64,000 bases of DNA, from the NCBI GenBank assembly GCA_017452895.1, contig JAFTLE010000001.1, forward strand, positions 17,428 to 81,427, in the 5' to 3' direction. The stretch is from Clostridia bacterium (GTDB lineage Bacteria; Bacillota; Clostridia; Oscillospirales; CAG-272). Numbering within the stretch: position 1 is the first letter of the stretch; every line of letters starts with the position of its first letter. A program made the position numbers and the translations under genes. This document shows, one piece after another, positions 1 through 64,000 of this stretch. Below the pieces are notes generated by a model. The model saw only the letters and a program-made list of their open reading frames with translations. It did no database searches and was not told the origin of the DNA.

Positions 1-41
1 ATATAGAAGGTGATCCTTCAAAAATTCCGTGATCCTCATGC

Positions 42-659
42 TTACTCCACAGCTAGATTTTTATAATATCCGACGATCGCCGTTACCGATTTGGTCGGCG
101 TCATCAAAAGGCTTTCATTCAGCGTTACACCGATATGCCGCGCAGGGTCGAGCAGGGCGAACAGATCGCTCTGTACCGAAAGCGGCAGATCGCCGTAGCC
201 CGCGCTAAAGCGCGAACGCAAAAGACAGCACGCCTTCGCTTTCTCCTGCTCCATCTGTGCAACGAAGGCGTCGCAAAGACTCTCGATGCGCTCGGCACCG
301 ATGGCTTGGAAGAAAAGCGCCTTGGTCGGCGAGAGGCTTGTGTAGCGCAAAATCAGGCGGTCGACCGCAATGCCGACGGTAGCGGCAAAGAGGATCGCCC
401 CGTGGCATCCCGAAAGAGTGCGGGAAAGGTCGTTCGATTTCACCGTCAGCCCGCCAAGCGAAACGGTGCCGCCGTCGGCGGATGCATCGGTCTCGCAGTA
501 GCAGACCTTGTAGACCAGTTTCCCCTTGATCTCATCAAGGCACTCGCGCAAAAGCGGCAGAAGCTCAGCACCGTCGCCGCGTACACCCGCGTACCGCAGG
601 ATCTCTTTTTCGTCAATCGGCGGCGCTTCGTAGCTTTTCGTGCAAACAAAGCTTGTCAT
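42..659 (-). CDS. Methionine synthase (MetH) activation-domain-like protein, stand-alone
   Basis: 205-aa ORF whose ATG overlaps the metF stop (ATGA). Size and composition recall the stand-alone B12-dependent methionine synthase reactivation domain often found beside metF/metH in Clostridia. Confidence 0.55.
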   Translation of the reverse strand: MTSFVCTKSYEAPPIDEKEILRYAGVRGDGAELLPLLRECLDEIKGKLVYKVCYCETDASADGGTVSLGGLTVKSNDLSRTLSGCHGAILFAATVGIAVDRLILRYTSLSPTKALFFQAIGAERIESLCDAFVAQMEQEKAKACCLLRSRFSAGYGDLPLSVQSDLFALLDPARHIGVTLNESLLMTPTKSVTAIVGYYKNLAVE

Positions 660-1534
660 TTTCCGAGAATGTCCGACAGATTTCTTTGAATTGCCGCCGC
701 AACGTCGGGCTTATTCATCGAATAGACGTGTACATTTTTGATGCCGTTGGCATACAGATCAATGATCTGATCGGTCGCGTAGACGATGCCCGCCTGCTTC
801 ATTGCGGCAGGGGTCGTCCCGAATTTGTCAACGAGCGCCTTGAAGCGTTGGGGCATAAAGGAGCCCGAGAGCTTGATCGCGCGCTCGACCTGATTGCCGT
901 TGGTGATCGGCATCACGCCGGGGATGATCGGTACGGTGATCCCCGCCTCGCGTATTTTGTAAAGAAAATTGTACAAAAGGTTGTTGTCAAAAAACATCTG
1001 CGTGGTCAGAAAGGAGCAACCCGCGTCCACCTTTTCCTTCAGGTGGCGGATATCCTCCTTCTGGTTTTCGCTCTCGGGATGCACCTCGGGATAGCAAGCA
1101 CCGCCGATGCAAAGTGCGGGGTCCGCCGCGTGCAGCTCGCGCACCAGCTCAACGGCGTGCAGATAATCCCAACCGCTGCGGTCGGCGTTTTCAAGCTCCT
1201 TCGGAATATCGCCGCGCAGCGCCATCACGTTCTCGATCCCTGCCGCCTTGATGTCGGCAATGCGCGCCCCCACGGTTTCGCGCGTGGAGGAAACGCAGGT
1301 CAGGTGTGCCAGCGTGGGTACGCCGTAGCGTTCCTTGATGTTTTTCGCAATGTCAAGCGTATATCGGCTGGTGCCACCGCCTGCACCGTAGGTCACGCTC
1401 ATAAACGAGGGGCGCAGACGGGCGATCTGTTCGGTCGCCTCCTTCACGCTCTCAAAGGCGGTGTCGTTCTTCGGCGGAAATACCTCGAAGGACAGGGAAA
1501 CCCCCTCTCCCTCAAACAGCTTCGTCAACTTCAT
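656..1534 (-). CDS. metF: 5,10-methylenetetrahydrofolate reductase
   Basis: 292 aa. N-terminus ..SFEVFPPK.. and ..SVTYGAGGGT.., ..LAHLTC.. are classic MTHFR motifs. Confidence 0.9.
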   Translation of the reverse strand: MKLTKLFEGEGVSLSFEVFPPKNDTAFESVKEATEQIARLRPSFMSVTYGAGGGTSRYTLDIAKNIKERYGVPTLAHLTCVSSTRETVGARIADIKAAGIENVMALRGDIPKELENADRSGWDYLHAVELVRELHAADPALCIGGACYPEVHPESENQKEDIRHLKEKVDAGCSFLTTQMFFDNNLLYNFLYKIREAGITVPIIPGVMPITNGNQVERAIKLSGSFMPQRFKALVDKFGTTPAAMKQAGIVYATDQIIDLYANGIKNVHVYSMNKPDVAAAIQRNLSDILGK

Positions 1535-2064
1535 AACTCTTCCTCTTTTCCGATTTTTTTAACGGGAAGCTCAAAAATTACCGTTTCAAGGATAACAGGA
1601 TCACCGTTTTCATCCTTTCGGAGAGAAAGCGGTATCCGTTCCTTTTCGCAAAAGCCAAACCGATTCAAAAGCCTTTTGGACGGCAGATTCTCGCTTGCGC
1701 TCATCGCGGTGAAGCGCAAAACGGGCTCGGTCCTTGCCACATATACGAGCGCCGCCGCAAGTGCCTCGCCCGCGTAGCCACAACCCTGATGCTCTGAATG
1801 GATCAGATAGCTGACGTCGTACGCCCCATCCTCCTCGCAAAAGCAAATATAGCCGATCATTTTGCGACCCAGCAGTACGGCGAAAAAGAGATGCGTGTCA
1901 ACGAATTGCCGCGTGAGACTTCTGATGCCGCGCCGATCCTTCGGCCACGGAAGATCGTACGCCGCGTAGGGTGATGCGCTGAAATCGGCATCCAGCCGTA
2001 AAAGGCGGCGCCAATCACCCATTTTCAGTCGGCGGAGCGATAGCCGTTCGGTTCTGATGCGCAT
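1531..2064 (-). CDS. GNAT family N-acetyltransferase
   Basis: Trimmed to MRIRTERLSLRRL.. (177 aa). It has the RimJ/RimL-like TERL.LR start and a Q/HxGxGYA acetyl-CoA motif (HQGCGYAGEA). The longer 248-aa ORF N-terminus is Arg/Cys-rich junk. Confidence 0.8.
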   Translation of the reverse strand: MRIRTERLSLRRLKMGDWRRLLRLDADFSASPYAAYDLPWPKDRRGIRSLTRQFVDTHLFFAVLLGRKMIGYICFCEEDGAYDVSYLIHSEHQGCGYAGEALAAALVYVARTEPVLRFTAMSASENLPSKRLLNRFGFCEKERIPLSLRKDENGDPVILETVIFELPVKKIGKEEEL

Positions 2065-2540
2065 CACGCCCCGAGCTCCTCGGAGCAGATCGGAACGTAA
2101 TGCACATTGGCAACGCAGTCGGTGTGGAACCACTGCGCAAAGGTAAAGCTCTGCGCGGGCAGAGCGAAGGGCTTGACGGTGAGGGTGTATGTAAGCTCCT
2201 CGATCTTGTCGCCCTCGGTAACCGTGATCGCAATCGGGTAAACACCCGCCGCAAGCGTCAGGTAGTAATCGTCGCACCAGCCCTCGCCGGGATATGCGGA
2301 CAGCTCCGACGGCACGTAGCCAACGCGCGAAAGCGTAATATATTCCGACAGCGCGGAGTCGACCGTTACTTCATAGTCACACTGTGAATAATGCGTGCTG
2401 ACCATACGGCGCATTGCAAGCTGAAAACAGGTCTCCTGTCCTGCCGCCGACACAGTCTCCTTCTCCTCTCCGCCGTAGTTGCGGTCGGGAAAGACCTTCG
2501 CAAGTGAGGATAGCATTTTTATTTCAAGATCGGGATTCAT
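2064..2540 (-). pseudogene. Remnant of a DUF4091 (GH123-like) protein gene: N-terminal region only
   Basis: 158 aa. It starts like DUF4091 proteins (..KMLSSLAKVFPD..) and ends ..FAQWFHTDCVANVHYVPICSEE.., where full-length homologs (~500+ aa) continue into the catalytic domain. The stop overlaps the GNAT start (TGATG). Confidence 0.45.
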
Positions 2541-2620
2541 TTTTATTTCCTTACATTGAATGTATTAATCTTAATATAACACAAACCGAAGTAAAATGCA
2601 AGGTTTTTTCGTTTTTTCCT

Positions 2621-2663
2621 CCCCAAAACAAAACACCGCTTGTAAACAAAGGTTTACAAGCGG
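2621..2663 (-). terminator. Rho-independent terminator downstream of the cotJC 3' segment
   Basis: 12-bp perfect stem ccgcttgtaaac/gtttacaagcgg (2636..2663), followed on the minus strand by tgttttgtttt. Confidence 0.7.
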
Positions 2664-2674
2664 CTTTGCGGAGT

Positions 2675-2881
2675 TTATTTTAAGGGACAGACCTTGTCGT
2701 AAGCGGGATTGCAGGCGTAGAAATTTTTGGAGTTCAGCTTGTCGGTCGTCATACGCAACGCCTCGCCGAAGCGTTGGTAGTGTACGACCTCGCGCTGGCG
2801 CAGAAACTTCAGCACGTCACGCACGTCGGGGTCGTCAACGAGGCGCAAAAGGTTGTCGTAGGTCGTGCGCGCCTTTTGCTC
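2675..2881 (-). pseudogene. cotJC: cotJC 3' segment (C-terminal 68 codons of the split spore coat Mn-catalase-family gene)
   Basis: Translation EQKARTTYDNLLRLVDDPDVRDVLKFLRQREVVHYQRFGEAL.. aligns with B. subtilis CotJC ..EEKARATYQWLIDISDDPDLNDSLRFLREREIVH... There is no RBS or native start; the track ORF begins at an in-frame GTG inside element DNA. Confidence 0.85.
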
Positions 2882-2915
2882 TGTTACTATCACGTATTCG
2901 CAACAAAATTGAGTC

Positions 2916-2956
2916 TTGCAAAAGTGCGAAAATCCTTATTTACAAGGCGTTTTGCA
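2916..2956 (+). repeat. Left copy of a ~42-bp imperfect direct repeat found inside both element ends
   Basis: ttgcaaaagtgcgaaaatccttatttacaaggcgttttgca versus 10510..10551 ttgccaaagtgtaaaaatccttattgcacaagaggtttcgca. About 34 of 42 aligned columns are identical by hand count, in the same orientation. Confidence 0.6.
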
Positions 2957-3080
2957 GTTCATACCGAGAAAAAATTTCGGGTACAAGGCGCACCGCAGAA
3001 AGTAAGACGAAGGCGTAGTAATCTACGTCGAGCCGCTTTCAAGGAGCAACGCCGTAAACGAAAGAATTTTCGACGGTATG

Positions 3081-4640
3081 TCAGAAATTCCAATGAATTT
3101 CGATGGGCACGTTTCGCGTCCCCGGAATGCGCTTTCCGACCATGATTTTGTCGATCAAAATTTCTACCATTTCCCGTGTCAAATGCTCTACCTTGACGTA
3201 TTTTTCGATCAGCTCACGGCGGTTGTCTCCCACGGCAATTTTGACGTCGATCTCGGCCATTTGCCTTTGGCATTCGAGCACCTGCGCTTCAAGGCGTTCC
3301 TTTTGCGCGGTGAAGTCCTTCGACAATTCAATGAAATCCGCTTCGCAAATCAGCCCCTTGACCTTGTCAAGATAGAGGTCGCGCACACCCTTGGAAAATT
3401 GATTGATCTTGCCTTGATAGGTGGCAATTTCGGCTTCAATTTCTTGCTTTTGCGCCAAGAGATCGGTGTTAAATTGCACTTTGCGCTCCAGCTCATCCAT
3501 ATCAAGATACTCGGCATTGAGTCGCCTCAGCTCTGCAATGACCATCCATTTAAGCCTATCCACCGAGATAAACGCACCCTCGCAGGCTCCCTTGGCGTAG
3601 TGTCGGCTGGGGCACCCGAGAAAGTGTCTGCCGCCCGATTTTGACGAGCGCATGACGTATCCGCAGGACGCGCACCGTACCTTCTTGGCAAATAGCCCGA
3701 TGGTACCGACCTTAAGCGGCTTGGCTCGCTCGGCAATCATCTTCTGCACTCTGTCCCACAAAGCGCGGTCAATAATCGGCTCATGGGTGCCCTCTACCCG
3801 AAACCATTGTTCTTGGGGTCGTGGGCGGTTGATACCGCTCTTGTACGAGATGCTTCCATACTTGCCTTGCACCAGATTGCCGATATAGGTCTCGTTTTTC
3901 AGCATATCCGAGATTGCAAAGTACTTCCACAGCGTGCTATTCTTGCTTGGTGGCAGACTAAAGCGTAGCCCCTGCATCCGCTTGTACTCGGTGGGATTGG
4001 GGATTCCTCGGTCGTTGAGCATTCGTGCGATTGCCGTCTTGCCGTAGCCCTGCGAAAAGAGGGTAAATACCTCTCGCACCACGGCAGCGGCTTCCTCGTC
4101 AATGATCAAGTGACCTTTGAGGTCGGGATCCTTCTTGTAGCCGTACAGCGCAAACGAGCCGATATGAAAGCCGTTTTTGCGGCGGCTGTCAAGGGCGGAT
4201 TTGATGCTGTCAGACATATCCTCCAGATACCACTCGTTGACAAGTCCATTGATCTGACGGCTTTTTTTGTTGCCCTTGTTGGCGGTATCGGCGTTGTCCA
4301 CAATGCTGACAAAGCGAATGCCCCAGATGGGAAACAGACCGTGTATGTATCGCTCTACCAATTCAAGCTCACGGGTGAAACGCGATTGCGTTTTACACAA
4401 AATAATATCAAATTTTCTCGCCTGCGCGTCGGCAAGCAGGCGTTTGAACTCGGGGCGATTGCGGTCCGAGCCCGCGTAATCGTCGTCGCTGTAAATGCCG
4501 TAAAGCTCCCAGCCCATGCGTTCGGCGTAGTCGCGGAGCATCGCCTTTTGATTCTGAATACTGCCCGAATCGTCTGTTGCGTTCTGCTTGTTTTTGTCCT
4601 CCTCGGACAGTCTGCAATAGATTGCTGCTTTGTCTCTCAT
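3081..4640 (-). CDS. Large serine recombinase (resolvase/invertase N-domain + recombinase/zinc-ribbon + DUF4368-like coiled-coil C-terminus)
   Basis: Trimmed to MRDKAAIYCRLSEEDK.. (the catalytic-Ser motif YxRxS of serine recombinases). It has ..CKTQSRFTR.., a CxxC..C..C zinc ribbon (CASCGYVM..GCPSRH..C) and a tail ..IPIEIHWNF typical of DUF4368 recombinases. A GAGG RBS lies upstream of this ATG. Confidence 0.9.
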   Translation of the reverse strand: MRDKAAIYCRLSEEDKNKQNATDDSGSIQNQKAMLRDYAERMGWELYGIYSDDDYAGSDRNRPEFKRLLADAQARKFDIILCKTQSRFTRELELVERYIHGLFPIWGIRFVSIVDNADTANKGNKKSRQINGLVNEWYLEDMSDSIKSALDSRRKNGFHIGSFALYGYKKDPDLKGHLIIDEEAAAVVREVFTLFSQGYGKTAIARMLNDRGIPNPTEYKRMQGLRFSLPPSKNSTLWKYFAISDMLKNETYIGNLVQGKYGSISYKSGINRPRPQEQWFRVEGTHEPIIDRALWDRVQKMIAERAKPLKVGTIGLFAKKVRCASCGYVMRSSKSGGRHFLGCPSRHYAKGACEGAFISVDRLKWMVIAELRRLNAEYLDMDELERKVQFNTDLLAQKQEIEAEIATYQGKINQFSKGVRDLYLDKVKGLICEADFIELSKDFTAQKERLEAQVLECQRQMAEIDVKIAVGDNRRELIEKYVKVEHLTREMVEILIDKIMVGKRIPGTRNVPIEIHWNF

Positions 4641-4659
4641 ACACGGCCGCCTCTGTTTT

Positions 4660-4821
4660 TCATTGACCCGAAGAAAGATTTGCACTTTTTCTGCGTTCCA
4701 ACGCGGTGATCAATTCTATCCATATATGTGTGTAATCCTCCTTCGTCAAAGCTCCGTTTTTGAAAACACCGGTACAGCCTTCTTCTTTTCTATCATTGTT
4801 CTCGCCTTTTTCTTTCGCCAT
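4660..4821 (-). CDS. Small hypothetical protein (53 aa) directly upstream of the recombinase; candidate accessory/directionality factor
   Basis: Hand-translated: MAKEKGENNDRKEEGCTGVFKNGALTKEDYTHIWIELITALERRKSANLSSGQ*. An AGGTAGGA RBS lies 5 nt upstream. The stop is 19 nt before the recombinase ATG. The ORF is below the ORF-track size cutoff. Confidence 0.4.
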   Translation of the reverse strand: MAKEKGENNDRKEEGCTGVFKNGALTKEDYTHIWIELITALERRKSANLSSGQ

Positions 4822-4848
4822 AGCATTCCTACCTTCGTTTTTGAAATA

Positions 4849-4878
4849 ATTATATGAAAATCATCAAGTCCGTTATGA
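4849..4878 (-). promoter_or_regulatory. Candidate sigma-E-like (mother-cell) promoter for the small ORF-recombinase operon
   Basis: Minus strand reads TCATAAC-N15-CATATAAT, versus the recalled sigma-E consensus ZHATAXX-N14-CATACAHT (6/7 and 7/8 matches). Confidence 0.35.
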
Positions 4879-4940
4879 GCTTTTTGCTCCTTCACCTATA
4901 AATACGCTCGGGGGCTGCAAAATTTTGATTTTTTAAACAT

Positions 4941-4990
4941 TATAAAAACGCACTCTGTCGGCGGTGAAATTCCGCTTTCAAAGTGCGTTT
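4941..4990 (-). terminator. Rho-independent terminator after the FAD/Rieske oxidoreductase gene
   Basis: Minus strand: aaacgcact..(inner gcgg/ccgc hairpin)..agtgcgttttta. Confidence 0.55.
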
Positions 4991-4995
4991 GGGGC

Positions 4996-6294
4996 TTACA
5001 TCTTCTTGTCATCGGTGGCGGGGTTGTTGATGAGCTTGCCCTCTTCGGTGAAGCGCGAGCCGTGACAGGGGCAATCCCAAGTGTGCTCGGCATTGTTGTA
5101 TTTGAGGGCACAGCCGAGATGAGGGCAACGGGGCGCGGTGGGGGTGAGAATCCCTACTACCGAGTCAAAGGCGTTGACGGCAAGCTGTGGGCGCAAAACG
5201 GTGCGCGAAGGATCGAAAACGGCGGCGTAGAGGTTTGACTTGCCTTGCACAAGGTCGCAGAGAATGTCGGCGGAGACCATGGCGTTGGTCATACCCCATT
5301 TGTTAAAGCCGGTTGCCACGAACACATTAGAAGTGGATTTTGCGTACTGCCCGATATAGGGAATATCGTCGAGCGTCATACAGTCCTGCGTTGCCCATTT
5401 GCCCACGATCTCGGCGTTTTTGTAGTGCTTATGGGCGAAGTCTTCAAGCTCCTGCCAACAGCCGCCCCTCTTACCCGTGCGGTGTCCGCCGCCGCCGAGG
5501 AGCAGAAGATCGCCGTAGCTTCGGAAGGATAGCCCCGTGTCCGATTCATCCACATACATTCCGTTCACGTTCTGTGCACCTTTCAATGCTATGACATAGG
5601 AACGGTGCTGATAAAGTTTGAGAAAGTACAAGCCGTGCTTGTTCAGCATTGGAAAATGGGTGGCAATAATCAGCTTTTTGAAGGTGATCTCTCCGTGATT
5701 TGTTTTTGCCTTGTGCGGCATCAGCTCGACGACCTTTGTATGCTCATAAATGGGTAAATCTTTGGCGATCGCATATAGGAACTTCAACGGATGAAGCTGT
5801 GCTTGATCCTCGATACACACCGCGCCTGCGACCGGAAAGGTCAGCTCATGAGCGTCCGAAAAATCAGCTTTCACGCCGATTCGATTCAGTGCGGCAACCT
5901 CTTTTTCAATCTTCTTACGATCACTGAGAGAATAGACGTAGTTATCCCGCATTTCATAGTCGCAATCTATATCCCTGCAAAGTCGGGCGTATTCCTTGCC
6001 CGCTTTTTTCTGCGCCTCCGCGTAAAGCCGCGCCTTGTCCTCGCCGAAGCGTTTTATCATCTTATCGTAAATCAATCCGTGCCCGAGCGTAATCTTTGCC
6101 GTGGTGTTTTTCGTAATGCCGGCGCAGATCTCGTCTGCCTCCACCAACATACAATCCACACCGGCGTTTTTCAGCTTATAAGCGCATAAAATCCCCGCAA
6201 TCCCGCCGCCGACAATCAAAATATCGGTCTTTTTATTCCTACCAAGCGCATCAAAATGCGGCTTATCCGCCGTTTTTAACCATATTGAGTCCAT
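4996..6294 (-). CDS. FAD-dependent oxidoreductase with C-terminal Rieske [2Fe-2S] domain
   Basis: Trimmed to MDSIWLK.. (GGAGG RBS). It has the dinucleotide-binding motif DILIVGGGIAGILCA and the Rieske motif CPHLGC..(17)..CPCHGS at the C-terminus. Confidence 0.8.
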   Translation of the reverse strand: MDSIWLKTADKPHFDALGRNKKTDILIVGGGIAGILCAYKLKNAGVDCMLVEADEICAGITKNTTAKITLGHGLIYDKMIKRFGEDKARLYAEAQKKAGKEYARLCRDIDCDYEMRDNYVYSLSDRKKIEKEVAALNRIGVKADFSDAHELTFPVAGAVCIEDQAQLHPLKFLYAIAKDLPIYEHTKVVELMPHKAKTNHGEITFKKLIIATHFPMLNKHGLYFLKLYQHRSYVIALKGAQNVNGMYVDESDTGLSFRSYGDLLLLGGGGHRTGKRGGCWQELEDFAHKHYKNAEIVGKWATQDCMTLDDIPYIGQYAKSTSNVFVATGFNKWGMTNAMVSADILCDLVQGKSNLYAAVFDPSRTVLRPQLAVNAFDSVVGILTPTAPRCPHLGCALKYNNAEHTWDCPCHGSRFTEEGKLINNPATDDKKM

Positions 6295-6472
6295 ATTTGT
6301 CCTCCAAATCTTAATAGGATTAGTTTTTGCGGATTCACACCTAAACATACCGTTTATTAAAAAAATCGGCTGGTATTTTAATTCGTCGTTTCATATAATT
6401 TTATACCTTCGGCAATATATTTTCCCTCATCTTGGGAAACAATAACGGTGAATACAAAAATCGGAGGTATCT

Positions 6473-7135
6473 ATGTTCAAACACGAAAAAATGCTATTTC
6501 ATCCCGTAGAGGTCGAAAGAGCAAATCCGCAGTATGCCGTTTTGCTTCAGGAGCAGCTTGGCGGCGGGAACGGCGAGCTCAAGGCGGCAATGCAGTATAT
6601 GTCGCAGAGCTTCCGCATTAAAGATCCCGAAATAAAGGATTTGTTCCTCGATATAGCTGCCGAGGAGCTGGGGCATATGGAAATGGTGGCACAGACCATC
6701 AACCTGCTCAACGGTCACGATGTCGATGCAACCAAGGTACAGGCGGGCGAGGTGCAGACCCACGTGCTGCTTGGTCTGAATCCCGGACTGATCAATTCCT
6801 CTGGGTACTCTTGGACGGCGGATTACGTGACCGTCACGGGTGACCTGTGTGCCGATCTGCTCTCCAATATCGCGTCCGAGCAGAGAGCCAAGGTGGTTTA
6901 CGAATATCTCTACCGTCAGATTGAGGACAAGAAGGTCAGAGAGACCATTGATTTTCTTCTCAACCGTGAGGAAGCGCACAATCAGATGTTCCGTGACGCC
7001 TTCAACAAGGTGCAGGAAACGGGATCAAACCGTGATTTCGGTACGACCAAGGCAGCAAAGATGTATTTTTCCTTGTCAAATCCCGGACCGAATACGTTTG
7101 CAACGGGCGAGACACATGCACCGTCCTTTAAGTAA
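6473..7135 (+). CDS. Manganese catalase family protein (complete, 220 aa)
   Basis: ..GGGNGELKAAMQYMSQ.., ..AAEELGHMEMV.., ..NIASEQRAKVVYEYL.., ..REEAHNQMF.. are the four-helix di-Mn ligand motifs. A GGAGG RBS is present. Confidence 0.85.
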   Translation: MFKHEKMLFHPVEVERANPQYAVLLQEQLGGGNGELKAAMQYMSQSFRIKDPEIKDLFLDIAAEELGHMEMVAQTINLLNGHDVDATKVQAGEVQTHVLLGLNPGLINSSGYSWTADYVTVTGDLCADLLSNIASEQRAKVVYEYLYRQIEDKKVRETIDFLLNREEAHNQMFRDAFNKVQETGSNRDFGTTKAAKMYFSLSNPGPNTFATGETHAPSFK

Positions 7136-7142
7136 GCTTGAG

Positions 7143-7175
7143 AAAAATCACCGTCAATTATTTGGCGGTGATTTT
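7143..7175 (+). terminator. Rho-independent terminator after the Mn catalase gene
   Basis: aaatcaccg-N12-cggtgatttt. Confidence 0.55.
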
Positions 7176-7229
7176 ACATATTGCTGCTTGGGTATTCTTT
7201 GAATGAAAAATTAAAGTAACGAGGTATTT

Positions 7230-8180
7230 ATGTGTACAGCTGTTTCCTATAGAAGTAACGCTTTCTATTTCGGCAGAAATTTGGATTTGGATCGCGGATA
7301 CGGGGGAGGTGTCGTTATTACTCCGCGCCGTTATGAATTTAAAATGCGTTGTGAGAAGCCGATCGGGTCGCACTATGCGATGATCGGTATGGCTACCGTT
7401 GTTGATGATTTTCCTCTGTACTATGAGGCTACGAACGAGTGGGGACTTAGTATGGCTGGCTTGAACTTTCCCGAAAACGCCGTATACTGCGACTTTACGG
7501 AGGGGAAAGACAACATTACGCCTTTTGAGTTGATTCCTTGGATCTTATCTCAATGCGCTTACATCGATGAAGCAAAATCACTTCTTGGAAAAATCAATTT
7601 GATCAATATCAACTTTAGTGAGCAGCTTCCGCTGTCGCCGTTGCATTGGATGCTCAGCGATAAAAAACGAAGTATCGTATTAGAACCTTTGAGTGACGGG
7701 CTTAAAATATACGACGATCCGTTTGAGGTTTTGACCAACAATCCTCCATTTGAATTTCATAAAACGAACGCGAGCCATTATATGGGACTTGGCATCGGTC
7801 ACGCAACCTCTCAATTCAGAGAAAGTATACCTATGAAAAATTATAGTTTGGGCATGGGGGCTTTGGGCTTGCCGGGGGACTTTTCAAGCGCGTCACGTTT
7901 TGTACGGGCGCTTTTTGTGAAAGAAAACTCGGTATCGGAGCATAATGAAGCATCAAACGTGAATCAGTTTTTCCATATTCTGAATTCTGTTGCCATGCCG
8001 AAGGGGTGCGTCTTAGCTACTGATGGCTTTGAATATACGCGCTACAGCAGCTGCTGCAACGCGGACAGGGGGATTTATTATTACACGACCTATAATAACC
8101 TTCACATAACCGCGGTAAATATGCACGATGTTGACCTTGATAAATCATCCTTATACACCTACGGTGTCAAAGGATTATAA
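7230..8180 (+). CDS. Choloylglycine hydrolase family (bile salt hydrolase / linear amide C-N hydrolase)
   Basis: N-terminal MCTAV.. (Cys2 Ntn nucleophile), ..FGRNLD.., ..LTNNPPF.., ..GLPGDFSSASRF.., ..FHILNSVAMPKG... It is colinear with the recalled C. perfringens CBAH. Confidence 0.85.
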   Translation: MCTAVSYRSNAFYFGRNLDLDRGYGGGVVITPRRYEFKMRCEKPIGSHYAMIGMATVVDDFPLYYEATNEWGLSMAGLNFPENAVYCDFTEGKDNITPFELIPWILSQCAYIDEAKSLLGKINLININFSEQLPLSPLHWMLSDKKRSIVLEPLSDGLKIYDDPFEVLTNNPPFEFHKTNASHYMGLGIGHATSQFRESIPMKNYSLGMGALGLPGDFSSASRFVRALFVKENSVSEHNEASNVNQFFHILNSVAMPKGCVLATDGFEYTRYSSCCNADRGIYYYTTYNNLHITAVNMHDVDLDKSSLYTYGVKGL

Positions 8181-8201
8181 TAACTTCGTAAAAAACAAGT
8201 A

Positions 8202-8230
8202 TTGACAGAAAGCGAAAAATATGGTACAAT
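8202..8230 (+). promoter_or_regulatory. Sigma-A-type promoter for ktrB-ktrA
   Basis: TTGACA-N17-TACAAT. Confidence 0.5.
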
Positions 8231-8310
8231 TATAGAAGCAAATAATGATAAAAAGGAACCAGCTGACTGCAGAGGACGTTGATTCCTTTATGCTTTTTAG
8301 AGGAAAACTT

Positions 8311-9672
8311 ATGGTTAGGAAAAAGAAATTTACACTCTCAACCACGCAGATCATATTGCTCAGCTTTCTTGTGACTATTCTCTTGGGAAGCGTGCTGTTA
8401 GCATTGCCGATCAGTTCCGCCGACGGTGGAGCTGTGCCGTATCTCGATGCGCTGTTTACAGCAACTACCTCCACCTGCGTGACAGGACTTGTTACGCTTC
8501 CCACTGTCTCTGCTTGGAGCGTGTTCGGGCAGATCGTCATTCTATTATTGATACAGATCGGCGGTCTTGGTATCATCACCATTATGTCGGGGCTGATGCT
8601 TCTTTTGAACAGGAAAATGGGCATCGGCGACCGATTGCTCATTCAGGACGCTTTCAATCTAAATACGATGTCGGGACTTGCAAAATTCGTTAAAAACGTA
8701 TTGTTCGGCACGATGATTATCGAAGGAATTGGTGCTGTCCTGTATATGTTTGTGTTTGTTCCCGAATTTGGCGCGAAGGGCATCTGGATATCGGTATTCA
8801 ATTCGGTTTCCGCTTTCTGTAATGCCGGCATTGATATTATTGCGGAAAACAGCCTTTGCAATTACGCAACAAATTCATTGATAAACATCGTCACCTCGGC
8901 GCTCATCGTTCTCGGCGGTCTTGGTTATATCGTATGGTGGGATGTAATTCGTGTTGTTAAAAGCAGATCGTCAAGGAACAGAAAAATATTCAGGCATTTA
9001 ACCTTGCACTCGAAGATTGCAATTACTGTTACCGTAGGACTTATTCTTTTCGGTGCGATTCTGATATTTATTTTTGAATATTCTAATCCGTTGACCATTG
9101 GAGAGATGTCCTTGCTCGATAAGATCCAAGTATCTCTCTTCCAATCGGTCACCACGAGAACCGCAGGCTTTGCAACCGTTCCGCAAGAAAATATGACGAA
9201 CGCCTCTGCCGCCGTATCTGTTATTTTAATGCTGATAGGCGGTTCACCTGTGGGAACGGCAGGCGGTATGAAAACAGTTACGATTGCCGTCCTTGTTTGC
9301 TCTGCATTCGCTACGATAAAGAATAAGAACGGTGCTACACTATTCGGTCGCCGTATCTCTGAAGAATCAATAAAAAAGGCGGTTGCGGTTGTTGTAATGT
9401 TCCTTGCGATTTGCGCTACGTCTACCTTACTCTTGATGGCAACGAGTGACGTATCTGCCATCGATGCGGTATATGAAACGGTCAGCGCAACGGCAACCGT
9501 AGGTCTTTCGAGAAACCTAACCGCAACGCTTAACACATTTGGAAAGTTAATTATCATCGTAACGATGTATTTCGGCAGAGTAGGCCCCATTTCGCTTGCG
9601 GTGGCACTTGGCAGTAAGAACGAAAGTCAGAACGTAATTTCCGAGCCGACGGAAGATATCAGTATAGGATAA
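8311..9672 (+). CDS. ktrB: TrkH/KtrB family potassium uptake membrane subunit
   Basis: Trimmed to MVRKKKFTLSTTQ.. (GAGGAAA RBS). It is polytopic, with repeated ..T.TGL../..TAGF../..GGSPVGTAGGMK.. selectivity-filter-like motifs. Confidence 0.85.
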   Translation: MVRKKKFTLSTTQIILLSFLVTILLGSVLLALPISSADGGAVPYLDALFTATTSTCVTGLVTLPTVSAWSVFGQIVILLLIQIGGLGIITIMSGLMLLLNRKMGIGDRLLIQDAFNLNTMSGLAKFVKNVLFGTMIIEGIGAVLYMFVFVPEFGAKGIWISVFNSVSAFCNAGIDIIAENSLCNYATNSLINIVTSALIVLGGLGYIVWWDVIRVVKSRSSRNRKIFRHLTLHSKIAITVTVGLILFGAILIFIFEYSNPLTIGEMSLLDKIQVSLFQSVTTRTAGFATVPQENMTNASAAVSVILMLIGGSPVGTAGGMKTVTIAVLVCSAFATIKNKNGATLFGRRISEESIKKAVAVVVMFLAICATSTLLLMATSDVSAIDAVYETVSATATVGLSRNLTATLNTFGKLIIIVTMYFGRVGPISLAVALGSKNESQNVISEPTEDISIG

Positions 9673-9683
9673 GGAGAAGAACA

Positions 9684-10334
9684 ATGAAATCAAAGAAAAC
9701 ATATGCAGTCTTTGGACTTGGAAGGTACGGCATAGCCGTGGCAAAAGAGCTTGTAGAGTGTGGTATGGAGGTTATTGCCGTGGATACCGAACAAAGAATC
9801 GTTAACGATGCGTCGGCGTATCTACCCGTGTGCAAATGCGCCGACGTTACCGATGCGGAGGTTATCTCCCGTCTTGGCATCGGAAATATTGATACGGTCA
9901 TAGTATGTATGGCAAGTAATTTGGAAGCGAGCGTTATGGCGGTCGCACTTTGCAAAGAGGCGGGAGTTAAGACCGTTATCGCAAAATGTGCCAACGAGAT
10001 GCATCAAAAGATACTGTTTCGTGTCGGTGCGGATCAAGTCGTATTTCCCGAAAACGAATCCGGCATCCGTCTTGCCAAAAACCTCTTAAGCTCCGGCTTT
10101 ATTGATATGATCTCTCTGTCGAAGGATGTATCAATGGTCGAGATCGACGTAAAGGACGAGTGGTGCGGCCAAAACTTGATCGAATTGAATCTTCGCAAAA
10201 AATACGGCTTCAATATCGTCGCTATCAAGAAAGGCGAGAATGTCAACATAAACATTAATCCTGAGCAAGTGCTTGATGCCCAAACCACGCTGATCGTTAT
10301 TGCCAATACGGCAAAGCTTGGTAGGTTAAAATAA
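9684..10334 (+). CDS. ktrA: TrkA/KtrA family K+ uptake regulatory subunit (RCK: TrkA-N + TrkA-C)
   Basis: 216 aa. It has the Rossmann motif AVFGLGRYG and a size typical of KtrA. It follows ktrB by 11 nt. Confidence 0.85.
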   Translation: MKSKKTYAVFGLGRYGIAVAKELVECGMEVIAVDTEQRIVNDASAYLPVCKCADVTDAEVISRLGIGNIDTVIVCMASNLEASVMAVALCKEAGVKTVIAKCANEMHQKILFRVGADQVVFPENESGIRLAKNLLSSGFIDMISLSKDVSMVEIDVKDEWCGQNLIELNLRKKYGFNIVAIKKGENVNININPEQVLDAQTTLIVIANTAKLGRLK

Positions 10335-10348
10335 TTCCATATAAAAAC

Positions 10349-10386
10349 GCCGTCGAGGGAGTGAAAAACCTTGACGGCATTTTTTG
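10349..10386 (+). terminator. Rho-independent terminator after ktrA
   Basis: gccgtcgagg-N10-ccttgacggc followed by attttttg. Confidence 0.7.
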
Positions 10387-10509
10387 ATGACGGAAAAATT
10401 CATTGAGAAAACAGCTTGTCCTTATCATTTTTAATAAATTAAGTTGATTTTTTGCTAAAATGTTTGTTGTTGCTCTTATGTGATAGCAGGTATGCAAATT
10501 TTAAGCGTA

Positions 10510-10551
10510 TTGCCAAAGTGTAAAAATCCTTATTGCACAAGAGGTTTCGCA
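10510..10551 (+). repeat. Right copy of the ~42-bp imperfect direct repeat inside the element ends
   Basis: See 2916..2956. This copy ends ~39 nt from the right junction, and the left copy starts ~34 nt from the left junction. Confidence 0.6.
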
Positions 10552-10557
10552 ATATTT

Positions 10558-10995
10558 TTATAAAGATTGCTCTTGCGTGGTTGCATCATCGGCGGCGAGG
10601 TCCTCGTTTAGGTCGGTGATTGGATCGCCCTTGACGGCGATCGAGGCGGTCGTGAACGGGAAGCCTGCGGCGGCGGTGGGATAAATGCCCGTGGTGTGAT
10701 CGGTGAAGTAGGCGTCGAAGCCGCCCTCCCTGATCTGCTCGGGTGTCAGATCGCGCGTAAGCTGATAAAGAATCGCGGCGATCAGCTCCTGATGCGCCAT
10801 CTCCTCGGTACCGATATCGGTCAGCATGCCGATGACCTTGCCGTCGGGCATCGAATAGCGCTGATTGAGATAGCGCGTCGATGCGCCCAGGTCGCCGTCG
10901 GGGCCGCCGAGCTGGGACACGATGATCTTCGCATACGCGGCGTTCGGGGTCGCGATCTTAACGGGGTATTGCAGTTTTTTCTCATAGATCCACAT
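10558..10995 (-). pseudogene. cotJC: cotJC 5' segment (135 native codons, 10591..10995, then 10 element-encoded codons and a stop)
   Basis: MWIYEKKLQYPVKI..LGGPDGDLGAS.RYLNQRY..LTDIGTEEMAHQE..GDPITDLNEDLAA matches CotJC (B. subtilis MWVYEKKLQYPVKV..YGGADGELAAALRYLNQRY..LTDIGTEEFAHLE..GDPIADLYEDIAA). Similarity stops after LAA; the tail is DDATTQEQSL*. Confidence 0.9.
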
Positions 10996-10998
10996 AGG

Positions 10999-11283
10999 TC
11001 AGTCCTCCTTCTTCTGCCAGGGCCATGGGGTGTCGCCCCAATCCCAGCTGCCGTTTTTGCCGGCGCCCTTCTGCGTGAGGGGACCGTAGCGCTCCTCATA
11101 GGTCTCGGTCAGCTCGGACAGGCGATCGCGGCACTCATCGAAGTAGCGGAGTGCCGTGCGGTTGTCGGGATACGCGTTCAAATACATTGCCGTTTCAAGG
11201 CATGCGAAGGAGAGCGCGCGAATCTCACGGAGCAGGGTCGCTTCGTTGCTGCCCTGCTGTTGGTTCATATTATTCATAATCAA
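10999..11283 (-). CDS. cotJB: Spore coat protein CotJB
   Basis: 94 aa, with ..YLNAYPDN..AL.YF.. and the C-terminal ..W.WGDTPWPWQ signature of CotJB. Confidence 0.85.
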   Translation of the reverse strand: MIMNNMNQQQGSNEATLLREIRALSFACLETAMYLNAYPDNRTALRYFDECRDRLSELTETYEERYGPLTQKGAGKNGSWDWGDTPWPWQKKED

Positions 11284-11500
11284 AGCCTCCCGTGGTCAGG
11301 ATGGGAAGATCGAGCGCCTTGAAGATTGTGCCGTGGGAGAGTCCCTCGGCGGGGCTGTAAAGCCCCTCGAAGACCTGCTTTGGCGTGTAGACCATCGCAA
11401 GACTCGGCATCGGCACGGGAAGCGCGCCGCTATGCGGCGTGCAGGGCGTGCCGTTATTCTGATTGCATCCGCCGCAGGGCGGAGTTTGATTCATATTCAT
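11270..11500 (-). CDS. cotJA: Spore coat associated protein CotJA
   Basis: Trimmed to MNMNQTPP.. (76 aa, AGGAGGA RBS). ..LAMVYTPKQ.FEGLYSPAEGLSHGTIF..LDLP.. is the CotJA core. It overlaps the cotJB start. Confidence 0.75.
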   Translation of the reverse strand: MNMNQTPPCGGCNQNNGTPCTPHSGALPVPMPSLAMVYTPKQVFEGLYSPAEGLSHGTIFKALDLPILTTGGFDYE

Positions 11501-11527
11501 AGCATCCTCCTTTCGGGTTTCCAATTT

Positions 11528-11570
11528 TATCATATGTCGGGCTTTTATGCCTGTGAATATCCGCCAAAAA
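11528..11570 (-). promoter_or_regulatory. Candidate mother-cell (sigma-E/K family) promoter of cotJABC
   Basis: Minus strand reads ..ATATTCAC-aggcataaaagcccga-CATATGATA. The -10 fits CATAnnnTA, with AC 16 nt upstream. Confidence 0.3.
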
Positions 11571-11635
11571 TGGCGCGCTTTCCTAAAAAGACACCGCTTT
11601 TTCCAAGCCCTGCCGCGCCAACCGTATTTTGTGGG

Positions 11636-11664
11636 TTGCGACCTCCCTCTCCCTATGCTACAAT
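11636..11664 (+). promoter_or_regulatory. Candidate sigma-A-type promoter for the SleB-family gene
   Basis: TTGCGA-N17-TACAAT. Confidence 0.3.
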
Positions 11665-11731
11665 CAGGATAGAGTGGTAAGGATACACCGATAGCTAAAA
11701 CCCACTTAAATTCACGAAAGGAGAAAATGCT

Positions 11732-12634
11732 ATGCATATCACGAAAACAAAGAGTCATAGGCTCGGGGCGCTGATGCTTGCCTTGCTTCTGTTGCTTCCA
11801 TTCGCCGCCGCACTTTCTCTGCGTGCTGATGCGAAAAGCAGTATCAGCTACATACCGAGCAGTGTGAAGGACAAAACAGTTGGTGCATACGAGGAGATCA
11901 AAGTCACCGCGAAGGACGGAAGCACGCTGAAGGGACGCCTGATTAACGGCACGACCTTCGTTCCCCTGCGTGCCTTTTACGACGCGCACGCTGATGCTAC
12001 GATCAGCTATCACGCGGCAACGCGCACGGCAACCGTAACGGCTGACGGGCTGTCGCTGACGGCGACCGACGGCGCACGCTATCTGATCGCAAACGGCCGT
12101 TATCTTTACACCGATACGCCTCTTGTGATCCTGTCGGACGGCAGCTTCTACGCGCCGATCCGCCTTCTGGCGAAGACGCTCTCACTCACGGTCGGATGGG
12201 ATAACGCCACGCGCTCGGCATCGCTCACGGGCAAGGTGACCCCGCTTGAGCACGGCAGCACCTACTACGATGCTGACGATCTCTATTGGCTCTCCCGCAT
12301 TATTTCGGCAGAAAGCCGCGGCGAGCCGCTGATCGGGCAGATCGCAGTCGGCAACGTGGTGCAGAACCGCGTAGCGAGCAACCAATTCCCGAATACCGTG
12401 TACGGCGTCATCTTTGATTTCAAGCACGGCACGCAGTTTACCCCTGCGGCAACGGGTGCGATCTACAAGAGTCCCTACTATCTATCGGTGATCGCGGCAA
12501 AGATCTGTCTTGAGGGCTATACCGTGTCCGACGCGATCCTCTTTTTCTACGAGCCGACGGCATCGACGACAAACTGGATCGACCGCGCGCGGCCGTTTGC
12601 CTTCCGCATCGGCGCACACCGTTTTTATTACTGA
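11732..12634 (+). CDS. Cell wall hydrolase, SleB/CwlJ family (signal peptide + copper-amine-oxidase-like stalk domain + Hydrolase_2 domain)
   Basis: 300 aa, with ..LYWLSRIISAESRGEPL.GQIAVGNVV.NRV.S..FPNTVYGVI.. (SleB catalytic domain) and an N-terminal hydrophobic leader. Confidence 0.8.
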   Translation: MHITKTKSHRLGALMLALLLLLPFAAALSLRADAKSSISYIPSSVKDKTVGAYEEIKVTAKDGSTLKGRLINGTTFVPLRAFYDAHADATISYHAATRTATVTADGLSLTATDGARYLIANGRYLYTDTPLVILSDGSFYAPIRLLAKTLSLTVGWDNATRSASLTGKVTPLEHGSTYYDADDLYWLSRIISAESRGEPLIGQIAVGNVVQNRVASNQFPNTVYGVIFDFKHGTQFTPAATGAIYKSPYYLSVIAAKICLEGYTVSDAILFFYEPTASTTNWIDRARPFAFRIGAHRFYY

Positions 12635-12721
12635 TCGCTAAAAAAAGCGGCAACCCCCTTGAATTTTCCCACGGTTTGCTGTATACTAATGGTGAAAAAA
12701 GAACAAAAGGAGTTTTTTACC

Positions 12722-13273
12722 ATGGTATACAAAATTGATATCGCGGGACTGACAAGGGAGCTGCCGCTTTGTCCGCTTTCGGGCGAGCTGAACATTGCCG
12801 CCTTCGTGATGTTCGGCGACGTTGAGCTGACCGAGCACTGCGCGAAAAAGCTTGCCGAGATCGCACCCCCGCACGACGTGATGATCACGGCAGAGTCGAA
12901 GGGCATTCCGCTGGTCTATGCAATGGCTCATCATATGGGTGTAAACCGCTACCTTCTGGCACGCAAGTCGCCGAAGCTCTATATGCGCGACGTGAAGAAG
13001 TACGAGGTACAGTCAATCACCACGAGTGCGCGGCAGACGCTCTATCTTGACGGTTATGACGCCGAGTATATGAAGGGCAAGCGCGTACTGATCGTGGACG
13101 ACGTGATCAGCACGGGCGCATCGCTTGAGGCGCTTGAGCATCTCGTTACCGCATCGGGCGGTACGGTTGTCGGCAAGATGGCAGTTCTCGCCGAGGGTGA
13201 TGCAATCAACCGCGCGGACGTCATCGCACTCGCACCGCTCCCCCTCTTTGATAAGGACGGAAAAGCGCTCTGA
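12722..13273 (+). CDS. Phosphoribosyltransferase family protein (adenine/xanthine PRTase-like)
   Basis: Trimmed to MVYKIDIAG.. (AAAGGAG RBS). It has the PRPP-binding motif VLIVDDVISTGAS. Confidence 0.75.
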   Translation: MVYKIDIAGLTRELPLCPLSGELNIAAFVMFGDVELTEHCAKKLAEIAPPHDVMITAESKGIPLVYAMAHHMGVNRYLLARKSPKLYMRDVKKYEVQSITTSARQTLYLDGYDAEYMKGKRVLIVDDVISTGASLEALEHLVTASGGTVVGKMAVLAEGDAINRADVIALAPLPLFDKDGKAL

Positions 13274-13284
13274 TATCAGTAAAT

Positions 13285-13323
13285 AAAAAAGCCTTCCCAA
13301 ATTCTGTTTGGGAAGGCTTTTTG
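13285..13323. terminator. Bidirectional rho-independent terminator between convergent genes
   Basis: aaaaaagccttccca-N9-tgggaaggctttttg. Confidence 0.75.
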
Positions 13324-13329
13324 TATACT

Positions 13330-14784
13330 TCAGTTTACGTTTTTACGCCATACGCTCGGTGAAAAGAGGACGATCATTGGGAAGATCTCAAGTCGTCCGA
13401 TGAGCATATTCAGCGAAAGCAAAAGCTTTGCCGCGCCGTGGAAGAAGCCGAAGTTTTCCATTGGCCCGACGGCGGAAAGACCGGGACCGACGTTATTGAT
13501 ACAGGTCAGTTCCGCGGTCAGCGCGGTGGTAAAATCACCGACATCGAGCAAAAGAAGCAGGGTGGAGGCGCAAATAATCAGCACGTACAGCACAAAATAC
13601 ACGAGCGTACTGTGGATCACGGCGGTGTCCACGGGCTTCCCCTCATAACGGACGGGCGTAACCGCACGGGGATGGATCGCCTTGCGGACGCCCTGAAAGG
13701 CACTCTTGCACAGAAGACCGATCCTGCCGACCTTAAGACCGCCCGCGGTCGAGCCGGCACAAGCACCGATGACGGTGAGAAGCACGAGGACCCCCTGCGA
13801 GAACAGCGGCCAGACGTTTGCGAAATCGACCGATGCGTAGCCTGTGGTCGATATGATAGACGAAACCTGGAAAAAGGCGTGACGCAGCGTCGTACCGACC
13901 GAATGATAAAGATGATAGGTGTTGGCGAAGATCGCCGCGGTCGCTGCAAGCGCGATCAAAAGGAAGCTGCGCAGCTCCTCACTGCGAAGCGCCTCCTTCA
14001 CCCTGCCGATCAGGATCAGATAGTAGAGGTTGAAGTTGATGCCGAACAGGATCATGAACACCGAAATCACGACGTCAATATATGCACTGTCGTAGAATGC
14101 GATCCCCGCATTCCTGATGCTGAAGCCACCCGTGCCCGCCGTACCGAAGGCGTGGCAGATGGCGTCGAACAGCGGCATTTTTCCAAACAGAAGAAAAACG
14201 ACGAGGATCACGGTCATCACGGCATATACCGCGTAAAGGATCCGCGCGGTCTTGCGCATCTGCGGAACGAGCTTGCCAACCGTCGGTCCGGGGACCTCCG
14301 CACGCATCAGGTGCAGGGTGCGGTCGCCCGACATCGGCATCACGGCAAGGACGAAAACCAGCACGCCCATACCGCCGATCCAATGTGAGAAGCTGCGCCA
14401 GAACAAAAGACACTTCGGCAACGCCTCCACGTCGGAAAGAATCGTTGCACCCGTGGTCGTAAAGCCCGAAACGATTTCAAAAAAGGCGTCGATATAAGAG
14501 GGAATCGCGCCCGAAAGCACGAAGGGGATCGCGCCGAAGACCGAAAGCAGGATCCAGGCAAGCGCCACGACAACAAAGCCGTCCTTCGCATAGATCGCCG
14601 TGTCACGCGGACGAAGCAGACGCGAGAGGAGACCGAGCGTCAGAAGAATACCGATCGACGGCAAGAAGGAGAGCATTGCATCATATTCCCGATAGATCAA
14701 CCCGACGACCACAGACGGAAGCATCAGAAGTGCCTCGATCAAGAGAATCTTACCGAGAATGAAAAACGACATCCGACGGTTCAT
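13330..14784 (-). CDS. trkH: TrkH family potassium uptake protein
   Basis: 484 aa, polytopic, with ..SGFTTTGAT.., ..GTAGTGGFS.., ..STTGYAS.., ..GSTAGGLK.. P-loop-like repeats. Confidence 0.9.
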   Translation of the reverse strand: MNRRMSFFILGKILLIEALLMLPSVVVGLIYREYDAMLSFLPSIGILLTLGLLSRLLRPRDTAIYAKDGFVVVALAWILLSVFGAIPFVLSGAIPSYIDAFFEIVSGFTTTGATILSDVEALPKCLLFWRSFSHWIGGMGVLVFVLAVMPMSGDRTLHLMRAEVPGPTVGKLVPQMRKTARILYAVYAVMTVILVVFLLFGKMPLFDAICHAFGTAGTGGFSIRNAGIAFYDSAYIDVVISVFMILFGINFNLYYLILIGRVKEALRSEELRSFLLIALAATAAIFANTYHLYHSVGTTLRHAFFQVSSIISTTGYASVDFANVWPLFSQGVLVLLTVIGACAGSTAGGLKVGRIGLLCKSAFQGVRKAIHPRAVTPVRYEGKPVDTAVIHSTLVYFVLYVLIICASTLLLLLDVGDFTTALTAELTCINNVGPGLSAVGPMENFGFFHGAAKLLLSLNMLIGRLEIFPMIVLFSPSVWRKNVN

Positions 14785-16154
14785 CAGCGATCCTCCAGAA
14801 TATCCGAAAGCTCGTTCAAAATAGTCTCACGCGAGACGACGAGAACGAAGTCGCCCTCTCTGATCTCATCTACGCCGTGCGGCACGATCGCCTGCCCGTC
14901 GCGGACAAGACAGCCGATCAGAATATTCTTTTTCAGCTTAAGATCGCGCAGCGGAATGCCGAGAAGCCCGTCCATTCCCGCAACGGCACGGAATTCCGAT
15001 ACCTCAACACGTCCGTCGGCAAGCTTATAGAGCGAAAGCACGTTCCCCTCGGGAGAGCGCGCCGCCATTGCACGCACGTAGCGACAGATATCGTTGCCCG
15101 TAACCACCTTCGGCGAAATAATGGTCTCAAGACTCTCGTCCTTTACGAGAGAGGCGATATTTTCGTTGTTGATCTTCGCGATCACCTTGGGCACATTGTG
15201 CTTTCCTGCGTAGATCGCGGAAAGAATATTGCCCTCGTCAAGCCCTGTCAGTGCAACGAAGGCATCGGTGCGGTTCAGCCCTTCCTCTGAGAGCAGCTCG
15301 TAGTCCGCAGCATCTCCCTGCAGAATGACGGCACGGGGTAGCTTTTCGGCAAGCTCCTCCGCCACCTCCACGTCACGCTCGACGATCTTGACCTTGACAC
15401 CCTTACGCAAAAGCTCCTCAGCAAGATAATAGGAAACGCGGCCACCGCCCGCAATGATCACATTTTCGACGCGGTGCGCGAGCAGACCGATCCGCTTCAG
15501 GATCGTCTCAATCTCCTTCGGCGAGCCCGCAAGGTACAGAAGATCGCCCGCGAGCGGTACGAAATCACCGCCCGGGATCACGATCTCACCGTTGCGCTCT
15601 ACGGCGCAGACCAGCGCGGTCACGTCAAGCTTTTGAGAAAATTCCGAGAGCTTCAGTCCGTCACAAAGAATATTTCCGCTCGGCAATCGGATCGAGATCA
15701 ACTCGACACGGCCGCCCGCAAAAAGCTCTACGTGCGTTGCCGAGGGCAGACGCAGAATGCGCGCGATCTCCTCTGCCGCCGCCTTCTCGGGATTGACGGT
15801 CATGGAAAGACCGAGATCCTCACGCAGAACATACAGATGATCGTCGTACTCGGGGTCGCGCACGCGCGCGATCGTATGCTCTACGCCAAGCTTATGTGCA
15901 GCAAGGCAAGCAAGCATATTGACCTCATCGGTCTCAGCCAGCGCGATCAGAAGGTCGCTGTTTTCAACGCCCGCCGACCGCAGGACCGAATAGGAGGCAC
16001 CGTTGCCCACGTATCCGATCACGTCCAGCGTGTTACTGAGCTGAGAAATGACGTCCTCTTCTTTATCTACAACGGTAATTTCGTGTCCCTCTGCCTGCAG
16101 CTGCCGCGCAACAGATTCACCGAGCTTACCGCCGCCAACGATGGTAATTTGCAT
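14784..16154 (-). CDS. trkA: Trk system potassium uptake protein TrkA (double RCK)
   Basis: 456 aa, with two Rossmann motifs (IVGGGKLG, IAGGGRVS). The stop overlaps the trkH start. Confidence 0.9.
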   Translation of the reverse strand: MQITIVGGGKLGESVARQLQAEGHEITVVDKEEDVISQLSNTLDVIGYVGNGASYSVLRSAGVENSDLLIALAETDEVNMLACLAAHKLGVEHTIARVRDPEYDDHLYVLREDLGLSMTVNPEKAAAEEIARILRLPSATHVELFAGGRVELISIRLPSGNILCDGLKLSEFSQKLDVTALVCAVERNGEIVIPGGDFVPLAGDLLYLAGSPKEIETILKRIGLLAHRVENVIIAGGGRVSYYLAEELLRKGVKVKIVERDVEVAEELAEKLPRAVILQGDAADYELLSEEGLNRTDAFVALTGLDEGNILSAIYAGKHNVPKVIAKINNENIASLVKDESLETIISPKVVTGNDICRYVRAMAARSPEGNVLSLYKLADGRVEVSEFRAVAGMDGLLGIPLRDLKLKKNILIGCLVRDGQAIVPHGVDEIREGDFVLVVSRETILNELSDILEDR

Positions 16155-16291
16155 AGCGCTCCTCCGCTTTAAAATCGTAGGTACAGTATACTACATTTTT
16201 TCTCCATTGTCAAGAAAGCAGAAGGAAAAACAGAAAACGTAAATCTTTATTTACAAAAGCTCCGCCGTGTGCTTGCACGGCGGAGCCCTTT

Positions 16292-19200
16292 TTATCTGTT
16301 TTGAATGGCGTCAATCGGACGCTTTCTTGCGATCTTCATAACGGGCAGGAAGGATCCGATGAAGGCGACGAGGATACCCACGCCGAGGATCAGCAGATAC
16401 TGTCTGATTCCGATATTGAGGATCGTGAGTGCGAAGCCGTACTCAGTGCGCAAGAAGCTGTTGATGAAGAAAACAGTCACGGTAGACACCACCGATGCCA
16501 ACACGAAGTTGATCAGCGTGATGATCATGCTCTCGTTGAAAAAGATGCCGAAGACATCGCTGCTTCTCGCACCCACCGCACGCAGAATACCGATCTCGCG
16601 CTTCTTGTAGTTGATGGATACCGAAATGAAGTTGTAGAGCATCAGTGCCGCAAAGACGGCGAAGAAAAGACCGACGTAGAGGAATACCTGCGACAGCACC
16701 TCGATGATCTCGTTGACGTTGTCGAGGTAGAAGCTTGCCTCGTTCTGCAGCATATACAGCTCGCTCTGTTCGTTCGGCGTATAGTTGTATTCGACGAGGT
16801 CGTAGATGTCCGAACGTCCGCTCGGCATCGTTCCGAGTGCGAGCCCCCAGACGGCGTCACTGCCCGCGGTCAGATATCCGTAGAGCTCGTCGGAGACGAT
16901 CACAGCCGCGTTTCCCGACTCGCTGAAGCTCGGCAGATGCCAGGTTTCGCCGCCGTCGTGGCTGTATGCGTTTTCGACACCCGGCAGATAGTAGCCGACG
17001 ACCTTGTAGCTCTTATCCTCGTCAGAGCTCTGATGGGTATTCTCGTTGTAGTAGGAGAGCTCGCCCGAGGGGGCAATGTCGCCGCCCTTGATACCCTCTC
17101 GTTGGAAGACCTCGAGGATCACGGCGTGCATCAGCTCAAAGCCGCTCTTGTCGCCGTATTTGTTTTCTCTGTAGCCTTCGTTCCCGAGGTACATATTGTA
17201 ATACTCGCGCTTTTGATTCTCATCCACGGTTACTCCGCCGTACCACTCACTCACTACCTGCTCAAACTCCGCGGAGGTCGGCAGCGGCTGCTTGGCAAAG
17301 ACGTAGGACTGAAGATCCCACGTGAGCGTGGAGATCGATGCCTCCGAATTGGTGTACCCGTAGGTTGCTTGCAGATGCTCGAACGTGCTCTTTGAGATGA
17401 TCGCGTCAAACGCACTGCCGTACTCATCCCATCTGTTGGCGTAGGGAACGATGATCTCACCGTAGGCAAGCGTCGTTTTCGCACCGTCGACCCACTGAAT
17501 GATCCCCTTATCGGTAAGCTCGGAGAGCTTTGCCACGCGGTTCGTGGAGGTTCCCCTGTTACCGCTGTAGAAATGGAGCCACGAATTCTGCAGACCGACG
17601 CCGAGCTGATAGAGCGTACCGCCGGCAGCCTTGCTATCAATCAGACTCTCCAGCGCGCCGTCGTTGATGATGCAAAGGCTGTGGATGCTATACAGAAGCC
17701 GCTGTCTCATCTCGGAATACTTGATGTAATCCATCACCTCGTTGCCGCCGCCCTGAGAGCCCCCGTCGCTGTTCGGCTTAAAGCTATCGTATGCCGAGGA
17801 ATCGAAGTTCGTCTCCATCACGCCGACGATCTTCAGCCGGAAGGAACCGCCCTGATTGTTGTCGAAGGAGATCATCTTACCGATAACGCTGTCGGGCCCC
17901 GTGATATCATCTGCCTTCAGGGTCACGTCACCCTCCGTCTGATCGAAGTAGCGCAGACCCGCAAGCTTGAAATGCTCGTAGACGTACATCGGGATCACGA
18001 CCTCGTCGTCAGCCGCAGGCATTCTGCCCGCGACGAGCGAGCCGCCGAGCGCCTCCATCGTATCACGCCCGATCTCGGCAAAGCCGACCGTGGTCGCCAT
18101 ATAGTAGGACGAGCCGTTTTGCGTGTTGAGCGCGCTCGAATCGTAAATACTCTGGTTGAAGCGTAATCCGTCCTCCCATGAGCTGGAGCCCGTGTAAACG
18201 GGAACGACGGCAACGCCCGTGTCGCGAAGGATGGTCGCAACGTCGGCATCGTTCATCTTGACTGCCATATTGTAGCCGTACTCGTCCTGAATATGCTTTT
18301 TGAAGACCGCGGAACGAATATCTCCGTCGATGATCGACTGCGTGAAGGTATCGTACTTATCGTACGAGCCGACCGTATCGGCAAGTCCGAACAGTGCGAA
18401 GGAAACCAGACACAAAAAGACGGTAAACATCAGGCGCACGGGCTTACTCTTCAAGGAGGAGGCGCCGATCTTCAAAGAGTTCTTGAAGGGCAGACGCGAG
18501 CGGATCAGCTTACTGTCCGCCGCCGTGTAGCTCTTTAGCTTGACGTCCTCGTCCTTCGTGTCGAGGAAGGCGTCCTTGTCACCCTCGTCGTTGATCTTGA
18601 TCGCCTTGCGGATCTCGCCGTTTTTCTCGCTGTCCATCGAGATCAGCGTGTCACTGTCCGCCTTTTCAATATAGGAATTGATGCGTGCGAGATCCTCCTC
18701 GGTCAGACGGTAGCCCTTCTTGATATGGATGACCTTATCCTCAATGACGCTGATGCCCTCGCTCACACGGTCTGCGGCAACAGAAGTCTTGCTGACGTCG
18801 GAGATGACCTGCCCGTCCTTCAGCTCGATGATGCGGTCGGCGTAAAGCTCGGCAAAGTCGCGGTCGTGCGAAACGATCAGCACGAGCTTCTCACGGCTGA
18901 GCTTTTTAAGCGTGTCGAATACCTGCTTACCCGTGTTCGAGTCAAGCGCGCCCGTCGGCTCATCCGCCATGATCATCTGCGGCTCCTTGATCAGCGCACG
19001 CGCGATGGCGACCCTCTGCTTCTGACCGCCCGAGAGCTCGTTCGGCTTGCGGTTGCCGTAGCCCGTCAGATCGACCTCCTCGAGGATCCGGTTGAGTGCC
19101 TCATTCGTCGCCTTTTTCCCCTGCAGCTCCATTGCGAGGGCAATGTTTGCGCCCACGCTGAATTCCTGCAGAATGTTATACTCCTGGAAAATGAAGCCGA

Positions 19201-19456
19201 TAAAGGTATTGCGGTAGCTGTCAAAATCCGACTGCGAGAAGCTCTTGCTGGATTTCCCCTTAATAATGATCTCTCCCGAATCGGCGCGGTCAAGGCCGCC
19301 GAGCACGTTGAGCAGCGTCGACTTACCGCTTCCCGACTTACCGAGGATAAAGACCATTCCCCTGTCCTCAAATTTCAGGCTGACGTTGTCAAGTGCCTTG
19401 ACGGGAACGCCCTTTTTGGGGCGGTAGGTCTTACATACGTTTTTAATTTCGATCAT
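16292..19456 (-). CDS. Fused ABC transporter ATP-binding protein/permease (MacB/FtsX-type) with a very large extracytoplasmic domain
   Basis: 1054 aa. It has Walker A GKSGSGKST, the signature LSGGQKQRVAIARAL, Walker B MIMADEPT, one TM near residue ~340 and an FtsX-like three-TM C-terminus. Confidence 0.85.
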   Translation of the reverse strand: MIEIKNVCKTYRPKKGVPVKALDNVSLKFEDRGMVFILGKSGSGKSTLLNVLGGLDRADSGEIIIKGKSSKSFSQSDFDSYRNTFIGFIFQEYNILQEFSVGANIALAMELQGKKATNEALNRILEEVDLTGYGNRKPNELSGGQKQRVAIARALIKEPQMIMADEPTGALDSNTGKQVFDTLKKLSREKLVLIVSHDRDFAELYADRIIELKDGQVISDVSKTSVAADRVSEGISVIEDKVIHIKKGYRLTEEDLARINSYIEKADSDTLISMDSEKNGEIRKAIKINDEGDKDAFLDTKDEDVKLKSYTAADSKLIRSRLPFKNSLKIGASSLKSKPVRLMFTVFLCLVSFALFGLADTVGSYDKYDTFTQSIIDGDIRSAVFKKHIQDEYGYNMAVKMNDADVATILRDTGVAVVPVYTGSSSWEDGLRFNQSIYDSSALNTQNGSSYYMATTVGFAEIGRDTMEALGGSLVAGRMPAADDEVVIPMYVYEHFKLAGLRYFDQTEGDVTLKADDITGPDSVIGKMISFDNNQGGSFRLKIVGVMETNFDSSAYDSFKPNSDGGSQGGGNEVMDYIKYSEMRQRLLYSIHSLCIINDGALESLIDSKAAGGTLYQLGVGLQNSWLHFYSGNRGTSTNRVAKLSELTDKGIIQWVDGAKTTLAYGEIIVPYANRWDEYGSAFDAIISKSTFEHLQATYGYTNSEASISTLTWDLQSYVFAKQPLPTSAEFEQVVSEWYGGVTVDENQKREYYNMYLGNEGYRENKYGDKSGFELMHAVILEVFQREGIKGGDIAPSGELSYYNENTHQSSDEDKSYKVVGYYLPGVENAYSHDGGETWHLPSFSESGNAAVIVSDELYGYLTAGSDAVWGLALGTMPSGRSDIYDLVEYNYTPNEQSELYMLQNEASFYLDNVNEIIEVLSQVFLYVGLFFAVFAALMLYNFISVSINYKKREIGILRAVGARSSDVFGIFFNESMIITLINFVLASVVSTVTVFFINSFLRTEYGFALTILNIGIRQYLLILGVGILVAFIGSFLPVMKIARKRPIDAIQNR

Positions 19457-19465
19457 ACGATTCTC

Positions 19466-19507
19466 CTTTTTTCAAAAAGCGCGTCTGCTTTCTATTCACA
19501 GACGCGC
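19466..19507 (-). terminator. Rho-independent terminator after asd
   Basis: gcgcgtctg-N11-cagacgcgc, followed on the minus strand by tttttg. Confidence 0.65.
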
Positions 19508-19517
19508 CCTTGTTGCA

Positions 19518-20603
19518 TTATTTTTTTACGATATAGCCCTCTCTGTAAAGGAGCTCTGCGATCAGAACGGCACCGCCTGCCGCACCGCGCAGGGTGTTGT
19601 GGGAAAGACCGACGAACTTGTAGTCGTACACGCTATCCTCACGCAGACGTCCCGCACTGACCCCCATACCGCCGTAAAGGTTGCGGTCAAGGTTTGCCTG
19701 CGGACGGTTATCCTCTTCAAAATAAGTAATGAACTGCTCGGGTGCCGAGGGAAGCTTCAGCTCCTGCGGCCGTCCCTTATAATTCTTCCACGCCTCAAGG
19801 ATCTGTTCCTTGGTGGGCTTGTTCTCAAAGGTTACGAAAACCGCCGCGGTGTGGCCGTCGCTGACAGGCACACGGATGCACTGCGTCGTGATGATGGGAC
19901 CGTCAGCCTTGACGATCTCGCCGTTTTCGATCTTACCCCAGATGCGGAGCGGCTCCTGCTCGCTCTTCTCCTCCTCGCCGCCGATGTAGGGGATGACATT
20001 GTCGATCATCTCGGGCCACTCGCGGAAGGTCTTACCCGCACCGCTGATCGCCTGATAGGTGGTGGCGACGACGGTCTTCGGCTTATACTGCATCAGCGCG
20101 GAAAGCATCGGCACGTAGCTCTGGATCGAGCAGTTCGGCTTGACGGCGATGAATCCGATCTTGGTGCCGAGACGGCGGCGCTGTGCCTCAATGACCTTGA
20201 TGTGGTCGTTGTTGATCTCGGGAATGACCATCGGCACATCGGGCGTCCAGCGGTTGGCGGAGTTGTTTGAAACGACGGGGATCTCCGCCTTTGCGTAACG
20301 CTCCTCCAGCGCGCGGATCTCGTCCTTCTTCATATCAACGGCGCAGAACACGAAGTCGACGAGCGTTGCGATCTTCTCTACCTCCTCCGAGGAGAGAACG
20401 ACCATATCCTTGACAAGCGACGGCATCGGTGCCGCGAGCTTCCAGCGGTCTCCGACCGCCTCGGCATAGGTCTTGCCCGCAGAACGGGGACTTGCGATCA
20501 GCGCATGAATTTCAAAATAAGGGTGATTTTCCAGAAGAGTAATGAAGCGCTGGCCGACCATACCGGTCGCGCCGACGATACCCACTCTCAGTTTTTCTGA
20601 CAT
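19518..20603 (-). CDS. asd: Aspartate-semialdehyde dehydrogenase
   Basis: Trimmed to MSEKLRVGIVGATGMVGQRF.. (GAGGTAA RBS). ..KPNCSIQ.. contains the active-site Cys, and ..SHNTLRGAAG.. is near the C-terminus. Confidence 0.9.
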   Translation of the reverse strand: MSEKLRVGIVGATGMVGQRFITLLENHPYFEIHALIASPRSAGKTYAEAVGDRWKLAAPMPSLVKDMVVLSSEEVEKIATLVDFVFCAVDMKKDEIRALEERYAKAEIPVVSNNSANRWTPDVPMVIPEINNDHIKVIEAQRRRLGTKIGFIAVKPNCSIQSYVPMLSALMQYKPKTVVATTYQAISGAGKTFREWPEMIDNVIPYIGGEEEKSEQEPLRIWGKIENGEIVKADGPIITTQCIRVPVSDGHTAAVFVTFENKPTKEQILEAWKNYKGRPQELKLPSAPEQFITYFEEDNRPQANLDRNLYGGMGVSAGRLREDSVYDYKFVGLSHNTLRGAAGGAVLIAELLYREGYIVKK

Positions 20604-20674
20604 AACGGTTACCTCGCTTTTTATCGAATACATTGTTTGTTGTTATTTTAGCACACATAAGGCACTCTGTCAAG

Positions 20675-20706
20675 CAAAAAAGGGACGGTTACGTCCCTTT
20701 TTTCTT
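20675..20706. terminator. Rho-independent terminator after spoIIIAH
   Basis: aaaaaagggacg-gtta-cgtcccttttttc. Confidence 0.75.
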
Positions 20707-21275
20707 TATTTCTGTATTACGTTGACGTTTGCGGGCAAAATTCCCGTTTCGTTATAGACGATCTCATAGATCTGCGCGACCTGAGACGCTACGAGCGGAT
20801 CTGCCTGCTTGACGATCACGCTGACCGAATCCCCGCTGATCACGGCGATGCAGTCCTCAAAGCCCTTCGCGCTCACCAGTGCCTCGATGTTCGCCTCGTT
20901 TTGAATGGCAAGGGCGATCTTCGAGATCTCCTCCAGCGCGTCGCTCTTCGCGGTATCCTCCGCATCCTCACTGGTCACGACCGACTGCAGGACCTCGAGC
21001 GCCTCGTCGCGCGCATTCTGGCGGGAGAGCGCGGCAGAGGTGAAATAGCTGTCCTCCGTGCTGACCTTGTCGTCGCTTGGCGCATTGTTACCGCTGGTGT
21101 AGTTGTCGTCCATATTGTTGTCGCCGTAGCCGATGTTTGAAACGGGATCGTAGAACCATAAGTAATTGAGGTACACCGCCACGCCGATCAGGAGCACTGC
21201 GGACACGATGATCCAATTTCTGCGACCGAATTTTGCAAGAGCGCCGGTCTTTCCAAAAAGCTTTACTTTCGTCAT
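20706..21275 (-). CDS. spoIIIAH: Stage III sporulation protein AH
   Basis: Trimmed to MTKVKLFGK.. (GGAGGA RBS). It has an N-terminal TM and a C-terminal YscJ/FliF-like domain ..FEDCIAVISGDSVSVIV... It is last in the spoIIIA operon order. Confidence 0.8.
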   Translation of the reverse strand: MTKVKLFGKTGALAKFGRRNWIIVSAVLLIGVAVYLNYLWFYDPVSNIGYGDNNMDDNYTSGNNAPSDDKVSTEDSYFTSAALSRQNARDEALEVLQSVVTSEDAEDTAKSDALEEISKIALAIQNEANIEALVSAKGFEDCIAVISGDSVSVIVKQADPLVASQVAQIYEIVYNETGILPANVNVIQK

Positions 21276-21334
21276 AATATCCTCCACTAAAATTCTGTGT
21301 TTCATATATACGCACACGCAATGCGGATTATTCC

Positions 21335-21820
21335 TTATTTTAACGGTGAGACCGCAATATGATGACTCGGAATATCGAGCGCTGTGGAAAGCAGAAGGAC
21401 GAGCGATGCCCGCACCTCGGCATCGTTTGCTCCGTCGCACAGCACGGCAACCCCTGCGACCTTCGGCATTCTGACCGACAAAAGCAGTGCGTCACCTCCC
21501 ACCGTCGCGTAATTTTTGCCGCTTGCACTCTCGTTTTCCGCATACACGTATTCCTCACACGCGGCAAGCGTGAGAAATACGCGCACCCTTCCCACGCCCT
21601 TGACCTCGCCGAGGAGCGACGCAAGCTCTCCCTGTAGCTCCGTTCGATATTTCTCCGCCGCATCCGCATCCCGCATCGCCACACTCTCACTCTTTTTTTG
21701 CGTGACCGTGCTTCCGTAAACGAGGCACACGATCGCCAGCACCAAAAGCAGAAGCAATGCCCACTTTCCCTTCAGTCCCGCGAGTCGCTTGAAGATCAGA
21801 TTTCCCTTATTCATTTGCAT
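21335..21820 (-). CDS. spoIIIAG: Stage III sporulation protein AG
   Basis: Trimmed to MQMNKGNLIF.., with ..VKGVGRVRVFLTL.. and ..KVAGVAVLCDGA... Operon position supports the call. Confidence 0.8.
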   Translation of the reverse strand: MQMNKGNLIFKRLAGLKGKWALLLLLVLAIVCLVYGSTVTQKKSESVAMRDADAAEKYRTELQGELASLLGEVKGVGRVRVFLTLAACEEYVYAENESASGKNYATVGGDALLLSVRMPKVAGVAVLCDGANDAEVRASLVLLLSTALDIPSHHIAVSPLK

Positions 21821-22277
21821 ACGGTATGACCTCACAGTTTTTACAGTAGTTGTTTTGAAGATAGCGCAAGATCCCCGACAGATCTGCGTGCGACGCATTG
21901 TTATGTAAATATAGCTTTACATTTTCGATGCTTGGCGTATCGTTTTCTCCGACAAGCGTGACCTGCACGCGAAGATCGGCGGGATCGAGCGAAAAGCGCT
22001 CTGCGACTGACAGCGCGATCGCCTCGGCAAGTGCCTTCTCCTTTTGCCCCTCAAGCCACGCGTTCTCCTCCTCGGCATCCTCCGAAAGGGCGGGCGGGAG
22101 CTCAAGCCCCGACAGATAGGACGGCAGTGCCGAAAGCGGTGAAAAGACCGCCGCGGCAAGCAAGAGTCCGAGGACGAACTCAAGCGTCCTGCCGAGCGAT
22201 TTGCTCTCGGGCAGGAGCGCAGACGTTGCGAATACGAGTGCCGCCGTCCCCACGGCGGTCAGAAAATACCCCTGCAT
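21807..22277 (-). CDS. spoIIIAF: Stage III sporulation protein AF
   Basis: Trimmed to MQGYFLTAVG.. (156 aa, two N-terminal TMs). The ATG overlaps the spoIIIAE stop. The 430-aa track ORF extension is Arg-rich, out-of-context sequence. Confidence 0.7.
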   Translation of the reverse strand: MQGYFLTAVGTAALVFATSALLPESKSLGRTLEFVLGLLLAAAVFSPLSALPSYLSGLELPPALSEDAEEENAWLEGQKEKALAEAIALSVAERFSLDPADLRVQVTLVGENDTPSIENVKLYLHNNASHADLSGILRYLQNNYCKNCEVIPYANE

Positions 22278-23389
22278 CACGCAAACGCCACGGCGCTTTT
22301 TGCAAGAAGCGTCACGAGAAAGAGAAAGAGAATCGAGAGGATCGCAACGGTCGCCATCAAAAGATCGAACAGCGCACGAAATTCCTTCATCTGTCGGGTG
22401 ATCTCGGCACACCCGAGCATCCCCGCAAGACTGCCGCACAGAGAAAAGCACATCCGCAGATACCAAAGCGAGATCAGCTGCGGCAGAGTCAGCACGAGGA
22501 CGGTCACGACCGCCCCGATCCCGACGGTGCTTTTGATGACCGAGACCGATGCCGCCGCCGTGCCGAGTGTTGCGCTGACCGTCCCCCCGACGACGGGCAC
22601 GAGATTGCCGAGGGCAAACTTCGCCGTCCTCGCGGCAAGCGTGTCCGCTGAGGAGGCAAGCATCCCCTGCAGTCCGAGCGATGCGCCAAGCAGGGTGCAT
22701 AACAGCGAGAGCAGCGTCAGATAGACCGTCCGCACGAAGGAGAAAAGCCCCTCCGTCAGATTCCGTTTGCCGAAGCAGCCGACGAGCGTGAGCGCGAACA
22801 AAACGGCGATCAGCTGCATCAGAAAGCCCGATGCGATCTCCTCTGCAACGAACAAAAACGCCGAAAAGGCAGTCGCACCCGCTGTGGCGGTGCCCGTGTT
22901 GCCGCCAAAGAGCAAGAGTCCGCCGAGAATGGGCGCGATCCCGCGTGAAAAGCTCGACAGATCGGCGCACCAGCCGATCGCGCCCGAAAGACTGCCGTAA
23001 AAGATGCCGAAAAAGGCAAGCGCACCGAACAGCCCCACGGCGCGCTCGCAGAGCTCTGCCGTTTTTTCGCTGTTCATCCCGCGGGAGAAAAGACTGCACA
23101 AGACGGATAGAAGCGTTACACCGACAATGCGCAATATCTGTCCACCCATCGCGGCGAAGCCGTCCTTTGCCGCCGTGACAAGGTAGGATAAAAGCGACTC
23201 GACCCCGACAAGCTCGCCTGCCGTGCCGTCACAAGTCAGCTTGCCGTCAAGCACCGCGTAGGCGTCGGGCGGAAGGATCTCATAAAGCTCCTCTATGCTC
23301 TCCTCGGGTTCTTGTGCAGCCGATACGGGATTGCACACGCATGCCAGAAGCGCGCAGAGTACCGCGATCGCAAACAATAATTTTTTCAT
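22277..23389 (-). CDS. spoIIIAE: Stage III sporulation protein AE
   Basis: Trimmed to MKKLLFAIAVLCALL.. (signal peptide, 370 aa, polytopic). There is an ATGA overlap with spoIIIAD. Confidence 0.8.
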   Translation of the reverse strand: MKKLLFAIAVLCALLACVCNPVSAAQEPEESIEELYEILPPDAYAVLDGKLTCDGTAGELVGVESLLSYLVTAAKDGFAAMGGQILRIVGVTLLSVLCSLFSRGMNSEKTAELCERAVGLFGALAFFGIFYGSLSGAIGWCADLSSFSRGIAPILGGLLLFGGNTGTATAGATAFSAFLFVAEEIASGFLMQLIAVLFALTLVGCFGKRNLTEGLFSFVRTVYLTLLSLLCTLLGASLGLQGMLASSADTLAARTAKFALGNLVPVVGGTVSATLGTAAASVSVIKSTVGIGAVVTVLVLTLPQLISLWYLRMCFSLCGSLAGMLGCAEITRQMKEFRALFDLLMATVAILSILFLFLVTLLAKSAVAFA

Positions 23390-23775
23390 ATTCCCTCTAT
23401 CAGACCGAGCGCAAGCTCGGCAAGCTCCCAGAATTTTGGCAGACAAAGCAGAAGAATCTCGGCTTTTCCGCACCACTCTACCCTCGCACCGAGCGATGCC
23501 TCCCCAAGCTCGCGGCACACGTCCGCGGCAAGCGTCGTGAGGTACGCAACGGCAAGTATTTTGACAAGCAGGACCCCGAGCACCGACAATCCGCTTCGGT
23601 CGGCAAACGCCAAAAGCTCGCCGAGAAGACTTCCGTAGCGCAAAAGCACAAAAATAGCGGCCCCAAGCGTCCCGACCAGCGGTACGAGGTGCGAGAGCTT
23701 TCCCTGCCACTCCTTTAGAAGCGCTGCGCAAAGAGCGGTACAGACCGCCACACCGCAAAGCGAAAAAAGTGTCAA
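23386..23775 (-). CDS. spoIIIAD: Stage III sporulation protein AD
   Basis: 129-aa membrane protein with ..VKILAVAYLT..A.D.C.. and ..GKAEILLL... Operon position supports the call. Confidence 0.8.
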   Translation of the reverse strand: MTLFSLCGVAVCTALCAALLKEWQGKLSHLVPLVGTLGAAIFVLLRYGSLLGELLAFADRSGLSVLGVLLVKILAVAYLTTLAADVCRELGEASLGARVEWCGKAEILLLCLPKFWELAELALGLIEGI

Positions 23776-23966
23776 AACCCAAACACCGCCCGCACCGTGT
23801 CAAAGAGAACGCCGATCTGCTCAATCAGCATCAGAAGCACGATGATAATGCCCGAGAGCGAGACCAGCATCGCCTGCTCGTCTCGACCCGATTTGCTGAG
23901 GATCTGATACGCAACCGTCACGAGCATCCCCACCCCCGCGACCTTCAAAACGAGTCCTACGTCCAT
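23772..23966 (-). CDS. spoIIIAC: Stage III sporulation protein AC
   Basis: 64 aa, MDVGLVLKVAGVGMLVTVAYQIL..SGRDEQA.. matches SpoIIIAC. Confidence 0.85.
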   Translation of the reverse strand: MDVGLVLKVAGVGMLVTVAYQILSKSGRDEQAMLVSLSGIIIVLLMLIEQIGVLFDTVRAVFGF

Positions 23967-23985
23967 ATCTGTTCCTTCCTTTTGT

Positions 23986-24465
23986 TTATAAAAGCAAAAT
24001 GACCGCCGCCAGCCCGCCCGTCAGGATCAGCGAGCGATAGAGCTTACTCTTTTTCGGCAGCTCGTTTTTCTTTCTTTCGCATCCGCGCGCAAGCTCGGCG
24101 ATATAGGCATCGCAAAGCGCGAGCTGATCGGTGCGGTAGCTGTTTCCAAGCTCCTCTGCAAAAAAGAGGAGCATCCGCCGCTCGCCCTCCTCAAGATAGA
24201 CCTCACACGTGCCAAGTGCTGCGGCAAGTCCGTCCTGCCGCAGGACCCGAAGGAAGCCCGCATCCGATAGCGCGGGGTTTTCAAAGGATGCGTAAATCTC
24301 GGGCAAGGGGGTCGAAAAGCAAGAGATCTGCGTTCGGATATGCCGCAAAAGCAGCAGCATTCCCTCTCCCTGAAGCATTCGTCGCCGCAGGACCAGACCC
24401 GACTCCATCGCCGCGTAAAGGCTGATGCCAAAAAGGAGCAAAGCCCCCACCGCCTTCAAGAGCAT
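23986..24465 (-). CDS. spoIIIAB: Stage III sporulation protein AB
   Basis: 159 aa, with an N-terminal TM and GspF-like cytoplasmic domain features. Operon position supports the call. Confidence 0.75.
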   Translation of the reverse strand: MLLKAVGALLLFGISLYAAMESGLVLRRRMLQGEGMLLLLRHIRTQISCFSTPLPEIYASFENPALSDAGFLRVLRQDGLAAALGTCEVYLEEGERRMLLFFAEELGNSYRTDQLALCDAYIAELARGCERKKNELPKKSKLYRSLILTGGLAAVILLL

Positions 24466-25364
24466 AGCACGTCCTCCTTCCTCACGGCGGTCTTCGTATA
24501 TCGGTAACCCGTCGGGGCTCGCTCGATGCCGATCAGAGTCGAAAAGACACCGCCGTGAAGCAGGCGTGCGATCGGTGCACGCGCATAGAGATCCCCAACC
24601 GTGGCGGCGTGTGCCGTTGCCACGAGCGGCACGCCCGTATGCAAAAGCGAAAGGATCGCCGCCGCCTCGCGCTCGCTTCCGATCTCATCACAAACCAACA
24701 CCTCGGGGGAAAGTGAGCGCACCGCGATCTCGATCCCCTCTGCCTTTTCAAAGCCCGTCAGCACGTCAACGAGTGCCTCGTGCGGGAAAAGCTCCGCCGA
24801 TAACTCACCGCGGCAGTCGACTACGGCTACGCGCACGGCATCCCCGCCGCACGCGATCTGTGACGTGAAATCACGCAACAGCGTCGTTTTCCCGACCCCC
24901 GGCGGTGCAAAGATCAGCATACCCGAGCCCCTATGCTCACGCCACGCGGAAACGGCGAAGTCCCCTGCCCCCGCGACGGCGCGGCTGATACGGATCGAAA
25001 GCGAGGTTACGTCGGATAGCCCCGTAAGCCTGCCGCCCTCACGCACAGCACGCCCCGCGACCCCTACGCGCATACCGCTCTCGGTCGTCAGATAGCCCTC
25101 CTTCAGCGACTCGGCGTAGGCGTAAAGCGACCCGTGACAGAGCCGCCTTACCGTCTCCGTAAGCTCGGATGCCGTAACGGAGATGCCAAGCGTGCGGTTC
25201 TCCCCGCCGAGGGTCAGCGAGCAGAGCTTGTCAGCGCGCAAACGGATCTCCGAAAGACGGGCTCCGAAATGCGCGTGTGGGGCTGCGTAGTGCCTGATCT
25301 CGCTTGCCACCCTGCTCGGCAAAAGACACAGAATCTCGTTCAGCTTTTCCTCATCCCTTGTCAT
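24456..25364 (-). CDS. spoIIIAA: Stage III sporulation protein AA (secretion-type ATPase)
   Basis: It has Walker A FAPPGVGKTTLLRD and Walker B-like VLVCDEIG. The start may be 25382 or 25364. Confidence 0.85.
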   Translation of the reverse strand: MTRDEEKLNEILCLLPSRVASEIRHYAAPHAHFGARLSEIRLRADKLCSLTLGGENRTLGISVTASELTETVRRLCHGSLYAYAESLKEGYLTTESGMRVGVAGRAVREGGRLTGLSDVTSLSIRISRAVAGAGDFAVSAWREHRGSGMLIFAPPGVGKTTLLRDFTSQIACGGDAVRVAVVDCRGELSAELFPHEALVDVLTGFEKAEGIEIAVRSLSPEVLVCDEIGSEREAAAILSLLHTGVPLVATAHAATVGDLYARAPIARLLHGGVFSTLIGIERAPTGYRYTKTAVRKEDVLCS

Positions 25365-25881
25365 AAAACCACCCACCGACAAGAATTGCCAGCACCACCG
25401 TCACCGCCATCGTTAAAAGTGCCGCGGGCAACGTATGTCTCGTTTTTTTGATATGGACCGCGGAAAAATAGACCGCCGTCACGTAAAATACCGTCTCCGA
25501 GCTACCCGCGATCACCGATGCTAAAAAGCCCGTACGGCTATCCACGCCGTTTTGCTCATAGACCGACAGAAGCAACGCATTACTGCCGCTACCCGAAAAG
25601 GGACGGATGAAGATCAACGGCAAAAGCGCGGCGTCGATCCCGACCCTTTGACAAAGCGGCGAGAAAAGCCTGCCGATCAGCTCGGGAAAGCCCGAGGCGG
25701 AAAGCATGCTCACCCCCACCATCAGCAAAACCAGCGTTGGAAGCAGACGGAAGGAGGTATCGATCCCCGACCGCGCACCCAAAAGGAAACTGTCGACTGA
25801 GACCGATTTTGAAAACAAAAGATAAAAGGAGAGCAAAAGCAAAACGGCGGGTACAAGAAGCGAAAACGCAAGCTGTATCAA
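25351..25881 (-). CDS. spmB: Spore maturation protein B (nucleoside-recognition/Gate domain)
   Basis: 176-aa polytopic protein paired with spmA. The ends overlap at both junctions. Confidence 0.75.
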   Translation of the reverse strand: MIQLAFSLLVPAVLLLLSFYLLFSKSVSVDSFLLGARSGIDTSFRLLPTLVLLMVGVSMLSASGFPELIGRLFSPLCQRVGIDAALLPLIFIRPFSGSGSNALLLSVYEQNGVDSRTGFLASVIAGSSETVFYVTAVYFSAVHIKKTRHTLPAALLTMAVTVVLAILVGGWFYDKG

Positions 25882-26483
25882 CAGCCCGTCCTCCTACGCC
25901 GACAGCCGAGCCGTGCGAGAAGCAGAGCAATTACCGCCCCTGCCGCGCTGACCAAGAGGATGGGAAGCACCACCGCCGTTGCGCGATCGGAGCCTGCGGC
26001 GTGCCGCATTGCGAGAAGGGTCGTCGGTAAGAGATTGAGCGAGGCACAGGAAAGCACGGTCAGCGTCACCATATCGTCGGTGGCTCGATCGGGCTCGGGA
26101 TTTTTCGCCTGCATCTTTTCCATTGCCAGAAGGGCAAAGGGCGTTGCCGCATTTCCTACCCCCAGAAGATTTGCGCTGATGCTCATTGCGATTTCCTCAA
26201 TCCCCTCTCCCGTCTCGGCGGCAGTCGGAAAAAGACGGCGCAAAATCGGCATCAGAAGACGGCAAAGCCGCGTCAGCACACCGCTTTTTTGCAAAAGCGA
26301 AAGCACACCGCACCAAAGGCACATCATTCCGAGAAGCGATAGCGTCAGCGTCACCGCGCGCGCCGCCCCCTCCAGCACGGCGTCAGAAAGAAGCGAGAGC
26401 CTGCCTGTGCACAGTGCGGAGACGAAGGATAAAATACACAGCACCGAAAAGATCCTTCCGACCATAGCCGACCTCTTTTCCAA
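25878..26483 (-). CDS. spmA: Spore maturation protein A
   Basis: 201 aa, with ..NLLGVGNAATPFAL.AM.. typical of SpmA. Confidence 0.75.
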   Translation of the reverse strand: MEKRSAMVGRIFSVLCILSFVSALCTGRLSLLSDAVLEGAARAVTLTLSLLGMMCLWCGVLSLLQKSGVLTRLCRLLMPILRRLFPTAAETGEGIEEIAMSISANLLGVGNAATPFALLAMEKMQAKNPEPDRATDDMVTLTVLSCASLNLLPTTLLAMRHAAGSDRATAVVLPILLVSAAGAVIALLLARLGCRRRRTGC

Positions 26484-26509
26484 AAATTTGAATTTTTTGT
26501 CAAAAATAC

Positions 26510-26538
26510 TTGACTTTTTTCCGGATAAATGGTAAAAT
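26510..26538 (+). promoter_or_regulatory. Sigma-A-type promoter for abrB
   Basis: TTGACT-N17-TAAAAT. Confidence 0.5.
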
Positions 26539-26570
26539 ATAGAAGAAATAAGAAAAATAAGGAGAAAATT

Positions 26571-26816
26571 ATGAAATCCACCGGTATTATTCGACAGATC
26601 GACGACCTCGGCCGCATCGTGCTTCCGAAGGAAATGCGTAAAAAAATGTATATTGAAAGCGGCGATCCGCTTGAGATCTTCGTGGAGGGTGACCGCATCA
26701 TTCTGACGAAGTATCAGCCCTCTTGCGTATTCTGCGGCAGCTCCGACAACGTCGTTTCCTTTGCTGAAAAGATGGTCTGCGCCGATTGCGTTGCAAGGCT
26801 GCAGAGCAAATTCTGA
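26571..26816 (+). CDS. abrB: AbrB/SpoVT-type transition state regulator with Cys4 C-terminal tail
   Basis: Trimmed to MKSTGIIRQIDDLGRIVLPKEMR.. (the swapped-hairpin AbrB N-domain). The C-terminus is CVFCG..(15)..CADC. An AAGGAG RBS is present. Confidence 0.85.
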   Translation: MKSTGIIRQIDDLGRIVLPKEMRKKMYIESGDPLEIFVEGDRIILTKYQPSCVFCGSSDNVVSFAEKMVCADCVARLQSKF

Positions 26817-26824
26817 TTTAATCT

Positions 26825-27967
26825 ATGCAGGACAACTCCGAAATAGAACGTAGCGAGGACCAAATCGCAGAGGAAAAAGAAAAGGAGGTCGTGCGTGCGC
26901 ACGGCTTCCCTTGCAGATCCTGCGGCAGTCAGATGCTCTACTCTCCCGAGCACAGAGATCTGCGTTGCCCCTATTGTGAAAGCGTGGGCGGTATGGAGGA
27001 GACGGTCGTTGAAGCGGCAGAATACCTTTATTTTCCCGACAGCGACGAGTATTCCGCCCCGAAGTGGGAGGATATGGCGGCACAGTCGGTCGTTTGCCCC
27101 TCCTGCGGTGCTGAGAGCGTGATCGCGGCAGACGTGATGACGACGCTTTGCCCCTTCTGCGGATCGGGCTACGTGACCGAGCCGAAGGAGAGCCTTGACG
27201 TCATCCGTCCCGAGACCGTAATGCCCTTCCGCATTTCAAAGGAGCGTGCAACCGCGCTTTACACCGATTGGCTCCGTCGCCGCTATATGGCACCGCGCTC
27301 GCTCAAAAAAGAGGGAAAGCTTAACACCCTCAACGGTATCTACACGCCGTTTTTCACCTTTGATATGGAGCTATCGACCGATTATCGCGGCTTTGGCGGC
27401 CGCCGTCGGATCGAGACCTATACGGTGCGCGTCAACGGCAAAACGCAAACGCGCACGCGCACGCGCATTGATTGGTATCCGATCAGTGGGCACGAGCAGC
27501 TTTCCTTCGACGATCTGCCGTGCTGTGCCTCCGCGCGCATTGACCGTAATATGCTGGATCAGGTCGCGCCTTTCAGCCTCAAGATGCTGAACGTCTATAA
27601 CCCCGCCTACCTTGCGGGCTTTTACGCGGAGCGTTATCAGATGGGGCTTGGCGAGGGCTTCGCCGCGATTCTCCCGCGCGTACACCGCACGATGATCTCG
27701 CATATCGAGCGTACCCGCGGTTATGACACCTATCGCGGAATGACCTATCAGCACAGCTACGACCGCGTGCGCTTCAAGCATTTTCTGCTTCCCGTCTGGG
27801 TCGCCGCCTACAATTACAGGGGGAAGCTGTATCAGTTCCTCGTCAACGGTGAGACCGGCAAAATCGCGGGCAAGGCACCCGTCTCGGTCTTCAAGGTGCT
27901 CGGCATCGTCACAGGCGTTGCCGCCCTCCTTTCGCTGATTCTTCTAATCTATTACCTTTCTCAATAA
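26825..27967 (+). CDS. Conserved hypothetical multi-zinc-ribbon protein with C-terminal membrane anchor
   Basis: 380 aa. Two CxxC..CxxC pairs (CRSCG..CPYC; CPSCG..CPFCG), a conserved core and a terminal TM VLGIVTGVAALLSLILLIYYL. It starts 9 nt after the abrB stop. Confidence 0.6.
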   Translation: MQDNSEIERSEDQIAEEKEKEVVRAHGFPCRSCGSQMLYSPEHRDLRCPYCESVGGMEETVVEAAEYLYFPDSDEYSAPKWEDMAAQSVVCPSCGAESVIAADVMTTLCPFCGSGYVTEPKESLDVIRPETVMPFRISKERATALYTDWLRRRYMAPRSLKKEGKLNTLNGIYTPFFTFDMELSTDYRGFGGRRRIETYTVRVNGKTQTRTRTRIDWYPISGHEQLSFDDLPCCASARIDRNMLDQVAPFSLKMLNVYNPAYLAGFYAERYQMGLGEGFAAILPRVHRTMISHIERTRGYDTYRGMTYQHSYDRVRFKHFLLPVWVAAYNYRGKLYQFLVNGETGKIAGKAPVSVFKVLGIVTGVAALLSLILLIYYLSQ

Positions 27968-28017
27968 AGCAATTCAAATACAAAGATCAATGAATCAGCA
28001 TAAGCAAGAACAATTCA

Positions 28018-28052
28018 AAAAATGAGCAGAGAAATATTCTCTGCTCATTTTC
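28018..28052 (+). terminator. Rho-independent terminator after the zinc-ribbon gene
   Basis: aaaaaatgagcagaga-aatat-tctctgctcatttt. Confidence 0.7.
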
Positions 28053-28108
28053 AGCGGTATATCCTTCCTTGATTTCAACAGAATGATCGTGCAATCTCCT
28101 TTACAAAG

Positions 28109-28138
28109 AAGCCCCTTTCTCGCAAAAGAAAGGGGCTT
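28109..28138. terminator. Strong hairpin downstream of pnp (convergent region)
   Basis: aagcccctttct-N6-agaaaggggctt. The T-run is only on the plus side. Confidence 0.5.
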
Positions 28139-28145
28139 TTGTTTT

Positions 28146-30245
28146 TTATTCAGCCTTCGGTGCCGCATCCTTCATGGACAGATTCATACGTCCGCGATCG
28201 TCGGTGCCAAGATACTTGACTCTGACAGTGTCGCCGAGGGATACAACGTCCTCAACCTTTTCGGTACGGGTCTGTGCGAGCTTCGAGATGTGTACCAAGC
28301 CCTCCTTACCGGGAGCATACTCAACGAATGCACCGATCGGGATGATGCGGGTAACAGTACCCTCGTAGGTCTCGCCAACGACGGGCTCGAATACGATCGC
28401 GTCGATGATCGCCTTTGCCATATCAGCCGCATCGCGGTTAACGGCAGAGATGAATACCGATCCGTCATCCTCGATGTCGATCTTTGCGCCCGTATCAGCG
28501 GTGATCTTCTGAATGACCTTACCGCCCGAGCCGATGACCTCACGGATCTTATCGGGGTTGATCTGCATCGAGATCATCTTGGGTGCGTAGGGAGAAACCT
28601 CGGCACGCGGTGCCTCAATCGCCTTGAGAATGATCTCATCGATAATATAGTCACGTCCCTTATGGGTCGTTTCGAGTGCGTTCTTGATAATCTCGGGTGT
28701 CAGACCGTCGATCTTCAGGTCCATCTGGATCGAGGTGATACCCTTGTGCGTACCTGCGACCTTGAAGTCCATATCGCCGTAGAAGTCCTCAAGACCCTGA
28801 ATGTCGATCATCGTGGTCCAGCTACCGTCATCCTCGGTAATCAGACCGCAGGAGATACCTGCAACGGGAGCCTTGATCGGAACGCCTGCATCCATCAGCG
28901 CGAGCGTCGAGCCGCAGACCGATGCCTGCGAGGTAGAGCCGTTGGAGCTGACGACCTCGGAAACCAGGCGGATCGCGTAGGGGAACTCCTCAACCGAGGG
29001 AAGAACGGGAACGAGCGAACGCTCAGCGAGCGCGCCGTGACCGATCTCGCGGCGGCCGGGGCTTCTCAGGGACTTTGCCTCACCCGTCGAGTAGCCGGGC
29101 ATATTGTAGTGGTGCATATAGCGCTTCGAATCCTCGTCGTCGATGCCGTCGAGCTTCTGCGCCTCACCGATCGTACCGAGCGTTGCAACGGTCAGAACCT
29201 GCGTCTGTCCACGGGTGAAAAGACCTGTGCCGTGCGTGCGGGGCAGAACGCCGACCTCTGCCGCGAGGGGACGGATCTGGTCCATACGGCGACCGTCAAC
29301 ACGCTTCTTTTCCTCGATCAGCCAACGGCGAACGATCTTCTTCTGAATCTTGTAGATCAGCTCATTGATGATCACGGGCATATCGGGATACTTCTCGCCA
29401 AAGGTAGCGGAGATATCCTCGATGATGGGCTGCAGCTTTGCGTCGCGAACCGTCTTATCGTCGGTATCGAGCGCTTCCATCACAGCCTTCTCGCAGTATG
29501 CGAAGATCTCGTCGAACATATCGTGGTCAAGCTCGCAGGAAGGATAAGCGAACTTCGGCTTACCGATCTCGGACACGATCGAATCGATGAACTTGATCAG
29601 CTCCTTGATCTCCTCATGCGCCTTCATGATCGCGTCGAACATCACGTCGTCGGCAACCTCGTTTGCGCCTGCCTCGATCATAACGACCTTGCCCGCGGAT
29701 GCGGCAACGGTCAGCTCAAGATCGCTCTTTGCACGCTGTGCGGCGGTGGGGTTGATCACGATCTCGCCGTCAACGAGGCCGACGAACGCGCCGCCGATCG
29801 GGCCGTTCCACGGAATATCCGAGATGGAAAGGGCGATCGATGCACCGATCATAGCGGTGATCTCAGGCGAGCAGTCGGGGTCGAGCGACATAACGGTCAG
29901 GGTCAGGGCAACATCGTTGCGCAGATCCTTCGGGAACAGGGGGCGCACGGGGCGGTCGATCACGCGCGAGGTGAGGATCGCCTTCTCCGAGGGCTTACCC
30001 TCTCTCTTGAGGTAGCCGCCGGGGATCTTGCCCGCTGCGTACATCTTTTCGTCATAGTCTACCGACAGGGGCAGAAAATCGATGCCGTCACGCGGTGCGG
30101 GGGATGCGGTCGCGCAGGCGAGGATAACCGTCTCGCCATAACGGATGAGGCAGGAGCCGTTTGCAAGCCCTGCAACCTTACCGGTTTCTACCACGAGCGG
30201 GCGGCCGGCGAAGTCATAGTTGAATACCTTGTAATTTTCAAACAT
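28146..30245 (-). CDS. pnp: Polyribonucleotide nucleotidyltransferase (PNPase)
   Basis: Trimmed to MFENYKVFNYDFAGRPL.. (GGAGGA RBS). It has two RNase PH domains, a KH domain (..IGSGGKVIQKI..) and an S1 domain (..GAFVE..GKEGLVHIS..). Confidence 0.95.
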   Translation of the reverse strand: MFENYKVFNYDFAGRPLVVETGKVAGLANGSCLIRYGETVILACATASPAPRDGIDFLPLSVDYDEKMYAAGKIPGGYLKREGKPSEKAILTSRVIDRPVRPLFPKDLRNDVALTLTVMSLDPDCSPEITAMIGASIALSISDIPWNGPIGGAFVGLVDGEIVINPTAAQRAKSDLELTVAASAGKVVMIEAGANEVADDVMFDAIMKAHEEIKELIKFIDSIVSEIGKPKFAYPSCELDHDMFDEIFAYCEKAVMEALDTDDKTVRDAKLQPIIEDISATFGEKYPDMPVIINELIYKIQKKIVRRWLIEEKKRVDGRRMDQIRPLAAEVGVLPRTHGTGLFTRGQTQVLTVATLGTIGEAQKLDGIDDEDSKRYMHHYNMPGYSTGEAKSLRSPGRREIGHGALAERSLVPVLPSVEEFPYAIRLVSEVVSSNGSTSQASVCGSTLALMDAGVPIKAPVAGISCGLITEDDGSWTTMIDIQGLEDFYGDMDFKVAGTHKGITSIQMDLKIDGLTPEIIKNALETTHKGRDYIIDEIILKAIEAPRAEVSPYAPKMISMQINPDKIREVIGSGGKVIQKITADTGAKIDIEDDGSVFISAVNRDAADMAKAIIDAIVFEPVVGETYEGTVTRIIPIGAFVEYAPGKEGLVHISKLAQTRTEKVEDVVSLGDTVRVKYLGTDDRGRMNLSMKDAAPKAE

Positions 30246-30368
30246 TTTTTCGTCCTCCATTTTTTGTTTTTGCCGCGGCGGACATAGCACTTAACTGCGG
30301 GTCCAAATTTTTGGGCGCACAGTTAACTGCTACTTCCCCACGGCTTGGTTTTTGCGGGTTAGTAGTTA

Positions 30369-30395
30369 CCCCGCACGGAAGCCGTGCGGGGTAAC
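30369..30395 (-). promoter_or_regulatory. Stable hairpin in the rpsO-pnp intergenic region (candidate processing/attenuation site)
   Basis: accccgcacgg-aagc-cgtgcggggt, an 11-13-bp GC-rich stem with no U-tract on the minus strand. Confidence 0.4.
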
Positions 30396-30415
30396 CGTAC
30401 AGTAATACGCAGGTA

Positions 30416-30682
30416 TTACTTGCGAAGACCCAGCTTCTTTACGATCGCACGGTATCTTTCGATATCCTTCTTTGCGAGGTAGTTCAGCAGGTTCTTTCTG
30501 TGACCGACCATACGGGACAGACCACGCTGAGAGTGGAAGTCCTTCGGGTTAGCCTTCAGGTGCTCGGTCAGCTCATTGATGCGGAAGGTCAGAATGGCAA
30601 CCTGTACCTCGGGCGAGCCGGTGTCGGTGTCATTGATCTTGTTTGCCTCAATGATCTGCTGCTTGATTTCCTTGTTGAGCAT
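30416..30682 (-). CDS. rpsO: 30S ribosomal protein S15
   Basis: 88 aa, with ..[19 protein letters not shown]...KD.HS.RGL..MV..R..LL.YL... Confidence 0.95.
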
Positions 30683-30867
30683 TCTTTTTTCACCTTTCTT
30701 CTAAATTTGCCGGGATCTTAGGCTGTGGCGGGTGAAAACAGCCGTCGGGCTCTTTGCCCACAGTCCAAGGTCGAGGTCATACGAAGTGTATTGTATCACA
30801 CAAAACCGAATTTGTAAATACCTTTTTTAAAAATAATGAAAAATATTTTAGGAAGCCCCTCGAAGCG

Positions 30868-31479
30868 CTACTCGGCCGAGTTCGCCCCACGCGATAGGAC
30901 GGTTTGCAGGACCCTTCGGTAGGCATCGCGACCGTAAAGCAGATTGATCGCCGCCAAAAGCGAATTGGCAGACATCTCGGACGGCAGTCCCATCTCCCTT
31001 GCCAGCGCCGCGCGGCGCGCGGCACTGCCACGTGCGCCCGAAAGACCGTCGGCGTAAAGCTCCGCCTTCGTGATCGGCTCCTTGCGCTCGGTGCGAGATG
31101 CGTCGGTAAAATAGGGGGCGAAAATGGCGAGCAAGCGCTCCTTCTCCATCCCCTCAACGCCGAGCAGTCCCGCTCTTGACGGCGCGCTCTTACGCTTTTC
31201 CTTGCCCTCGATCGCAGGGGTATACAGATGAGTCACGCGCTCCCTTGGCAAACAACCTGAAATGCGCGATCGGATCAACCGACCCGCACCGTCGGCATCG
31301 GTCAGGACGAGAATGCCGCGCTCCTCTGCCAGACGTGCAAACAGAGCCATTTTTTCTTTTTGATTAAAGATACCGAAGCCGTCGGTCGTGAAAACGTCCG
31401 CATCGAAGATCGAATCGAGCTTGATCTTATCGTACCGCCCCTCGACGATCACGGGCCTGTCAATGCGTGGCTTTTCCAT
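30868..31479 (-). CDS. Toprim domain protein (RNase M5-like / DUF4093 family)
   Basis: Trimmed to MEKPRIDRPVIVEGRYDKIKL.. It has ..ILVLTDADGAG.. (the Toprim DxD motif). Confidence 0.65.
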   Translation of the reverse strand: MEKPRIDRPVIVEGRYDKIKLDSIFDADVFTTDGFGIFNQKEKMALFARLAEERGILVLTDADGAGRLIRSRISGCLPRERVTHLYTPAIEGKEKRKSAPSRAGLLGVEGMEKERLLAIFAPYFTDASRTERKEPITKAELYADGLSGARGSAARRAALAREMGLPSEMSANSLLAAINLLYGRDAYRRVLQTVLSRGANSAE

Positions 31480-32125
31480 GCTTTTCTCTCCTTTTGCAAA
31501 GCCCTGCCAAGGGGCACTCGGCACAGCGCGGCGCGCGCGCCATACAGTATTCGCGCCCGAACAGAACGATGCGGTGACAAAAATCCGAGGTTTCCGCCGG
31601 CGGGAGCAGATCGGTAAGAATGCGCTCGACCACAAGCGGTCTTTTTTCCTTTTCGGGATAAAAGCCGAGTCTGCCGCAAATGCGGATGCAGTGCGTGTCG
31701 GTCACCACCGCAGGCAGTCCGAACAGATCTCCGCGCAAAAGGTTTGCAATCTTGCGCCCAACGCCGGGGAAAGAAAGCAAAGCGTCCATATCCGACGGCA
31801 AAACGCCGCCGTATTCGCTCATAAGACGCGCGGATGCCGCCTTGATATCCGCCGCCTTTACACGGTAAAGACCGCAGGGGCGAACGATCGCCTCAAGCTC
31901 CTCAATATCAGCACTCGCCATTGCCTCGGCACTTGGATATTTTGTAAACAGATCTTTACATACGATATTGACACGCGCATCGGTGCACTGTGCGGAAAGC
32001 CGTCCCATCACCAAAAGGCGCCACGGGTCGCCCGCATATTGCAGGGCGCATTCTGCTGCGGGATAGATCTCCCTGAGTACCGAAACGACCGCCGCCGCAT
32101 GCGCGCGTTTTTGGCTTTTCGTCAT
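31460..32125 (-). CDS. nth: Endonuclease III
   Basis: 221 aa, with the HhH-GPD motif ..LLSFPGVGRKIAN.. and a C-terminal [4Fe-4S] cluster loop C..C..C..C (CMARAPRCAECPLAGLC). Confidence 0.9.
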   Translation of the reverse strand: MTKSQKRAHAAAVVSVLREIYPAAECALQYAGDPWRLLVMGRLSAQCTDARVNIVCKDLFTKYPSAEAMASADIEELEAIVRPCGLYRVKAADIKAASARLMSEYGGVLPSDMDALLSFPGVGRKIANLLRGDLFGLPAVVTDTHCIRICGRLGFYPEKEKRPLVVERILTDLLPPAETSDFCHRIVLFGREYCMARAPRCAECPLAGLCKRREKHGKATH

Positions 32126-32715
32126 ACGCCCTCCCCCGTGATCTTACACATCAGCTCGTCTAAAAGGGTGCGCGGCAGACCGACGACATTATCAAATTCG
32201 CCGTCGATTCCCGAAACGAGCTTGCCGCCAAGCCCCTGAATGCCGTAGGCACCCGCCTTATCCATCGGCTCGCCCGTATCGACGTACGCGACGATCTCCG
32301 CATCGGAAAGCGTGCGAAAATCGACCGCCGTCGTGCAGACGTCGGCGAGCATTTTTTCACCGTAGCGCACAGCCACCCCCGTATGCACGTAGTGACGCGT
32401 GCCGGAAAGTCTCCGCAGCATCCCGATCGCATCGGCGCGGTCGATCGGCTTGCCAAGCGGCACGCCGTCGTATTCCACCAGCGTATCTGCGGCGATCAAG
32501 AGCGTGTCGGCGGGAAGGGTCAGTGCCATCGCCTTCCGCTCTGCGAGCAGAAGAACGCCGTCACGCGGTGAAAGCCCTGCGGACAGACGCTCGTCGATGT
32601 CAGCGGATGCGGCGGTAAAGCTGTGTCCCATCCCCGCAAGATATTCCCGACGGCGCGGCGAGTTTGAGCCGAGGATGATCGGGATCCTTTTTTGATTTTG
32701 AAATTTATACGTCAT
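32122..32715 (-). CDS. maf: Maf-like nucleoside triphosphate pyrophosphatase
   Basis: 197 aa, with ..ILGSNSPRR.E.L.., ..AADT.V.., ..DKAGAYGIQG... Confidence 0.9.
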   Translation of the reverse strand: MTYKFQNQKRIPIILGSNSPRRREYLAGMGHSFTAASADIDERLSAGLSPRDGVLLLAERKAMALTLPADTLLIAADTLVEYDGVPLGKPIDRADAIGMLRRLSGTRHYVHTGVAVRYGEKMLADVCTTAVDFRTLSDAEIVAYVDTGEPMDKAGAYGIQGLGGKLVSGIDGEFDNVVGLPRTLLDELMCKITGEGV

Positions 32716-34706
32716 TTTTTACCTATTCTTCTCACCTGTATACCGAGCGGCGCTCCGCACGCGTAGGCGCGCAGCACGGCGGCGATCTCTTTCTCATCTT
32801 CTACGGTAAAGATAAAATGCGTGTGGTTGATACGGTAGCGCGCAAGCTCCTCCCTCGCATCGCCCATATAGGTCGGCAGGCTGTTAAGGATCAGATTGCG
32901 GTGCGGATACTCCCGCAGCATCGGGAAGGCGGCACCGCGACGGTCTGTAAGCACAGCCTTGCCGCATTTGCTACACCCGAAATTCTCCTTGATAAAGCAA
33001 CGCTCCGTCAGCATCAGCGGAATGCGGCCGTAAACGATCACGCCACCACCGATATCCCGTGCCTGCGGCAGCGTCAGCTCGGGGGAAAGCAGGGCGGTCG
33101 AAAGCCCCGCATCCTTCCAGAACGCTGCACTCTCACGGTTATAGATATTGAAGCGGAAATCGCCGTGCGGCGTCATTCCGTATTCCTTGACGAGGGCGAT
33201 CTGTCCGCCACCCGATACGAGCGCGTCCTTGACACCGCGCGCGGCGGCATCCTTCAGCATACGATGCACACGGGGCATCTCTTTTTCGGTAACGGTCGGC
33301 GGCAGAAGAATGCCGATGCCGTCGCTCTTTACCTCCGCAAGCCTCCACAGCGGCAAAAATACGCGGTCAAAAAAGCGCTTGTTTTGTAAGCTTAACTTGT
33401 CATACGCCGTCGGATCGTAGAAGGTTGCCGTCCGAAGCTGTGGCGCGATACTCCCTTCGGCGACCTTCGGCATTTCTTCAACCCGCACGGCAGGCAGTGC
33501 CGTCAGCGCAGAGACGGCGTCGCGGCGCAGGCGGTTGATCGCGGCGGGGGAGAGATTCAGCCCCTCGTCCAGCGAGAGCGTAAGGTCTCCGTCAGCCAGC
33601 GTAAAGAAGGTTCCGCCAAGCTTTGAAAGATTGCGAAGCACCGATTCGCGCGAAAGCGGCGCACTGCGCGCAGGCTCGGGGATCTCGCCGTTTACGGTCA
33701 CGGAGCGGCCGCGGTGCGTGAAGGTCAAAGTACTCGGCTGATCGCGCAGAAGCTTCATCTCTGCCGTGATCGGCTGCGTTTTTTCCTTGTTTTCCATCTC
33801 GGCTTGCGCCTCACTCGACACACGCGTGCCCGTCATCGGGTCGGCGATCCTACCCGTCAGATAGCCGTCGGTGAAGCCGCGGGAAAAGAGTGCGTGCAGC
33901 GCGGCGACCTCTATTTTCGTTGCGGCACGCCCCTCATCAAGAAGGCGGCGGTAGATTGCGACGGTGCCCGACACGTAGGCGGGGCTTTTCATCCGCCCCT
34001 CAATCTTAAGCGAGGCGGTGCCCGAATCGATCAGCGACGGAATATGCTCTGCAAGGCAAAGGTCGCAGAGGCTGAGCGGATAGTGATTGCCGCCATAGGG
34101 CAAGCGGCAGGGCTGGGCACACTCGCCGCGGTTACCGCTGCGACCGCCGACCAGCGAGGAAAAGAGACATTGCCCCGAGGTCGAAACGCAAAGTGCACCG
34201 TGCAAAAAGATCTCGGTCTCGATCCCTGCCTTCTCGGTCGTCGCCGTCAGATCGGCAAGCGACAGCTCACGCGCCAGCACCACGCGCGAAAGGCCGAGCA
34301 AGGCGAGCGCGTCGGCACCGTCCGCAGAATGCACTGACATCTGCGTACTGCCGTGAAGCGAAAGCTCGGGAAGATAGCGGTGTAAAAGCGACGCCGCACC
34401 GATATCCGCAACGATGGCGGCATCCGCCCCCATTTTTGCAAGCCCCTCGGCATATCGCAGAAAATCGGGAAGCTCTTTATCGTAAACGAGCGTGTTGAGC
34501 GTTACATAGACGCGCACACCGTGCGCGTGCGCGTACGCGATGCCACGCGTCAGCATTTCGCTATTCAGATTTTGCGCGTTCATACGCGCGTTGAAGGCAC
34601 TCCCCCCGAGGTATACGGCATCTGCCCCCGCGTTGACCGCGGCGACCAGCGCATCGTACGAGCCCGCGGGCGCGAGAAGCTCGGGAAGTCGGTTTTTTCG
34701 TTTCAT
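32712..34706 (-). CDS. Peptidase U32 family protein (collagenase-like, with C-terminal DUF3656-like extension)
   Basis: 664 aa, with ..ELLAPAGS...L.AA...GADAVYLGG..FNAR and ..ECAQPCR.. U32 signatures. Confidence 0.8.
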   Translation of the reverse strand: MKRKNRLPELLAPAGSYDALVAAVNAGADAVYLGGSAFNARMNAQNLNSEMLTRGIAYAHAHGVRVYVTLNTLVYDKELPDFLRYAEGLAKMGADAAIVADIGAASLLHRYLPELSLHGSTQMSVHSADGADALALLGLSRVVLARELSLADLTATTEKAGIETEIFLHGALCVSTSGQCLFSSLVGGRSGNRGECAQPCRLPYGGNHYPLSLCDLCLAEHIPSLIDSGTASLKIEGRMKSPAYVSGTVAIYRRLLDEGRAATKIEVAALHALFSRGFTDGYLTGRIADPMTGTRVSSEAQAEMENKEKTQPITAEMKLLRDQPSTLTFTHRGRSVTVNGEIPEPARSAPLSRESVLRNLSKLGGTFFTLADGDLTLSLDEGLNLSPAAINRLRRDAVSALTALPAVRVEEMPKVAEGSIAPQLRTATFYDPTAYDKLSLQNKRFFDRVFLPLWRLAEVKSDGIGILLPPTVTEKEMPRVHRMLKDAAARGVKDALVSGGGQIALVKEYGMTPHGDFRFNIYNRESAAFWKDAGLSTALLSPELTLPQARDIGGGVIVYGRIPLMLTERCFIKENFGCSKCGKAVLTDRRGAAFPMLREYPHRNLILNSLPTYMGDAREELARYRINHTHFIFTVEDEKEIAAVLRAYACGAPLGIQVRRIGKK

Positions 34707-34802
34707 TTTCTGCCTTTCTTTCGGAAAGACTTGCTTTTTTCCGAAAAATCAGTATAATGTAAGTATATTATAGTAAAAACGCGCTCCAAAATCAAGGGCG
34801 TT

Positions 34803-35606
34803 ATGAAAGAAAGACGGAAAATGAAGAAGATTCTCGACTCCAAACGCATCATCATTAAGGTCGGCACCTCCACGCTGACCCACGAAAACGGTCATCTCGA
34901 TCTGCGCCGCATTGAAACGCTGGTGCGCATCGTCTCCGATTTTAAAAATCAGGGGCGCGAGGTGGTTCTGGTGTCCTCGGGCGCTGTCAGCGCGGGGATC
35001 GCACGCCTCAATCTCGACCACCGCCCCCGCTCGACCGAGGAAAAGCAGGCACTCGCCGCAGTCGGGCAGAGCCAGCTGATGAATATTTACGAGCGGCTTT
35101 TCGCAGGATACGGCCATTCGGTCGGTCAGATTCTGATGACCAAGGACGTTATTGACAATCCGCACCGCTTCGCCGCGGCGGAAAGCACCTTTGCGAAGTT
35201 GATCGCACTCGGCTGTGTGCCGATCGTCAATGAAAACGACTCGATCTCAAGTGAGGAGATCAACTTTGGCGGTAACGACACCCTCTCGGCATATGTTGCC
35301 TGCGTCTGCCACGCGGACCTTTTGATCAACCTCTCGGATATCGACGGTCTTTACACCGCCGATCCGCGCACGAATTCCGATGCACGACGCATCCCGTTGG
35401 TTGAGGCCTTGACCGACGAAATCTACGCGATGGCAGGGGGTGCGGGCACCGAGCGCGGTACGGGCGGTATGCAGACCAAGCTCAAGGCGGCGGCGATCGT
35501 CACCGAAAAGGGAATCCCGATGCTGATCGCAAACGGCCACAACCCCGCTGTTCTTTACGACGTTCTCGACGGCAAGGACGTGGGAACCCTGTTTCTCGCA
35601 AAATAA
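34803..35606 (+). CDS. proB: Glutamate 5-kinase (short form without PUA domain)
   Basis: ..IIIKVGTSTLT.., ..VLVSSGAV..G.., ..IVNENDS.., ..FGGNDTLSA.., ..GGMQTKL.AA... The start may be 34803 or 34821. Confidence 0.9.
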   Translation: MKERRKMKKILDSKRIIIKVGTSTLTHENGHLDLRRIETLVRIVSDFKNQGREVVLVSSGAVSAGIARLNLDHRPRSTEEKQALAAVGQSQLMNIYERLFAGYGHSVGQILMTKDVIDNPHRFAAAESTFAKLIALGCVPIVNENDSISSEEINFGGNDTLSAYVACVCHADLLINLSDIDGLYTADPRTNSDARRIPLVEALTDEIYAMAGGAGTERGTGGMQTKLKAAAIVTEKGIPMLIANGHNPAVLYDVLDGKDVGTLFLAK

Positions 35607-35650
35607 AAGAAATCCATTCAAGCCTTTCGCTTGAATGGATTTCTTTTTTC
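35604..35650. terminator. Bidirectional terminator between proB and the O-antigen ligase-like gene
   Basis: aaaagaaatccattcaagc-ctttc-gcttgaatggatttctttttt. Confidence 0.75.
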
Positions 35651-37009
35651 TTGTTTTTCGATCAAAACGAAGAGTGCCACCGTAATCAGCTCGTAGGGGA
35701 GCGGTACGAATTCACCGGGATTGACCTGACTCATCAGAAGGACACCGATATAGGACAAAAAAAGACACAGGGTACGGGGACCGATCCGCAAAAGAGCGGA
35801 GCGCACACGCAAAATGATCTGCCAGAGGTAGGCAAGAATGCCGACAAGACCCATACTGCCGATCACCTGTGGAATAAACATATGGTAAAAATACATCGCG
35901 CCCTGCCGCGGATTGTAAAGATCACTGTTTCCGCTGTACCCGATCCCCTGCCCGAAGATCGGCGCCGCCTTAAAGCCCTCGATCGCGCGGTCGATCAAAA
36001 GTACGCGTGCCTCTCCTTCCTCAACGATATTCCCGTCGAGAAGACGTTTGAAGAAGAAGGACAGATCATATTGCCGATGCAAAAAGAAAAAAGCGAGGGC
36101 GCAAGCGAGAAGGACTGCGAAATTTGCAAGCTTTCGCCACCTGCCCTTGCCAACGAGGACGGCGTACGGGATGAGAAGCGCCATCTCAACCGTGCCGAAC
36201 AAAATCCCCCCGCGGGAGGAAGTGCAAAGAAGCGCCGCATACATCAAAACGCAAGCAAGCACGTGCCAGGGTCCCTTGCGCGCAAAATAAAGCGGAAAGG
36301 GCATACAGAGCATCAGAACCGTTGAAATATTGTTGCGCCACTGGAAATTCAGGCTCAGCTTTCCCGCCAGCATCGCTTCCTTATTCTCGAGGAAAAAGCC
36401 AATGCAATGCTCCCCTACCATATACGCGGCAAAGAGCCCCCAAAGATACATATAGAGCATAAAGCGGCGCGTGATCTCTTCACTGTCGTGCGCCTCGATA
36501 TCCGAGCGCATCAGAAGATAGATCAGCAGCATTCCAAAGCCGAGCATCAAAACGTGATAGATCGCCGCCCCCGCAAAATAATCGCGCGCGCTGATATAGA
36601 AGGCACCGCCGAGCGTCAGCGCGACCGCAACGGCAAGCGAGCCCGTAAAATGCTCGCCGAGCTTGATCGGGTGGCGATAAACGGCGAGGTGGAGGATCAA
36701 GCAAAACGCCGCTGGGATCAGCATCCACATATACGGCGAGAAAAGCGCATAGCCGTCGTACGCCGTCAGGACGAATGCCGCGGGAAACAAAAGCGGTAGA
36801 AGCACCGAGCAGAAATCGTCGCAGACCAGAAGATAGAGCATCACGATCCAAAGAAAGGTGATTGCCCCCTCAACGGGCTTTTCAAAATGGAAGACTAAAA
36901 CGGCAAGCAAAAAAAGCACGCCGTGCGCGAAGGGTGAGCGCAGTGCCGTGCGGGCAATATACAGATACTTCTGAAAATGCCGTAATGCTTCCATATCCGA
37001 TCCTTTCAA
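35618..37009 (-). CDS. O-antigen ligase (Wzy_C) family membrane protein
   Basis: 463-aa polytopic protein with ..LLCTSSRGGILF.. (Wzy_C loop motif). Confidence 0.7.
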   Translation of the reverse strand: MKGSDMEALRHFQKYLYIARTALRSPFAHGVLFLLAVLVFHFEKPVEGAITFLWIVMLYLLVCDDFCSVLLPLLFPAAFVLTAYDGYALFSPYMWMLIPAAFCLILHLAVYRHPIKLGEHFTGSLAVAVALTLGGAFYISARDYFAGAAIYHVLMLGFGMLLIYLLMRSDIEAHDSEEITRRFMLYMYLWGLFAAYMVGEHCIGFFLENKEAMLAGKLSLNFQWRNNISTVLMLCMPFPLYFARKGPWHVLACVLMYAALLCTSSRGGILFGTVEMALLIPYAVLVGKGRWRKLANFAVLLACALAFFFLHRQYDLSFFFKRLLDGNIVEEGEARVLLIDRAIEGFKAAPIFGQGIGYSGNSDLYNPRQGAMYFYHMFIPQVIGSMGLVGILAYLWQIILRVRSALLRIGPRTLCLFLSYIGVLLMSQVNPGEFVPLPYELITVALFVLIEKQEKRNPFKRKA

Positions 37010-37129
37010 ATGATCACCCTTTATTTTACAACCTTTATTTTACCAATCTGTGAACAATCTTTTTTGTCTGTTCTGCACAAAAAAAGTTGGTTTTTTTGAA
37101 AAAATATGGATAAAGTCTTCAAAAACCTA

Positions 37130-37158
37130 TTGCACATTGCATTTTGATGTAGTATAAT
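37130..37158 (+). promoter_or_regulatory. Sigma-A-type promoter for the EF-G paralog
   Basis: TTGCAC-N17-TATAAT in an AT-rich intergenic region. Confidence 0.45.
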
Positions 37159-37233
37159 AAATTCAGATGCTTCATATTTGTTTATCTTATGATACCATCA
37201 AAACTACATTTATATATGGGAGGTCTCTTTTTT

Positions 37234-39306
37234 ATGGAACAGGTTTATACCAAAAGTATTCGCAATGTTGCTCTTCTTGGACACAGCGGTGGCGGTAAAA
37301 CGTCGCTCGTCGAATCGATGCTTTATATTTCAAGACTGACCGACCGTTTGGGCACGACCGCAGGCGGCAACACCGTATGCGACTACGACCCTGAGGAGAT
37401 CAAGCGCGGCTACTCGGTATCCGCGGCAACGGCGCCGATGCTTTGGAACGGCACGAAGATCAACATACTCGATACCCCCGGCTTCTTTGACTTTGAGGGT
37501 GAGGTCCGTCAGTGCGCACGTGCGGCAGACGCGGCGATCATCGTCGTTGACGGCAAGGCGGGCATTGAGGTCGGCACCGACCTTGCCTTCGAGCTTGCGA
37601 CCGAGCAGGGGATCCCCAAGGCGTTCTTCATCAATAACTTTGACGATCCCGACGCACGCTTTTACAAGGTGTTCGGCGCGATCCGCGAAAAATACGGTCT
37701 GACCGTCTGCCCGATCCAGATCCCGATCATTGACGGCGACACGGTCATCGGCTTTGCCAACCTCGTCGAGATGTGCGTTTACACCTTTGAAAAGGCAACG
37801 GGTGAATACGCACGTAGCAGCATCCCCGAAAAGTTCAGCGAGGTTTGCGCCGAATATCACAATATGCTGCTGGAGGCGATCGCGCAAACGAGCGACGAGC
37901 TGATGGATAAGTTCTTCAACGAAGAGCCGATCTCGCGCGAGGAGGCGCTGGAGGCGATCCATCAGGGAATTATCACGGGCGACATCATCCCCGTATTCTG
38001 CGGCTCTGCCGTCAAAAATTGGGGCATCAAGACCCTGCTTGATACGATTGCGGAATCCTTCCCGCGTCCGCTCGCGCGCAAGGTCGAGCATCTGATCGAC
38101 CTTGCGGGTAACGTCAGCGAAATACCGATCGAAATGGAAGGTCCCGATACCTCGATCTTCGTCTTCAAGACCATTGCCGACCCCTTCGTCGGTAAAATGT
38201 CCTTCTTCAAGGTTATGAACGGCGAGATCCGAAAGGATATGACACTCCGCAACACCACCACGGGCGTGCAGGAAAAGATCGGAAAGCTGATGATGATGCG
38301 CGGTAAAAAGCAGATTGAGGTCGACGCCCTCTCCTGCGGTGATATCGGCGTGGTCGCAAAGCTGCAGAACACCAACACGAACGACACTCTGACAACCCGT
38401 TCCGATCATATCCGCTATCTGCCGATCTCGTATCCCACCCCCTACTATACGATGGCAATTACTTCGAAGAGCAAGGCCGATGCCGACAAGCTCTCGGGCG
38501 GTATTGCAAGACTGCTTGAGGAGGATCCGACCCTTCAGTATAAAAACGATCCCGTCACGAAGCAGCTGACCATCTCGGGTCTTGGCGACATTCACCTTGA
38601 CATTCTGACCTCGAAGCTGCAATCGCGCTTCGGCGTATCGGTCGAGCTGGCAAAGCCGCGCCTTGCCTATAAGGAATCGATCAAAAAGCCCGTCGACGTG
38701 GAGGGCAAGCACAAAAAGCAGTCGGGCGGTGCAGGTCAGTACGGTCACGTCAAAATCAAATTCGCCCCCTACGACGGTGAAGGGCTGGATTTCCAGACGA
38801 GCGTTGTCGGCGGTGCCGTACCGAAGAACTTCTTCCCCGCAGTCGAGGCAGGTCTCGTTGAGTGTATGCAAAAGGGTATCCTTGCGGGCTACCCGATGGC
38901 AAGCCTCTCTGCAAATCTCTACGACGGCTCCTACCACGATGTTGACTCCAACGAGATCTCCTTCAAGCTCGCGGCGGGGCTTGCCTACCGTGAGGCAATG
39001 CCGAAGGCGCAGCCAGTGCTTCTTGAGCCCGTCGGCTCGCTCAAGGTCACCGTACCCGAAAGTTACGTCGGCGACGTGTTGGGCGACCTCAACAAGCGCC
39101 GCGGCAGAGTGATGGGCATCGATCACGAGGAGGGTGGCAAGCAATCGGTGTTGGCAGAGGTTCCCTTTGCTGAAATGACCGATTACGTCATCGCTCTGCG
39201 TGCCGCAACGCAGGGACGCGGCAGATTCGATTATGCCTTCGTCCGCTATGAGGAGGTTCCTGCGAATCTGGCGGATAAGATCATCAAGGAAGCCGCAAAC
39301 AACTAA
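37234..39306 (+). CDS. Elongation factor G paralog (EF-G2-like translational GTPase)
   Basis: Trimmed to MEQVYTKSIRNVALLGHSGGGKTSL.. (GGGAGG RBS). The G1 motif is GHSGGGKT rather than the canonical AHIDAGKT. It has DTPG, a FINNFD (NKxD-like) motif and the full five-domain length (690 aa). Confidence 0.8.
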   Translation: MEQVYTKSIRNVALLGHSGGGKTSLVESMLYISRLTDRLGTTAGGNTVCDYDPEEIKRGYSVSAATAPMLWNGTKINILDTPGFFDFEGEVRQCARAADAAIIVVDGKAGIEVGTDLAFELATEQGIPKAFFINNFDDPDARFYKVFGAIREKYGLTVCPIQIPIIDGDTVIGFANLVEMCVYTFEKATGEYARSSIPEKFSEVCAEYHNMLLEAIAQTSDELMDKFFNEEPISREEALEAIHQGIITGDIIPVFCGSAVKNWGIKTLLDTIAESFPRPLARKVEHLIDLAGNVSEIPIEMEGPDTSIFVFKTIADPFVGKMSFFKVMNGEIRKDMTLRNTTTGVQEKIGKLMMMRGKKQIEVDALSCGDIGVVAKLQNTNTNDTLTTRSDHIRYLPISYPTPYYTMAITSKSKADADKLSGGIARLLEEDPTLQYKNDPVTKQLTISGLGDIHLDILTSKLQSRFGVSVELAKPRLAYKESIKKPVDVEGKHKKQSGGAGQYGHVKIKFAPYDGEGLDFQTSVVGGAVPKNFFPAVEAGLVECMQKGILAGYPMASLSANLYDGSYHDVDSNEISFKLAAGLAYREAMPKAQPVLLEPVGSLKVTVPESYVGDVLGDLNKRRGRVMGIDHEEGGKQSVLAEVPFAEMTDYVIALRAATQGRGRFDYAFVRYEEVPANLADKIIKEAANN

Positions 39307-39310
39307 TTCT

Positions 39311-39350
39311 CATGCAAAAAACCACTCGGAGTGATCCGAGTGGTTTTTTG
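39311..39350 (+). terminator. Rho-independent terminator after the EF-G paralog
   Basis: aaaaaaccactcgga-gtga-tccgagtggttttttg. Confidence 0.75.
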
Positions 39351-39367
39351 TATACTTTTATTTACAT

Positions 39368-40507
39368 TTAGTTTTTGTTTCCAAACAACTTTTTGAAAAA
39401 GCCACTGCTCTTTTGGTTGTTTGCCTCGCCGCAGCTTTTCGCAAACTCCTGAAGCAGCTCCTTTTGCTTTTGCGACAGATTCTTCGGCACCTCGACCGTC
39501 AGAGTCAGGATCAGATCGCCCTTGCGCTTCGTATTGACGTCAGCGATGCCCTTGCCGCGCAGAGTAAAGACGGCACCGCCCTGCGTTCCCTCGGGGACCG
39601 TAAACTTTTCCTTGCCGTCAAGCGTTGGAATGTCGATCTCAGCACCGAGTGCCGCCTGCGTAAAGGTGATCGGGATTTCACAGTAGATATGATTGCCCTC
39701 TCGCTCGAAGATCGCGTGCGGACGTACCTTTACCTCAATGATCAGATCACCGTGCGGACCACCGTTTCTGCCCGCCGAGCCCATACCGCGCTGAACGATA
39801 CGGTTGCCGTTGTCAATGCCTGCGGGAATGGTAAACTCCATCGTCTTCGTCAGCTTTACGTATCCGCTGCCGCGGCAGTTTTTGCACGGCGTGCGTACGA
39901 TCTTACCCGTACCGCGGCATCCGCTGCACGCGCGGCTCTGCTGCATCATACCGAAGGGGGTCTGCGTTCTGACCGTGACCTGACCCGTACCACGACAGGT
40001 TTCGCAGGTCTCGGGGGAGGTACCGGGGGCCGCCCCGCTTCCCTTACAGTCGCCGCACGCCTCGACACGGTTGAAGGAGATCTCCTTCTTACAGCCAAAG
40101 ACCGCCTCCTCAAAGGACAGCACGACGCGGGCATAAACGTCCTCACCAGGGATCGCGCGGTTGCGGGAGGAGCCGCCACCGCCGCCAAAGCCACCGAAGC
40201 CACCGCCAAAGAAGGAGGAGAAGATGTCTCCGAAGTCCATACCGCCGAAGCCGCCACCACTGCCGGCACCGCCCGCCTCAAAGGCGGCGTGACCGAACTG
40301 GTCGTACTGCTGACGCTTCTCAGCGTCCGAGAGGATCGCGTACGCCTCATTGACCTCCTTAATCCTCTGCTCGGCTTCCTTGTCGACGGGATTCATATCG
40401 GGATGATATTTTTTTGCAAGCGATCGGTACGCCTTCTTCAGGTCCGCGTCGGTCGCGCCCTTCGAAACGCCCAGTACCTCGTAATAATCGCGTTTTTGTT
40501 CTGCCAT
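39368..40507 (-). CDS. dnaJ: Molecular chaperone DnaJ
   Basis: It has a J-domain (..[20 protein letters not shown]..), a G/F region and four CxxCxGxG zinc motifs. Confidence 0.95.
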
Positions 40508-40554
40508 AGATTCTCCCGACAGAGCGAGGCTTCGCCCCGCTCTGCTACCTTGTC

Positions 40555-42988
<2,434 letters not shown>

Positions 42989-42992
<4 letters not shown>

Positions 42993-44053
42993 TCCTTAGG
43001 TCCTTCTATTTTTTTCGGCTCGGACAGATTCAGCATCTCATTGACGTCCTCTGCCAGCTGATTGACGGTCGCTATGACCTTTGAATAATCCATACGACAG
43101 GGACCGATGACGCCGATGGCACCCACGACCCGATCTCCGTCCTTGACGGTCCTGTATACGAACGCCGACTTCTGCATTCCGTCGGGCCCGTCCTCGTTAC
43201 CGATATAAATATTCACGTCATCACTCGACGCGTCGGTGGGGATCAGATTCAGGATATCATCCTTATTTTCAATACTGCCAAGCAAGCGCTGAAGCCTGCC
43301 GACGTCGGCGTATTCGGGATATTCCAGAAGGTGGTTGAGCCCCTCGACCTTCAGGTCGCCGCCGTCAAGCTCTCGGATCACGGCGTAGACCGCCTTGATC
43401 ACGGGGTCAACCGCAAAGGCATACTCACCCATACGGCGCTCCAGCTCCATGATGCGCTGAATATTAATCTGCTCGACCGTCACACCGACAAGACTCTCGT
43501 TGAGTGCCGCAAGTAAAAGCGTCTGCGCCGACTCGGGAAGTGCCGCGGGCAGATGCACGTTTTTCGTCTTAACCGTGCTGCCAAACAGCAAAACCAGGAT
43601 GAGATCGTGCTCGCCAAGACGTACGCACTCAAAGCGGGTGACTGCTACCGCGCTCTGCCGCGGCTTCACGGCAATGGCGGTGTAATTGGTCAGATTGGAG
43701 GCAAGACGCGATGCCTCGGACAGAATCTGGTCAAGCTCGGATAGCTTGTGCCGCAGATTCAGATTGATCCGCTCGATCTCGCCGACCGTCATACTGTATC
43801 GCTGTAAAAGCGAATCGACGTAAAAGCGGTAGCCAAGCTCGGAGGGAACACGCCCTGCCGACGTATGCGGCTGCTCAAGATACCCCATCGCCTCAAGCTC
43901 CGCCATTTCATTGCGAATGGTAGCAGAGGAGCAGGTCAACTGCTTATCGCTTGCCAGATACTTCGACCCAACGGGCTCTCCGTAGGCAATGTGTGCGTCA
44001 ACGATCGCCTTCAGGATCTGTTTTTTACGCGCACTCAAGCGGTCCTCGGACAT
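42989..44053 (-). CDS. hrcA: Heat-inducible transcription repressor HrcA
   Basis: 354 aa, with ..RK..IL.AIV..YI..GEPVGSK.L......SSATIRNEMA.LE..G.L.QPHTSAGR.P... Confidence 0.92.
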
Positions 44054-44079
44054 ATTTTACGCCTCCCTTCACTCAGGTT

Positions 44080-44106
44080 TTAGCACTCTTTCGCTTCAAG
44101 TGCTAA
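44080..44106. promoter_or_regulatory. CIRCE operator (HrcA binding site) upstream of hrcA
   Basis: TTAGCACTC-tttcgcttc-AAGTGCTAA versus the consensus TTAGCACTC-N9-GAGTGCTAA (1 mismatch), 27 nt upstream of the hrcA ATG. Confidence 0.85.
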
Positions 44107-44229
44107 ATTCTATGATAAATGTACCACTTCTGTGCGTAAAAGTCAAGGGGAAAGCGCAAGACAATTATGAATTTTTTGTTAATTTGAAAAAGATTGCACC
44201 CCAAGAGCAGGCGGACAAAAAATATCGAC

Positions 44230-44258
44230 TTGACAAGTGAGTAATTATAGATTATAAT
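44230..44258 (+). promoter_or_regulatory. Consensus sigma-A promoter upstream of rny
   Basis: TTGACA-N17-TATAAT (perfect hexamers), ~165 nt upstream of the rny ATG. Confidence 0.6.
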
Positions 44259-44422
44259 TAATAGTATGTAAGGATATCGAGCAACACCCCCCGTCGGTCG
44301 GACGCCCTTTCCCGCCTTTCGTTTTTGCGTGTACGGACGGCGGTGCTGAGAGCGGCGGTTCGGGCAGTTGCTTCATCTATTTACGTAAGCACATATCACA
44401 AAACATTTCAAGGAGGTGCAAA

Positions 44423-45964
44423 ATGGACATTTTGATCCCGGTTCTCGTCGGTGTTGGTGCCGCGGTTCTCGGTCTTGTCGTTGGAATGCTGATCCGTAAG
44501 AAGCTTGCCGAGGGTAAGGTCGGCTCTGCAGAGGCACAGGCGAAAAAGATGCTTGAGGACGCCATCTACGCCGCTGAGGCGAAGAAGAAGGAATCGATCC
44601 TCGAGGCAAAAGAACAGATTCTCAAGGAAAGAAACGAAGTTGAAAACGAACTGAAGGAACGCCGTAAGGAGGTCACCCGCCTTGAGCGCCGCATCGCGCA
44701 AAAGGAGGAAAACCTTGACAGCAAAACCGAGGCGCTTGAGCGCAAGGAAGAAGCGCTTGAGAGAAAGCAGAAGGAGGCTGAGGCGGCGAAGGCAGAGGTA
44801 GAGGAGGTCAAGGCACGCCAGCTCGCTATGCTTGAAAAGCTCTCCGGCATTACGAAGGAGGAAGCGAAAAACGAGCTTCTGTCCCGTGTGGAGGGCGACA
44901 TCGCGCACGAAACTGCGTTGAAGATCTCGGAATACGAGGCACGCTTCCGTGAGGAGGCGGACGATAAGGCGAGAAGCATTCTCTCGCTCGCCATCCAGCG
45001 TTGTGCGGCAGATCACGTCAGCGAGATCTCGATCTCGGTCGTCAACCTGCCCAACGAGGAAATGAAGGGACGTATTATCGGTCGTGAGGGCCGTAATATC
45101 CGTACCATCGAAACGATGACGGGCGTTGACCTGATCATCGACGACACGCCGGTGGCAATTACTATCTCGGGCTTTGATCCCGTCCGTCGCGAGATCGCGA
45201 AGATCGCGCTTGAAAAGCTGATCGCCGACGGCCGTATCCACCCCGCAAGAATTGAGGAAATGGTGGAAAAGGCACGCAAGGAGGTTGAGGCATCCATCAA
45301 GCAGGCGGGCGAAAAGGCTGTTTTCGAGACGGGTGTACACGGGCTGAATCCCGAGCTTGTCAAGCTGCTTGGCAGACTCAAATACCGCACGAGCTTCGGA
45401 CAGAACGTGCTTCGCCACTCGATCGAGGTCTCGATTCTGTCGGGCGTGCTCGCAGTTGAGCTTGGCGTTGACAGCACGCTTGCAAAGCGCGCGGGTCTTC
45501 TCCACGATATTGGTAAGGCACTGACCGCGGAGAGCGAGGGCACCCACATTCAGCTCGGTGTTGAAACGGCGCGTAAGTTCAAGGAAAGTCGCGACGTGAT
45601 CCACGCTATTGAGGCACACCACGGTGACGTCGATCCGCAGTCGACCTACGCCTTCATCATTCAGGCGGCAGACGCCATCTCGGCAGCACGCCCCGGCGCG
45701 CGCCGTGAGGACGTTGAAAACTATATTAAGCGTCTGCAGAAGCTTGAGGAGATCGCTTGCGAATTCCACGGCGTTGAAAAGTCCTATGCCATTCAGGCAG
45801 GCCGTGAGATCCGCGTGATGGTCAAGCCCGAGGCAGTCAGCGATGACCGTATGAAGATCTTAGCGCGTGACATCGCGAACAAGATCGAAAGCGAGCTGAG
45901 CTACCCCGGTCAGATCAAGGTCAATCTGATCCGCGAGAGCAGATTCACCGATTACGCAAAGTAA
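44423..45964 (+). CDS. rny: Ribonuclease Y
   Basis: 513 aa, with an N-terminal TM, a Glu/Lys coiled coil, a KH domain (..[12 protein letters not shown]..) and an HD domain (..HSIEV...LLHDIGK..). Confidence 0.95.
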
Positions 45965-45996
45965 GGTTTACATTCCACTCGTTCTACACGCAAATC

Positions 45997-46030
45997 AAAC
46001 GGAATCGCCGCACGACGATTCCGTTTTTCA
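45997..46030 (+). terminator. Rho-independent terminator after rny
   Basis: aacggaatcg-ccgcacga-cgattccgttttt. Confidence 0.7.
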
Positions 46031-46070
46031 AAAGAGACGGGCACTCTATGCCCGATAGAAAGAGTTCATT

Positions 46071-46844
46071 ATGAATATTCTTGTCATAGGCGATCTGACA
46101 GAGCCACGCGCGGTTGCATTTCTTGAAAGCAAGCTCTGGGACTACCGCCGCGAAAACGCGATTGACCTCGTGATCGCAAACGGAGAAAACGCATCCTTTA
46201 TCACGGGTCCCTCACCCGAGCTTGTCACGCGTATGCTCAATGCGGGCGTTGACGTGATCACGGGCGGCAACCACACGGTCCAGAATTTCCGTCTGCATCC
46301 GATGCTTGAATCTACCCCCGTGCTTTTGCGCCCCGCCAATTACCCCGCAAGCGTCCCCGGCGCGGGCTACACGGTCTGCGACGTATGCGGCTACCGTCTG
46401 CTTGTGATCAACGTGCTGGGACAGGTACACATGGAGCCGACGCTTGACAGCCCCTTTGATGCAGTCGATCGCATCCTCTCCCGCGAGGTGGGCAATTACG
46501 ATTTTGCCGCCCTTGATATCCATGCGGAGGCAACGGGTGAAAAGCTCGCCCTTGCCCATTATTTTGACGGCCGCATCCAGATTATTTTTGGTACGCACAC
46601 ACACGTGCCGACCGCCGATGCCCGCGTTCTGCCAAAGGGAACGGGCTACGTGACCGACATTGGAATGTGCGGTGCCGCCGACGGGATCCTCGGCATTGAC
46701 AGGGACGTAATCGTTGCAAGATGCCGTCAGCACCTGCCCGTCAAGTACGCACCCGCTGAGGGGGAAATCCGCGCAAATGGTGCTATTTTTGCGCTGAATT
46801 CACAAGATTTTACTGCAAAATCAGTAAAAATTGTCTCTTTTTAA
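46071..46844 (+). CDS. ymdB: YmdB-like metallophosphoesterase (2',3'-cyclic-nucleotide 2'-phosphodiesterase family, TIGR00282)
   Basis: 257 aa, with MNILVIGD.., ..ANGEN.., ..GNH.., ..DIHAEATGEK.., ..GTHTHV.TAD... It has the conserved rny-ymdB-spoVS synteny. Confidence 0.85.
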   Translation: MNILVIGDLTEPRAVAFLESKLWDYRRENAIDLVIANGENASFITGPSPELVTRMLNAGVDVITGGNHTVQNFRLHPMLESTPVLLRPANYPASVPGAGYTVCDVCGYRLLVINVLGQVHMEPTLDSPFDAVDRILSREVGNYDFAALDIHAEATGEKLALAHYFDGRIQIIFGTHTHVPTADARVLPKGTGYVTDIGMCGAADGILGIDRDVIVARCRQHLPVKYAPAEGEIRANGAIFALNSQDFTAKSVKIVSF

Positions 46845-46996
46845 TAGAAATTCTAATTTTTTTTTGAAATTTCTATTGATTTTTCCCAAACGAATCGTTA
46901 TAATAGATGTATAAGCACCCTAGCGGCTCCCTACTTTGCGCCTCTGTCTCCCACCGCAGGCTTCGCTTGCTCATTTTTAAGAGGAGGCTTTATCTC

Positions 46997-47284
46997 ATGG
47001 AAATCGAAATCCTAAAGGTTTCATCCAAGTCGACCCCCAACATGGTTGCGGGTGCGCTTGCCGGTGTTCTCCGCGAGGCGGGCATCGCCGAATTGCAAGC
47101 TGTCGGTGCGGGCGCTGTTAATCAGGCTGTCAAGGCGATCGCGATTGCCAGCAGCTTTATGGCGCAGGAGGCAAAGCAGTTGATCTGCAAGCCCGGATTT
47201 AAAGAGATCACCATCGACGGAACCGAGCGTACTGCCATTCGTTTCGTGGTTGAATCCTTACCCACCGAAGACGTTGAAGCATAA
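46997..47284 (+). CDS. spoVS: Stage V sporulation protein S
   Basis: Trimmed to MEIEILKVSSKSTPNMVAGALAGVLRE.. (95 aa, GAGGAGG RBS), with ..LQAVGAGAVNQAVKAIAIA... Confidence 0.9.
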   Translation: MEIEILKVSSKSTPNMVAGALAGVLREAGIAELQAVGAGAVNQAVKAIAIASSFMAQEAKQLICKPGFKEITIDGTERTAIRFVVESLPTEDVEA

Positions 47285-47296
47285 TGAAGAATAGGA

Positions 47297-47323
47297 AAAG
47301 AGAGTCGTCAGACTCTCTTTTCT
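47297..47323 (+). terminator. Rho-independent terminator after spoVS
   Basis: aaaagagagtc-gtca-gactctcttttc. Confidence 0.7.
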
Positions 47324-47508
47324 TATTCTTTTATTCATTTGCCCGCAATCTTCCGATCCTGCGTCGCCAAATGCCCCAACGAAAGGGCGCGTCCTTGCCA
47401 TCGGGAATGGGGCGCGGTGTCCTCTGCCGCCGCAAGCGAAAGGTAAAAGAGGCAGCAGTAATACGAAGCGTATCAAAAACGCCCCCCGAGTCGGGGAGCG
47501 TTTTGCAT

Positions 47509-49881
47509 TTATGCCTTCAGCGCATAGCCATCCTTCGCAAGTGTCTCGACGATCTTGTCGATCGTGGGCTGAAGCTCCGCCTTGCTGAGCGTGCGCTCGC
47601 CCGACTGGAAGGTCATACGGACGGTAACGCTGTCGCCGTCCTCGCCGTGGTAAACGTCAACCACATAGACGTCGGTGAGCGTCTCGCCGCCCTCGGCGCG
47701 GATCGTATCGGCAACCCTGCCGAATACAAGTCCGTCGGTATCCATACGGAGGGAGAGGTCGATGTCGATACCCGGGAACTTTGAGGGCTCGACATACTTT
47801 TGCGTTGCGATCTCGATGCGCGAGAAGGCTTCCATATCCAGCTCGCCAAACGCGATCGCCGCCTTCTTGTCGATCTTACTGCCGACGGCGGGATGCGGTA
47901 CCGAGAAGAAGCCGACGCACTTACCGTCGATCGAAACGCTTGCGGTGTTTACAGGGTGCTGCCAATTGTAGCGCGGTGCGGAATCGACCGCGAAATCCGC
48001 ATTCTTGTGCAGGATGTTTCTTGCGATCCTGTCGAAGATATCGCGCAGGCGCAGATAGAGCGTCTCCTCATCCTCGGTGCGCGAGAAGAGCGCAATACCG
48101 AGTCGCTTGTGCTCATCGCAGGTACCGTCGTCCTTCAGGCCGTTGACGGTTCTGCCGATCTCAAAGATACCGAAGGAATCCGCGTACGCGCGGTTTTCAT
48201 TAAGGAAGGAAAGCAGGGTCGGGACCATCGAGTAGCGAAGCGTTGCGTGGTCGGGGGTCTGCGCGTTGATGACCTTTACATTCTTTTCGATCTCGATGCC
48301 AAGCTCCTTATACTTCACAGCGTCGCACCAGATGTAGGAATGCACCTCGTGGAGTGCGTAGCTTGCCACCAGCATATCCTTGATGCGGTCATCGTCGGTA
48401 TTCGTGCGCTCACGGCGGATCGGTGCCAGCGGGCTTTTCGTCGTGTTGACGGCGAAGTTATCATAGCCGTAAATACGCGTGATCTCCTCGATCAGGTCAG
48501 CCTTAATCGTTACATCCTTGGTCGCGCGCCAGCTCGGCACGGTCACGTCAAAGACGTCACCCGTACGAACGACGCCGAAGCCGAGTGCCACGAGCGTCTT
48601 TTCAATCTGATCCGCGGAAATGTCAATGCCCGTGTAGCGGTCAACATACGCCTTGTCGATCGTGAGCTTGATGGTCTCGTAACGACGCGCGTACACGTCG
48701 GTCAGACTGCTGATCACACGCGCACCACTGTCGATCGAGAGCAGAAGCGAAAGGAAGCGACGGGTCGCAAAGAGCGTCAGCTCGGGGTCGAGCATCTTCT
48801 CGTAGCGCATCGACGCATCGGTACGAAGACCGAGGCGCGTCGAGGTCTTACGGATGCCGACACCGTCAAAGCACGCGCTCTCAAGCAAGAGAGAATCGGT
48901 GTCATCCTCGATCTCGGATTCAAGACCGCCCATCACGCCCGCAACCGCAACGGGCGTATCGCCCTTGCAGATCATCAGCGTGTTTCCGTCGATGGCTCTG
49001 TCCTGTCCGTCCAGCGTCTTGAAGCTGAAGGGGGTCTCAAAACGGCGGACGGTAATGGTATCGGCACGACGCAGATCGAAGGCGTGCATCGGCTGACCCA
49101 GCTCCATCATCACGTAGTTGGTCAGGTCGGCAAGCAGATTGATCGCACGGCTGCCGCAGTAGTAAAGGCGGATGCGCATATTCACAGGGCTGACCTTCAC
49201 CTTGATGTTGTCAGCCTTGATGCCGATATAGCGATAGCAAAGCATCGGCTCCGCGATCGTGATGTCGACGGCGGGAAGATCGTTGTAGGCATCGGTATCG
49301 ACGAGCGGCGGCGTCTTCAGCGATCTGTCGGCAAGCGTCGCGAACTCACGCGCGATGCCGTAGTGACCCCAAAGATCGGGGCGGTTGGTCAGCGACTTGT
49401 TATCGACCTCAAAAATGATATCGTCGATATCGTAAACCGACTTGATATCGGTGCCGAGCGGAATCTCCTCGGTGATCTCCATCAGCCCCGAGTGGTCGGC
49501 GGAAATACCAAGCTCCGCCTCAGAGCAACACATGCCGAAGGACTTGTAGCCCGCAACGGTCGCCTCGCCAATGGCGTTGCCGCACACAGAGCCGCCTGCC
49601 TGCGCGAACGCGACTGTCATACCCTCACGCACGTTCGGTGCACCGCAAACGCAGTCAACGAGTCCCTTGCCCGTATCAACCTTGAGCAGATGCAGCTTCC
49701 TTGAGTTCGGATGATTTTCAACCGAAGCAATACGGGCAACGATCACACCGTAGGTGTCCGCACCCTTGACGATAATATCCTCGACCTCGGCGGTCGAGAG
49801 CGAAAAACGGCGGATCAGCGCAACCTTGTCAAGTCCCGAAAGATCTACGAAATCCGAGATCCAATTCATTGATAAAAGCAT
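47509..49881 (-). CDS. pheT: Phenylalanine--tRNA ligase beta subunit
   Basis: 790 aa, with MLLSMNWISDFVDL.., tRNA-binding, B3/4 and B5 domains and a C-terminal anticodon-binding-like domain. It follows pheS. Confidence 0.93.
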   Translation of the reverse strand: MLLSMNWISDFVDLSGLDKVALIRRFSLSTAEVEDIIVKGADTYGVIVARIASVENHPNSRKLHLLKVDTGKGLVDCVCGAPNVREGMTVAFAQAGGSVCGNAIGEATVAGYKSFGMCCSEAELGISADHSGLMEITEEIPLGTDIKSVYDIDDIIFEVDNKSLTNRPDLWGHYGIAREFATLADRSLKTPPLVDTDAYNDLPAVDITIAEPMLCYRYIGIKADNIKVKVSPVNMRIRLYYCGSRAINLLADLTNYVMMELGQPMHAFDLRRADTITVRRFETPFSFKTLDGQDRAIDGNTLMICKGDTPVAVAGVMGGLESEIEDDTDSLLLESACFDGVGIRKTSTRLGLRTDASMRYEKMLDPELTLFATRRFLSLLLSIDSGARVISSLTDVYARRYETIKLTIDKAYVDRYTGIDISADQIEKTLVALGFGVVRTGDVFDVTVPSWRATKDVTIKADLIEEITRIYGYDNFAVNTTKSPLAPIRRERTNTDDDRIKDMLVASYALHEVHSYIWCDAVKYKELGIEIEKNVKVINAQTPDHATLRYSMVPTLLSFLNENRAYADSFGIFEIGRTVNGLKDDGTCDEHKRLGIALFSRTEDEETLYLRLRDIFDRIARNILHKNADFAVDSAPRYNWQHPVNTASVSIDGKCVGFFSVPHPAVGSKIDKKAAIAFGELDMEAFSRIEIATQKYVEPSKFPGIDIDLSLRMDTDGLVFGRVADTIRAEGGETLTDVYVVDVYHGEDGDSVTVRMTFQSGERTLSKAELQPTIDKIVETLAKDGYALKA

Positions 49882-49896
49882 ATTCGTATCTCCTCC

Positions 49897-50925
49897 TTAC
49901 AGACTTTCAAATTGCGAGAGTGCCTTCAGATTGCCCGAGTTGAAGTCGCGGATATCCTTCACGCCGTACTTCATCATTGCAAGGCGCGTCATACCGAGAC
50001 CGAAGGCAAAGCCCGTATACTCGTCGGGATCGATCCCGCCCGCGATCAGCACGTTCGGATGGATCATACCGCAGGGGCAAAGCTCAAGCCATCCCGAATT
50101 CTTACAGGAGGGACAGCCCTTACCGCCGCAAATCGTACAGCTGATATCAAGCTCAAAGCCGGGCTCGGTGAACGGGAAGTAGCCGGGGCGCAGGCGCACG
50201 TTGATATCCGACTCAAACACCTCGCTGAGCATCTTCTTCATAAAGTAGATGAGGTTTGAGATCGAAATATCCTTGTCGATCATCATACCCTCCATCTGGA
50301 AGAAGGTATTCTCGTGGCAGGCATCGGTCGCCTCGTTACGGAAGCAACGGCCGGGGAAGATGGCGCGCAAGGGCGCACCGTACTTTTTCATAATATGATT
50401 CTGCGCGGCAGAGGTCTGCGTTTTCAGAAGCTGACCGTTTTCAAGATAATAGGTATCCTGCATATCGCGCGCAGGGTGATATTTCGGAATGTTCAGCGCC
50501 TCAAAGCACTGGTAGTCGTCAACGACCTCCACGAAGTCCTCAACGGTAAAGCCCATGCCCGAAAAGATATCGGCAAGACGGCGTGCCACCAGCGTGATCG
50601 GATGATAGGAGCCGCGGTCGGTCTTCTTCGGCAGGGTGGGATTATAATGCTTCGCCTCACGAATCGCACGCTCGAGCGCCTCGTTCTTCAGCGCCTCGGC
50701 ACGGGCGGTGATGCTTGCCTCCACCTCGTTTTTCAGCGTGTTGATAAGCTGACCCGCTTCCTTCTTTCCCTCGGGCGTAAGATCGCGCATCCCCTTCAAC
50801 AGATCGGTGATTTCACCCTTCTTACCAAGGAATGCAACGCGCAAGGCGTCAAGCTCTGCCTCGTCCCTTGCGGCGGACAGCCCCGCCTCGAAGCGCCCCT
50901 TCAGCTCCTCTATTTTTTGCTTCAT
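49897..50925 (-). CDS. pheS: Phenylalanine--tRNA ligase alpha subunit
   Basis: 342 aa, with class II motifs ..HPARDMQDT.Y.., ..FPGRCFR.E..D..H...FHQ(M)EG.. and ..GFAFGLG..RLAM... Confidence 0.95.
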   Translation of the reverse strand: MKQKIEELKGRFEAGLSAARDEAELDALRVAFLGKKGEITDLLKGMRDLTPEGKKEAGQLINTLKNEVEASITARAEALKNEALERAIREAKHYNPTLPKKTDRGSYHPITLVARRLADIFSGMGFTVEDFVEVVDDYQCFEALNIPKYHPARDMQDTYYLENGQLLKTQTSAAQNHIMKKYGAPLRAIFPGRCFRNEATDACHENTFFQMEGMMIDKDISISNLIYFMKKMLSEVFESDINVRLRPGYFPFTEPGFELDISCTICGGKGCPSCKNSGWLELCPCGMIHPNVLIAGGIDPDEYTGFAFGLGMTRLAMMKYGVKDIRDFNSGNLKALSQFESL

Positions 50926-50972
50926 AAGATTGTTTCCTTTCCCACTGCGCTTGCAGTTTTATCTAAAAGTTT

Positions 50973-51001
50973 ATTATATAGGATATTGAACGTTTTGTCA
51001 A
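50973..51001 (-). promoter_or_regulatory. Consensus sigma-A promoter for pheST
   Basis: Minus strand TTGACA-N17-TATAAT, ~45 nt upstream of the pheS ATG. Confidence 0.55.
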
Positions 51002-51007
51002 GGGGCA

Positions 51008-51493
51008 TCAGAGCGCCGCATACGCCTTTTTCAGCGCGGCGACGACTGAATCCGGCACATAGCCGTCAAGCGGCGCGCCCACGCGCAAAAGCTCACGCAC
51101 GACGGTCGAGCTGACGTAGATGTGCTCTGCGCGCGCGGGAAACCAGAGCGTATCGGTGCCAAGCACGGTGTGATTGACCGCCGCCATCTCTCCCTCGTAC
51201 GCAACGTCTCCCCCACCGCGTACACCCTTGACCAGCACTGCGGAAAGCTCTGCGGCGCGTGCGGCAACCGCACGCCCTGCGGGCAGAATCTCTACGGTGA
51301 CATTTGAAAGATGTGAAAGCGCAAGCAAAAGCAGCTCGGCACGCACCTCGGGGGTGAAGAGACCGTGTCCCTTCTCCGCGTTTCCGCAGACCGCAACCGT
51401 CACATGTCCGAAGATTGCGGCGGCACGCTCAACAATATCAACATGCCCTGTCGTTACGGGATCAAAGCTCCCTGGAATATATGCGTTTTTCAT
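51008..51493 (-). CDS. coaD: Phosphopantetheine adenylyltransferase
   Basis: 161 aa, with ..YPGSFDP.T.GH.DI..RA.. and ..ISS..VRE... Confidence 0.92.
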   Translation of the reverse strand: MKNAYIPGSFDPVTTGHVDIVERAAAIFGHVTVAVCGNAEKGHGLFTPEVRAELLLLALSHLSNVTVEILPAGRAVAARAAELSAVLVKGVRGGGDVAYEGEMAAVNHTVLGTDTLWFPARAEHIYVSSTVVRELLRVGAPLDGYVPDSVVAALKKAYAAL

Positions 51494-52062
51494 AGGTGTT
51501 CCCCCTTCTTTTGCAGAATGGTCACGTAGGATTTGCTGTATCTTGCTGCCTTGATCACGAGAAATTCGGAAAGCAGTGCACGGTTTTCCTCGGTGTCAAG
51601 CGGTGCACCGCTTTCCACGACGAAAAGACAGCCGTCGGCGGCAAGCTTCGCCTCAAGAATGCGTGCCACGGCATCCGCGGCGGCATCGCTCGCATAGGGC
51701 GGATCGATGAAGATCAGGTCGTATACGTCACGCCCCGCCGCCTTACGAATATAGCTTCTGTAATCGCTGATCAAAAAGCGTGAGCATTTGAAGAAGTCGG
51801 TCTTCTGCGCATTCTCCTTGATGATCGCCATCGCCTCCGCGGCGGAATCGATGAACATTGCGCTCACCGCCCCGCGCGAGAGTGCCTCAAGCCCCATCTG
51901 TCCGCATCCGCCAAACAGATCTAAAACACGCCGTCCCTCAATATCAAATTGCAGCGCCGAAAAGATCGCTTCCTTCACGCGCTGGGTGGTCGGGCGCGTT
52001 GCCTCCCCCTCAAGCGTCAGAAGACGTTTCCCCTTCGCGCTTCCCGTAATGATCCGTATCAT
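51490..52062 (-). CDS. rsmD: 16S rRNA (guanine966-N2)-methyltransferase RsmD
   Basis: 190 aa, with MIRIITGS.KG..L.....TRPT...VKEA.F..L, ..LDLF.G.G..G.EALSRGA.. and ..DPPY... Confidence 0.88.
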   Translation of the reverse strand: MIRIITGSAKGKRLLTLEGEATRPTTQRVKEAIFSALQFDIEGRRVLDLFGGCGQMGLEALSRGAVSAMFIDSAAEAMAIIKENAQKTDFFKCSRFLISDYRSYIRKAAGRDVYDLIFIDPPYASDAAADAVARILEAKLAADGCLFVVESGAPLDTEENRALLSEFLVIKAARYSKSYVTILQKKGEHL

Positions 52063-53900
52063 TTCTTTTTCTCCGTTTTCTCTTCAAAATAGGCAAGGAT
52101 GCTGACCGCGTCCCGCTCGCTGATCCCTTCAATACGGACCAGCTCCTCCCTGCTCGCCGCCTTCAGCGCGCGTAGGCTTCCAAAGGAGCGGAGCAGCCGC
52201 TGCGCCTTTTTCGGTCCGATGCCGGGGATCTCCAGAAGCGAGGAATGCTTCAGGGTCCTACGCTTCGCCCCTTGCGATGCACGATAGGCAAATCTGTGTG
52301 CCTCTTCCTGTATTTTGTAAATGAAAGTGTACACCGCCTGCTCGGTCGCAATACCGATCTCCCCCTCTCCGTCGGTGAGGGCGCGGGTCTTATGAAAATC
52401 GTCCTTGACCATACCGAACAGCGGAATATCAAGTCCCATTTCCTGCATCACGGCGCGCACGGCGTTCACCTGTCCGCGTCCGCCGTCAAGCAGGATCAGA
52501 TCGGGTGCCGTACCGAGGGAGGGCGTGCCGTCGCCGATATGGGAAAGACGGCGCGAGAGCGCCTCACGCATTGAGCCGTAGTCGTCGGCACCGTCGGTCC
52601 CCTGAATCGTGAATTTGCGGTACTCCTGACGGTTGAAGCCGCCGTCCCTGTAGACGACCATCGACGCGGTGATATGCTCGTTTCCGACGTTTGAAATATC
52701 GTACGCCTCGATACGCTCGGGCAATACCTCGAGCCCGAGGAGAATCGCAAGTGCCAAAAGCGTCTTATCCTCACGCGCGGTATCGGTCATATAGCGGCGC
52801 ACCTTTTCGCTTGCATTCTCCTCTGCCATATCGCAAAGGGAACGCAGGCGCCCGCGCTTCGGCGTTTTGACGGTCACGCGGTGTCCTGCCCGCTTCGTGA
52901 GATATTCGCCAAGCGATCTCTCCTCTCCCTCGGGCAGATCAAAATCGAGCAAAAGCGCCCGGGGGATCGCATTCTCCTCACCGTAATAGGCACAGATCAG
53001 CCCCGAAAGCCCGTCGGGCTCCAGAATGGTGTCGGGTGAAAGAATATAAGCGACCTTATGAATAAGCGCACCGCCGCGGATATTCAAAACGGCAAGTGCG
53101 CTGACAGCCCCCTCCGAGGCGACGGCAAACACGTCCTGCTCGTCCTTCTGGTCCGAGACGACCTTTTGTCTGTCGCGCAGGGCGGAAAGCGACCCGATGG
53201 CGTCACGCGTGCGCGCCGCCTCCTCGTATTGCTCGCGCTCAGCGAAGGCGAGCATCCGCTCCTCCATCTTCCCCGCGATGTCGCGGATGTTACCCGACAG
53301 GATCTCTGCGGCGTCAGCGAATACGGCGCGGTATGCCGCGGCATCGATCTCACCCGTGCAGGGCGCAATACATCTGCCCATCTGTCGGTAGATGCAGGGA
53401 CGCTCCCTTCCGATGTCACGCGGGAAAACGCGGCGGCAGGTCGGAATACCGAGGATCTTACAGACGGTTTCCGCCGCGCTCCTGGCATCGCCCGCCGAGC
53501 CGTAGGGACCGAAATACGCCCCGCCGTCCGAGGTGCGCGTGCGCGTGACGAACAGGCGCGGATATTCTTCCTTCGTGATCTTGATATAGGGATAGGATTT
53601 TGCATCCTTCAGCTTGATATTGTAGCGCGGCGTATGACGCTTGATCAGCACGTTTTCAAGCGTCAGCGCCTCGACCTCACTGTCGCAAAGAATATAGTCG
53701 AAATCAAAAACGAGCGAAACCATCCGCGCCGTTTTTGCGCTATGCGTGCTGCCGATAAAATAACTGCTCACGCGGTTCTTCAGTTTTTTGGATTTGCCGA
53801 CGTAAAGGATCCCGCCATCCTTATCCTTCATTAGGTAAACGCCGGGGGTTGCGGGAAGTGTTGCTGCCTTTTCTCGCAGACGCTCGATATTCTTTTGCAC
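52059..53900 (-). CDS. uvrC: Excinuclease ABC subunit C
   Basis: Start set at a GTG (VQKNIERLREKAATLPATPGVYLMKD..) preceded by AAGGGGGA. It has a GIY-YIG domain (GVYLMKD..ILYVGKSK.L..RV..Y), a UVR domain and a C-terminal HhH2. The track ORF extends to 53963. Confidence 0.88.
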   Translation of the reverse strand: MQKNIERLREKAATLPATPGVYLMKDKDGGILYVGKSKKLKNRVSSYFIGSTHSAKTARMVSLVFDFDYILCDSEVEALTLENVLIKRHTPRYNIKLKDAKSYPYIKITKEEYPRLFVTRTRTSDGGAYFGPYGSAGDARSAAETVCKILGIPTCRRVFPRDIGRERPCIYRQMGRCIAPCTGEIDAAAYRAVFADAAEILSGNIRDIAGKMEERMLAFAEREQYEEAARTRDAIGSLSALRDRQKVVSDQKDEQDVFAVASEGAVSALAVLNIRGGALIHKVAYILSPDTILEPDGLSGLICAYYGEENAIPRALLLDFDLPEGEERSLGEYLTKRAGHRVTVKTPKRGRLRSLCDMAEENASEKVRRYMTDTAREDKTLLALAILLGLEVLPERIEAYDISNVGNEHITASMVVYRDGGFNRQEYRKFTIQGTDGADDYGSMREALSRRLSHIGDGTPSLGTAPDLILLDGGRGQVNAVRAVMQEMGLDIPLFGMVKDDFHKTRALTDGEGEIGIATEQAVYTFIYKIQEEAHRFAYRASQGAKRRTLKHSSLLEIPGIGPKKAQRLLRSFGSLRALKAASREELVRIEGISERDAVSILAYFEEKTEKKK

Positions 53901-53974
53901 GGTATCCCCCTTTGCTTTCTTAAAAAAATGGCGGCGGGTCCTTCCCGCCGCCGTATTCATCACTTCAAAGGCGG

Positions 53975-54238
53975 TTATTCGCCAAAGCCGGAATCAATGA
54001 GTGCGACCAAGCCGTCGATCGCCGCCTGCTCGTCCGCGCCGTCGGCAATCAATGTAACGGTCATCCCCTTCGCAATCCCCATGGAAAGAACGCCGAGAAG
54101 GCTCTTGGCATTGACCCTGCGGTCATCCTTTTCTATCCATACCGAGCTTGCGTATGCATTCGCCTTTTGAATAAAGAAGGTCGCAGGTCTCGCGTGCAGT
54201 CCTACGCTGTTTTGGATCGTTACATTCCGAGTGATCAT
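53975..54238 (-). CDS. ptsH: Phosphocarrier protein HPr
   Basis: 87 aa, with ..GLHARPA.. (His15) and ..NAKSLLGVLS.. (Ser46 region). Confidence 0.9.
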   Translation of the reverse strand: MITRNVTIQNSVGLHARPATFFIQKANAYASSVWIEKDDRRVNAKSLLGVLSMGIAKGMTVTLIADGADEQAAIDGLVALIDSGFGE

Positions 54239-54366
54239 AATAGCACCTCTGCTTTTTTAATTTCAAAAACGAATTGGTATTGTTATCAGATGCTATTAGT
54301 ATAGCAAAACCGAATCGCAAAATCAATAGTTTTTCCGTATTTTTTTGTTGAAAAATGGCTCAAAGC

Positions 54367-54840
54367 TTAATTTTTTTCGATCCCGAGAAGCAAAATCTCG
54401 GTTTTCAGGTAGCGTGTGCTGACATCAAGCGTTTGTCCTGCCGCCAGATGGCGTCCGCGCGGCAGTGAAAAGCCGCCCTCGGTAAAGCGTCCGTCGCAGT
54501 CGACCTTCGCACGCACATCGTAAAGAAGCGTGGAGGGTGAGGCAAACAGATGTCCGCGCTCGTCGGTGCCGTAGAGCATGCTCGGCGATGCGCTCACGCT
54601 ATCCGATGCGAGCCGTCCGAGATAGACGCCGTCCTCAAGATAGAGATCGCCGCCCTTCTCGAGCGCGTGCAAAAGCGACGCATCCACCCCCGTCGCCTCA
54701 ATGGAAAGCGTGACGGTGTCGGTCGGCTCCTCCTCACGCGTGGTGTAGAAGCGAACGACCGCCCCCGCGATCCCAAGGATCAGCGCGAGAAGAATGATCA
54801 CGTCAATGATATTCGGTCCTCTTTTTTTCTTACGGTTCAT
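54367..54840 (-). CDS. DUF4330-like membrane-anchored protein
   Basis: 157 aa with N-terminal ..NIIDVIILLALILGIAG.. typical of DUF4330. It overlaps the upstream paralog by 4 nt. Confidence 0.5.
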   Translation of the reverse strand: MNRKKKRGPNIIDVIILLALILGIAGAVVRFYTTREEEPTDTVTLSIEATGVDASLLHALEKGGDLYLEDGVYLGRLASDSVSASPSMLYGTDERGHLFASPSTLLYDVRAKVDCDGRFTEGGFSLPRGRHLAAGQTLDVSTRYLKTEILLLGIEKN

Positions 54841-55310
54841 ATCTTTTCCTCAAATTCCACGCAGTAGCCAACCCCTGAAAAGGCGGGCAACCGCAGATAG
54901 ATCGGCGTACCGATCAAGAGTCGATAGCCATCGATATAGACGGCACGCGCATCGGATACGGCATCGGCGTGCAGGGTCAGATAGATGTCGACGTAGCCGG
55001 GCTTTTCGGTGCGCACGTAGGCGGCGTCCCTTTCACTGTAGCACTCGGTCACGGCAGGCTCGACGCGCACGTCGCTCACCCTGCCAAGCGTGCGCTTGCC
55101 CGCATTTTCGAGTAAGAGCTCACCCACTTCGATGCTGTCGGCGAGCGCCTCCTTGACCGACGCAATCCGCACGGTGTAGGTCAGGCTGACCGACCTGCCC
55201 CCGTGACGGGGAAACGCCAAAAGAAAATAAAAGCACAAAAGAACGGCAAGGCTGATAAAGACGGTGATGATGCTGACAAGAAGCGTTCGGGTATACTTGC
55301 TTCTCTGCAT
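54837..55310 (-). CDS. DUF4330-like membrane-anchored protein (paralog)
   Basis: 157 aa, with the same size and architecture (N-terminal TM plus a beta-rich domain) as the downstream gene. Confidence 0.45.
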   Translation of the reverse strand: MQRSKYTRTLLVSIITVFISLAVLLCFYFLLAFPRHGGRSVSLTYTVRIASVKEALADSIEVGELLLENAGKRTLGRVSDVRVEPAVTECYSERDAAYVRTEKPGYVDIYLTLHADAVSDARAVYIDGYRLLIGTPIYLRLPAFSGVGYCVEFEEKI

Positions 55311-55326
55311 AGATCCTCCGTATATT

Positions 55327-57261
55327 TTACAGATTCATATCGAGTGCCGCGCTCGTTTCGCCGCCCGTTTGCCAAGCGGCGTCATCCACCTGCTTTTTAC
55401 CGAAATGGCGCAGTGCCGAGGCAAGGCCAAGTAAAAGGAAGAAGAGCAGGAAAATGCGGCTGTTGTAAAAGACGTGATCGAAGAGTCCGTGGATCAAAAC
55501 GGCAAGCACCGCGCAAATGACGGCGGCACTCACTCCCTTTTCGGGATAATACGGTGTCCTGTACATATGAGTATACGAGCTTTGCAAAAAAATAAGCACA
55601 AGCCCCAAAAATACCAGAATACCAAAAATTCCAAGCTCGCAGAAGATCTGCAGATACAGGCTGTGGGAATGTACGGCACTCTCTGTGCCTGCCTCGGCAT
55701 ACAGCACGAAGAAACGGGAGAATGCCTCCTCCCCAACCCCGACACCGCCGAAGCCGTAGCGACGGAGCATCGAAAGCACGCCGCGCCAGATCGAGAAGCG
55801 GTGCGTCACCGAGGTGTCTGCGCGCAGACCGATCGAATAGAAGCGCGAGAGCACCGATTCGGGAAGCGCCAGCCCCAGAGTGGGGAGCGTGACGGTCGCC
55901 ACAAAGAGAGCAAATCGGTTGCGCCGCGTGCAGAAAGGGATTGAGAAGAGGAAGATCGCCGCCAGCGCGATCCACGCCCCGCGGGAGAAGGTCAAAACGA
56001 GTGCCGCGAGGAGAAGCGCCGTATGAACGAGGCGGCGAAGACCCGTGAAAAATCCGTGCGAGGAGAACAGGCGCAGAACCGAAAACGGAATGGCAAGCAA
56101 CAAATACGCCGCGAGGACGTTCGGGTTGCCGAACACCGACGTAATGCGGACCGTGATGCGCGAAAAGGCGTCTTTATCAAGCCACGCGGGATCAAAGGTC
56201 GTGTTGAGAACGTCAAAGACACCGATGGCGGCGACGAAGAATGCCGATACCATAAAGGCGGTAATGAAGCGGTTGAGCGTCAGACGGTTGGTCAGAAGAT
56301 TCTCCGCAACGAAATAAACCAGCACGCAAAGCGCGCCGATCACACCGTGGAAGAAGGAGGGCCAGCCCCCACCCGTGAGGATCCCGCCGAACAGATAGAC
56401 GGCGGAAAAGATCAGAACGAGAAAGTCAAGCGGACGGAACTCGAACACGCGCTTTCCGACCAGAAGCTTCTGAATATATCCGATCAGACAGAGCACCGAC
56501 AGAGCCGCGGCGCAGGCGCCCGCATACGGCAAAAGTCCTAAAAAAGGAAGCACGATAACGAGGAACATCAAGCCGAACTCGGGAGAATAAATGACAAGCC
56601 CGCACAAAAGCAGAATACCAAGGACAGCAAGCACAAGGTAGGGCGATTTCCACGCCCCCAAAAATCCCGCGCCGATACCGAAAAGCAAAAGCAGCCATGC
56701 GGGGATCGTGGCGTGGCGACGCTCCCTCACCGAGCGGCGTAAGCCGAAGAAATCGTGTAGGAGAAAGGACAAAAATCGGTTCTCGCGGCAGACCTCGTAA
56801 AGTGGGTCGCCGAACACGCAAAGCGGGACCGCGATCAGACAAAGCACGAAGCCCGCGATCATATGGTAAATACTGACCGACAGCGTGTAGAGCTTGAAAA
56901 ATTCGCCGAGGAAGGCGAGAATGATCACACCGCCAAAGCCAAGAAAAAAGGTTGCGTAAGCGCGCGGTGCCGTATGCACGAAGGCTGAGGCGAGGAAGCG
57001 GAAGATCCGCATCGGCACGCTCTTATAAAAGCGGCGGTGCATCCGCGTGTCGTGCCATACGTCGTGGATCGGATCGCCCCCGCGTGAAATCTCCTCCTCC
57101 AGCTCGTCTCGCTTTGCGAAAAAGCCGTGAAGCGGCGCGCGCGAAAGCCCGCGTGAGAGCGCCTCAAAAAAGCGCACGAGTGCTGATAGGATCAGACTGT
57201 TCGCAAGCTTTTTTTCAAAGCTCTTCGCTCTGTCGGTATGCTGTTCTCTATGCTTTTTCAT
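55327..57261 (-). CDS. O-antigen ligase (Wzy_C) family membrane protein, large
   Basis: Start set at MKKHREQ.. (AAAGGAG RBS). It is polytopic, with ..LTFSRGAWIALA.. (Wzy_C motif). Confidence 0.65.
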   Translation of the reverse strand: MKKHREQHTDRAKSFEKKLANSLILSALVRFFEALSRGLSRAPLHGFFAKRDELEEEISRGGDPIHDVWHDTRMHRRFYKSVPMRIFRFLASAFVHTAPRAYATFFLGFGGVIILAFLGEFFKLYTLSVSIYHMIAGFVLCLIAVPLCVFGDPLYEVCRENRFLSFLLHDFFGLRRSVRERRHATIPAWLLLLFGIGAGFLGAWKSPYLVLAVLGILLLCGLVIYSPEFGLMFLVIVLPFLGLLPYAGACAAALSVLCLIGYIQKLLVGKRVFEFRPLDFLVLIFSAVYLFGGILTGGGWPSFFHGVIGALCVLVYFVAENLLTNRLTLNRFITAFMVSAFFVAAIGVFDVLNTTFDPAWLDKDAFSRITVRITSVFGNPNVLAAYLLLAIPFSVLRLFSSHGFFTGLRRLVHTALLLAALVLTFSRGAWIALAAIFLFSIPFCTRRNRFALFVATVTLPTLGLALPESVLSRFYSIGLRADTSVTHRFSIWRGVLSMLRRYGFGGVGVGEEAFSRFFVLYAEAGTESAVHSHSLYLQIFCELGIFGILVFLGLVLIFLQSSYTHMYRTPYYPEKGVSAAVICAVLAVLIHGLFDHVFYNSRIFLLFFLLLGLASALRHFGKKQVDDAAWQTGGETSAALDMNL

Positions 57262-57281
57262 ACGCGCTCCTTTCATTCCGT

Positions 57282-58016
57282 TTATTTTCGTTTTTTGCGC
57301 GGCTCCTTCGGCGGATACGCCAGCATATACGCCTCGTACAGCTCGGGGCGGCGTTCCCGCGTCAGCTCAAGCGAGCGCTCAAGCCGCCATTTATCAATTT
57401 CAGCGTGGTTACCCGATAAAAGCACCGTCGGCACGGGCACGCCCTCAAATTCAACAGGGCGCGTGTATTGCGGATATTCGAGAAGCCCCGAGGCGATGCT
57501 CTCTCCCTCGTAGCATTCGGGGGAAGACAGAACGCCGTCAAGCATCCGCGCAACCGAGTCGATGAGAATGCAGGCGGGCAATTCGCCGCCCGTCAGAACA
57601 TAGTCGCCGATTGAGATCTCCTCGTCAACAATTCGGTCAACGGCGCGCTGATCCACACCCTCGTAGTGACCGCAAAGGATCACGAGTCGGTCGTACTCTA
57701 AAAGCTCACGCGCAACCTTCTGCGTCAGCATACGCCCCTTCGGGGACATATAGATTACGCGCGTGCGCTCTCCCTCGGCAAAGCTCTGCGCGATCGCGTC
57801 GTAGCAGGCACAGATCGGCGGTGCCGCCATCACCATCCCCATACCGCCGCCGTAGGGGGTATCGTCTACGTTTTTATGTTTCTTTTCCGAATAGTCCCTG
57901 ATATTGTGGCAGGTAACGGTCAGGATGCCGTTTTTCTGCGCGCGCCCGAGAATGCTCTCACCAAGCACGCCCGCCACCAAATCGGGGAACAGCGTCATTA
58001 CGTCAAACTTCATCAA
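57282..58016 (-). CDS. trmD: tRNA (guanine37-N1)-methyltransferase
   Basis: 244 aa, with ..F.V.TLFP..., ..H.IRD....KH..VDD.PYGGG.GMV.. and ..CG.YEG.D.R... Confidence 0.95.
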   Translation of the reverse strand: MMKFDVMTLFPDLVAGVLGESILGRAQKNGILTVTCHNIRDYSEKKHKNVDDTPYGGGMGMVMAAPPICACYDAIAQSFAEGERTRVIYMSPKGRMLTQKVARELLEYDRLVILCGHYEGVDQRAVDRIVDEEISIGDYVLTGGELPACILIDSVARMLDGVLSSPECYEGESIASGLLEYPQYTRPVEFEGVPVPTVLLSGNHAEIDKWRLERSLELTRERRPELYEAYMLAYPPKEPRKKRK

Positions 58017-58518
58017 AAAAGCCCGGGATCGGGCGAATGCGGATGCACTCTCCGATCTTGATCTCCTTTACGAATTCGGGCACCGCGGGCAAAAGCACGT
58101 CACGCCCGAGGTCGGTGCGGACGGTATAGAGCATCGATGCGGGTGCGTCGTCGACCCATACGAGCTCACCGTAGCGCACGTCGCTGTCTGCGTCGATTAC
58201 GGGAAGCCCCAGAAGATCGGCGATGAAAAAATCCCCGTCGGCAAGCGGAATGTCGTCGCGGTGTGCGTAAAGCACGCATCCGCGCAGGGCAAGCACGCCC
58301 TCAGGCGTGTCGATCCCCTCAAGCGTCAGAAGCGTCTGCGGCGGCTTGACCGCCCCCTTGACGACTGCCACGCGGCGATACGTGCCGTTAGCAGTACGGA
58401 AATAAACGGCGGGCAAGCCCGCCAATACCGCGGGGCTGTCGCAATAGGATTCCACGCGTGCGGTGCCGCGCACGCCGTGTGCGCCGACGATCTTTCCGCA
58501 TTCAAGATATTCTGTCAT
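58003..58518 (-). CDS. rimM: Ribosome maturation factor RimM
   Basis: 171 aa, with ..GKIVGAHGVRG..RV.. and a PRC barrel C-terminus. It is upstream of and overlaps trmD. Confidence 0.88.
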   Translation of the reverse strand: MTEYLECGKIVGAHGVRGTARVESYCDSPAVLAGLPAVYFRTANGTYRRVAVVKGAVKPPQTLLTLEGIDTPEGVLALRGCVLYAHRDDIPLADGDFFIADLLGLPVIDADSDVRYGELVWVDDAPASMLYTVRTDLGRDVLLPAVPEFVKEIKIGECIRIRPIPGFFDEV

Positions 58519-58591
58519 GTTACAAGCCCCCGATTTCGGTGATCCGATTTCAAATCATACAAATTAATTGTAACATATTCTTCCGTATTTT

Positions 58592-59707
58592 TCAACCTTT
58601 TTCTGCTAAAAGCATTGAATTGTAAAGTTCGGTATACATTTTTGCCATATTTTCGGCAGAAAAACGCGTACTAGCCATCTTTTTTGCGTTCAGGGCGAGC
58701 CGCGCCTTCGTTTTTTTATCCCCGATCAGGCGCAAAACAAGTGCCGACAGAGCCTCCGCATCCTCACGCGGATACAAAAATCCGTTTTCCCCATCCCTCA
58801 CCATCTCGGGATTGCCGCCGAAATTGCTGGCAAGCGTCGGGATACCGAGGGACATAGCCTCGCTGATTGCAAGGCAGGAGGTCTCGGTTCCGCGCGAGCA
58901 GTTAATATTGAGATCAAAGAGATTGAGATAGGGCGCAACATCACGCACGAAGCCGACGAAAACCGCACGGTCGGCAACACCCAGTGCGGATGCCAGCGCT
59001 CGGTAATCCGCCTCGCGCGTGCCGCACCCGACGAAAAGTCCGACGGCGTATACCCCCGCTGTCTTCAGCCGTGCCAGCGCCGACAGTAAAATATCCTGCC
59101 CCTTCACACGCTCCAGCCGCGCGTTCATCCCAAGCACGACGGCAGAGTCGGGAATGCCGAGCCGCCGCCGCAGTGCGCACCGCTCGGAGGGCGTGCTTTC
59201 TTGCTTCGGCTCACACCCGTTGCGGATGAGCACGATGCGTGAGCGGTCGTGTCCGCGGCGCAAAAGATCGTCGGCTGCGTAGGCGGCGGTAGCGACCGTC
59301 TTATCGGTAAAGCGCGAATAGATCGCGCCGTAAGCGTGCGGCAGATGGGCAAGTCTGCCGGCAGGCTCGGCGCAGTGCCGCGTGGCAAGGATATGCGGCA
59401 CGCGACAAAGTCTGCCCGCCACGCGTGCCGAGAAGAAGCCGTGCGTATGCAAAATATCGGGTCGGTGTAAGGATAGGATCGGCAAAAGCGCACGCACATC
59501 GCGCAGGGAAAAGGAGGTGTCGGGTTGCGTGGCGACCTCACACACGGGGATCCCCTCCGCAAGGAAATAAGGTGTCAGAAGACTACGGCGCGGCAAAAGC
59601 ACGCGCAGGTCAAAGCGATCCTTATCAAGATGCGACAGAAGGTTTAGCACCTGTATTCCCGCCCCCCCGACGTTCGTGTCACTGATCGCGTGTATCATCC
59701 TGATCAT
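58592..59707 (-). CDS. Glycosyltransferase family 4 (GT-B, Glycos_transf_1)
   Basis: Trimmed to MIRMIHAISDTNVGGAG... It has the C-terminal motif ..SRGTETSCLAISEAMSLGIPTLASNFGGNPEMV.DG.NG.L... Confidence 0.8.
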   Translation of the reverse strand: MIRMIHAISDTNVGGAGIQVLNLLSHLDKDRFDLRVLLPRRSLLTPYFLAEGIPVCEVATQPDTSFSLRDVRALLPILSLHRPDILHTHGFFSARVAGRLCRVPHILATRHCAEPAGRLAHLPHAYGAIYSRFTDKTVATAAYAADDLLRRGHDRSRIVLIRNGCEPKQESTPSERCALRRRLGIPDSAVVLGMNARLERVKGQDILLSALARLKTAGVYAVGLFVGCGTREADYRALASALGVADRAVFVGFVRDVAPYLNLFDLNINCSRGTETSCLAISEAMSLGIPTLASNFGGNPEMVRDGENGFLYPREDAEALSALVLRLIGDKKTKARLALNAKKMASTRFSAENMAKMYTELYNSMLLAEKG

Positions 59708-59748
59708 AGCTACCCCCCAAAAAATAAACGGACAGAATTTCTGTCCGT

Positions 59749-60198
59749 TTATTTTTTTCGTTTTCCGCGAAAATATGCGGATAGCGCGTCCTTGCATTCA
59801 GTCTGTAACACGCCGCCTCTGACCGTCACCTTATGGTTGAAGGGCAAGGACGGCAGATCGGTCATCGAGCCGCAACAGCCCGCCTTCGGATCGTATGCGC
59901 CGAAGATCACCTCGTCAATGCGTGCGTTGATGATCGCGCCCGTGCACATCGGGCAGGGCTCGAGTGTAACGTATAGCTTACAGTTTGGGAGCCGCCAGCC
60001 GCCAAGGGTGCGGCAAGCCTCCTCAATCGCGAGGATCTCGGCGTGATGCGTCGCGCATTTCGACCCCTCACGCGTGTTGTACGCCTCGGCGATGATCCGA
60101 TCGCCCTGCACGATCAACGCCCCCACGGGCACCTCGTCGGCATCCGCCGCAATGTCTGCCAGAGCAAGTGCGCGCTTCATATAGATCTCATCTGACAA
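59749..60198 (-). CDS. tadA: tRNA adenosine(34) deaminase
   Basis: 149 aa, with HAEILAI.. and ..LYVTLEPCPMCTGAI.. (CDA zinc motifs). Confidence 0.92.
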   Translation of the reverse strand: MSDEIYMKRALALADIAADADEVPVGALIVQGDRIIAEAYNTREGSKCATHHAEILAIEEACRTLGGWRLPNCKLYVTLEPCPMCTGAIINARIDEVIFGAYDPKAGCCGSMTDLPSLPFNHKVTVRGGVLQTECKDALSAYFRGKRKK

Positions 60199-61009
60199 GA
60201 AAATTCACCACCAGACTCCATACCGACAAGAAAAGAGAGACCGCGAGAAAGATCGAAAGCGGCGAAAGGAGGATCTCGCGCAAGCGTCGGAAATTAATTT
60301 TTGTAAACCGTAAGTTGTCAATATTCAGGTAAACGAAGAGTGCCGTCAACACGACCGCGAGCAGAACGAGAAGCCCCGTATACAGCATCTGTCCGTACGA
60401 AGGAAGCTCGACGTAAGCGAAAAGCACCGCCAAAAAATTGTTGACGAAGTGGAATAGCAATGAGGGCAGGATCGACTCCCCCTCGACCGTGATCCAGCCG
60501 AGGATCAGCCCACTGAAGAGCGCGTAGGGAATCTGATAAAAATTCATATGGAAGAATCCGAACACGAGCGCACTGACAAGCACCGCAGTGCGCCGCCCGT
60601 AGGGGAGCATCGCGCCAAGCACCATATAGCGGCAGAAGAATTCCTCACACAAGGCGGGGAGCACCGCGAGCAAAATCAAAGCCTCGATCATTGAATCGGG
60701 ATAGCTCGGCGCGGGAAGCGGAAGTTCAAGGAGCGTATAGGGGAGCGATGCGACAATGCCAACGATACGCGTGGCGAGCATAAAAAACGGCAGGAGCAGG
60801 AAAAGCGACCGCTTCTTTGGCAAAAGCCTTGAAATCGCGGGGTAGTCCATATCCTCCCGCCACAAAAAACGGCAAAGAAGGATCGGCGAAAGCAGACCGA
60901 GACAAATGACAAGTTCCTGCATCCACAGCGGCGCAAAAAAGCCCGCAATGATCAGAGATGCCGTAAAAAGCATCGCGTATGACGTTACCATACCAAGCGC
61001 ACGCCGCAT
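60188..61009 (-). CDS. CPBP family intramembrane glutamic endopeptidase (CAAX protease/Abi)
   Basis: 273 aa, polytopic, with the motifs EEFFCRY, FGFFH and HFVNN. Confidence 0.8.
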   Translation of the reverse strand: MRRALGMVTSYAMLFTASLIIAGFFAPLWMQELVICLGLLSPILLCRFLWREDMDYPAISRLLPKKRSLFLLLPFFMLATRIVGIVASLPYTLLELPLPAPSYPDSMIEALILLAVLPALCEEFFCRYMVLGAMLPYGRRTAVLVSALVFGFFHMNFYQIPYALFSGLILGWITVEGESILPSLLFHFVNNFLAVLFAYVELPSYGQMLYTGLLVLLAVVLTALFVYLNIDNLRFTKINFRRLREILLSPLSIFLAVSLFLSVWSLVVNFLVR

Positions 61010-61061
61010 ATGTTTCTCCTTTCATCCTTGACCTTTTTATTCTATCGTCTTTTTTGCGTTT

Positions 61062-61095
61062 TGTCAAGTAAAAAGCGGGGTCATCCCCGCTTTTC
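61062..61095 (-). terminator. Rho-independent terminator after sigG
   Basis: aaagcgggg-tcat-ccccgctttt flanked by A/T runs. Confidence 0.65.
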
Positions 61096-61099
61096 TTTT

Positions 61100-61873
61100 T
61101 CAAAAGGAGCGCCTGATGCGCTCGATTGCGCCCTTTTCGAGGCGGGAAACCTGCGCTTGGCTGATGCCGATCTGTTCGGCGATTTCCATTTGCGTTTTGC
61201 CTCGGTAAAAACGCATACTGATAATCTTGCGCTCGCGCTCGCTGAGCGTTTTCATCGCCTCCTTCAGCGTGATGCTCTCAATCCAATTCTCATCGGTATC
61301 CCCCGTGTCGCGGAGCTGATCAATCACGTAGACCGAATCCTCACCGTCGTTGTAGACAGAATCGTAGAGGGAGACCGGCTCAACGATCGCATCCATTGCG
61401 GCAGCAACGCTCTCGCGCGGCTCGCCGATCGCCTCGGCGATGGCATCTACGCTCGGCTCCCTTCCCGTTTGCCGCGTCAGCGCCTCCCGCGCTTGCAGGG
61501 CGCGGTAGGCAAGATCGCGGAGCGAGCGGCTGACGCGGATGGCGTTGTTGTCGCGCAGATAGCGCCGCACCTCGCCGATGATCATCGGAACGGCGTAGGT
61601 TGAAAATTTGACGCCGAGATCCGTGTTGAAGTGGTCGATCGCCTTGATGAGCCCGATACAGCCCACCTGAAACAGATCGTCAAGATTCTCGCGTCGGTGA
61701 CTGAAGCGTTGTATAATACTGAGCACCAGCCGCAGATTGCCGAGGATCAGCTCCTCACGCGCGTTGGTGTCTCCGTTTTTCGTGCGCAGTAACAGTGTTT
61801 GCTTTTCTTCGTCGGTCAGGGTTTTGAGCTTTGCGGTATTTACACCGCAGATTTCGACTTTGTTTGGATACAT
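61100..61873 (-). CDS. sigG: RNA polymerase sporulation sigma factor SigG
   Basis: 257 aa, with ..NKVEICGVNTAKL.., ..GNLRLVLS.IQRF.., ..DLFQVGCIGL.K.ID.F.. and ..FSTYAVPMIIGE.RRYLRDNN.IRVSRSLRD.AY.AL... It is near-colinear with recalled B. subtilis SigG. Confidence 0.88.
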   Translation of the reverse strand: MYPNKVEICGVNTAKLKTLTDEEKQTLLLRTKNGDTNAREELILGNLRLVLSIIQRFSHRRENLDDLFQVGCIGLIKAIDHFNTDLGVKFSTYAVPMIIGEVRRYLRDNNAIRVSRSLRDLAYRALQAREALTRQTGREPSVDAIAEAIGEPRESVAAAMDAIVEPVSLYDSVYNDGEDSVYVIDQLRDTGDTDENWIESITLKEAMKTLSERERKIISMRFYRGKTQMEIAEQIGISQAQVSRLEKGAIERIRRSF

Positions 61874-61903
61874 TCCCGACTCCCTTATTTGGTTTTGCCA
61901 AAA

Positions 61904-61934
61904 AAGTATTGCCGCGGCAACGGTCGGGTTATAC
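61904..61934 (-). promoter_or_regulatory. Candidate forespore (sigma-F/sigma-G type) promoter of sigG
   Basis: Minus strand GTATA-N16-GGCAATACTT fits the recalled sigma-F pattern GywTA...GGnrAnAhTw. Confidence 0.35.
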
Positions 61935-61948
61935 AGGTAATTTTTGAC

Positions 61949-61977
61949 TTGACAAGCCCTCGATTTTATTGTATAAT
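61949..61977 (+). promoter_or_regulatory. Consensus sigma-A promoter for the cytidylate-kinase-like gene
   Basis: TTGACA-N17-TATAAT (perfect hexamers). Confidence 0.55.
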
Positions 61978-62016
61978 ATACTGATGTGATAATAAGAACA
62001 CCCAGGGGGTTTTACT

Positions 62017-62835
62017 GTGAGCTACAAAATATCGCTTGCGGGCGATCTCGGTAGCGGAAAAAGTACGGTTTCCGCAATCGTGACCGAACGCACTGAGCTT
62101 GAATACTATTCGACGGGCGCGATCCTGCGCTCGGTTGCCGCCGCACACAATATGACGGTTGCCGAGGTCAACGAGTATGCCGAAACGCATCCTGAGATCG
62201 ATCGTGAGATCGACGACGGGCTGATCGCGCTCTCGGACGATCCGCGTTCCCTGATCATTGACTCGCGCATGGCGTGGCACTTCGTCAAGGGGAATTTCCC
62301 CGTCTACCTGACGACGGAGCCCGAGGTTGCCGCCGCACGCATCTTCGCCGCGCACCGCAGTGAGGAGTCCTTCCCCACCGTGGAGGAGACCGCCGAAAAC
62401 ATTCGCCGCCGCAGGAAAAGCGAGCAGAAGCGCTACTTTGAAAAATACGGCGTCGATCGCTCGGATCTTTCAAATTACCGTCTCGTGATCGATACGACCT
62501 TTGCAACGCCCGAGGAGGTTGCTGAGAAAATGCTCTCCTCCTTCGCCGCTTGGAAGCGCGATCCCGATTTTTCCGCCACCTACATTTGCCCGCTCCGTCT
62601 GCACTACCGCACAACGAGTGACGCGGACAAGGTTTCCGCCCTCGCGCGGGCGCTTGATGACGGGGAGGATATCGGCGAATGCGAGGTCTTCTTCGAGAAC
62701 GAGGGCTTCTACGTGACCTCGGGCACCGAGATCGCACTCGCCTACGCCCTCTCCGACTATCCCTTCGTCCCCTGCACGCTCGTCAAGGGCAGTCGCGGCA
62801 AGGACGAATACGTGCGTATGACCGACTCACTGTAA
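62017..62835 (+). CDS. Cytidylate kinase-like (AAA/P-loop NMP kinase) family protein with an extra C-terminal domain
   Basis: GTG start with an AGGGGG RBS. It has the P-loop LAGDLGSGKSTV. About 180 aa are kinase-like, followed by a ~90-aa unassigned C-terminal region. Confidence 0.6.
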   Translation: MSYKISLAGDLGSGKSTVSAIVTERTELEYYSTGAILRSVAAAHNMTVAEVNEYAETHPEIDREIDDGLIALSDDPRSLIIDSRMAWHFVKGNFPVYLTTEPEVAAARIFAAHRSEESFPTVEETAENIRRRRKSEQKRYFEKYGVDRSDLSNYRLVIDTTFATPEEVAEKMLSSFAAWKRDPDFSATYICPLRLHYRTTSDADKVSALARALDDGEDIGECEVFFENEGFYVTSGTEIALAYALSDYPFVPCTLVKGSRGKDEYVRMTDSL

Positions 62836-62850
62836 AAATGGAGATTTGAT

Positions 62851-64000
<1,150 letters not shown>

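Follow-up and report, generated by a model that had tools for sequence, protein, structure and literature searches.

The cotJC gene of an uncultured gut Clostridia bacterium is split by a 7.7-kb mobile island that carries a serine recombinase. Since related recombinases lie at the same codon in about 100 other genomes and a promoter of mother-cell appearance precedes the recombinase operon, the element probably belongs to the class that is excised during sporulation to rebuild a gene. All positions refer to the window, the whole 64,000-nt stretch of DNA that was analysed. The cotJ operon was annotated as follows:

11529..11557, minus strand: candidate cotJ operon promoter, ambiguous between AC-N16-CATATGAT (sigma-K-like) and TTCACA-17-TATGAT (sigma-70-like)
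11270..11500, minus strand: cotJA
10999..11283, minus strand: cotJB (Pfam CotJB, 2e-26)
10591..10995, minus strand: cotJC 5' fragment, codons 1-135 (Mn_catalase positions 1-151)
2675..2881, minus strand: cotJC 3' fragment, codon 136 (Glu) to stop (Mn_catalase positions 147-197)
2635..2664, minus strand: strong intrinsic terminator hairpin of the cotJ operon, 3' of the C-terminal part of cotJC, with a 13-pair stem and then a T run

The break point in cotJC is codon 136. The N-terminal ORF, called at 10558..10995 on the minus strand, continues past ..DLNEDLAA into 10 unrelated codons encoded by the element (DDATTQEQSL) and a stop. Both fragments were uninterrupted ORFs that matched the Mn_catalase model in colinear order and without redundancy. 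Joined in silico, they gave a 203-aa CotJC that covered Mn_catalase positions 1-197 (Pfam, E=1e-50) and was 98% identical to the intact ortholog P0001 over 100% of its length. The split, the fragment positions, the cotJA/cotJB order and the colinear 203-aa product had all been described in the original prediction and were confirmed, as was everything else that it stated at the sequence level. The metal-ligand glutamate that the join was said to restore is encoded by the junction codon; its AAEQKAR context was aligned to AAEAGAR of solved Mn catalases. The exact joined protein was absent from the protein collection searched.

The proposed comparison with an uninterrupted relative was provided by L001, a syntenic relative of about 93% nucleotide identity in which P0001 is located and the site is empty. 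The window-versus-L001 alignment jumped from 10589 to 2883 with a 4-bp overlap, and a GA overlap was seen at both junctions. The insert, earlier given as about 7.7 kb, was thereby refined to 7,709 bp, with the following ends:

2882..10590, minus strand: intervening element, 7,709 bp including one GA crossover dinucleotide, from the L001/L002 empty-site comparison and the junction table
10589..10590, minus strand: GA core of the attL-type junction, on the cotJC 5' side
2880..2881, minus strand: GA core of the attR-type junction, bases 1 and 2 of Glu codon 136
2882..2904, minus strand: attP-derived arm P, GTTGCGAATACGTGATAGTAACA, beside the recombinase 3' end; arm common to 15 related loci
10566..10588, minus strand: attP-derived arm P', TGATGCAACCACGCAAGAGCAAT
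2913..2940, no strand assigned: subterminal direct repeat copy 1 (repeat family D1), about 30 nt inside the element end
10507..10534, no strand assigned: subterminal direct repeat copy 2 (repeat family D1), 86% identical to copy 1

The two arms formed an imperfect palindrome of inverted repeats around GA in the window and near-perfect inverted repeats in other members of the clade. The subterminal repeats were kept at both ends in relatives with 90-96% identical recombinases. The GC content was 40-48% across much of the insert versus 53-61% in the flanks. Both empty and occupied cotJC alleles were present among close relatives.

The genes within the element were the following:

3081..4640, minus strand: large serine recombinase, 519 aa, TnpX/TndX-like, with Resolvase, Recombinase and Zn_ribbon_recom domains and a DUF4368 tail
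4660..4821, minus strand: small ORF, 53 aa, flanked by the recombinase and oxidoreductase genes; may encode an accessory or directionality factor
4996..6348, minus strand: cargo, FAD-dependent oxidoreductase with a C-terminal Rieske domain
6473..7135, plus strand: cargo, Mn-catalase paralog, 220 aa, 30% identical to CotJC
7230..8180, plus strand: cargo, choloylglycine (bile-salt) hydrolase (NCBIfam bile_salt_hydro, 432 bits, cutoff 350)
8245..9672, plus strand: cargo, TrkH potassium transporter
9684..10334, plus strand: cargo, TrkA regulatory subunit

The large serine recombinase had been correctly recognised, and matches to all four domains were obtained. It was aligned over the full length to TndX with 30% identity, and its best match in the PDB was the catalytic domain of TnpX. 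SprA (YokA) was a distant match in the PDB (E ~1e-8); the recombinase is thus closer to the transposon enzymes TnpX/TndX than to SprA, one of the two precedents named earlier. No phage structural genes were found within the insert in domain and profile searches, as had been stated, and no DNA-level sharing of the TrkH cargo with related elements was found. The small ORF and the Mn-catalase paralog are additions to the earlier description. Of 112 related loci, 99 have a small ORF of 44-61 aa in front of the recombinase, with a median dN/dS of 0.31, and in L127/L128 it was called as a gene; no family match was found for it in Pfam or PHROG. Its role as a directionality factor is speculative.

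The site specificity was assessed in 114 fetched loci with recombinases at least 60% identical to that of the window. In 101 of them, cotJC was broken at codon 136, at most 450 nt from the recombinase stop. The carriers belonged to Oscillospiraceae, Lachnospiraceae and others, and included the complete isolate genome of Roseburia faecis JCM 17581. Anaerotignum lactatifermentans DSM 14214, Flintibacter muris DSM 110149 and Blautia difficilis M29 are further cultured carriers. An identical 72-aa ORF of the 3' fragment adjoins the recombinase in 6 metagenome assemblies, among which the split allele is thus recurrent. These data make it extremely improbable that an island contig was chimerically joined into cotJC during assembly. 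Such an artefact might be suspected in a metagenome-assembled genome, since the source organism is uncultured and many of the related contigs are short, with ends close to the junctions, but the junction was identical in 6 independent assemblies of the window's allele and the same codon was hit in about 100 other loci, complete isolate genomes included.

Recombinases with 95% identity were found in hosts whose CotJC proteins are only 60-78% identical. The recombinase family is therefore mobile and actively spreading and is not a fixed domesticated element. One relative element bears a MobA/MobL relaxase, and another, L110, is a 107-kb contig of phage-like character in which an intact attP follows the recombinase; these relatives suggest a route by which the module travels between species. 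Furthermore, a second, unrelated serine-recombinase element also hits cotJC at another codon. No frameshifts or stop codons were seen in the cotJC fragments of the carrier strains, although recent transfer, as indicated by the 95% identical recombinases, means that intact fragments are no proof of reconstitution. The reading of cotJC as a decaying pseudogene, with the insertion as an old, immobile scar and the fragments without future function, is nevertheless very unlikely. The downstream GH123 gene is truncated relative to L001, which points to some local decay. However, neither cotJC fragment is disrupted, and the two share 98% identity with an ortholog that looks functional. The recombinase is likewise intact, as are the small ORF and the att arms, all of them conserved, and it belongs to a family with clear activity across species.

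A promoter-like motif was found in front of the recombinase operon:

4849..4876, minus strand: sigma-E-type promoter-like motif ATAACGGACTTGATGATTTTCATATAAT, with ATA as -35, 17 nt and CATATAAT as -10; the small ORF lies 27 nt further downstream

It has been reported that sigma-E promoters combine an ATA -35 with a CATA-type -10 (PMC3789822), and the consensus used here was taken from this source rather than calibrated on an established sigma-E gene of the organism. Of 76 genome loci, 63 had ATA-N17-CATA where it was expected, versus 2.5% of background 180-nt windows; this is a weak test, since the loci are kin by descent. A stricter form of the motif occurred only twice in the 64-kb window, both strands counted. 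A sigma-70-like match, TTCACC-18-TATAAT, lies just upstream (4968..4939). The portion conserved across clades is CATA and not TATAAT, and the motif is kept across about 100 related elements. The cotJ-like operons of C. difficile depend on sigma-K (PMC3789822).

We consider it fairly likely that the element is a cotJC-specific island with a TnpX/TndX-like recombinase, and that sigma-E-driven excision in the mother cell rebuilds cotJC. The recombinase would join an attP of about 46 bp, imperfectly palindromic and with a GA core, to an attB inside cotJC. This attB lies at metal-ligand Glu codon 136, where the conserved sequence ..EDLAAEQKAR.. is encoded, and integration would split the gene. The cotJ operon serves sporulation in the mother cell, and its interruption should therefore be cost-free in vegetative cells and in the forespore. 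In the mother cell, sigma-E RNA polymerase, possibly with SpoIIID, would transcribe the small-ORF/recombinase operon from the ATA-N17-CATA promoter. Recombination of attL with attR would then release the 7,709-bp island in circular form, and the 203-aa CotJC would be restored for the coat, whereas the spore's own chromosome would retain the island. The window's island would represent a reduced cargo form with genes for bile-salt hydrolase, Mn catalase, oxidoreductase and Trk.

Excision specific to sporulation is plausible in view of the codon-136 relatives, the phage-like relative with attP, the small ORF and the sigma-E-type motif. As no excision product was found, we infer the regulation of excision, namely its dependence on sigma-E and its restriction to the mother cell. 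Excision during sporulation, the central proposal of the original prediction, thus gained the motif conserved in about 100 elements, but the circular attP-type junctions suggested as a check were not found in metagenome or viral contigs, either for the window's element or for its commonest relatives.

This negative result also fits an ordinary site-specific mobile element, similar to small mobilisable transposons, which would have inactivated a dispensable cotJC as its landing pad and would be excised only sporadically for transfer, with no programmed rebuilding. Such an explanation is possible, though we hold it to be somewhat doubtful. It is consistent with the TnpX/TndX-like recombinase, the high mobility of the family across species, the relaxase-bearing and phage relatives, the coexistence of empty and occupied alleles in close relatives and the presence of a Mn catalase on the island itself. 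TnpX and TndX are not known to need an RDF or developmental control for either excision or integration, and some carrier taxa, e.g. Roseburia, sporulate poorly in culture. B. subtilis mutants without CotJC in the coat had no apparent defect (PMC12122855), and cotCB/cotD mutants of C. difficile lost catalase activity with a normal coat (PMC11222575), so a simple tolerated disruption is possible. However, this explanation accounts neither for the conserved CATA-type, non-sigma-70 motif across divergent clades nor for the unrelated serine-recombinase element at the other cotJC codon. In addition, integrative elements outside the class that regulates gene integrity do not usually insert in mid-gene without supplying a replacement 3' end (PMC7192596).

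The original prediction regarded cotJC as a possibly undescribed target, but the gene is already named as interrupted in the literature (10.1101/2021.11.22.469490; 10.1101/2022.02.25.481979). The former, which cites the survey by Abe et al. (2013), lists it with other sporulation genes into which phages or transposons integrate (10.1101/2021.11.22.469490). A skin-like element of about 8 kb splits cotJC in Laceyella sacchari FBKL4.010 (10.1101/2022.02.25.481979). This element shares the target and a similar size with that of the window, but the split lies near residue 77 rather than 136, the host belongs to Bacilli, and it was mentioned in passing, without recombinase family, att sites or regulation (10.1101/2022.02.25.481979).

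The gin element in gerE of Bacillus cereus ATCC 10987, with the GirC recombinase and the 42-aa RDF GirX, is likewise a non-phage element in a mother-cell sporulation gene, which combines a large serine recombinase with a very small unannotated partner and from which the gene is rebuilt by precise excision (PMC5595907). Together with the 72-aa CD1234 of C. difficile (PMC5025042), GirX is a precedent for tiny RDFs in this class. The gin element differs in its target gerE, its host in Bacilli, its length of 28.6 kb and its three recombinase genes, and GirX has no detectable relation to the window's small ORF. Excision of gin was shown experimentally, whereas that of the window's element is what we infer.

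In the mother cell of B. subtilis, sigma-E and SpoIIID control spoIVCA. The skin-like layout proposed earlier was upheld, as a mother-cell coat gene is split, the recombinase lies at the edge and the ORF would be whole again after precise excision. In the skin elements of sigK (SpoIVCA in B. subtilis, CD1231 in C. difficile), the cargo is also variable and only the recombinase is common to the elements. A further likeness would be mother-cell control by sigma-E and SpoIIID, which in C. difficile acts on the RDF CD1234 (PMC5025042; 10.1101/2022.02.25.481979). In contrast, the regulator sigK is interrupted there and a structural coat gene here, and the window's recombinase resembles TnpX/TndX, has a DUF4368 tail and belongs to a family highly mobile between species. 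SPbeta in spsM (SprA/SprB) is similar in its spore-envelope gene target and large serine recombinase, and the phage-like L110 with its intact attP recalls the SPbeta phage-to-remnant series (PMC4191935); the distant SprA match and the lack of phage genes in the window's island set the two apart.

The closest characterised recombinases are those of Tn4451 (TnpX) and Tn5397 (TndX), which are also small cargo-carrying elements without phage genes. Tn4451 and Tn5397 use a GA crossover dinucleotide. Besides resistance genes, these transposons encode Mob or conjugation functions, and they use several or different insertion sites, whereas the window's element is found strictly at cotJC codon 136, has no Mob gene in this copy and bears a sporulation-type promoter.

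The cotJA-cotJB-cotJC operon on the minus strand of the window is broken in its third gene, cotJC, at codon 136. The features of the interrupted operon are as follows:

11270..11500, minus strand: cotJA
10999..11283, minus strand: cotJB (Pfam CotJB, 2e-26)
10558..10995, minus strand: ORF with the cotJC 5' fragment, its first 135 codons matching Pfam Mn_catalase positions 1-151
2675..2881, minus strand: cotJC 3' fragment, from EQKARTTY... to the stop codon, matching Mn_catalase positions 147-197
2664..2635, minus strand: terminator hairpin with a 13-pair stem, 3' of the cotJC 3' fragment

After codon 135 the 5' ORF runs through ten unrelated codons (DDATTQEQSL) into a stop. Joining of the two fragments in silico gave a protein of 203 aa, which covers positions 1-197 of the Mn_catalase model (PF05067) with E=1e-50 and, from end to end, shares 98% identity with the intact CotJC homolog P0001. 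This homolog is encoded in L001 (GCA_045532985.1), a syntenic relative with about 93% nucleotide identity in which cotJA-cotJB-cotJC is unbroken. DNA alignment to L001 passes from window position 10589 to window position 2883 with a 4-bp overlap, and the empty site agrees base for base. By this in silico test (98% identity to the ortholog and the empty site of L001), precise excision would restore an intact ORF. The codon at the junction encodes the Glu in AAEQKAR, which is aligned to AAEAGAR in solved Mn catalases. The original prediction had described, from the sequence alone, a split cotJC whose join would bring back a metal-ligand Glu, and was confirmed in every detail by the model match, the uninterrupted relative and the Glu alignment. 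It had also named an intact second cotJC elsewhere as evidence against the claim; neither another cotJC copy nor a second serine recombinase was found within the 64-kb window.

Both occupied and empty alleles of cotJC are present among close relatives. An identical 3' fragment adjoining the recombinase, that is, the occupied allele of the window, was found in six assemblies (ERZ28654190, ERZ28653727, ERZ28594731, ERZ27318236, ERZ28654056 and ERZ28018778). Four intact proteins cluster with this 3' fragment at ≥90% identity, and two of them, P0001 and P0242, share about 98% identity with the joined protein. The exact joined CotJC was absent from the protein collection, and among the indexed contigs none has a recorded gene for the 145-aa ORF of the 5' fragment. 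The 72-aa "manganese catalase family proteins" (e.g. MBQ7376716.1) and the cotJC "pseudogenes" annotated in MAGs are the halves of one interrupted gene. In another CotJC homolog, P0002 (267 aa, from a contig of 1,344 bp), a stretch at about residues 56-125 is duplicated in tandem, which may be genuine or an assembly chimera. On the 3' side of cotJC, the window has a 158-aa gene remnant (2064..2540, minus strand) where L001 encodes a GH123 glycoside hydrolase of 550 aa, so that the window lacks about 1 kb; the version on another contig, L130, has 335 aa.

The insert (2882..10590) comprises 7,709 bp with one GA counted, and its GC content is 40-48% over much of its length, compared with 53-61% in the flanks. 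It carries the following features:

3081..4640: large serine recombinase, 519 aa, with Resolvase, Recombinase, Zn_ribbon_recom and DUF4368 domains
4660..4821: small ORF, 53 aa
4996..6348: FAD oxidoreductase with a Rieske domain
6473..7135, plus strand: complete Mn-catalase paralog, 30% identical to CotJC
7230..8180: bile-salt hydrolase, with a score exceeding the NCBIfam equivalog cut-off
8245..9672: TrkH
9684..10334: TrkA
2913..2940 and 10507..10534: subterminal direct repeat of 28 nt (copies 86% identical), about 30 nt inside each end

The junctions with the host gene were compared with the empty site, attL being the cotJC 5' side and attR the 3' side:

attB in L001: ..CTCGCCGCA-GA-GCAAAAGG..
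attL in the window: ..CTCGCCGCC-GA-TGATGCAACC..
attR in the window: ..GATAGTAACA-GA-GCAAAAGG..

These sequences place the exchange at the GA dinucleotide, which forms the first two bases of codon 136. The junctions predicted after excision are ..GACCTCGCCGCCGAGCAAAAGGCG.. (attB) and ..GTGATAGTAACAGATGATGCAACC.. (attP). An element-encoded recombinase, GA cores and attP-type arms at both ends constitute the attL/attR arrangement of intervening elements. The domain search of 2882..10590 returned no phage structural, packaging or lysis genes, which bears out the earlier remark that phage structural genes are lacking and led us to reject a prophage identity. Nor did it return a relaxase or conjugation domain in the island, and a mobilisable or conjugative transposon of the Tn4451/Tn5397 type was rejected for want of Mob/oriT or conjugation genes. 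The subterminal repeats contain CCTTGT..AAGG followed by a T run in the cotJC sense and are kept in relatives with 90-96% identical recombinases; they could be small terminators insulating the att sites, or else an accessory protein could bind them. The Mn-catalase paralog is common to the islands in five related loci (L004, L009, L013, L018 and L019) and belongs to the same family as the host gene that is split, which may be a coincidence or may reflect a vegetative oxidative-stress function.

The island was then set against its relatives. A protein search for the recombinase returned thousands of relatives (the best 120 at 73-95% identity), a scan with an alignment of relatives over one genome per species confirmed at least 565, from which the best 80 loci were kept, and a scan of IMG/VR added 44. 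Examination covered 114 loci in which the recombinase is full-length and has at least 60% identity to that of the window. A cotJC fragment broken at codon 136 lies within 450 nt of the recombinase stop in 101 of them; four were too short to judge, and nine showed other arrangements, among them secondary or tandem insertions and a single form that is not integrated. According to source records, the hosts among the best 80 of the at least 565 loci include Oscillospiraceae and Lachnospiraceae. Named hosts are Roseburia faecis JCM 17581, Blautia difficilis, Diplocloster, Laedolimicola, Lacrimispora, Anaerotignum, Flintibacter and Pseudoflavonifractor. Carriers in culture include Anaerotignum lactatifermentans DSM 14214, Flintibacter muris DSM 110149, Pseudoflavonifractor sp. 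524-17, Lacrimispora indolis SR3, Blautia difficilis M29 and Roseburia faecis JCM 17581.

GA is common to every junction examined, and in most members of the clade the element arms are near-perfect inverted repeats, e.g. GTTGTTCTTATATGATTGCAGCA-GA-TGGTGCAATCATATAAGAACAAC. Two layouts were distinguished: the 3' end of the recombinase gene adjoins the cotJC 3' fragment, with both on one strand (60 loci; the window has this layout), or the recombinase converges on the cotJC 5' fragment (41 loci). The arms are the same in the two layouts, which differ solely in how the core is oriented with respect to the recombinase gene, a pattern that would be expected if the dinucleotide alone sets the polarity of a serine integrase. 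The junction comparison thus defines a 2-bp core, with inverted-core elements inserted in the opposite orientation. In three loci (L006, with the recombinase at 306-1862 and the cotJC 3' fragment at about 7605, L105 and L009) the fragment lies several kb past the recombinase, and the attP-type arm in front of it is a different one, which suggests tandem or nested elements at one attB. In some Lachnospiraceae-type loci, only about residues 62-136 are present as the cotJC 5' fragment (L052, L055, L107 and L111, at about 11,860-12,200 in each; likewise L086-L090, L103, L106 and L121), and a different ORF, resembling a serine recombinase, has its C-terminus directly upstream (e.g. ..VENVFSLEIQYI*). 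In these loci cotJC appears to be in three pieces, with a second split by another element near codon 62, in the first metal-ligand helix; if true, each coat protein would need two programmed excisions.

Recombinases that are 95% identical adjoin CotJC fragments only 60-78% identical to those of the window, which indicates that the module moves between species. In ten fully bounded islands of 5.8-11 kb, the recombinase module is the sole common part. Cargo in these islands includes MatE, a complete Cas9 gene, ADP-ribosylglycohydrolase and Macro domains, and a MobA/MobL relaxase (1/10 elements). The Cas9 of 1,365 aa (Cas9_REC, Cas9_PI) was observed at L017:3939-8036 on a cotJC island of about 11 kb. 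The oxidoreductase, catalase and hydrolase genes of the window recur in islands of other hosts at 79-89% nucleotide identity; the Trk genes do not. One viral locus, L110 (IMGVR_UViG_3300045988_153380), is a 107-kb IMG/VR contig with tail-fibre, virion-structural, dUTPase, NrdD and phage-lysozyme genes, and at 9700-11640 it carries the recombinase module followed by an intact attP, with no cotJC. A phage origin is suggested by this one contig, and no isolated phage with a recombinase more than 60% identical was found.

With respect to enzyme type, the recombinase has the Pfam domain set of the TnpX/TndX subgroup. Its top PDB match is TnpX (2mhc, 4e-15), and TndX aligns with it over residues 2-519 at 30% identity; on these alignments TnpX and TndX are its closest characterised enzymes. 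Neither is known to require a recombination directionality factor (RDF) or to be under developmental control. Directly 5' of the recombinase gene, an ORF of 44-61 aa is present in 99 of 112 loci, with the consensus ..CkSVFKsge.tttk..fT.kWIELIN.lEk.K... Its pairwise dN/dS has a median of 0.31 with all pairs below 1, indicating purifying selection, and it had no match among Pfam and PHROG families. It is a candidate for a new family of directionality factors. In the C. difficile skin element, the 72-aa RDF CD1234 is under sigma-E and SpoIIID (PMC5025042), and the 42-aa RDF GirX comes from the non-phage gin element (PMC5595907). A similar small ORF (e.g. ..CKNIFKSENIEIRKENFTKIIANLINN..) was also observed upstream of recombinases that are 49-62% identical and not beside cotJC (L113, L114 and L116), so that the pairing of ORF and recombinase predates cotJC specificity.

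A promoter-like motif is conserved 5' of the small ORF within clade-variable sequence (consensus gtaATAgcGgACttGC.g.ttttCATAta.Tgta). In the window it reads ATAACGGACTTGATGATTTTCATATAAT (4876..4849), 27 nt 5' of the small ORF. ATA-N17-CATA occurs at the expected place in 63/76 genome loci, which are related by descent, versus 2.5% of background 180-nt windows, and the stricter ATA-N16-18-CATA[TC]A.T has two occurrences in the whole window, both strands included. The sigma-E and sigma-K promoters of C. difficile have a common CATA-type -10, such as CATATTAT or CATATAAT (PMC3789822). On comparative evidence, with the consensus of C. difficile as reference, the motif of the recombinase operon fits sigma-E. 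The spoIIIA operon of this genome, sought as a calibrator of the sigma-E motif, had no clear intergenic promoter region. A sigma-K reading was rejected, since the invariant -35 is ATA; in the consensus, moreover, no more than 11-12 nt separate the conserved AC from the CATA box, a distance too short for a sigma-K -35. Sigma-70 is an unlikely reading as well, since several clades (CATACTTT, CATAGTCT, CATACGCT) have no TATAAT and there is no conserved TTGACA-like -35; a sigma-70-like match does lie just upstream of the motif at 4968..4939. In the viral contig L110 the -10 is TATATAGT rather than CATATAGT, a single C-to-T change that would make the box look more sigma-70-like. The spacer block G.ACwwGC is also conserved (GTACAAGC, GAACAAGC, GGACAGGC, GGACTTGC); it weakly resembles the SpoIIID site TAGGACAAGC (PMC11180830) and is possibly a SpoIIID box. 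In four relatives, a pemK RNA motif (Rfam RF02913, exceeding the gathering score) was observed about 340-430 nt 5' of the start of the recombinase gene, immediately preceding the promoter and the small ORF (L023:8049-8142, L038:9584-9681, L057:9597-9658 and L066:9566-9665), and, some 1.3 kb further 5', L057 and L066 carry an SQ2397 cis-regulatory RNA as well. An Rfam search of window 1..14000 gave no match at E≤0.01, and neither RNA is present there.

The spoIVCA gene of the B. subtilis skin element is under sigma-E and SpoIIID, and the B. subtilis cotJ operon is expressed in the mother cell under sigma-E. In C. difficile, the cotJ operon is likewise expressed in the mother cell, under sigma-K (PMC3789822). 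By analogy with these species, the gene interrupted here would be a mother-cell sporulation gene; its own operon promoter fits both sigma-K-like and sigma-70-like patterns. We propose that the recombinase integrates at attB in the conserved EDLAAEQKAR stretch, splitting a gene that would be needed only in the mother cell. There, the small ORF and the recombinase would be transcribed under sigma-E, and the ensuing attL x attR recombination would remove 7,709 bp and rebuild cotJC before coat assembly, and the spore's own chromosome would retain the island. The mechanism as a whole is considered probable. Its main rival holds that the island is a mobile element merely knocking out a dispensable coat gene. 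This rival is considered the less probable reading. Since the transfer is recent, the intactness of the fragments is no proof that cotJC is reconstituted. Circular attP junctions of the window's element and its commonest relatives were not found in metagenome or viral contigs, a null result that carries little information and does not count as negative, given that excised circles seldom end up in assemblies.

Beyond programmed excision of this one island, it is tentatively suggested that the island belongs to a large, uncharacterised family of developmentally excised elements of gut Clostridia. Such elements would combine a sigma-E/SpoIIID-type promoter, directionality factors of about 50 aa and a TnpX-like recombinase, and would carry a varying cargo from one species to another (bile-salt hydrolase, catalase and transporters were observed, as was a Cas9 locus) at no host cost, because cotJC is rebuilt in the mother cell. 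Programmed gene reconstitution in sporulation comprises a handful of cases, mostly in Bacilli and pathogenic clostridia, and uncultured and commensal gut Clostridia are the main spore-formers of the gut microbiota. If true, this would be a widespread case in the latter organisms, and gut-fitness genes such as bile-salt hydrolase could spread on islands that cost the host nothing. For genome engineering, the family would also be a source of natural serine integrases that have high site specificity and defined attP/attB pairs, and the candidate family of small directionality factors is of interest there as well.

The skin-like architecture and likely function in the original interpretation held; its suggestion that cotJC is an undescribed target did not. 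According to 10.1101/2021.11.22.469490, which cites Abe et al. 2013, cotJC is among the sporulation genes used for phage or transposon integration, and in Laceyella sacchari a skin-like element of about 8 kb breaks cotJC near residue 77 (10.1101/2022.02.25.481979). In the open-access literature, no description was found of this recombinase family, the codon-136 site or its att sites, nor of the family's promoter, small ORF or breadth in gut Clostridia. The architecture of the island is the same as that of the sporulation gene-intervening elements skin, SPbeta, vfbin, vrin, gin and yin. The closest in kind is gin, which, like the island, is a non-phage element with a tiny partner protein.

Follow-up and report, generated by a model that had tools for sequence, protein, structure and literature searches.

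Organization of the interrupted cotJC locus

The window (the whole 64,000-nucleotide stretch of Clostridia DNA analyzed here, with positions counted from its first letter) carries a cotJA-cotJB-cotJC operon in which cotJA and cotJB lie upstream of a cotJC gene that is split in two by about 7.7 kb of DNA (2882-10588). The features of the locus are listed below; scores and ranks of the half-sites refer to the profile described later, and omega values are relative to the uninterrupted locus L231.

2675-2879, minus strand: cotJC 3′ part, from the rest of codon 136 to the stop codon; its first 25 nt are the attB right arm (omega 0.02)
2880-2881, minus strand: GA copy 2, where the element meets the cotJC 3′ half; the Glu136 codon begins with it
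2882-2906, minus strand: P arm, the recombinase-proximal attP half-site, TTGTTGCGAATACGTGATAGTAACA (8.5 bits, rank 4)
3081-4640, minus strand: large serine recombinase, 519 aa from the ATG at 4640 (534 aa from an upstream GTG at 4685), with Resolvase, Recombinase, Zn_ribbon_recom and DUF4368 domains
4660-4821, minus strand: conserved 53-aa ORF that immediately precedes the recombinase gene (tblastn matches in ~26 family loci, all of them in this position)
4849-4876, minus strand: conserved promoter-like motif ATAACGGACTTGATGATTTTCATATAAT (ATA-N17-CATATAAT, sigma-E type), upstream of the small ORF and the recombinase gene
4996-10334, no single strand: cargo region, in which domain annotation found no phage or conjugation genes and no transposase
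4996-6348, minus strand: FAD oxidoreductase/Rieske protein
6473-7135, plus strand: Mn catalase paralogue, 220 aa
7230-8180, plus strand: choloylglycine (bile-salt) hydrolase, BSH
8222-8246, minus strand: lone arm-like half-site between the BSH and trkH genes (15.1 bits, no dyad partner)
8245-9672, plus strand: TrkH
9684-10334, plus strand: TrkA
10467-10491, plus strand: lone arm-like half-site ~97 bp inside the right end, containing the second TTGCTCT (18.0 bits, no dyad partner)
10564-10588, minus strand: P′ arm, the recombinase-distal attP half-site, TGATGCAACCACGCAAGAGCAATCT (18.6 bits, rank 1), which mirrors the P arm at 14 of 25 positions
10589-10590, minus strand: GA copy 1, at the junction of the cotJC 5′ half with the element; the blastn alignment to the empty site L231 ends at 10589
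10591-10995, minus strand: cotJC 5′ part, codons 1-135; its last 25 nt are the attB left arm (omega 0.07)

A sequence-only reading of this DNA had invoked a large serine recombinase, and the product of 3081-4640 indeed has the full resolvase (PF00239, 1.6e-22), recombinase (PF07508, 5e-26) and zinc-ribbon (PF13408, 3.8e-8) domain set together with DUF4368 (PF14287, 3e-9), as well as the serine motif AIYCRLSEED in its N-terminal translation. Its best match among solved structures is the N-terminal domain of TnpX (E = 4e-15, over that domain only), and the TP901-1 and SPbeta integrase structures were also matched. Homologues of 517-541 aa number in the thousands; the best 120 are 73-95% identical to the window enzyme, and nearly all of these have DUF4368. 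The small ORF upstream is 44-54 aa long in the different loci and has the motif C.SVFK.G..T.K..[FY]T..WIELIN.LE.K; a search for a Pfam family in it found none, and it is a candidate accessory or directionality factor.

The promoter-like motif is also a property of the family, since ATA-N16-18-CATAnnnT is present upstream of the recombinase gene in 102 of 116 family loci, against an expectation of 0.047 per locus. Clostridial sigma-E promoters are reported to have ATA at -35 and a mother-cell -10 such as CATATTAT or CATATAAT, with a spacing of 16-18 bp (PMC3789822). The window's own cotJA promoter, which served as a calibration, resembles it at the -10 (CATATGAT) but lacks ATA at the 16-18-nt spacing. 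Within the spacer of the recombinase motif is a conserved box, GTACAAGC, GAACAAGC or GGACTTGC, which we take to resemble a SpoIIID site; a literature search for a SpoIIID box like GGACAAG found no source.

The junctions and the empty site

Read on the minus strand, the upstream junction is ..GACCTCGCCGCC-GA-TGATGCAACCACGCAAGAGCAATCT.. (GA at plus-strand 10590/10589; with a shorter element side, GACCTCGCCGCC-GA-TGATGCAACC..) and the downstream junction is ..TTGTTGCGAATACGTGATAGTAACA-GA-GCAAAAGGCGCGC.. (GA at 2881/2880; with a shorter element side, ..GTGATAGTAACA-GA-GCAAAAGGCGCGC), so that the junction coordinates and GA positions of the sequence-only reading are borne out. This GA is the sole in-register identity between the two junctions, which have C and A, respectively, at position -1 and T and G at position +1. 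Joining 10995..10591 to 2881..2675 in silico creates a 612-nt in-frame ORF of 203 aa that contains ..EDLAAEQKAR.., matches Pfam Mn_catalase at 1e-50 and is 98% identical to the intact CotJC P0121. The attB predicted to be left by excision is GACCTCGCCGCCGAGCAAAAGGCGCGC, and the attP predicted at the circle junction is GTGATAGTAACAGATGATGCAACCACG.

The predicted attB can be compared with natural genes. All 73 intact cotJC genes from other Clostridia genomes encode ..ED[LM]AAEQKAR.. with no insertion or deletion; in them the invariant Glu136 codon begins with GA, and the neighboring bases are variable third codon positions. A syntenic sister genome, which encodes P0121 at loci L231/L232 and whose nucleotide sequence is 88-93% identical to the window over >12 kb, has a natural empty site that reads GACCTCGCCGCA-GA-GCAAAAGGCGCGT and equals the reconstructed attB. 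The alignment of the window to this site stops at 10589 and resumes at 2883, with GA alone duplicated and nothing lost. The attB prediction is thus supported both by the indel-free genes and by the empty site, and the further statement that exchange at GA yields the canonical ..LAAEQKAR.. without inserted residues agrees with the 203-aa ORF and with the same site. TTGCTCT, which occurs twice near the right end (10569-10575 and 10471-10477), had been named as another place where the exchange might have occurred; the empty site excludes it.

The two halves of cotJC differ in their divergence from the intact L231 gene (dS of 0.71 for the 3′ half and 0.19 for the 5′ half), and the flanking regions do likewise (88% and 93% identity, respectively); this contrast may mean that a recombination boundary coincides with the point of insertion.

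Two natural unintegrated attP sites were also found. The first is on L216, a 107-kb phage contig (endolysin, NrdD, phage PHROGs/phage-only families), where 11565-11616, directly after the recombinase gene, reads AAGTTGTTCTTATAAGATTGCAGCA-GA-TGGTACGACCGTATAAGAACAACAT and has 19 of 25 mirrored matches; the second, at 2292-2343 of L133, reads ATGTTGTCTTTATACAATCGCACCC-TC-TGGGGCGACTTCGTAAGAACAACAT and has 17 of 25. The attP reconstructed from the window, with GA at the dyad center, therefore has natural counterparts in which GA likewise centers a 17-19/25 inverted repeat.

Symmetry of the attachment sites

The arms of the window attP are complementary at 14 of 25 mirrored positions and at nine of the inner 13, and those of attB at six of 25, all six lying in the inner 18; computation thereby reproduced exactly the counts made by hand in the sequence-only reading (14/25 and 9 of the inner 13 for attP, about 6 of 18 for attB). 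The comparison with shuffled controls that it had proposed was made as well, at a center of symmetry that had been set beforehand by the CotJC reading frame: in 100,000 arm shuffles p was 0.00125 for at least 14/25 and 0.00127 for at least 9/13 (about 0.0013-0.0015 overall), and the symmetry thus exceeds that of shuffled arms. Only 0.18% of all positions in the 64-kb window reach 14/25 (mean 6.3, sd 2.3), and when centers from -15 to +15 were scanned the GA center was the single maximum (14; next best, 10). The dyad symmetry of attP is not due to chance.

Such symmetry recurs in four independent attP sequences. Among complete integrated elements of the family, the attP of L162 has 14 of 25 matches (computed; its inner 8/8 are perfect) and that of L147 ~17 of 25 (hand count), and the corresponding attB sites score 5-6 of 25 (5/25 for L162). 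The sites have the features of serine integrase att systems: attB differs from attP and is less symmetric, attP is ~50 bp long with imperfect inverted repeats around a central dinucleotide, and a 2-bp core is common to attP, attB and both junctions with no need for longer identity.

A half-site profile was built from the other loci only, leaving out the window's own arms, and ~128,000 window positions were ranked with it. The P′ arm came first and the P arm fourth, and the score of the latter (8.5 bits) is well below those of most family arms (20-38 bits). In L161, where the host context is different, the same P arm adjoins a recombinase with 95% identity.

The two lone arm-like half-sites (15-18 bits) bracket the trkH/trkA module and are flanked by the dinucleotides AT and TA rather than GA. 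We considered whether they delimit a nested integrated element and rejected this, because neither has a dyad partner, the dinucleotides next to them are not the same (AT versus TA) and they form no clean att pair. L092 also has lone arm-like half-sites (8209-8233 and 8261-8285), and the related L162 is without the trkH/trkA module, its BSH gene adjoining the P′ arm. The half-sites around trkH/trkA suggest a composite element built by past recombination.

A family of recombinases that almost exclusively targets one cotJC codon

The ~125 related loci come from metagenomes, from IMG/VR and from one assembly of a cultured Subdoligranulum variabile. In these loci the recombinase stop codon is closely followed by a conserved 25-nt arm, of which an alignment-free tally counted 119. 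GA (TC when read on the opposite strand) adjoins 117 of the 119, and 111 of the 117 are junctions with cotJC, broken at Glu136. Twelve apparent non-GA junctions in a tblastn-based tally proved to be coordinate offsets of gapped or short alignments and were resolved by the alignment-free one. The host flanks at the cotJC junctions are diverse (42 + 39 distinct sequences, ~80 in all), which argues for many independent integrations.

The same junctions delimit the exchange. On the element side position -1 is A in 34 of 35 cases while the host has A, C, G or T there, and at position +1 the host has G or A while the element has T in 44 of 76; because next to GA the element keeps one base where the hosts vary, and vice versa, exchange appears confined to GA. 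In hosts with GCA as the Ala135 codon, CAGA is shared and a cut offset by one base would be compatible; in the window, where only GA is shared, such an offset is excluded. About five junctions lie in genes other than canonical cotJC (L203, L129, L131, L112 and L090), all with a GA core. The secondary target of L203 (11617-11700), for example, is in a gene for a Glu/Pro-rich protein ending ..PEEWAA-E, and the GCAGCA-GA inner motif is kept.

The family elements occur in two configurations. In one, which the window also has, the recombinase gene shares its strand with cotJC and points to the 3′ half; in the other it lies on the opposite strand and points to the 5′ half. The core of the natural attP, relative to the recombinase gene, is GA in L216 and TC in L133, and these match the two insertion orientations. 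Integrated orientation therefore seems to follow the orientation of the 2-bp core, and the earlier proposal that a non-palindromic dinucleotide sets polarity fits both orientations in which the family is found in cotJC.

Two observations concern mobility. In L161 the recombinase is 95% identical to that of the window and the adjacent cotJC fragment only 73% identical, from which it follows that the element moved between hosts. Close sub-lineage members (L164, 1-9400, and L162, 6661-9534) have quite different cargo, for instance genes for a GH32 fructan hydrolase with ABC transporter, LacI and PfkB proteins, or DUF6933/PRiA4 and ATPase_2/DUF234 genes; since cargo differs so much within a close sub-lineage, the recombinase and its att sites look like a portable cassette.

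Free forms were also sought in databases. IMG/VR contains 23 exact matches to the family attP core TTGCAGCAGATGCTGCAA, which we attribute to chance, as none has a nearby recombinase or arm-like flanks, and GenBank phage records contain no relative of the recombinase above 45% identity. A circular 23.9-kb "plasmid 18" of Subdoligranulum variabile (L233, OY725852.1; recombinase 67% identical) was considered as an excised circle and rejected: it carries the recombinase gene and then arm-GA-cotJC 3′ half, and is thus an integrated copy. It looks like a mis-assigned piece of chromosome with a wrong replicon assignment, and the record identifies a cultured strain that carries a member of the family.

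Integration and possible excision

The above observations make it very probable that 2882-10588 is a 7.7-kb integrative element that was inserted into cotJC at GA by its own large serine recombinase. Large serine recombinases make 2-bp staggered double-strand cleavages at the core of their sites through a phosphoserine intermediate. By this established chemistry, integration would have joined, by conservative exchange, an attP of ~52 bp with dyad symmetry (P arm, GA, P′ arm) to an asymmetric attB in the ..Ala-Ala-Glu-Gln-Lys.. codons: recombinase dimers would occupy both arms of attP and both of the dissimilar arms of attB, open the two sites at GA with a stagger of 2 bp, and rejoin the ends after rotation. 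The exchange of GA would leave one copy at each junction, and its non-palindromic nature would fix the orientation of the element. The reverse reaction would release a circle and restore the intact 203-aa cotJC.

Does excision still occur? The split cotJC differs from its intact orthologue by 37 synonymous and six non-synonymous changes (omega 0.04, a value to be read with the caveat that much of the synonymous divergence could predate the insertion), and both halves are free of stops and frameshifts; by this measure both are under purifying selection. The omega of the recombinase is 0.04-0.08. Because of the purifying selection on the cotJC halves and the recombinase, the movement of the element between hosts, and the conserved small ORF with its sigma-E-type motif, we infer that excision may well continue and that the mother cell of sporulating bacteria is its most likely setting, as with skin, SPbeta, vfbin and gin; we give this reading an even chance.

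An alternative that retains considerable weight, though we think it rather less probable, is that excision at GA is sporadic or induced, as for an ordinary mobile element or prophage remnant, and that cotJC was chosen only for its conserved DNA. A near-invariant coding motif would be an ideal target for a broad host range, the relatives of the element include a 107-kb phage with a free attP, rare secondary targets are used (L203, L129, L131), and DUF4368-clade enzymes such as TndX are described, in the title of a paper by Wang & Mullany (2000) that PMC4430133 cites, as sufficient for both integration and excision. Against this, the sigma-E-type ATA-N17-CATATAAT motif stands upstream of the small ORF and the recombinase gene (PMC3789822) in the great majority of loci (102/116, above), and the target belongs to a mother-cell spore-coat operon, which is the logic of skin, SPbeta and gin (PMC4191935, PMC5595907, PMC5025042). 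Sporadic and sporulation-linked excision are not exclusive, since SPbeta does both.

It is unlikely, in our estimation, that GA marks a historical crossover only and that this copy is now a fixed, immobile island, with cotJC permanently inactive and other catalases, including the element's own, compensating for it. The weak P arm (8.5 bits against the family profile), the lack of phage or transfer genes, the relic half-sites that point to past rearrangement inside the element, and a Mn-catalase paralogue as cargo that might make loss of cotJC tolerable would all fit such an island. However, the recombinase ORF is full length with four domains and low omega (0.04-0.08), the cotJC halves are without stops or frameshifts, 98% identical to the intact orthologue and likewise of low omega (0.04), the same weak P arm accompanies the 95% identical recombinase of L161 and so appears to be a functional arm of the sub-lineage, and the catalase of the element is only 30% identical to CotJC. 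Finally, it is highly improbable that the exchange took place elsewhere, for example in the TTGCTCT repeat (present twice near the right end), or that GA is the 2-bp target-site duplication of a transposase (some DDE transposases also make two-base duplications) and the attP symmetry an accident, given that the empty site shows GA alone duplicated with nothing lost, that the second TTGCTCT sits in a lone relic half-site inside the element, that the element encodes no transposase, and that the symmetry has p ~0.0015 at a pre-fixed center and recurs in four independent attP sequences.

Comparison with known systems

The mechanism of integration by the element's own recombinase at GA is the ordinary, well-known one of large serine recombinases, here extended to a new target, family and habitat. 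Its closest described parallels are TndX and TnpX. TndX, of Tn5397 in Clostridioides difficile, is reported to make 2-bp staggered cuts at GA, so that GA is found at each element end and once in the circle joint (PMC3672683, PMC4430133). The window element uses the same GA crossover dinucleotide, and like TndX and TnpX (Tn4451/Tn4453) its enzyme is a large serine recombinase with a C-terminal DUF4368, encoded at the element end by a gene that reads toward the att site. TnpX is linked to a GA dinucleotide; a literature search for TnpX together with that dinucleotide gave no match. The differences are substantial. The window recombinase is only ~30% identical to annotated TndX. TndX, TnpX and the DUF4368 clade are multi-targeting and transposon-like (PMC10083194, PMC4430133), and DUF4368 is regarded as a hallmark of the multi-targeting clade that is found in only 0.73% of site-specific large serine recombinases (PMC10083194), whereas the window family has 111 of 117 GA junctions in one cotJC codon and does not show relaxed multi-target behavior. 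Moreover, the TndX and TnpX elements are conjugative or mobilizable transposons, and the window family travels on phages and small cargo islands.

The second set of parallels is the class of elements that interrupt sporulation genes. In skin (SpoIVCA, B. subtilis) and skinCd (CD1231 and CD1234, C. difficile) sigma-E/SpoIIID govern excision by way of the recombinase or of a small directionality factor (PMC5025042). There, as in the window, a mother-cell sporulation gene is split by an element that is prophage-derived or free of phage genes, and large serine recombinases remove skin and skinCd. In the window a sigma-E-type motif and a small ORF precede the recombinase gene. The target differs, being sigK for skin and cotJC here, as do the grounds for regulation, which in the window are sequence motifs only, and the window small ORF is without detected similarity to any family. 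SPbeta (SprA and SprB, in spsM) and gin (GirC and GirX, in gerE) have an attP with an inverted repeat around a central dinucleotide and an attB in a coding region (PMC5499854, PMC5595907). The phage-free window element resembles gin as a non-viral element in a sporulation gene, and its family resembles SPbeta in including active-looking phages (L216) together with reduced derivatives. It differs from gin in sharing a bare 2 bp instead of 9 bp, and from both in its DUF4368-branch recombinase and in its hosts, which are gut Oscillospiraceae-type Clostridia and not Bacillus. cotJ-type operons are expressed in the mother cell in C. difficile (PMC3789822). As in skin, SPbeta, vfbin, vrin and gin, the coding region of a mother-cell sporulation gene is interrupted, and precise excision, carried out in silico, restores the intact 203-aa ORF; on every feature that can be judged from nucleotide sequence, the element matches the skin, SPbeta and gin class.

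cotJC has already been listed as a recurrent integration target (Abe et al. 2013, as relayed in bioRxiv 10.1101/2021.11.22.469490), and from what is relayed there the att sites, core dinucleotide and family size appear not to have been described in that listing. A search of the literature found no paper that joins cotJC with a description of serine recombinase att sites; in the literature searched, the att sites, the core and the family are undescribed.

The family-level picture is of more interest than the single element, in its abundance, its strict targeting by a DUF4368 enzyme, its phage and cargo-island carriers, its sporulation-type promoter and its core flip. We offer it tentatively, at slightly less than an even chance, as a very large undescribed DUF4368 family that integrates near-strictly at one cotJC codon; that is carried by ~100-kb phages and by small phage-free islands (BSH, Trk, sugar utilization) in gut Oscillospiraceae-type spore formers; that has a sigma-E/SpoIIID-type promoter and a 45-54-aa partner; that would be excised from the mother cell at every sporulation; and in which a natural flip of the core inverts prophage orientation. 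By this picture a spore-coat gene may house phages or cargo islands (with a bile-salt hydrolase in the window) in many gut spore-formers, and if the promoter is what it seems, these elements would be removed from the mother cell at each sporulation and kept in the spore. In addition, the data define, at the sequence level, the attP and attB sites and the core dinucleotide of an abundant group of large serine recombinases that is new. They also offer a naturally occurring DUF4368-type enzyme that is site-specific, a natural case of orientation set solely by a 2-bp core, and ~80 natural attB variants with two natural attP sites, which is the type of information used for integrase genome-engineering tools.

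The cargo of the element

L162 has the same BSH, Mn-catalase and oxidoreductase cargo as the window element, so that a trio of Mn catalase (4072-4734 in L162), bile-salt hydrolase and FAD/Rieske oxidoreductase is conserved, and an element that splits one Mn-catalase gene carries another. We considered the carried catalase as an orthologous replacement for CotJC and rejected it on its low (30%) identity. In this gut spore-former a bile-salt hydrolase gene is thus cargo of a mobile element. Some Clostridia germinate in response to bile acids, and the combination of BSH cargo with insertion into a spore gene may be more than coincidence.
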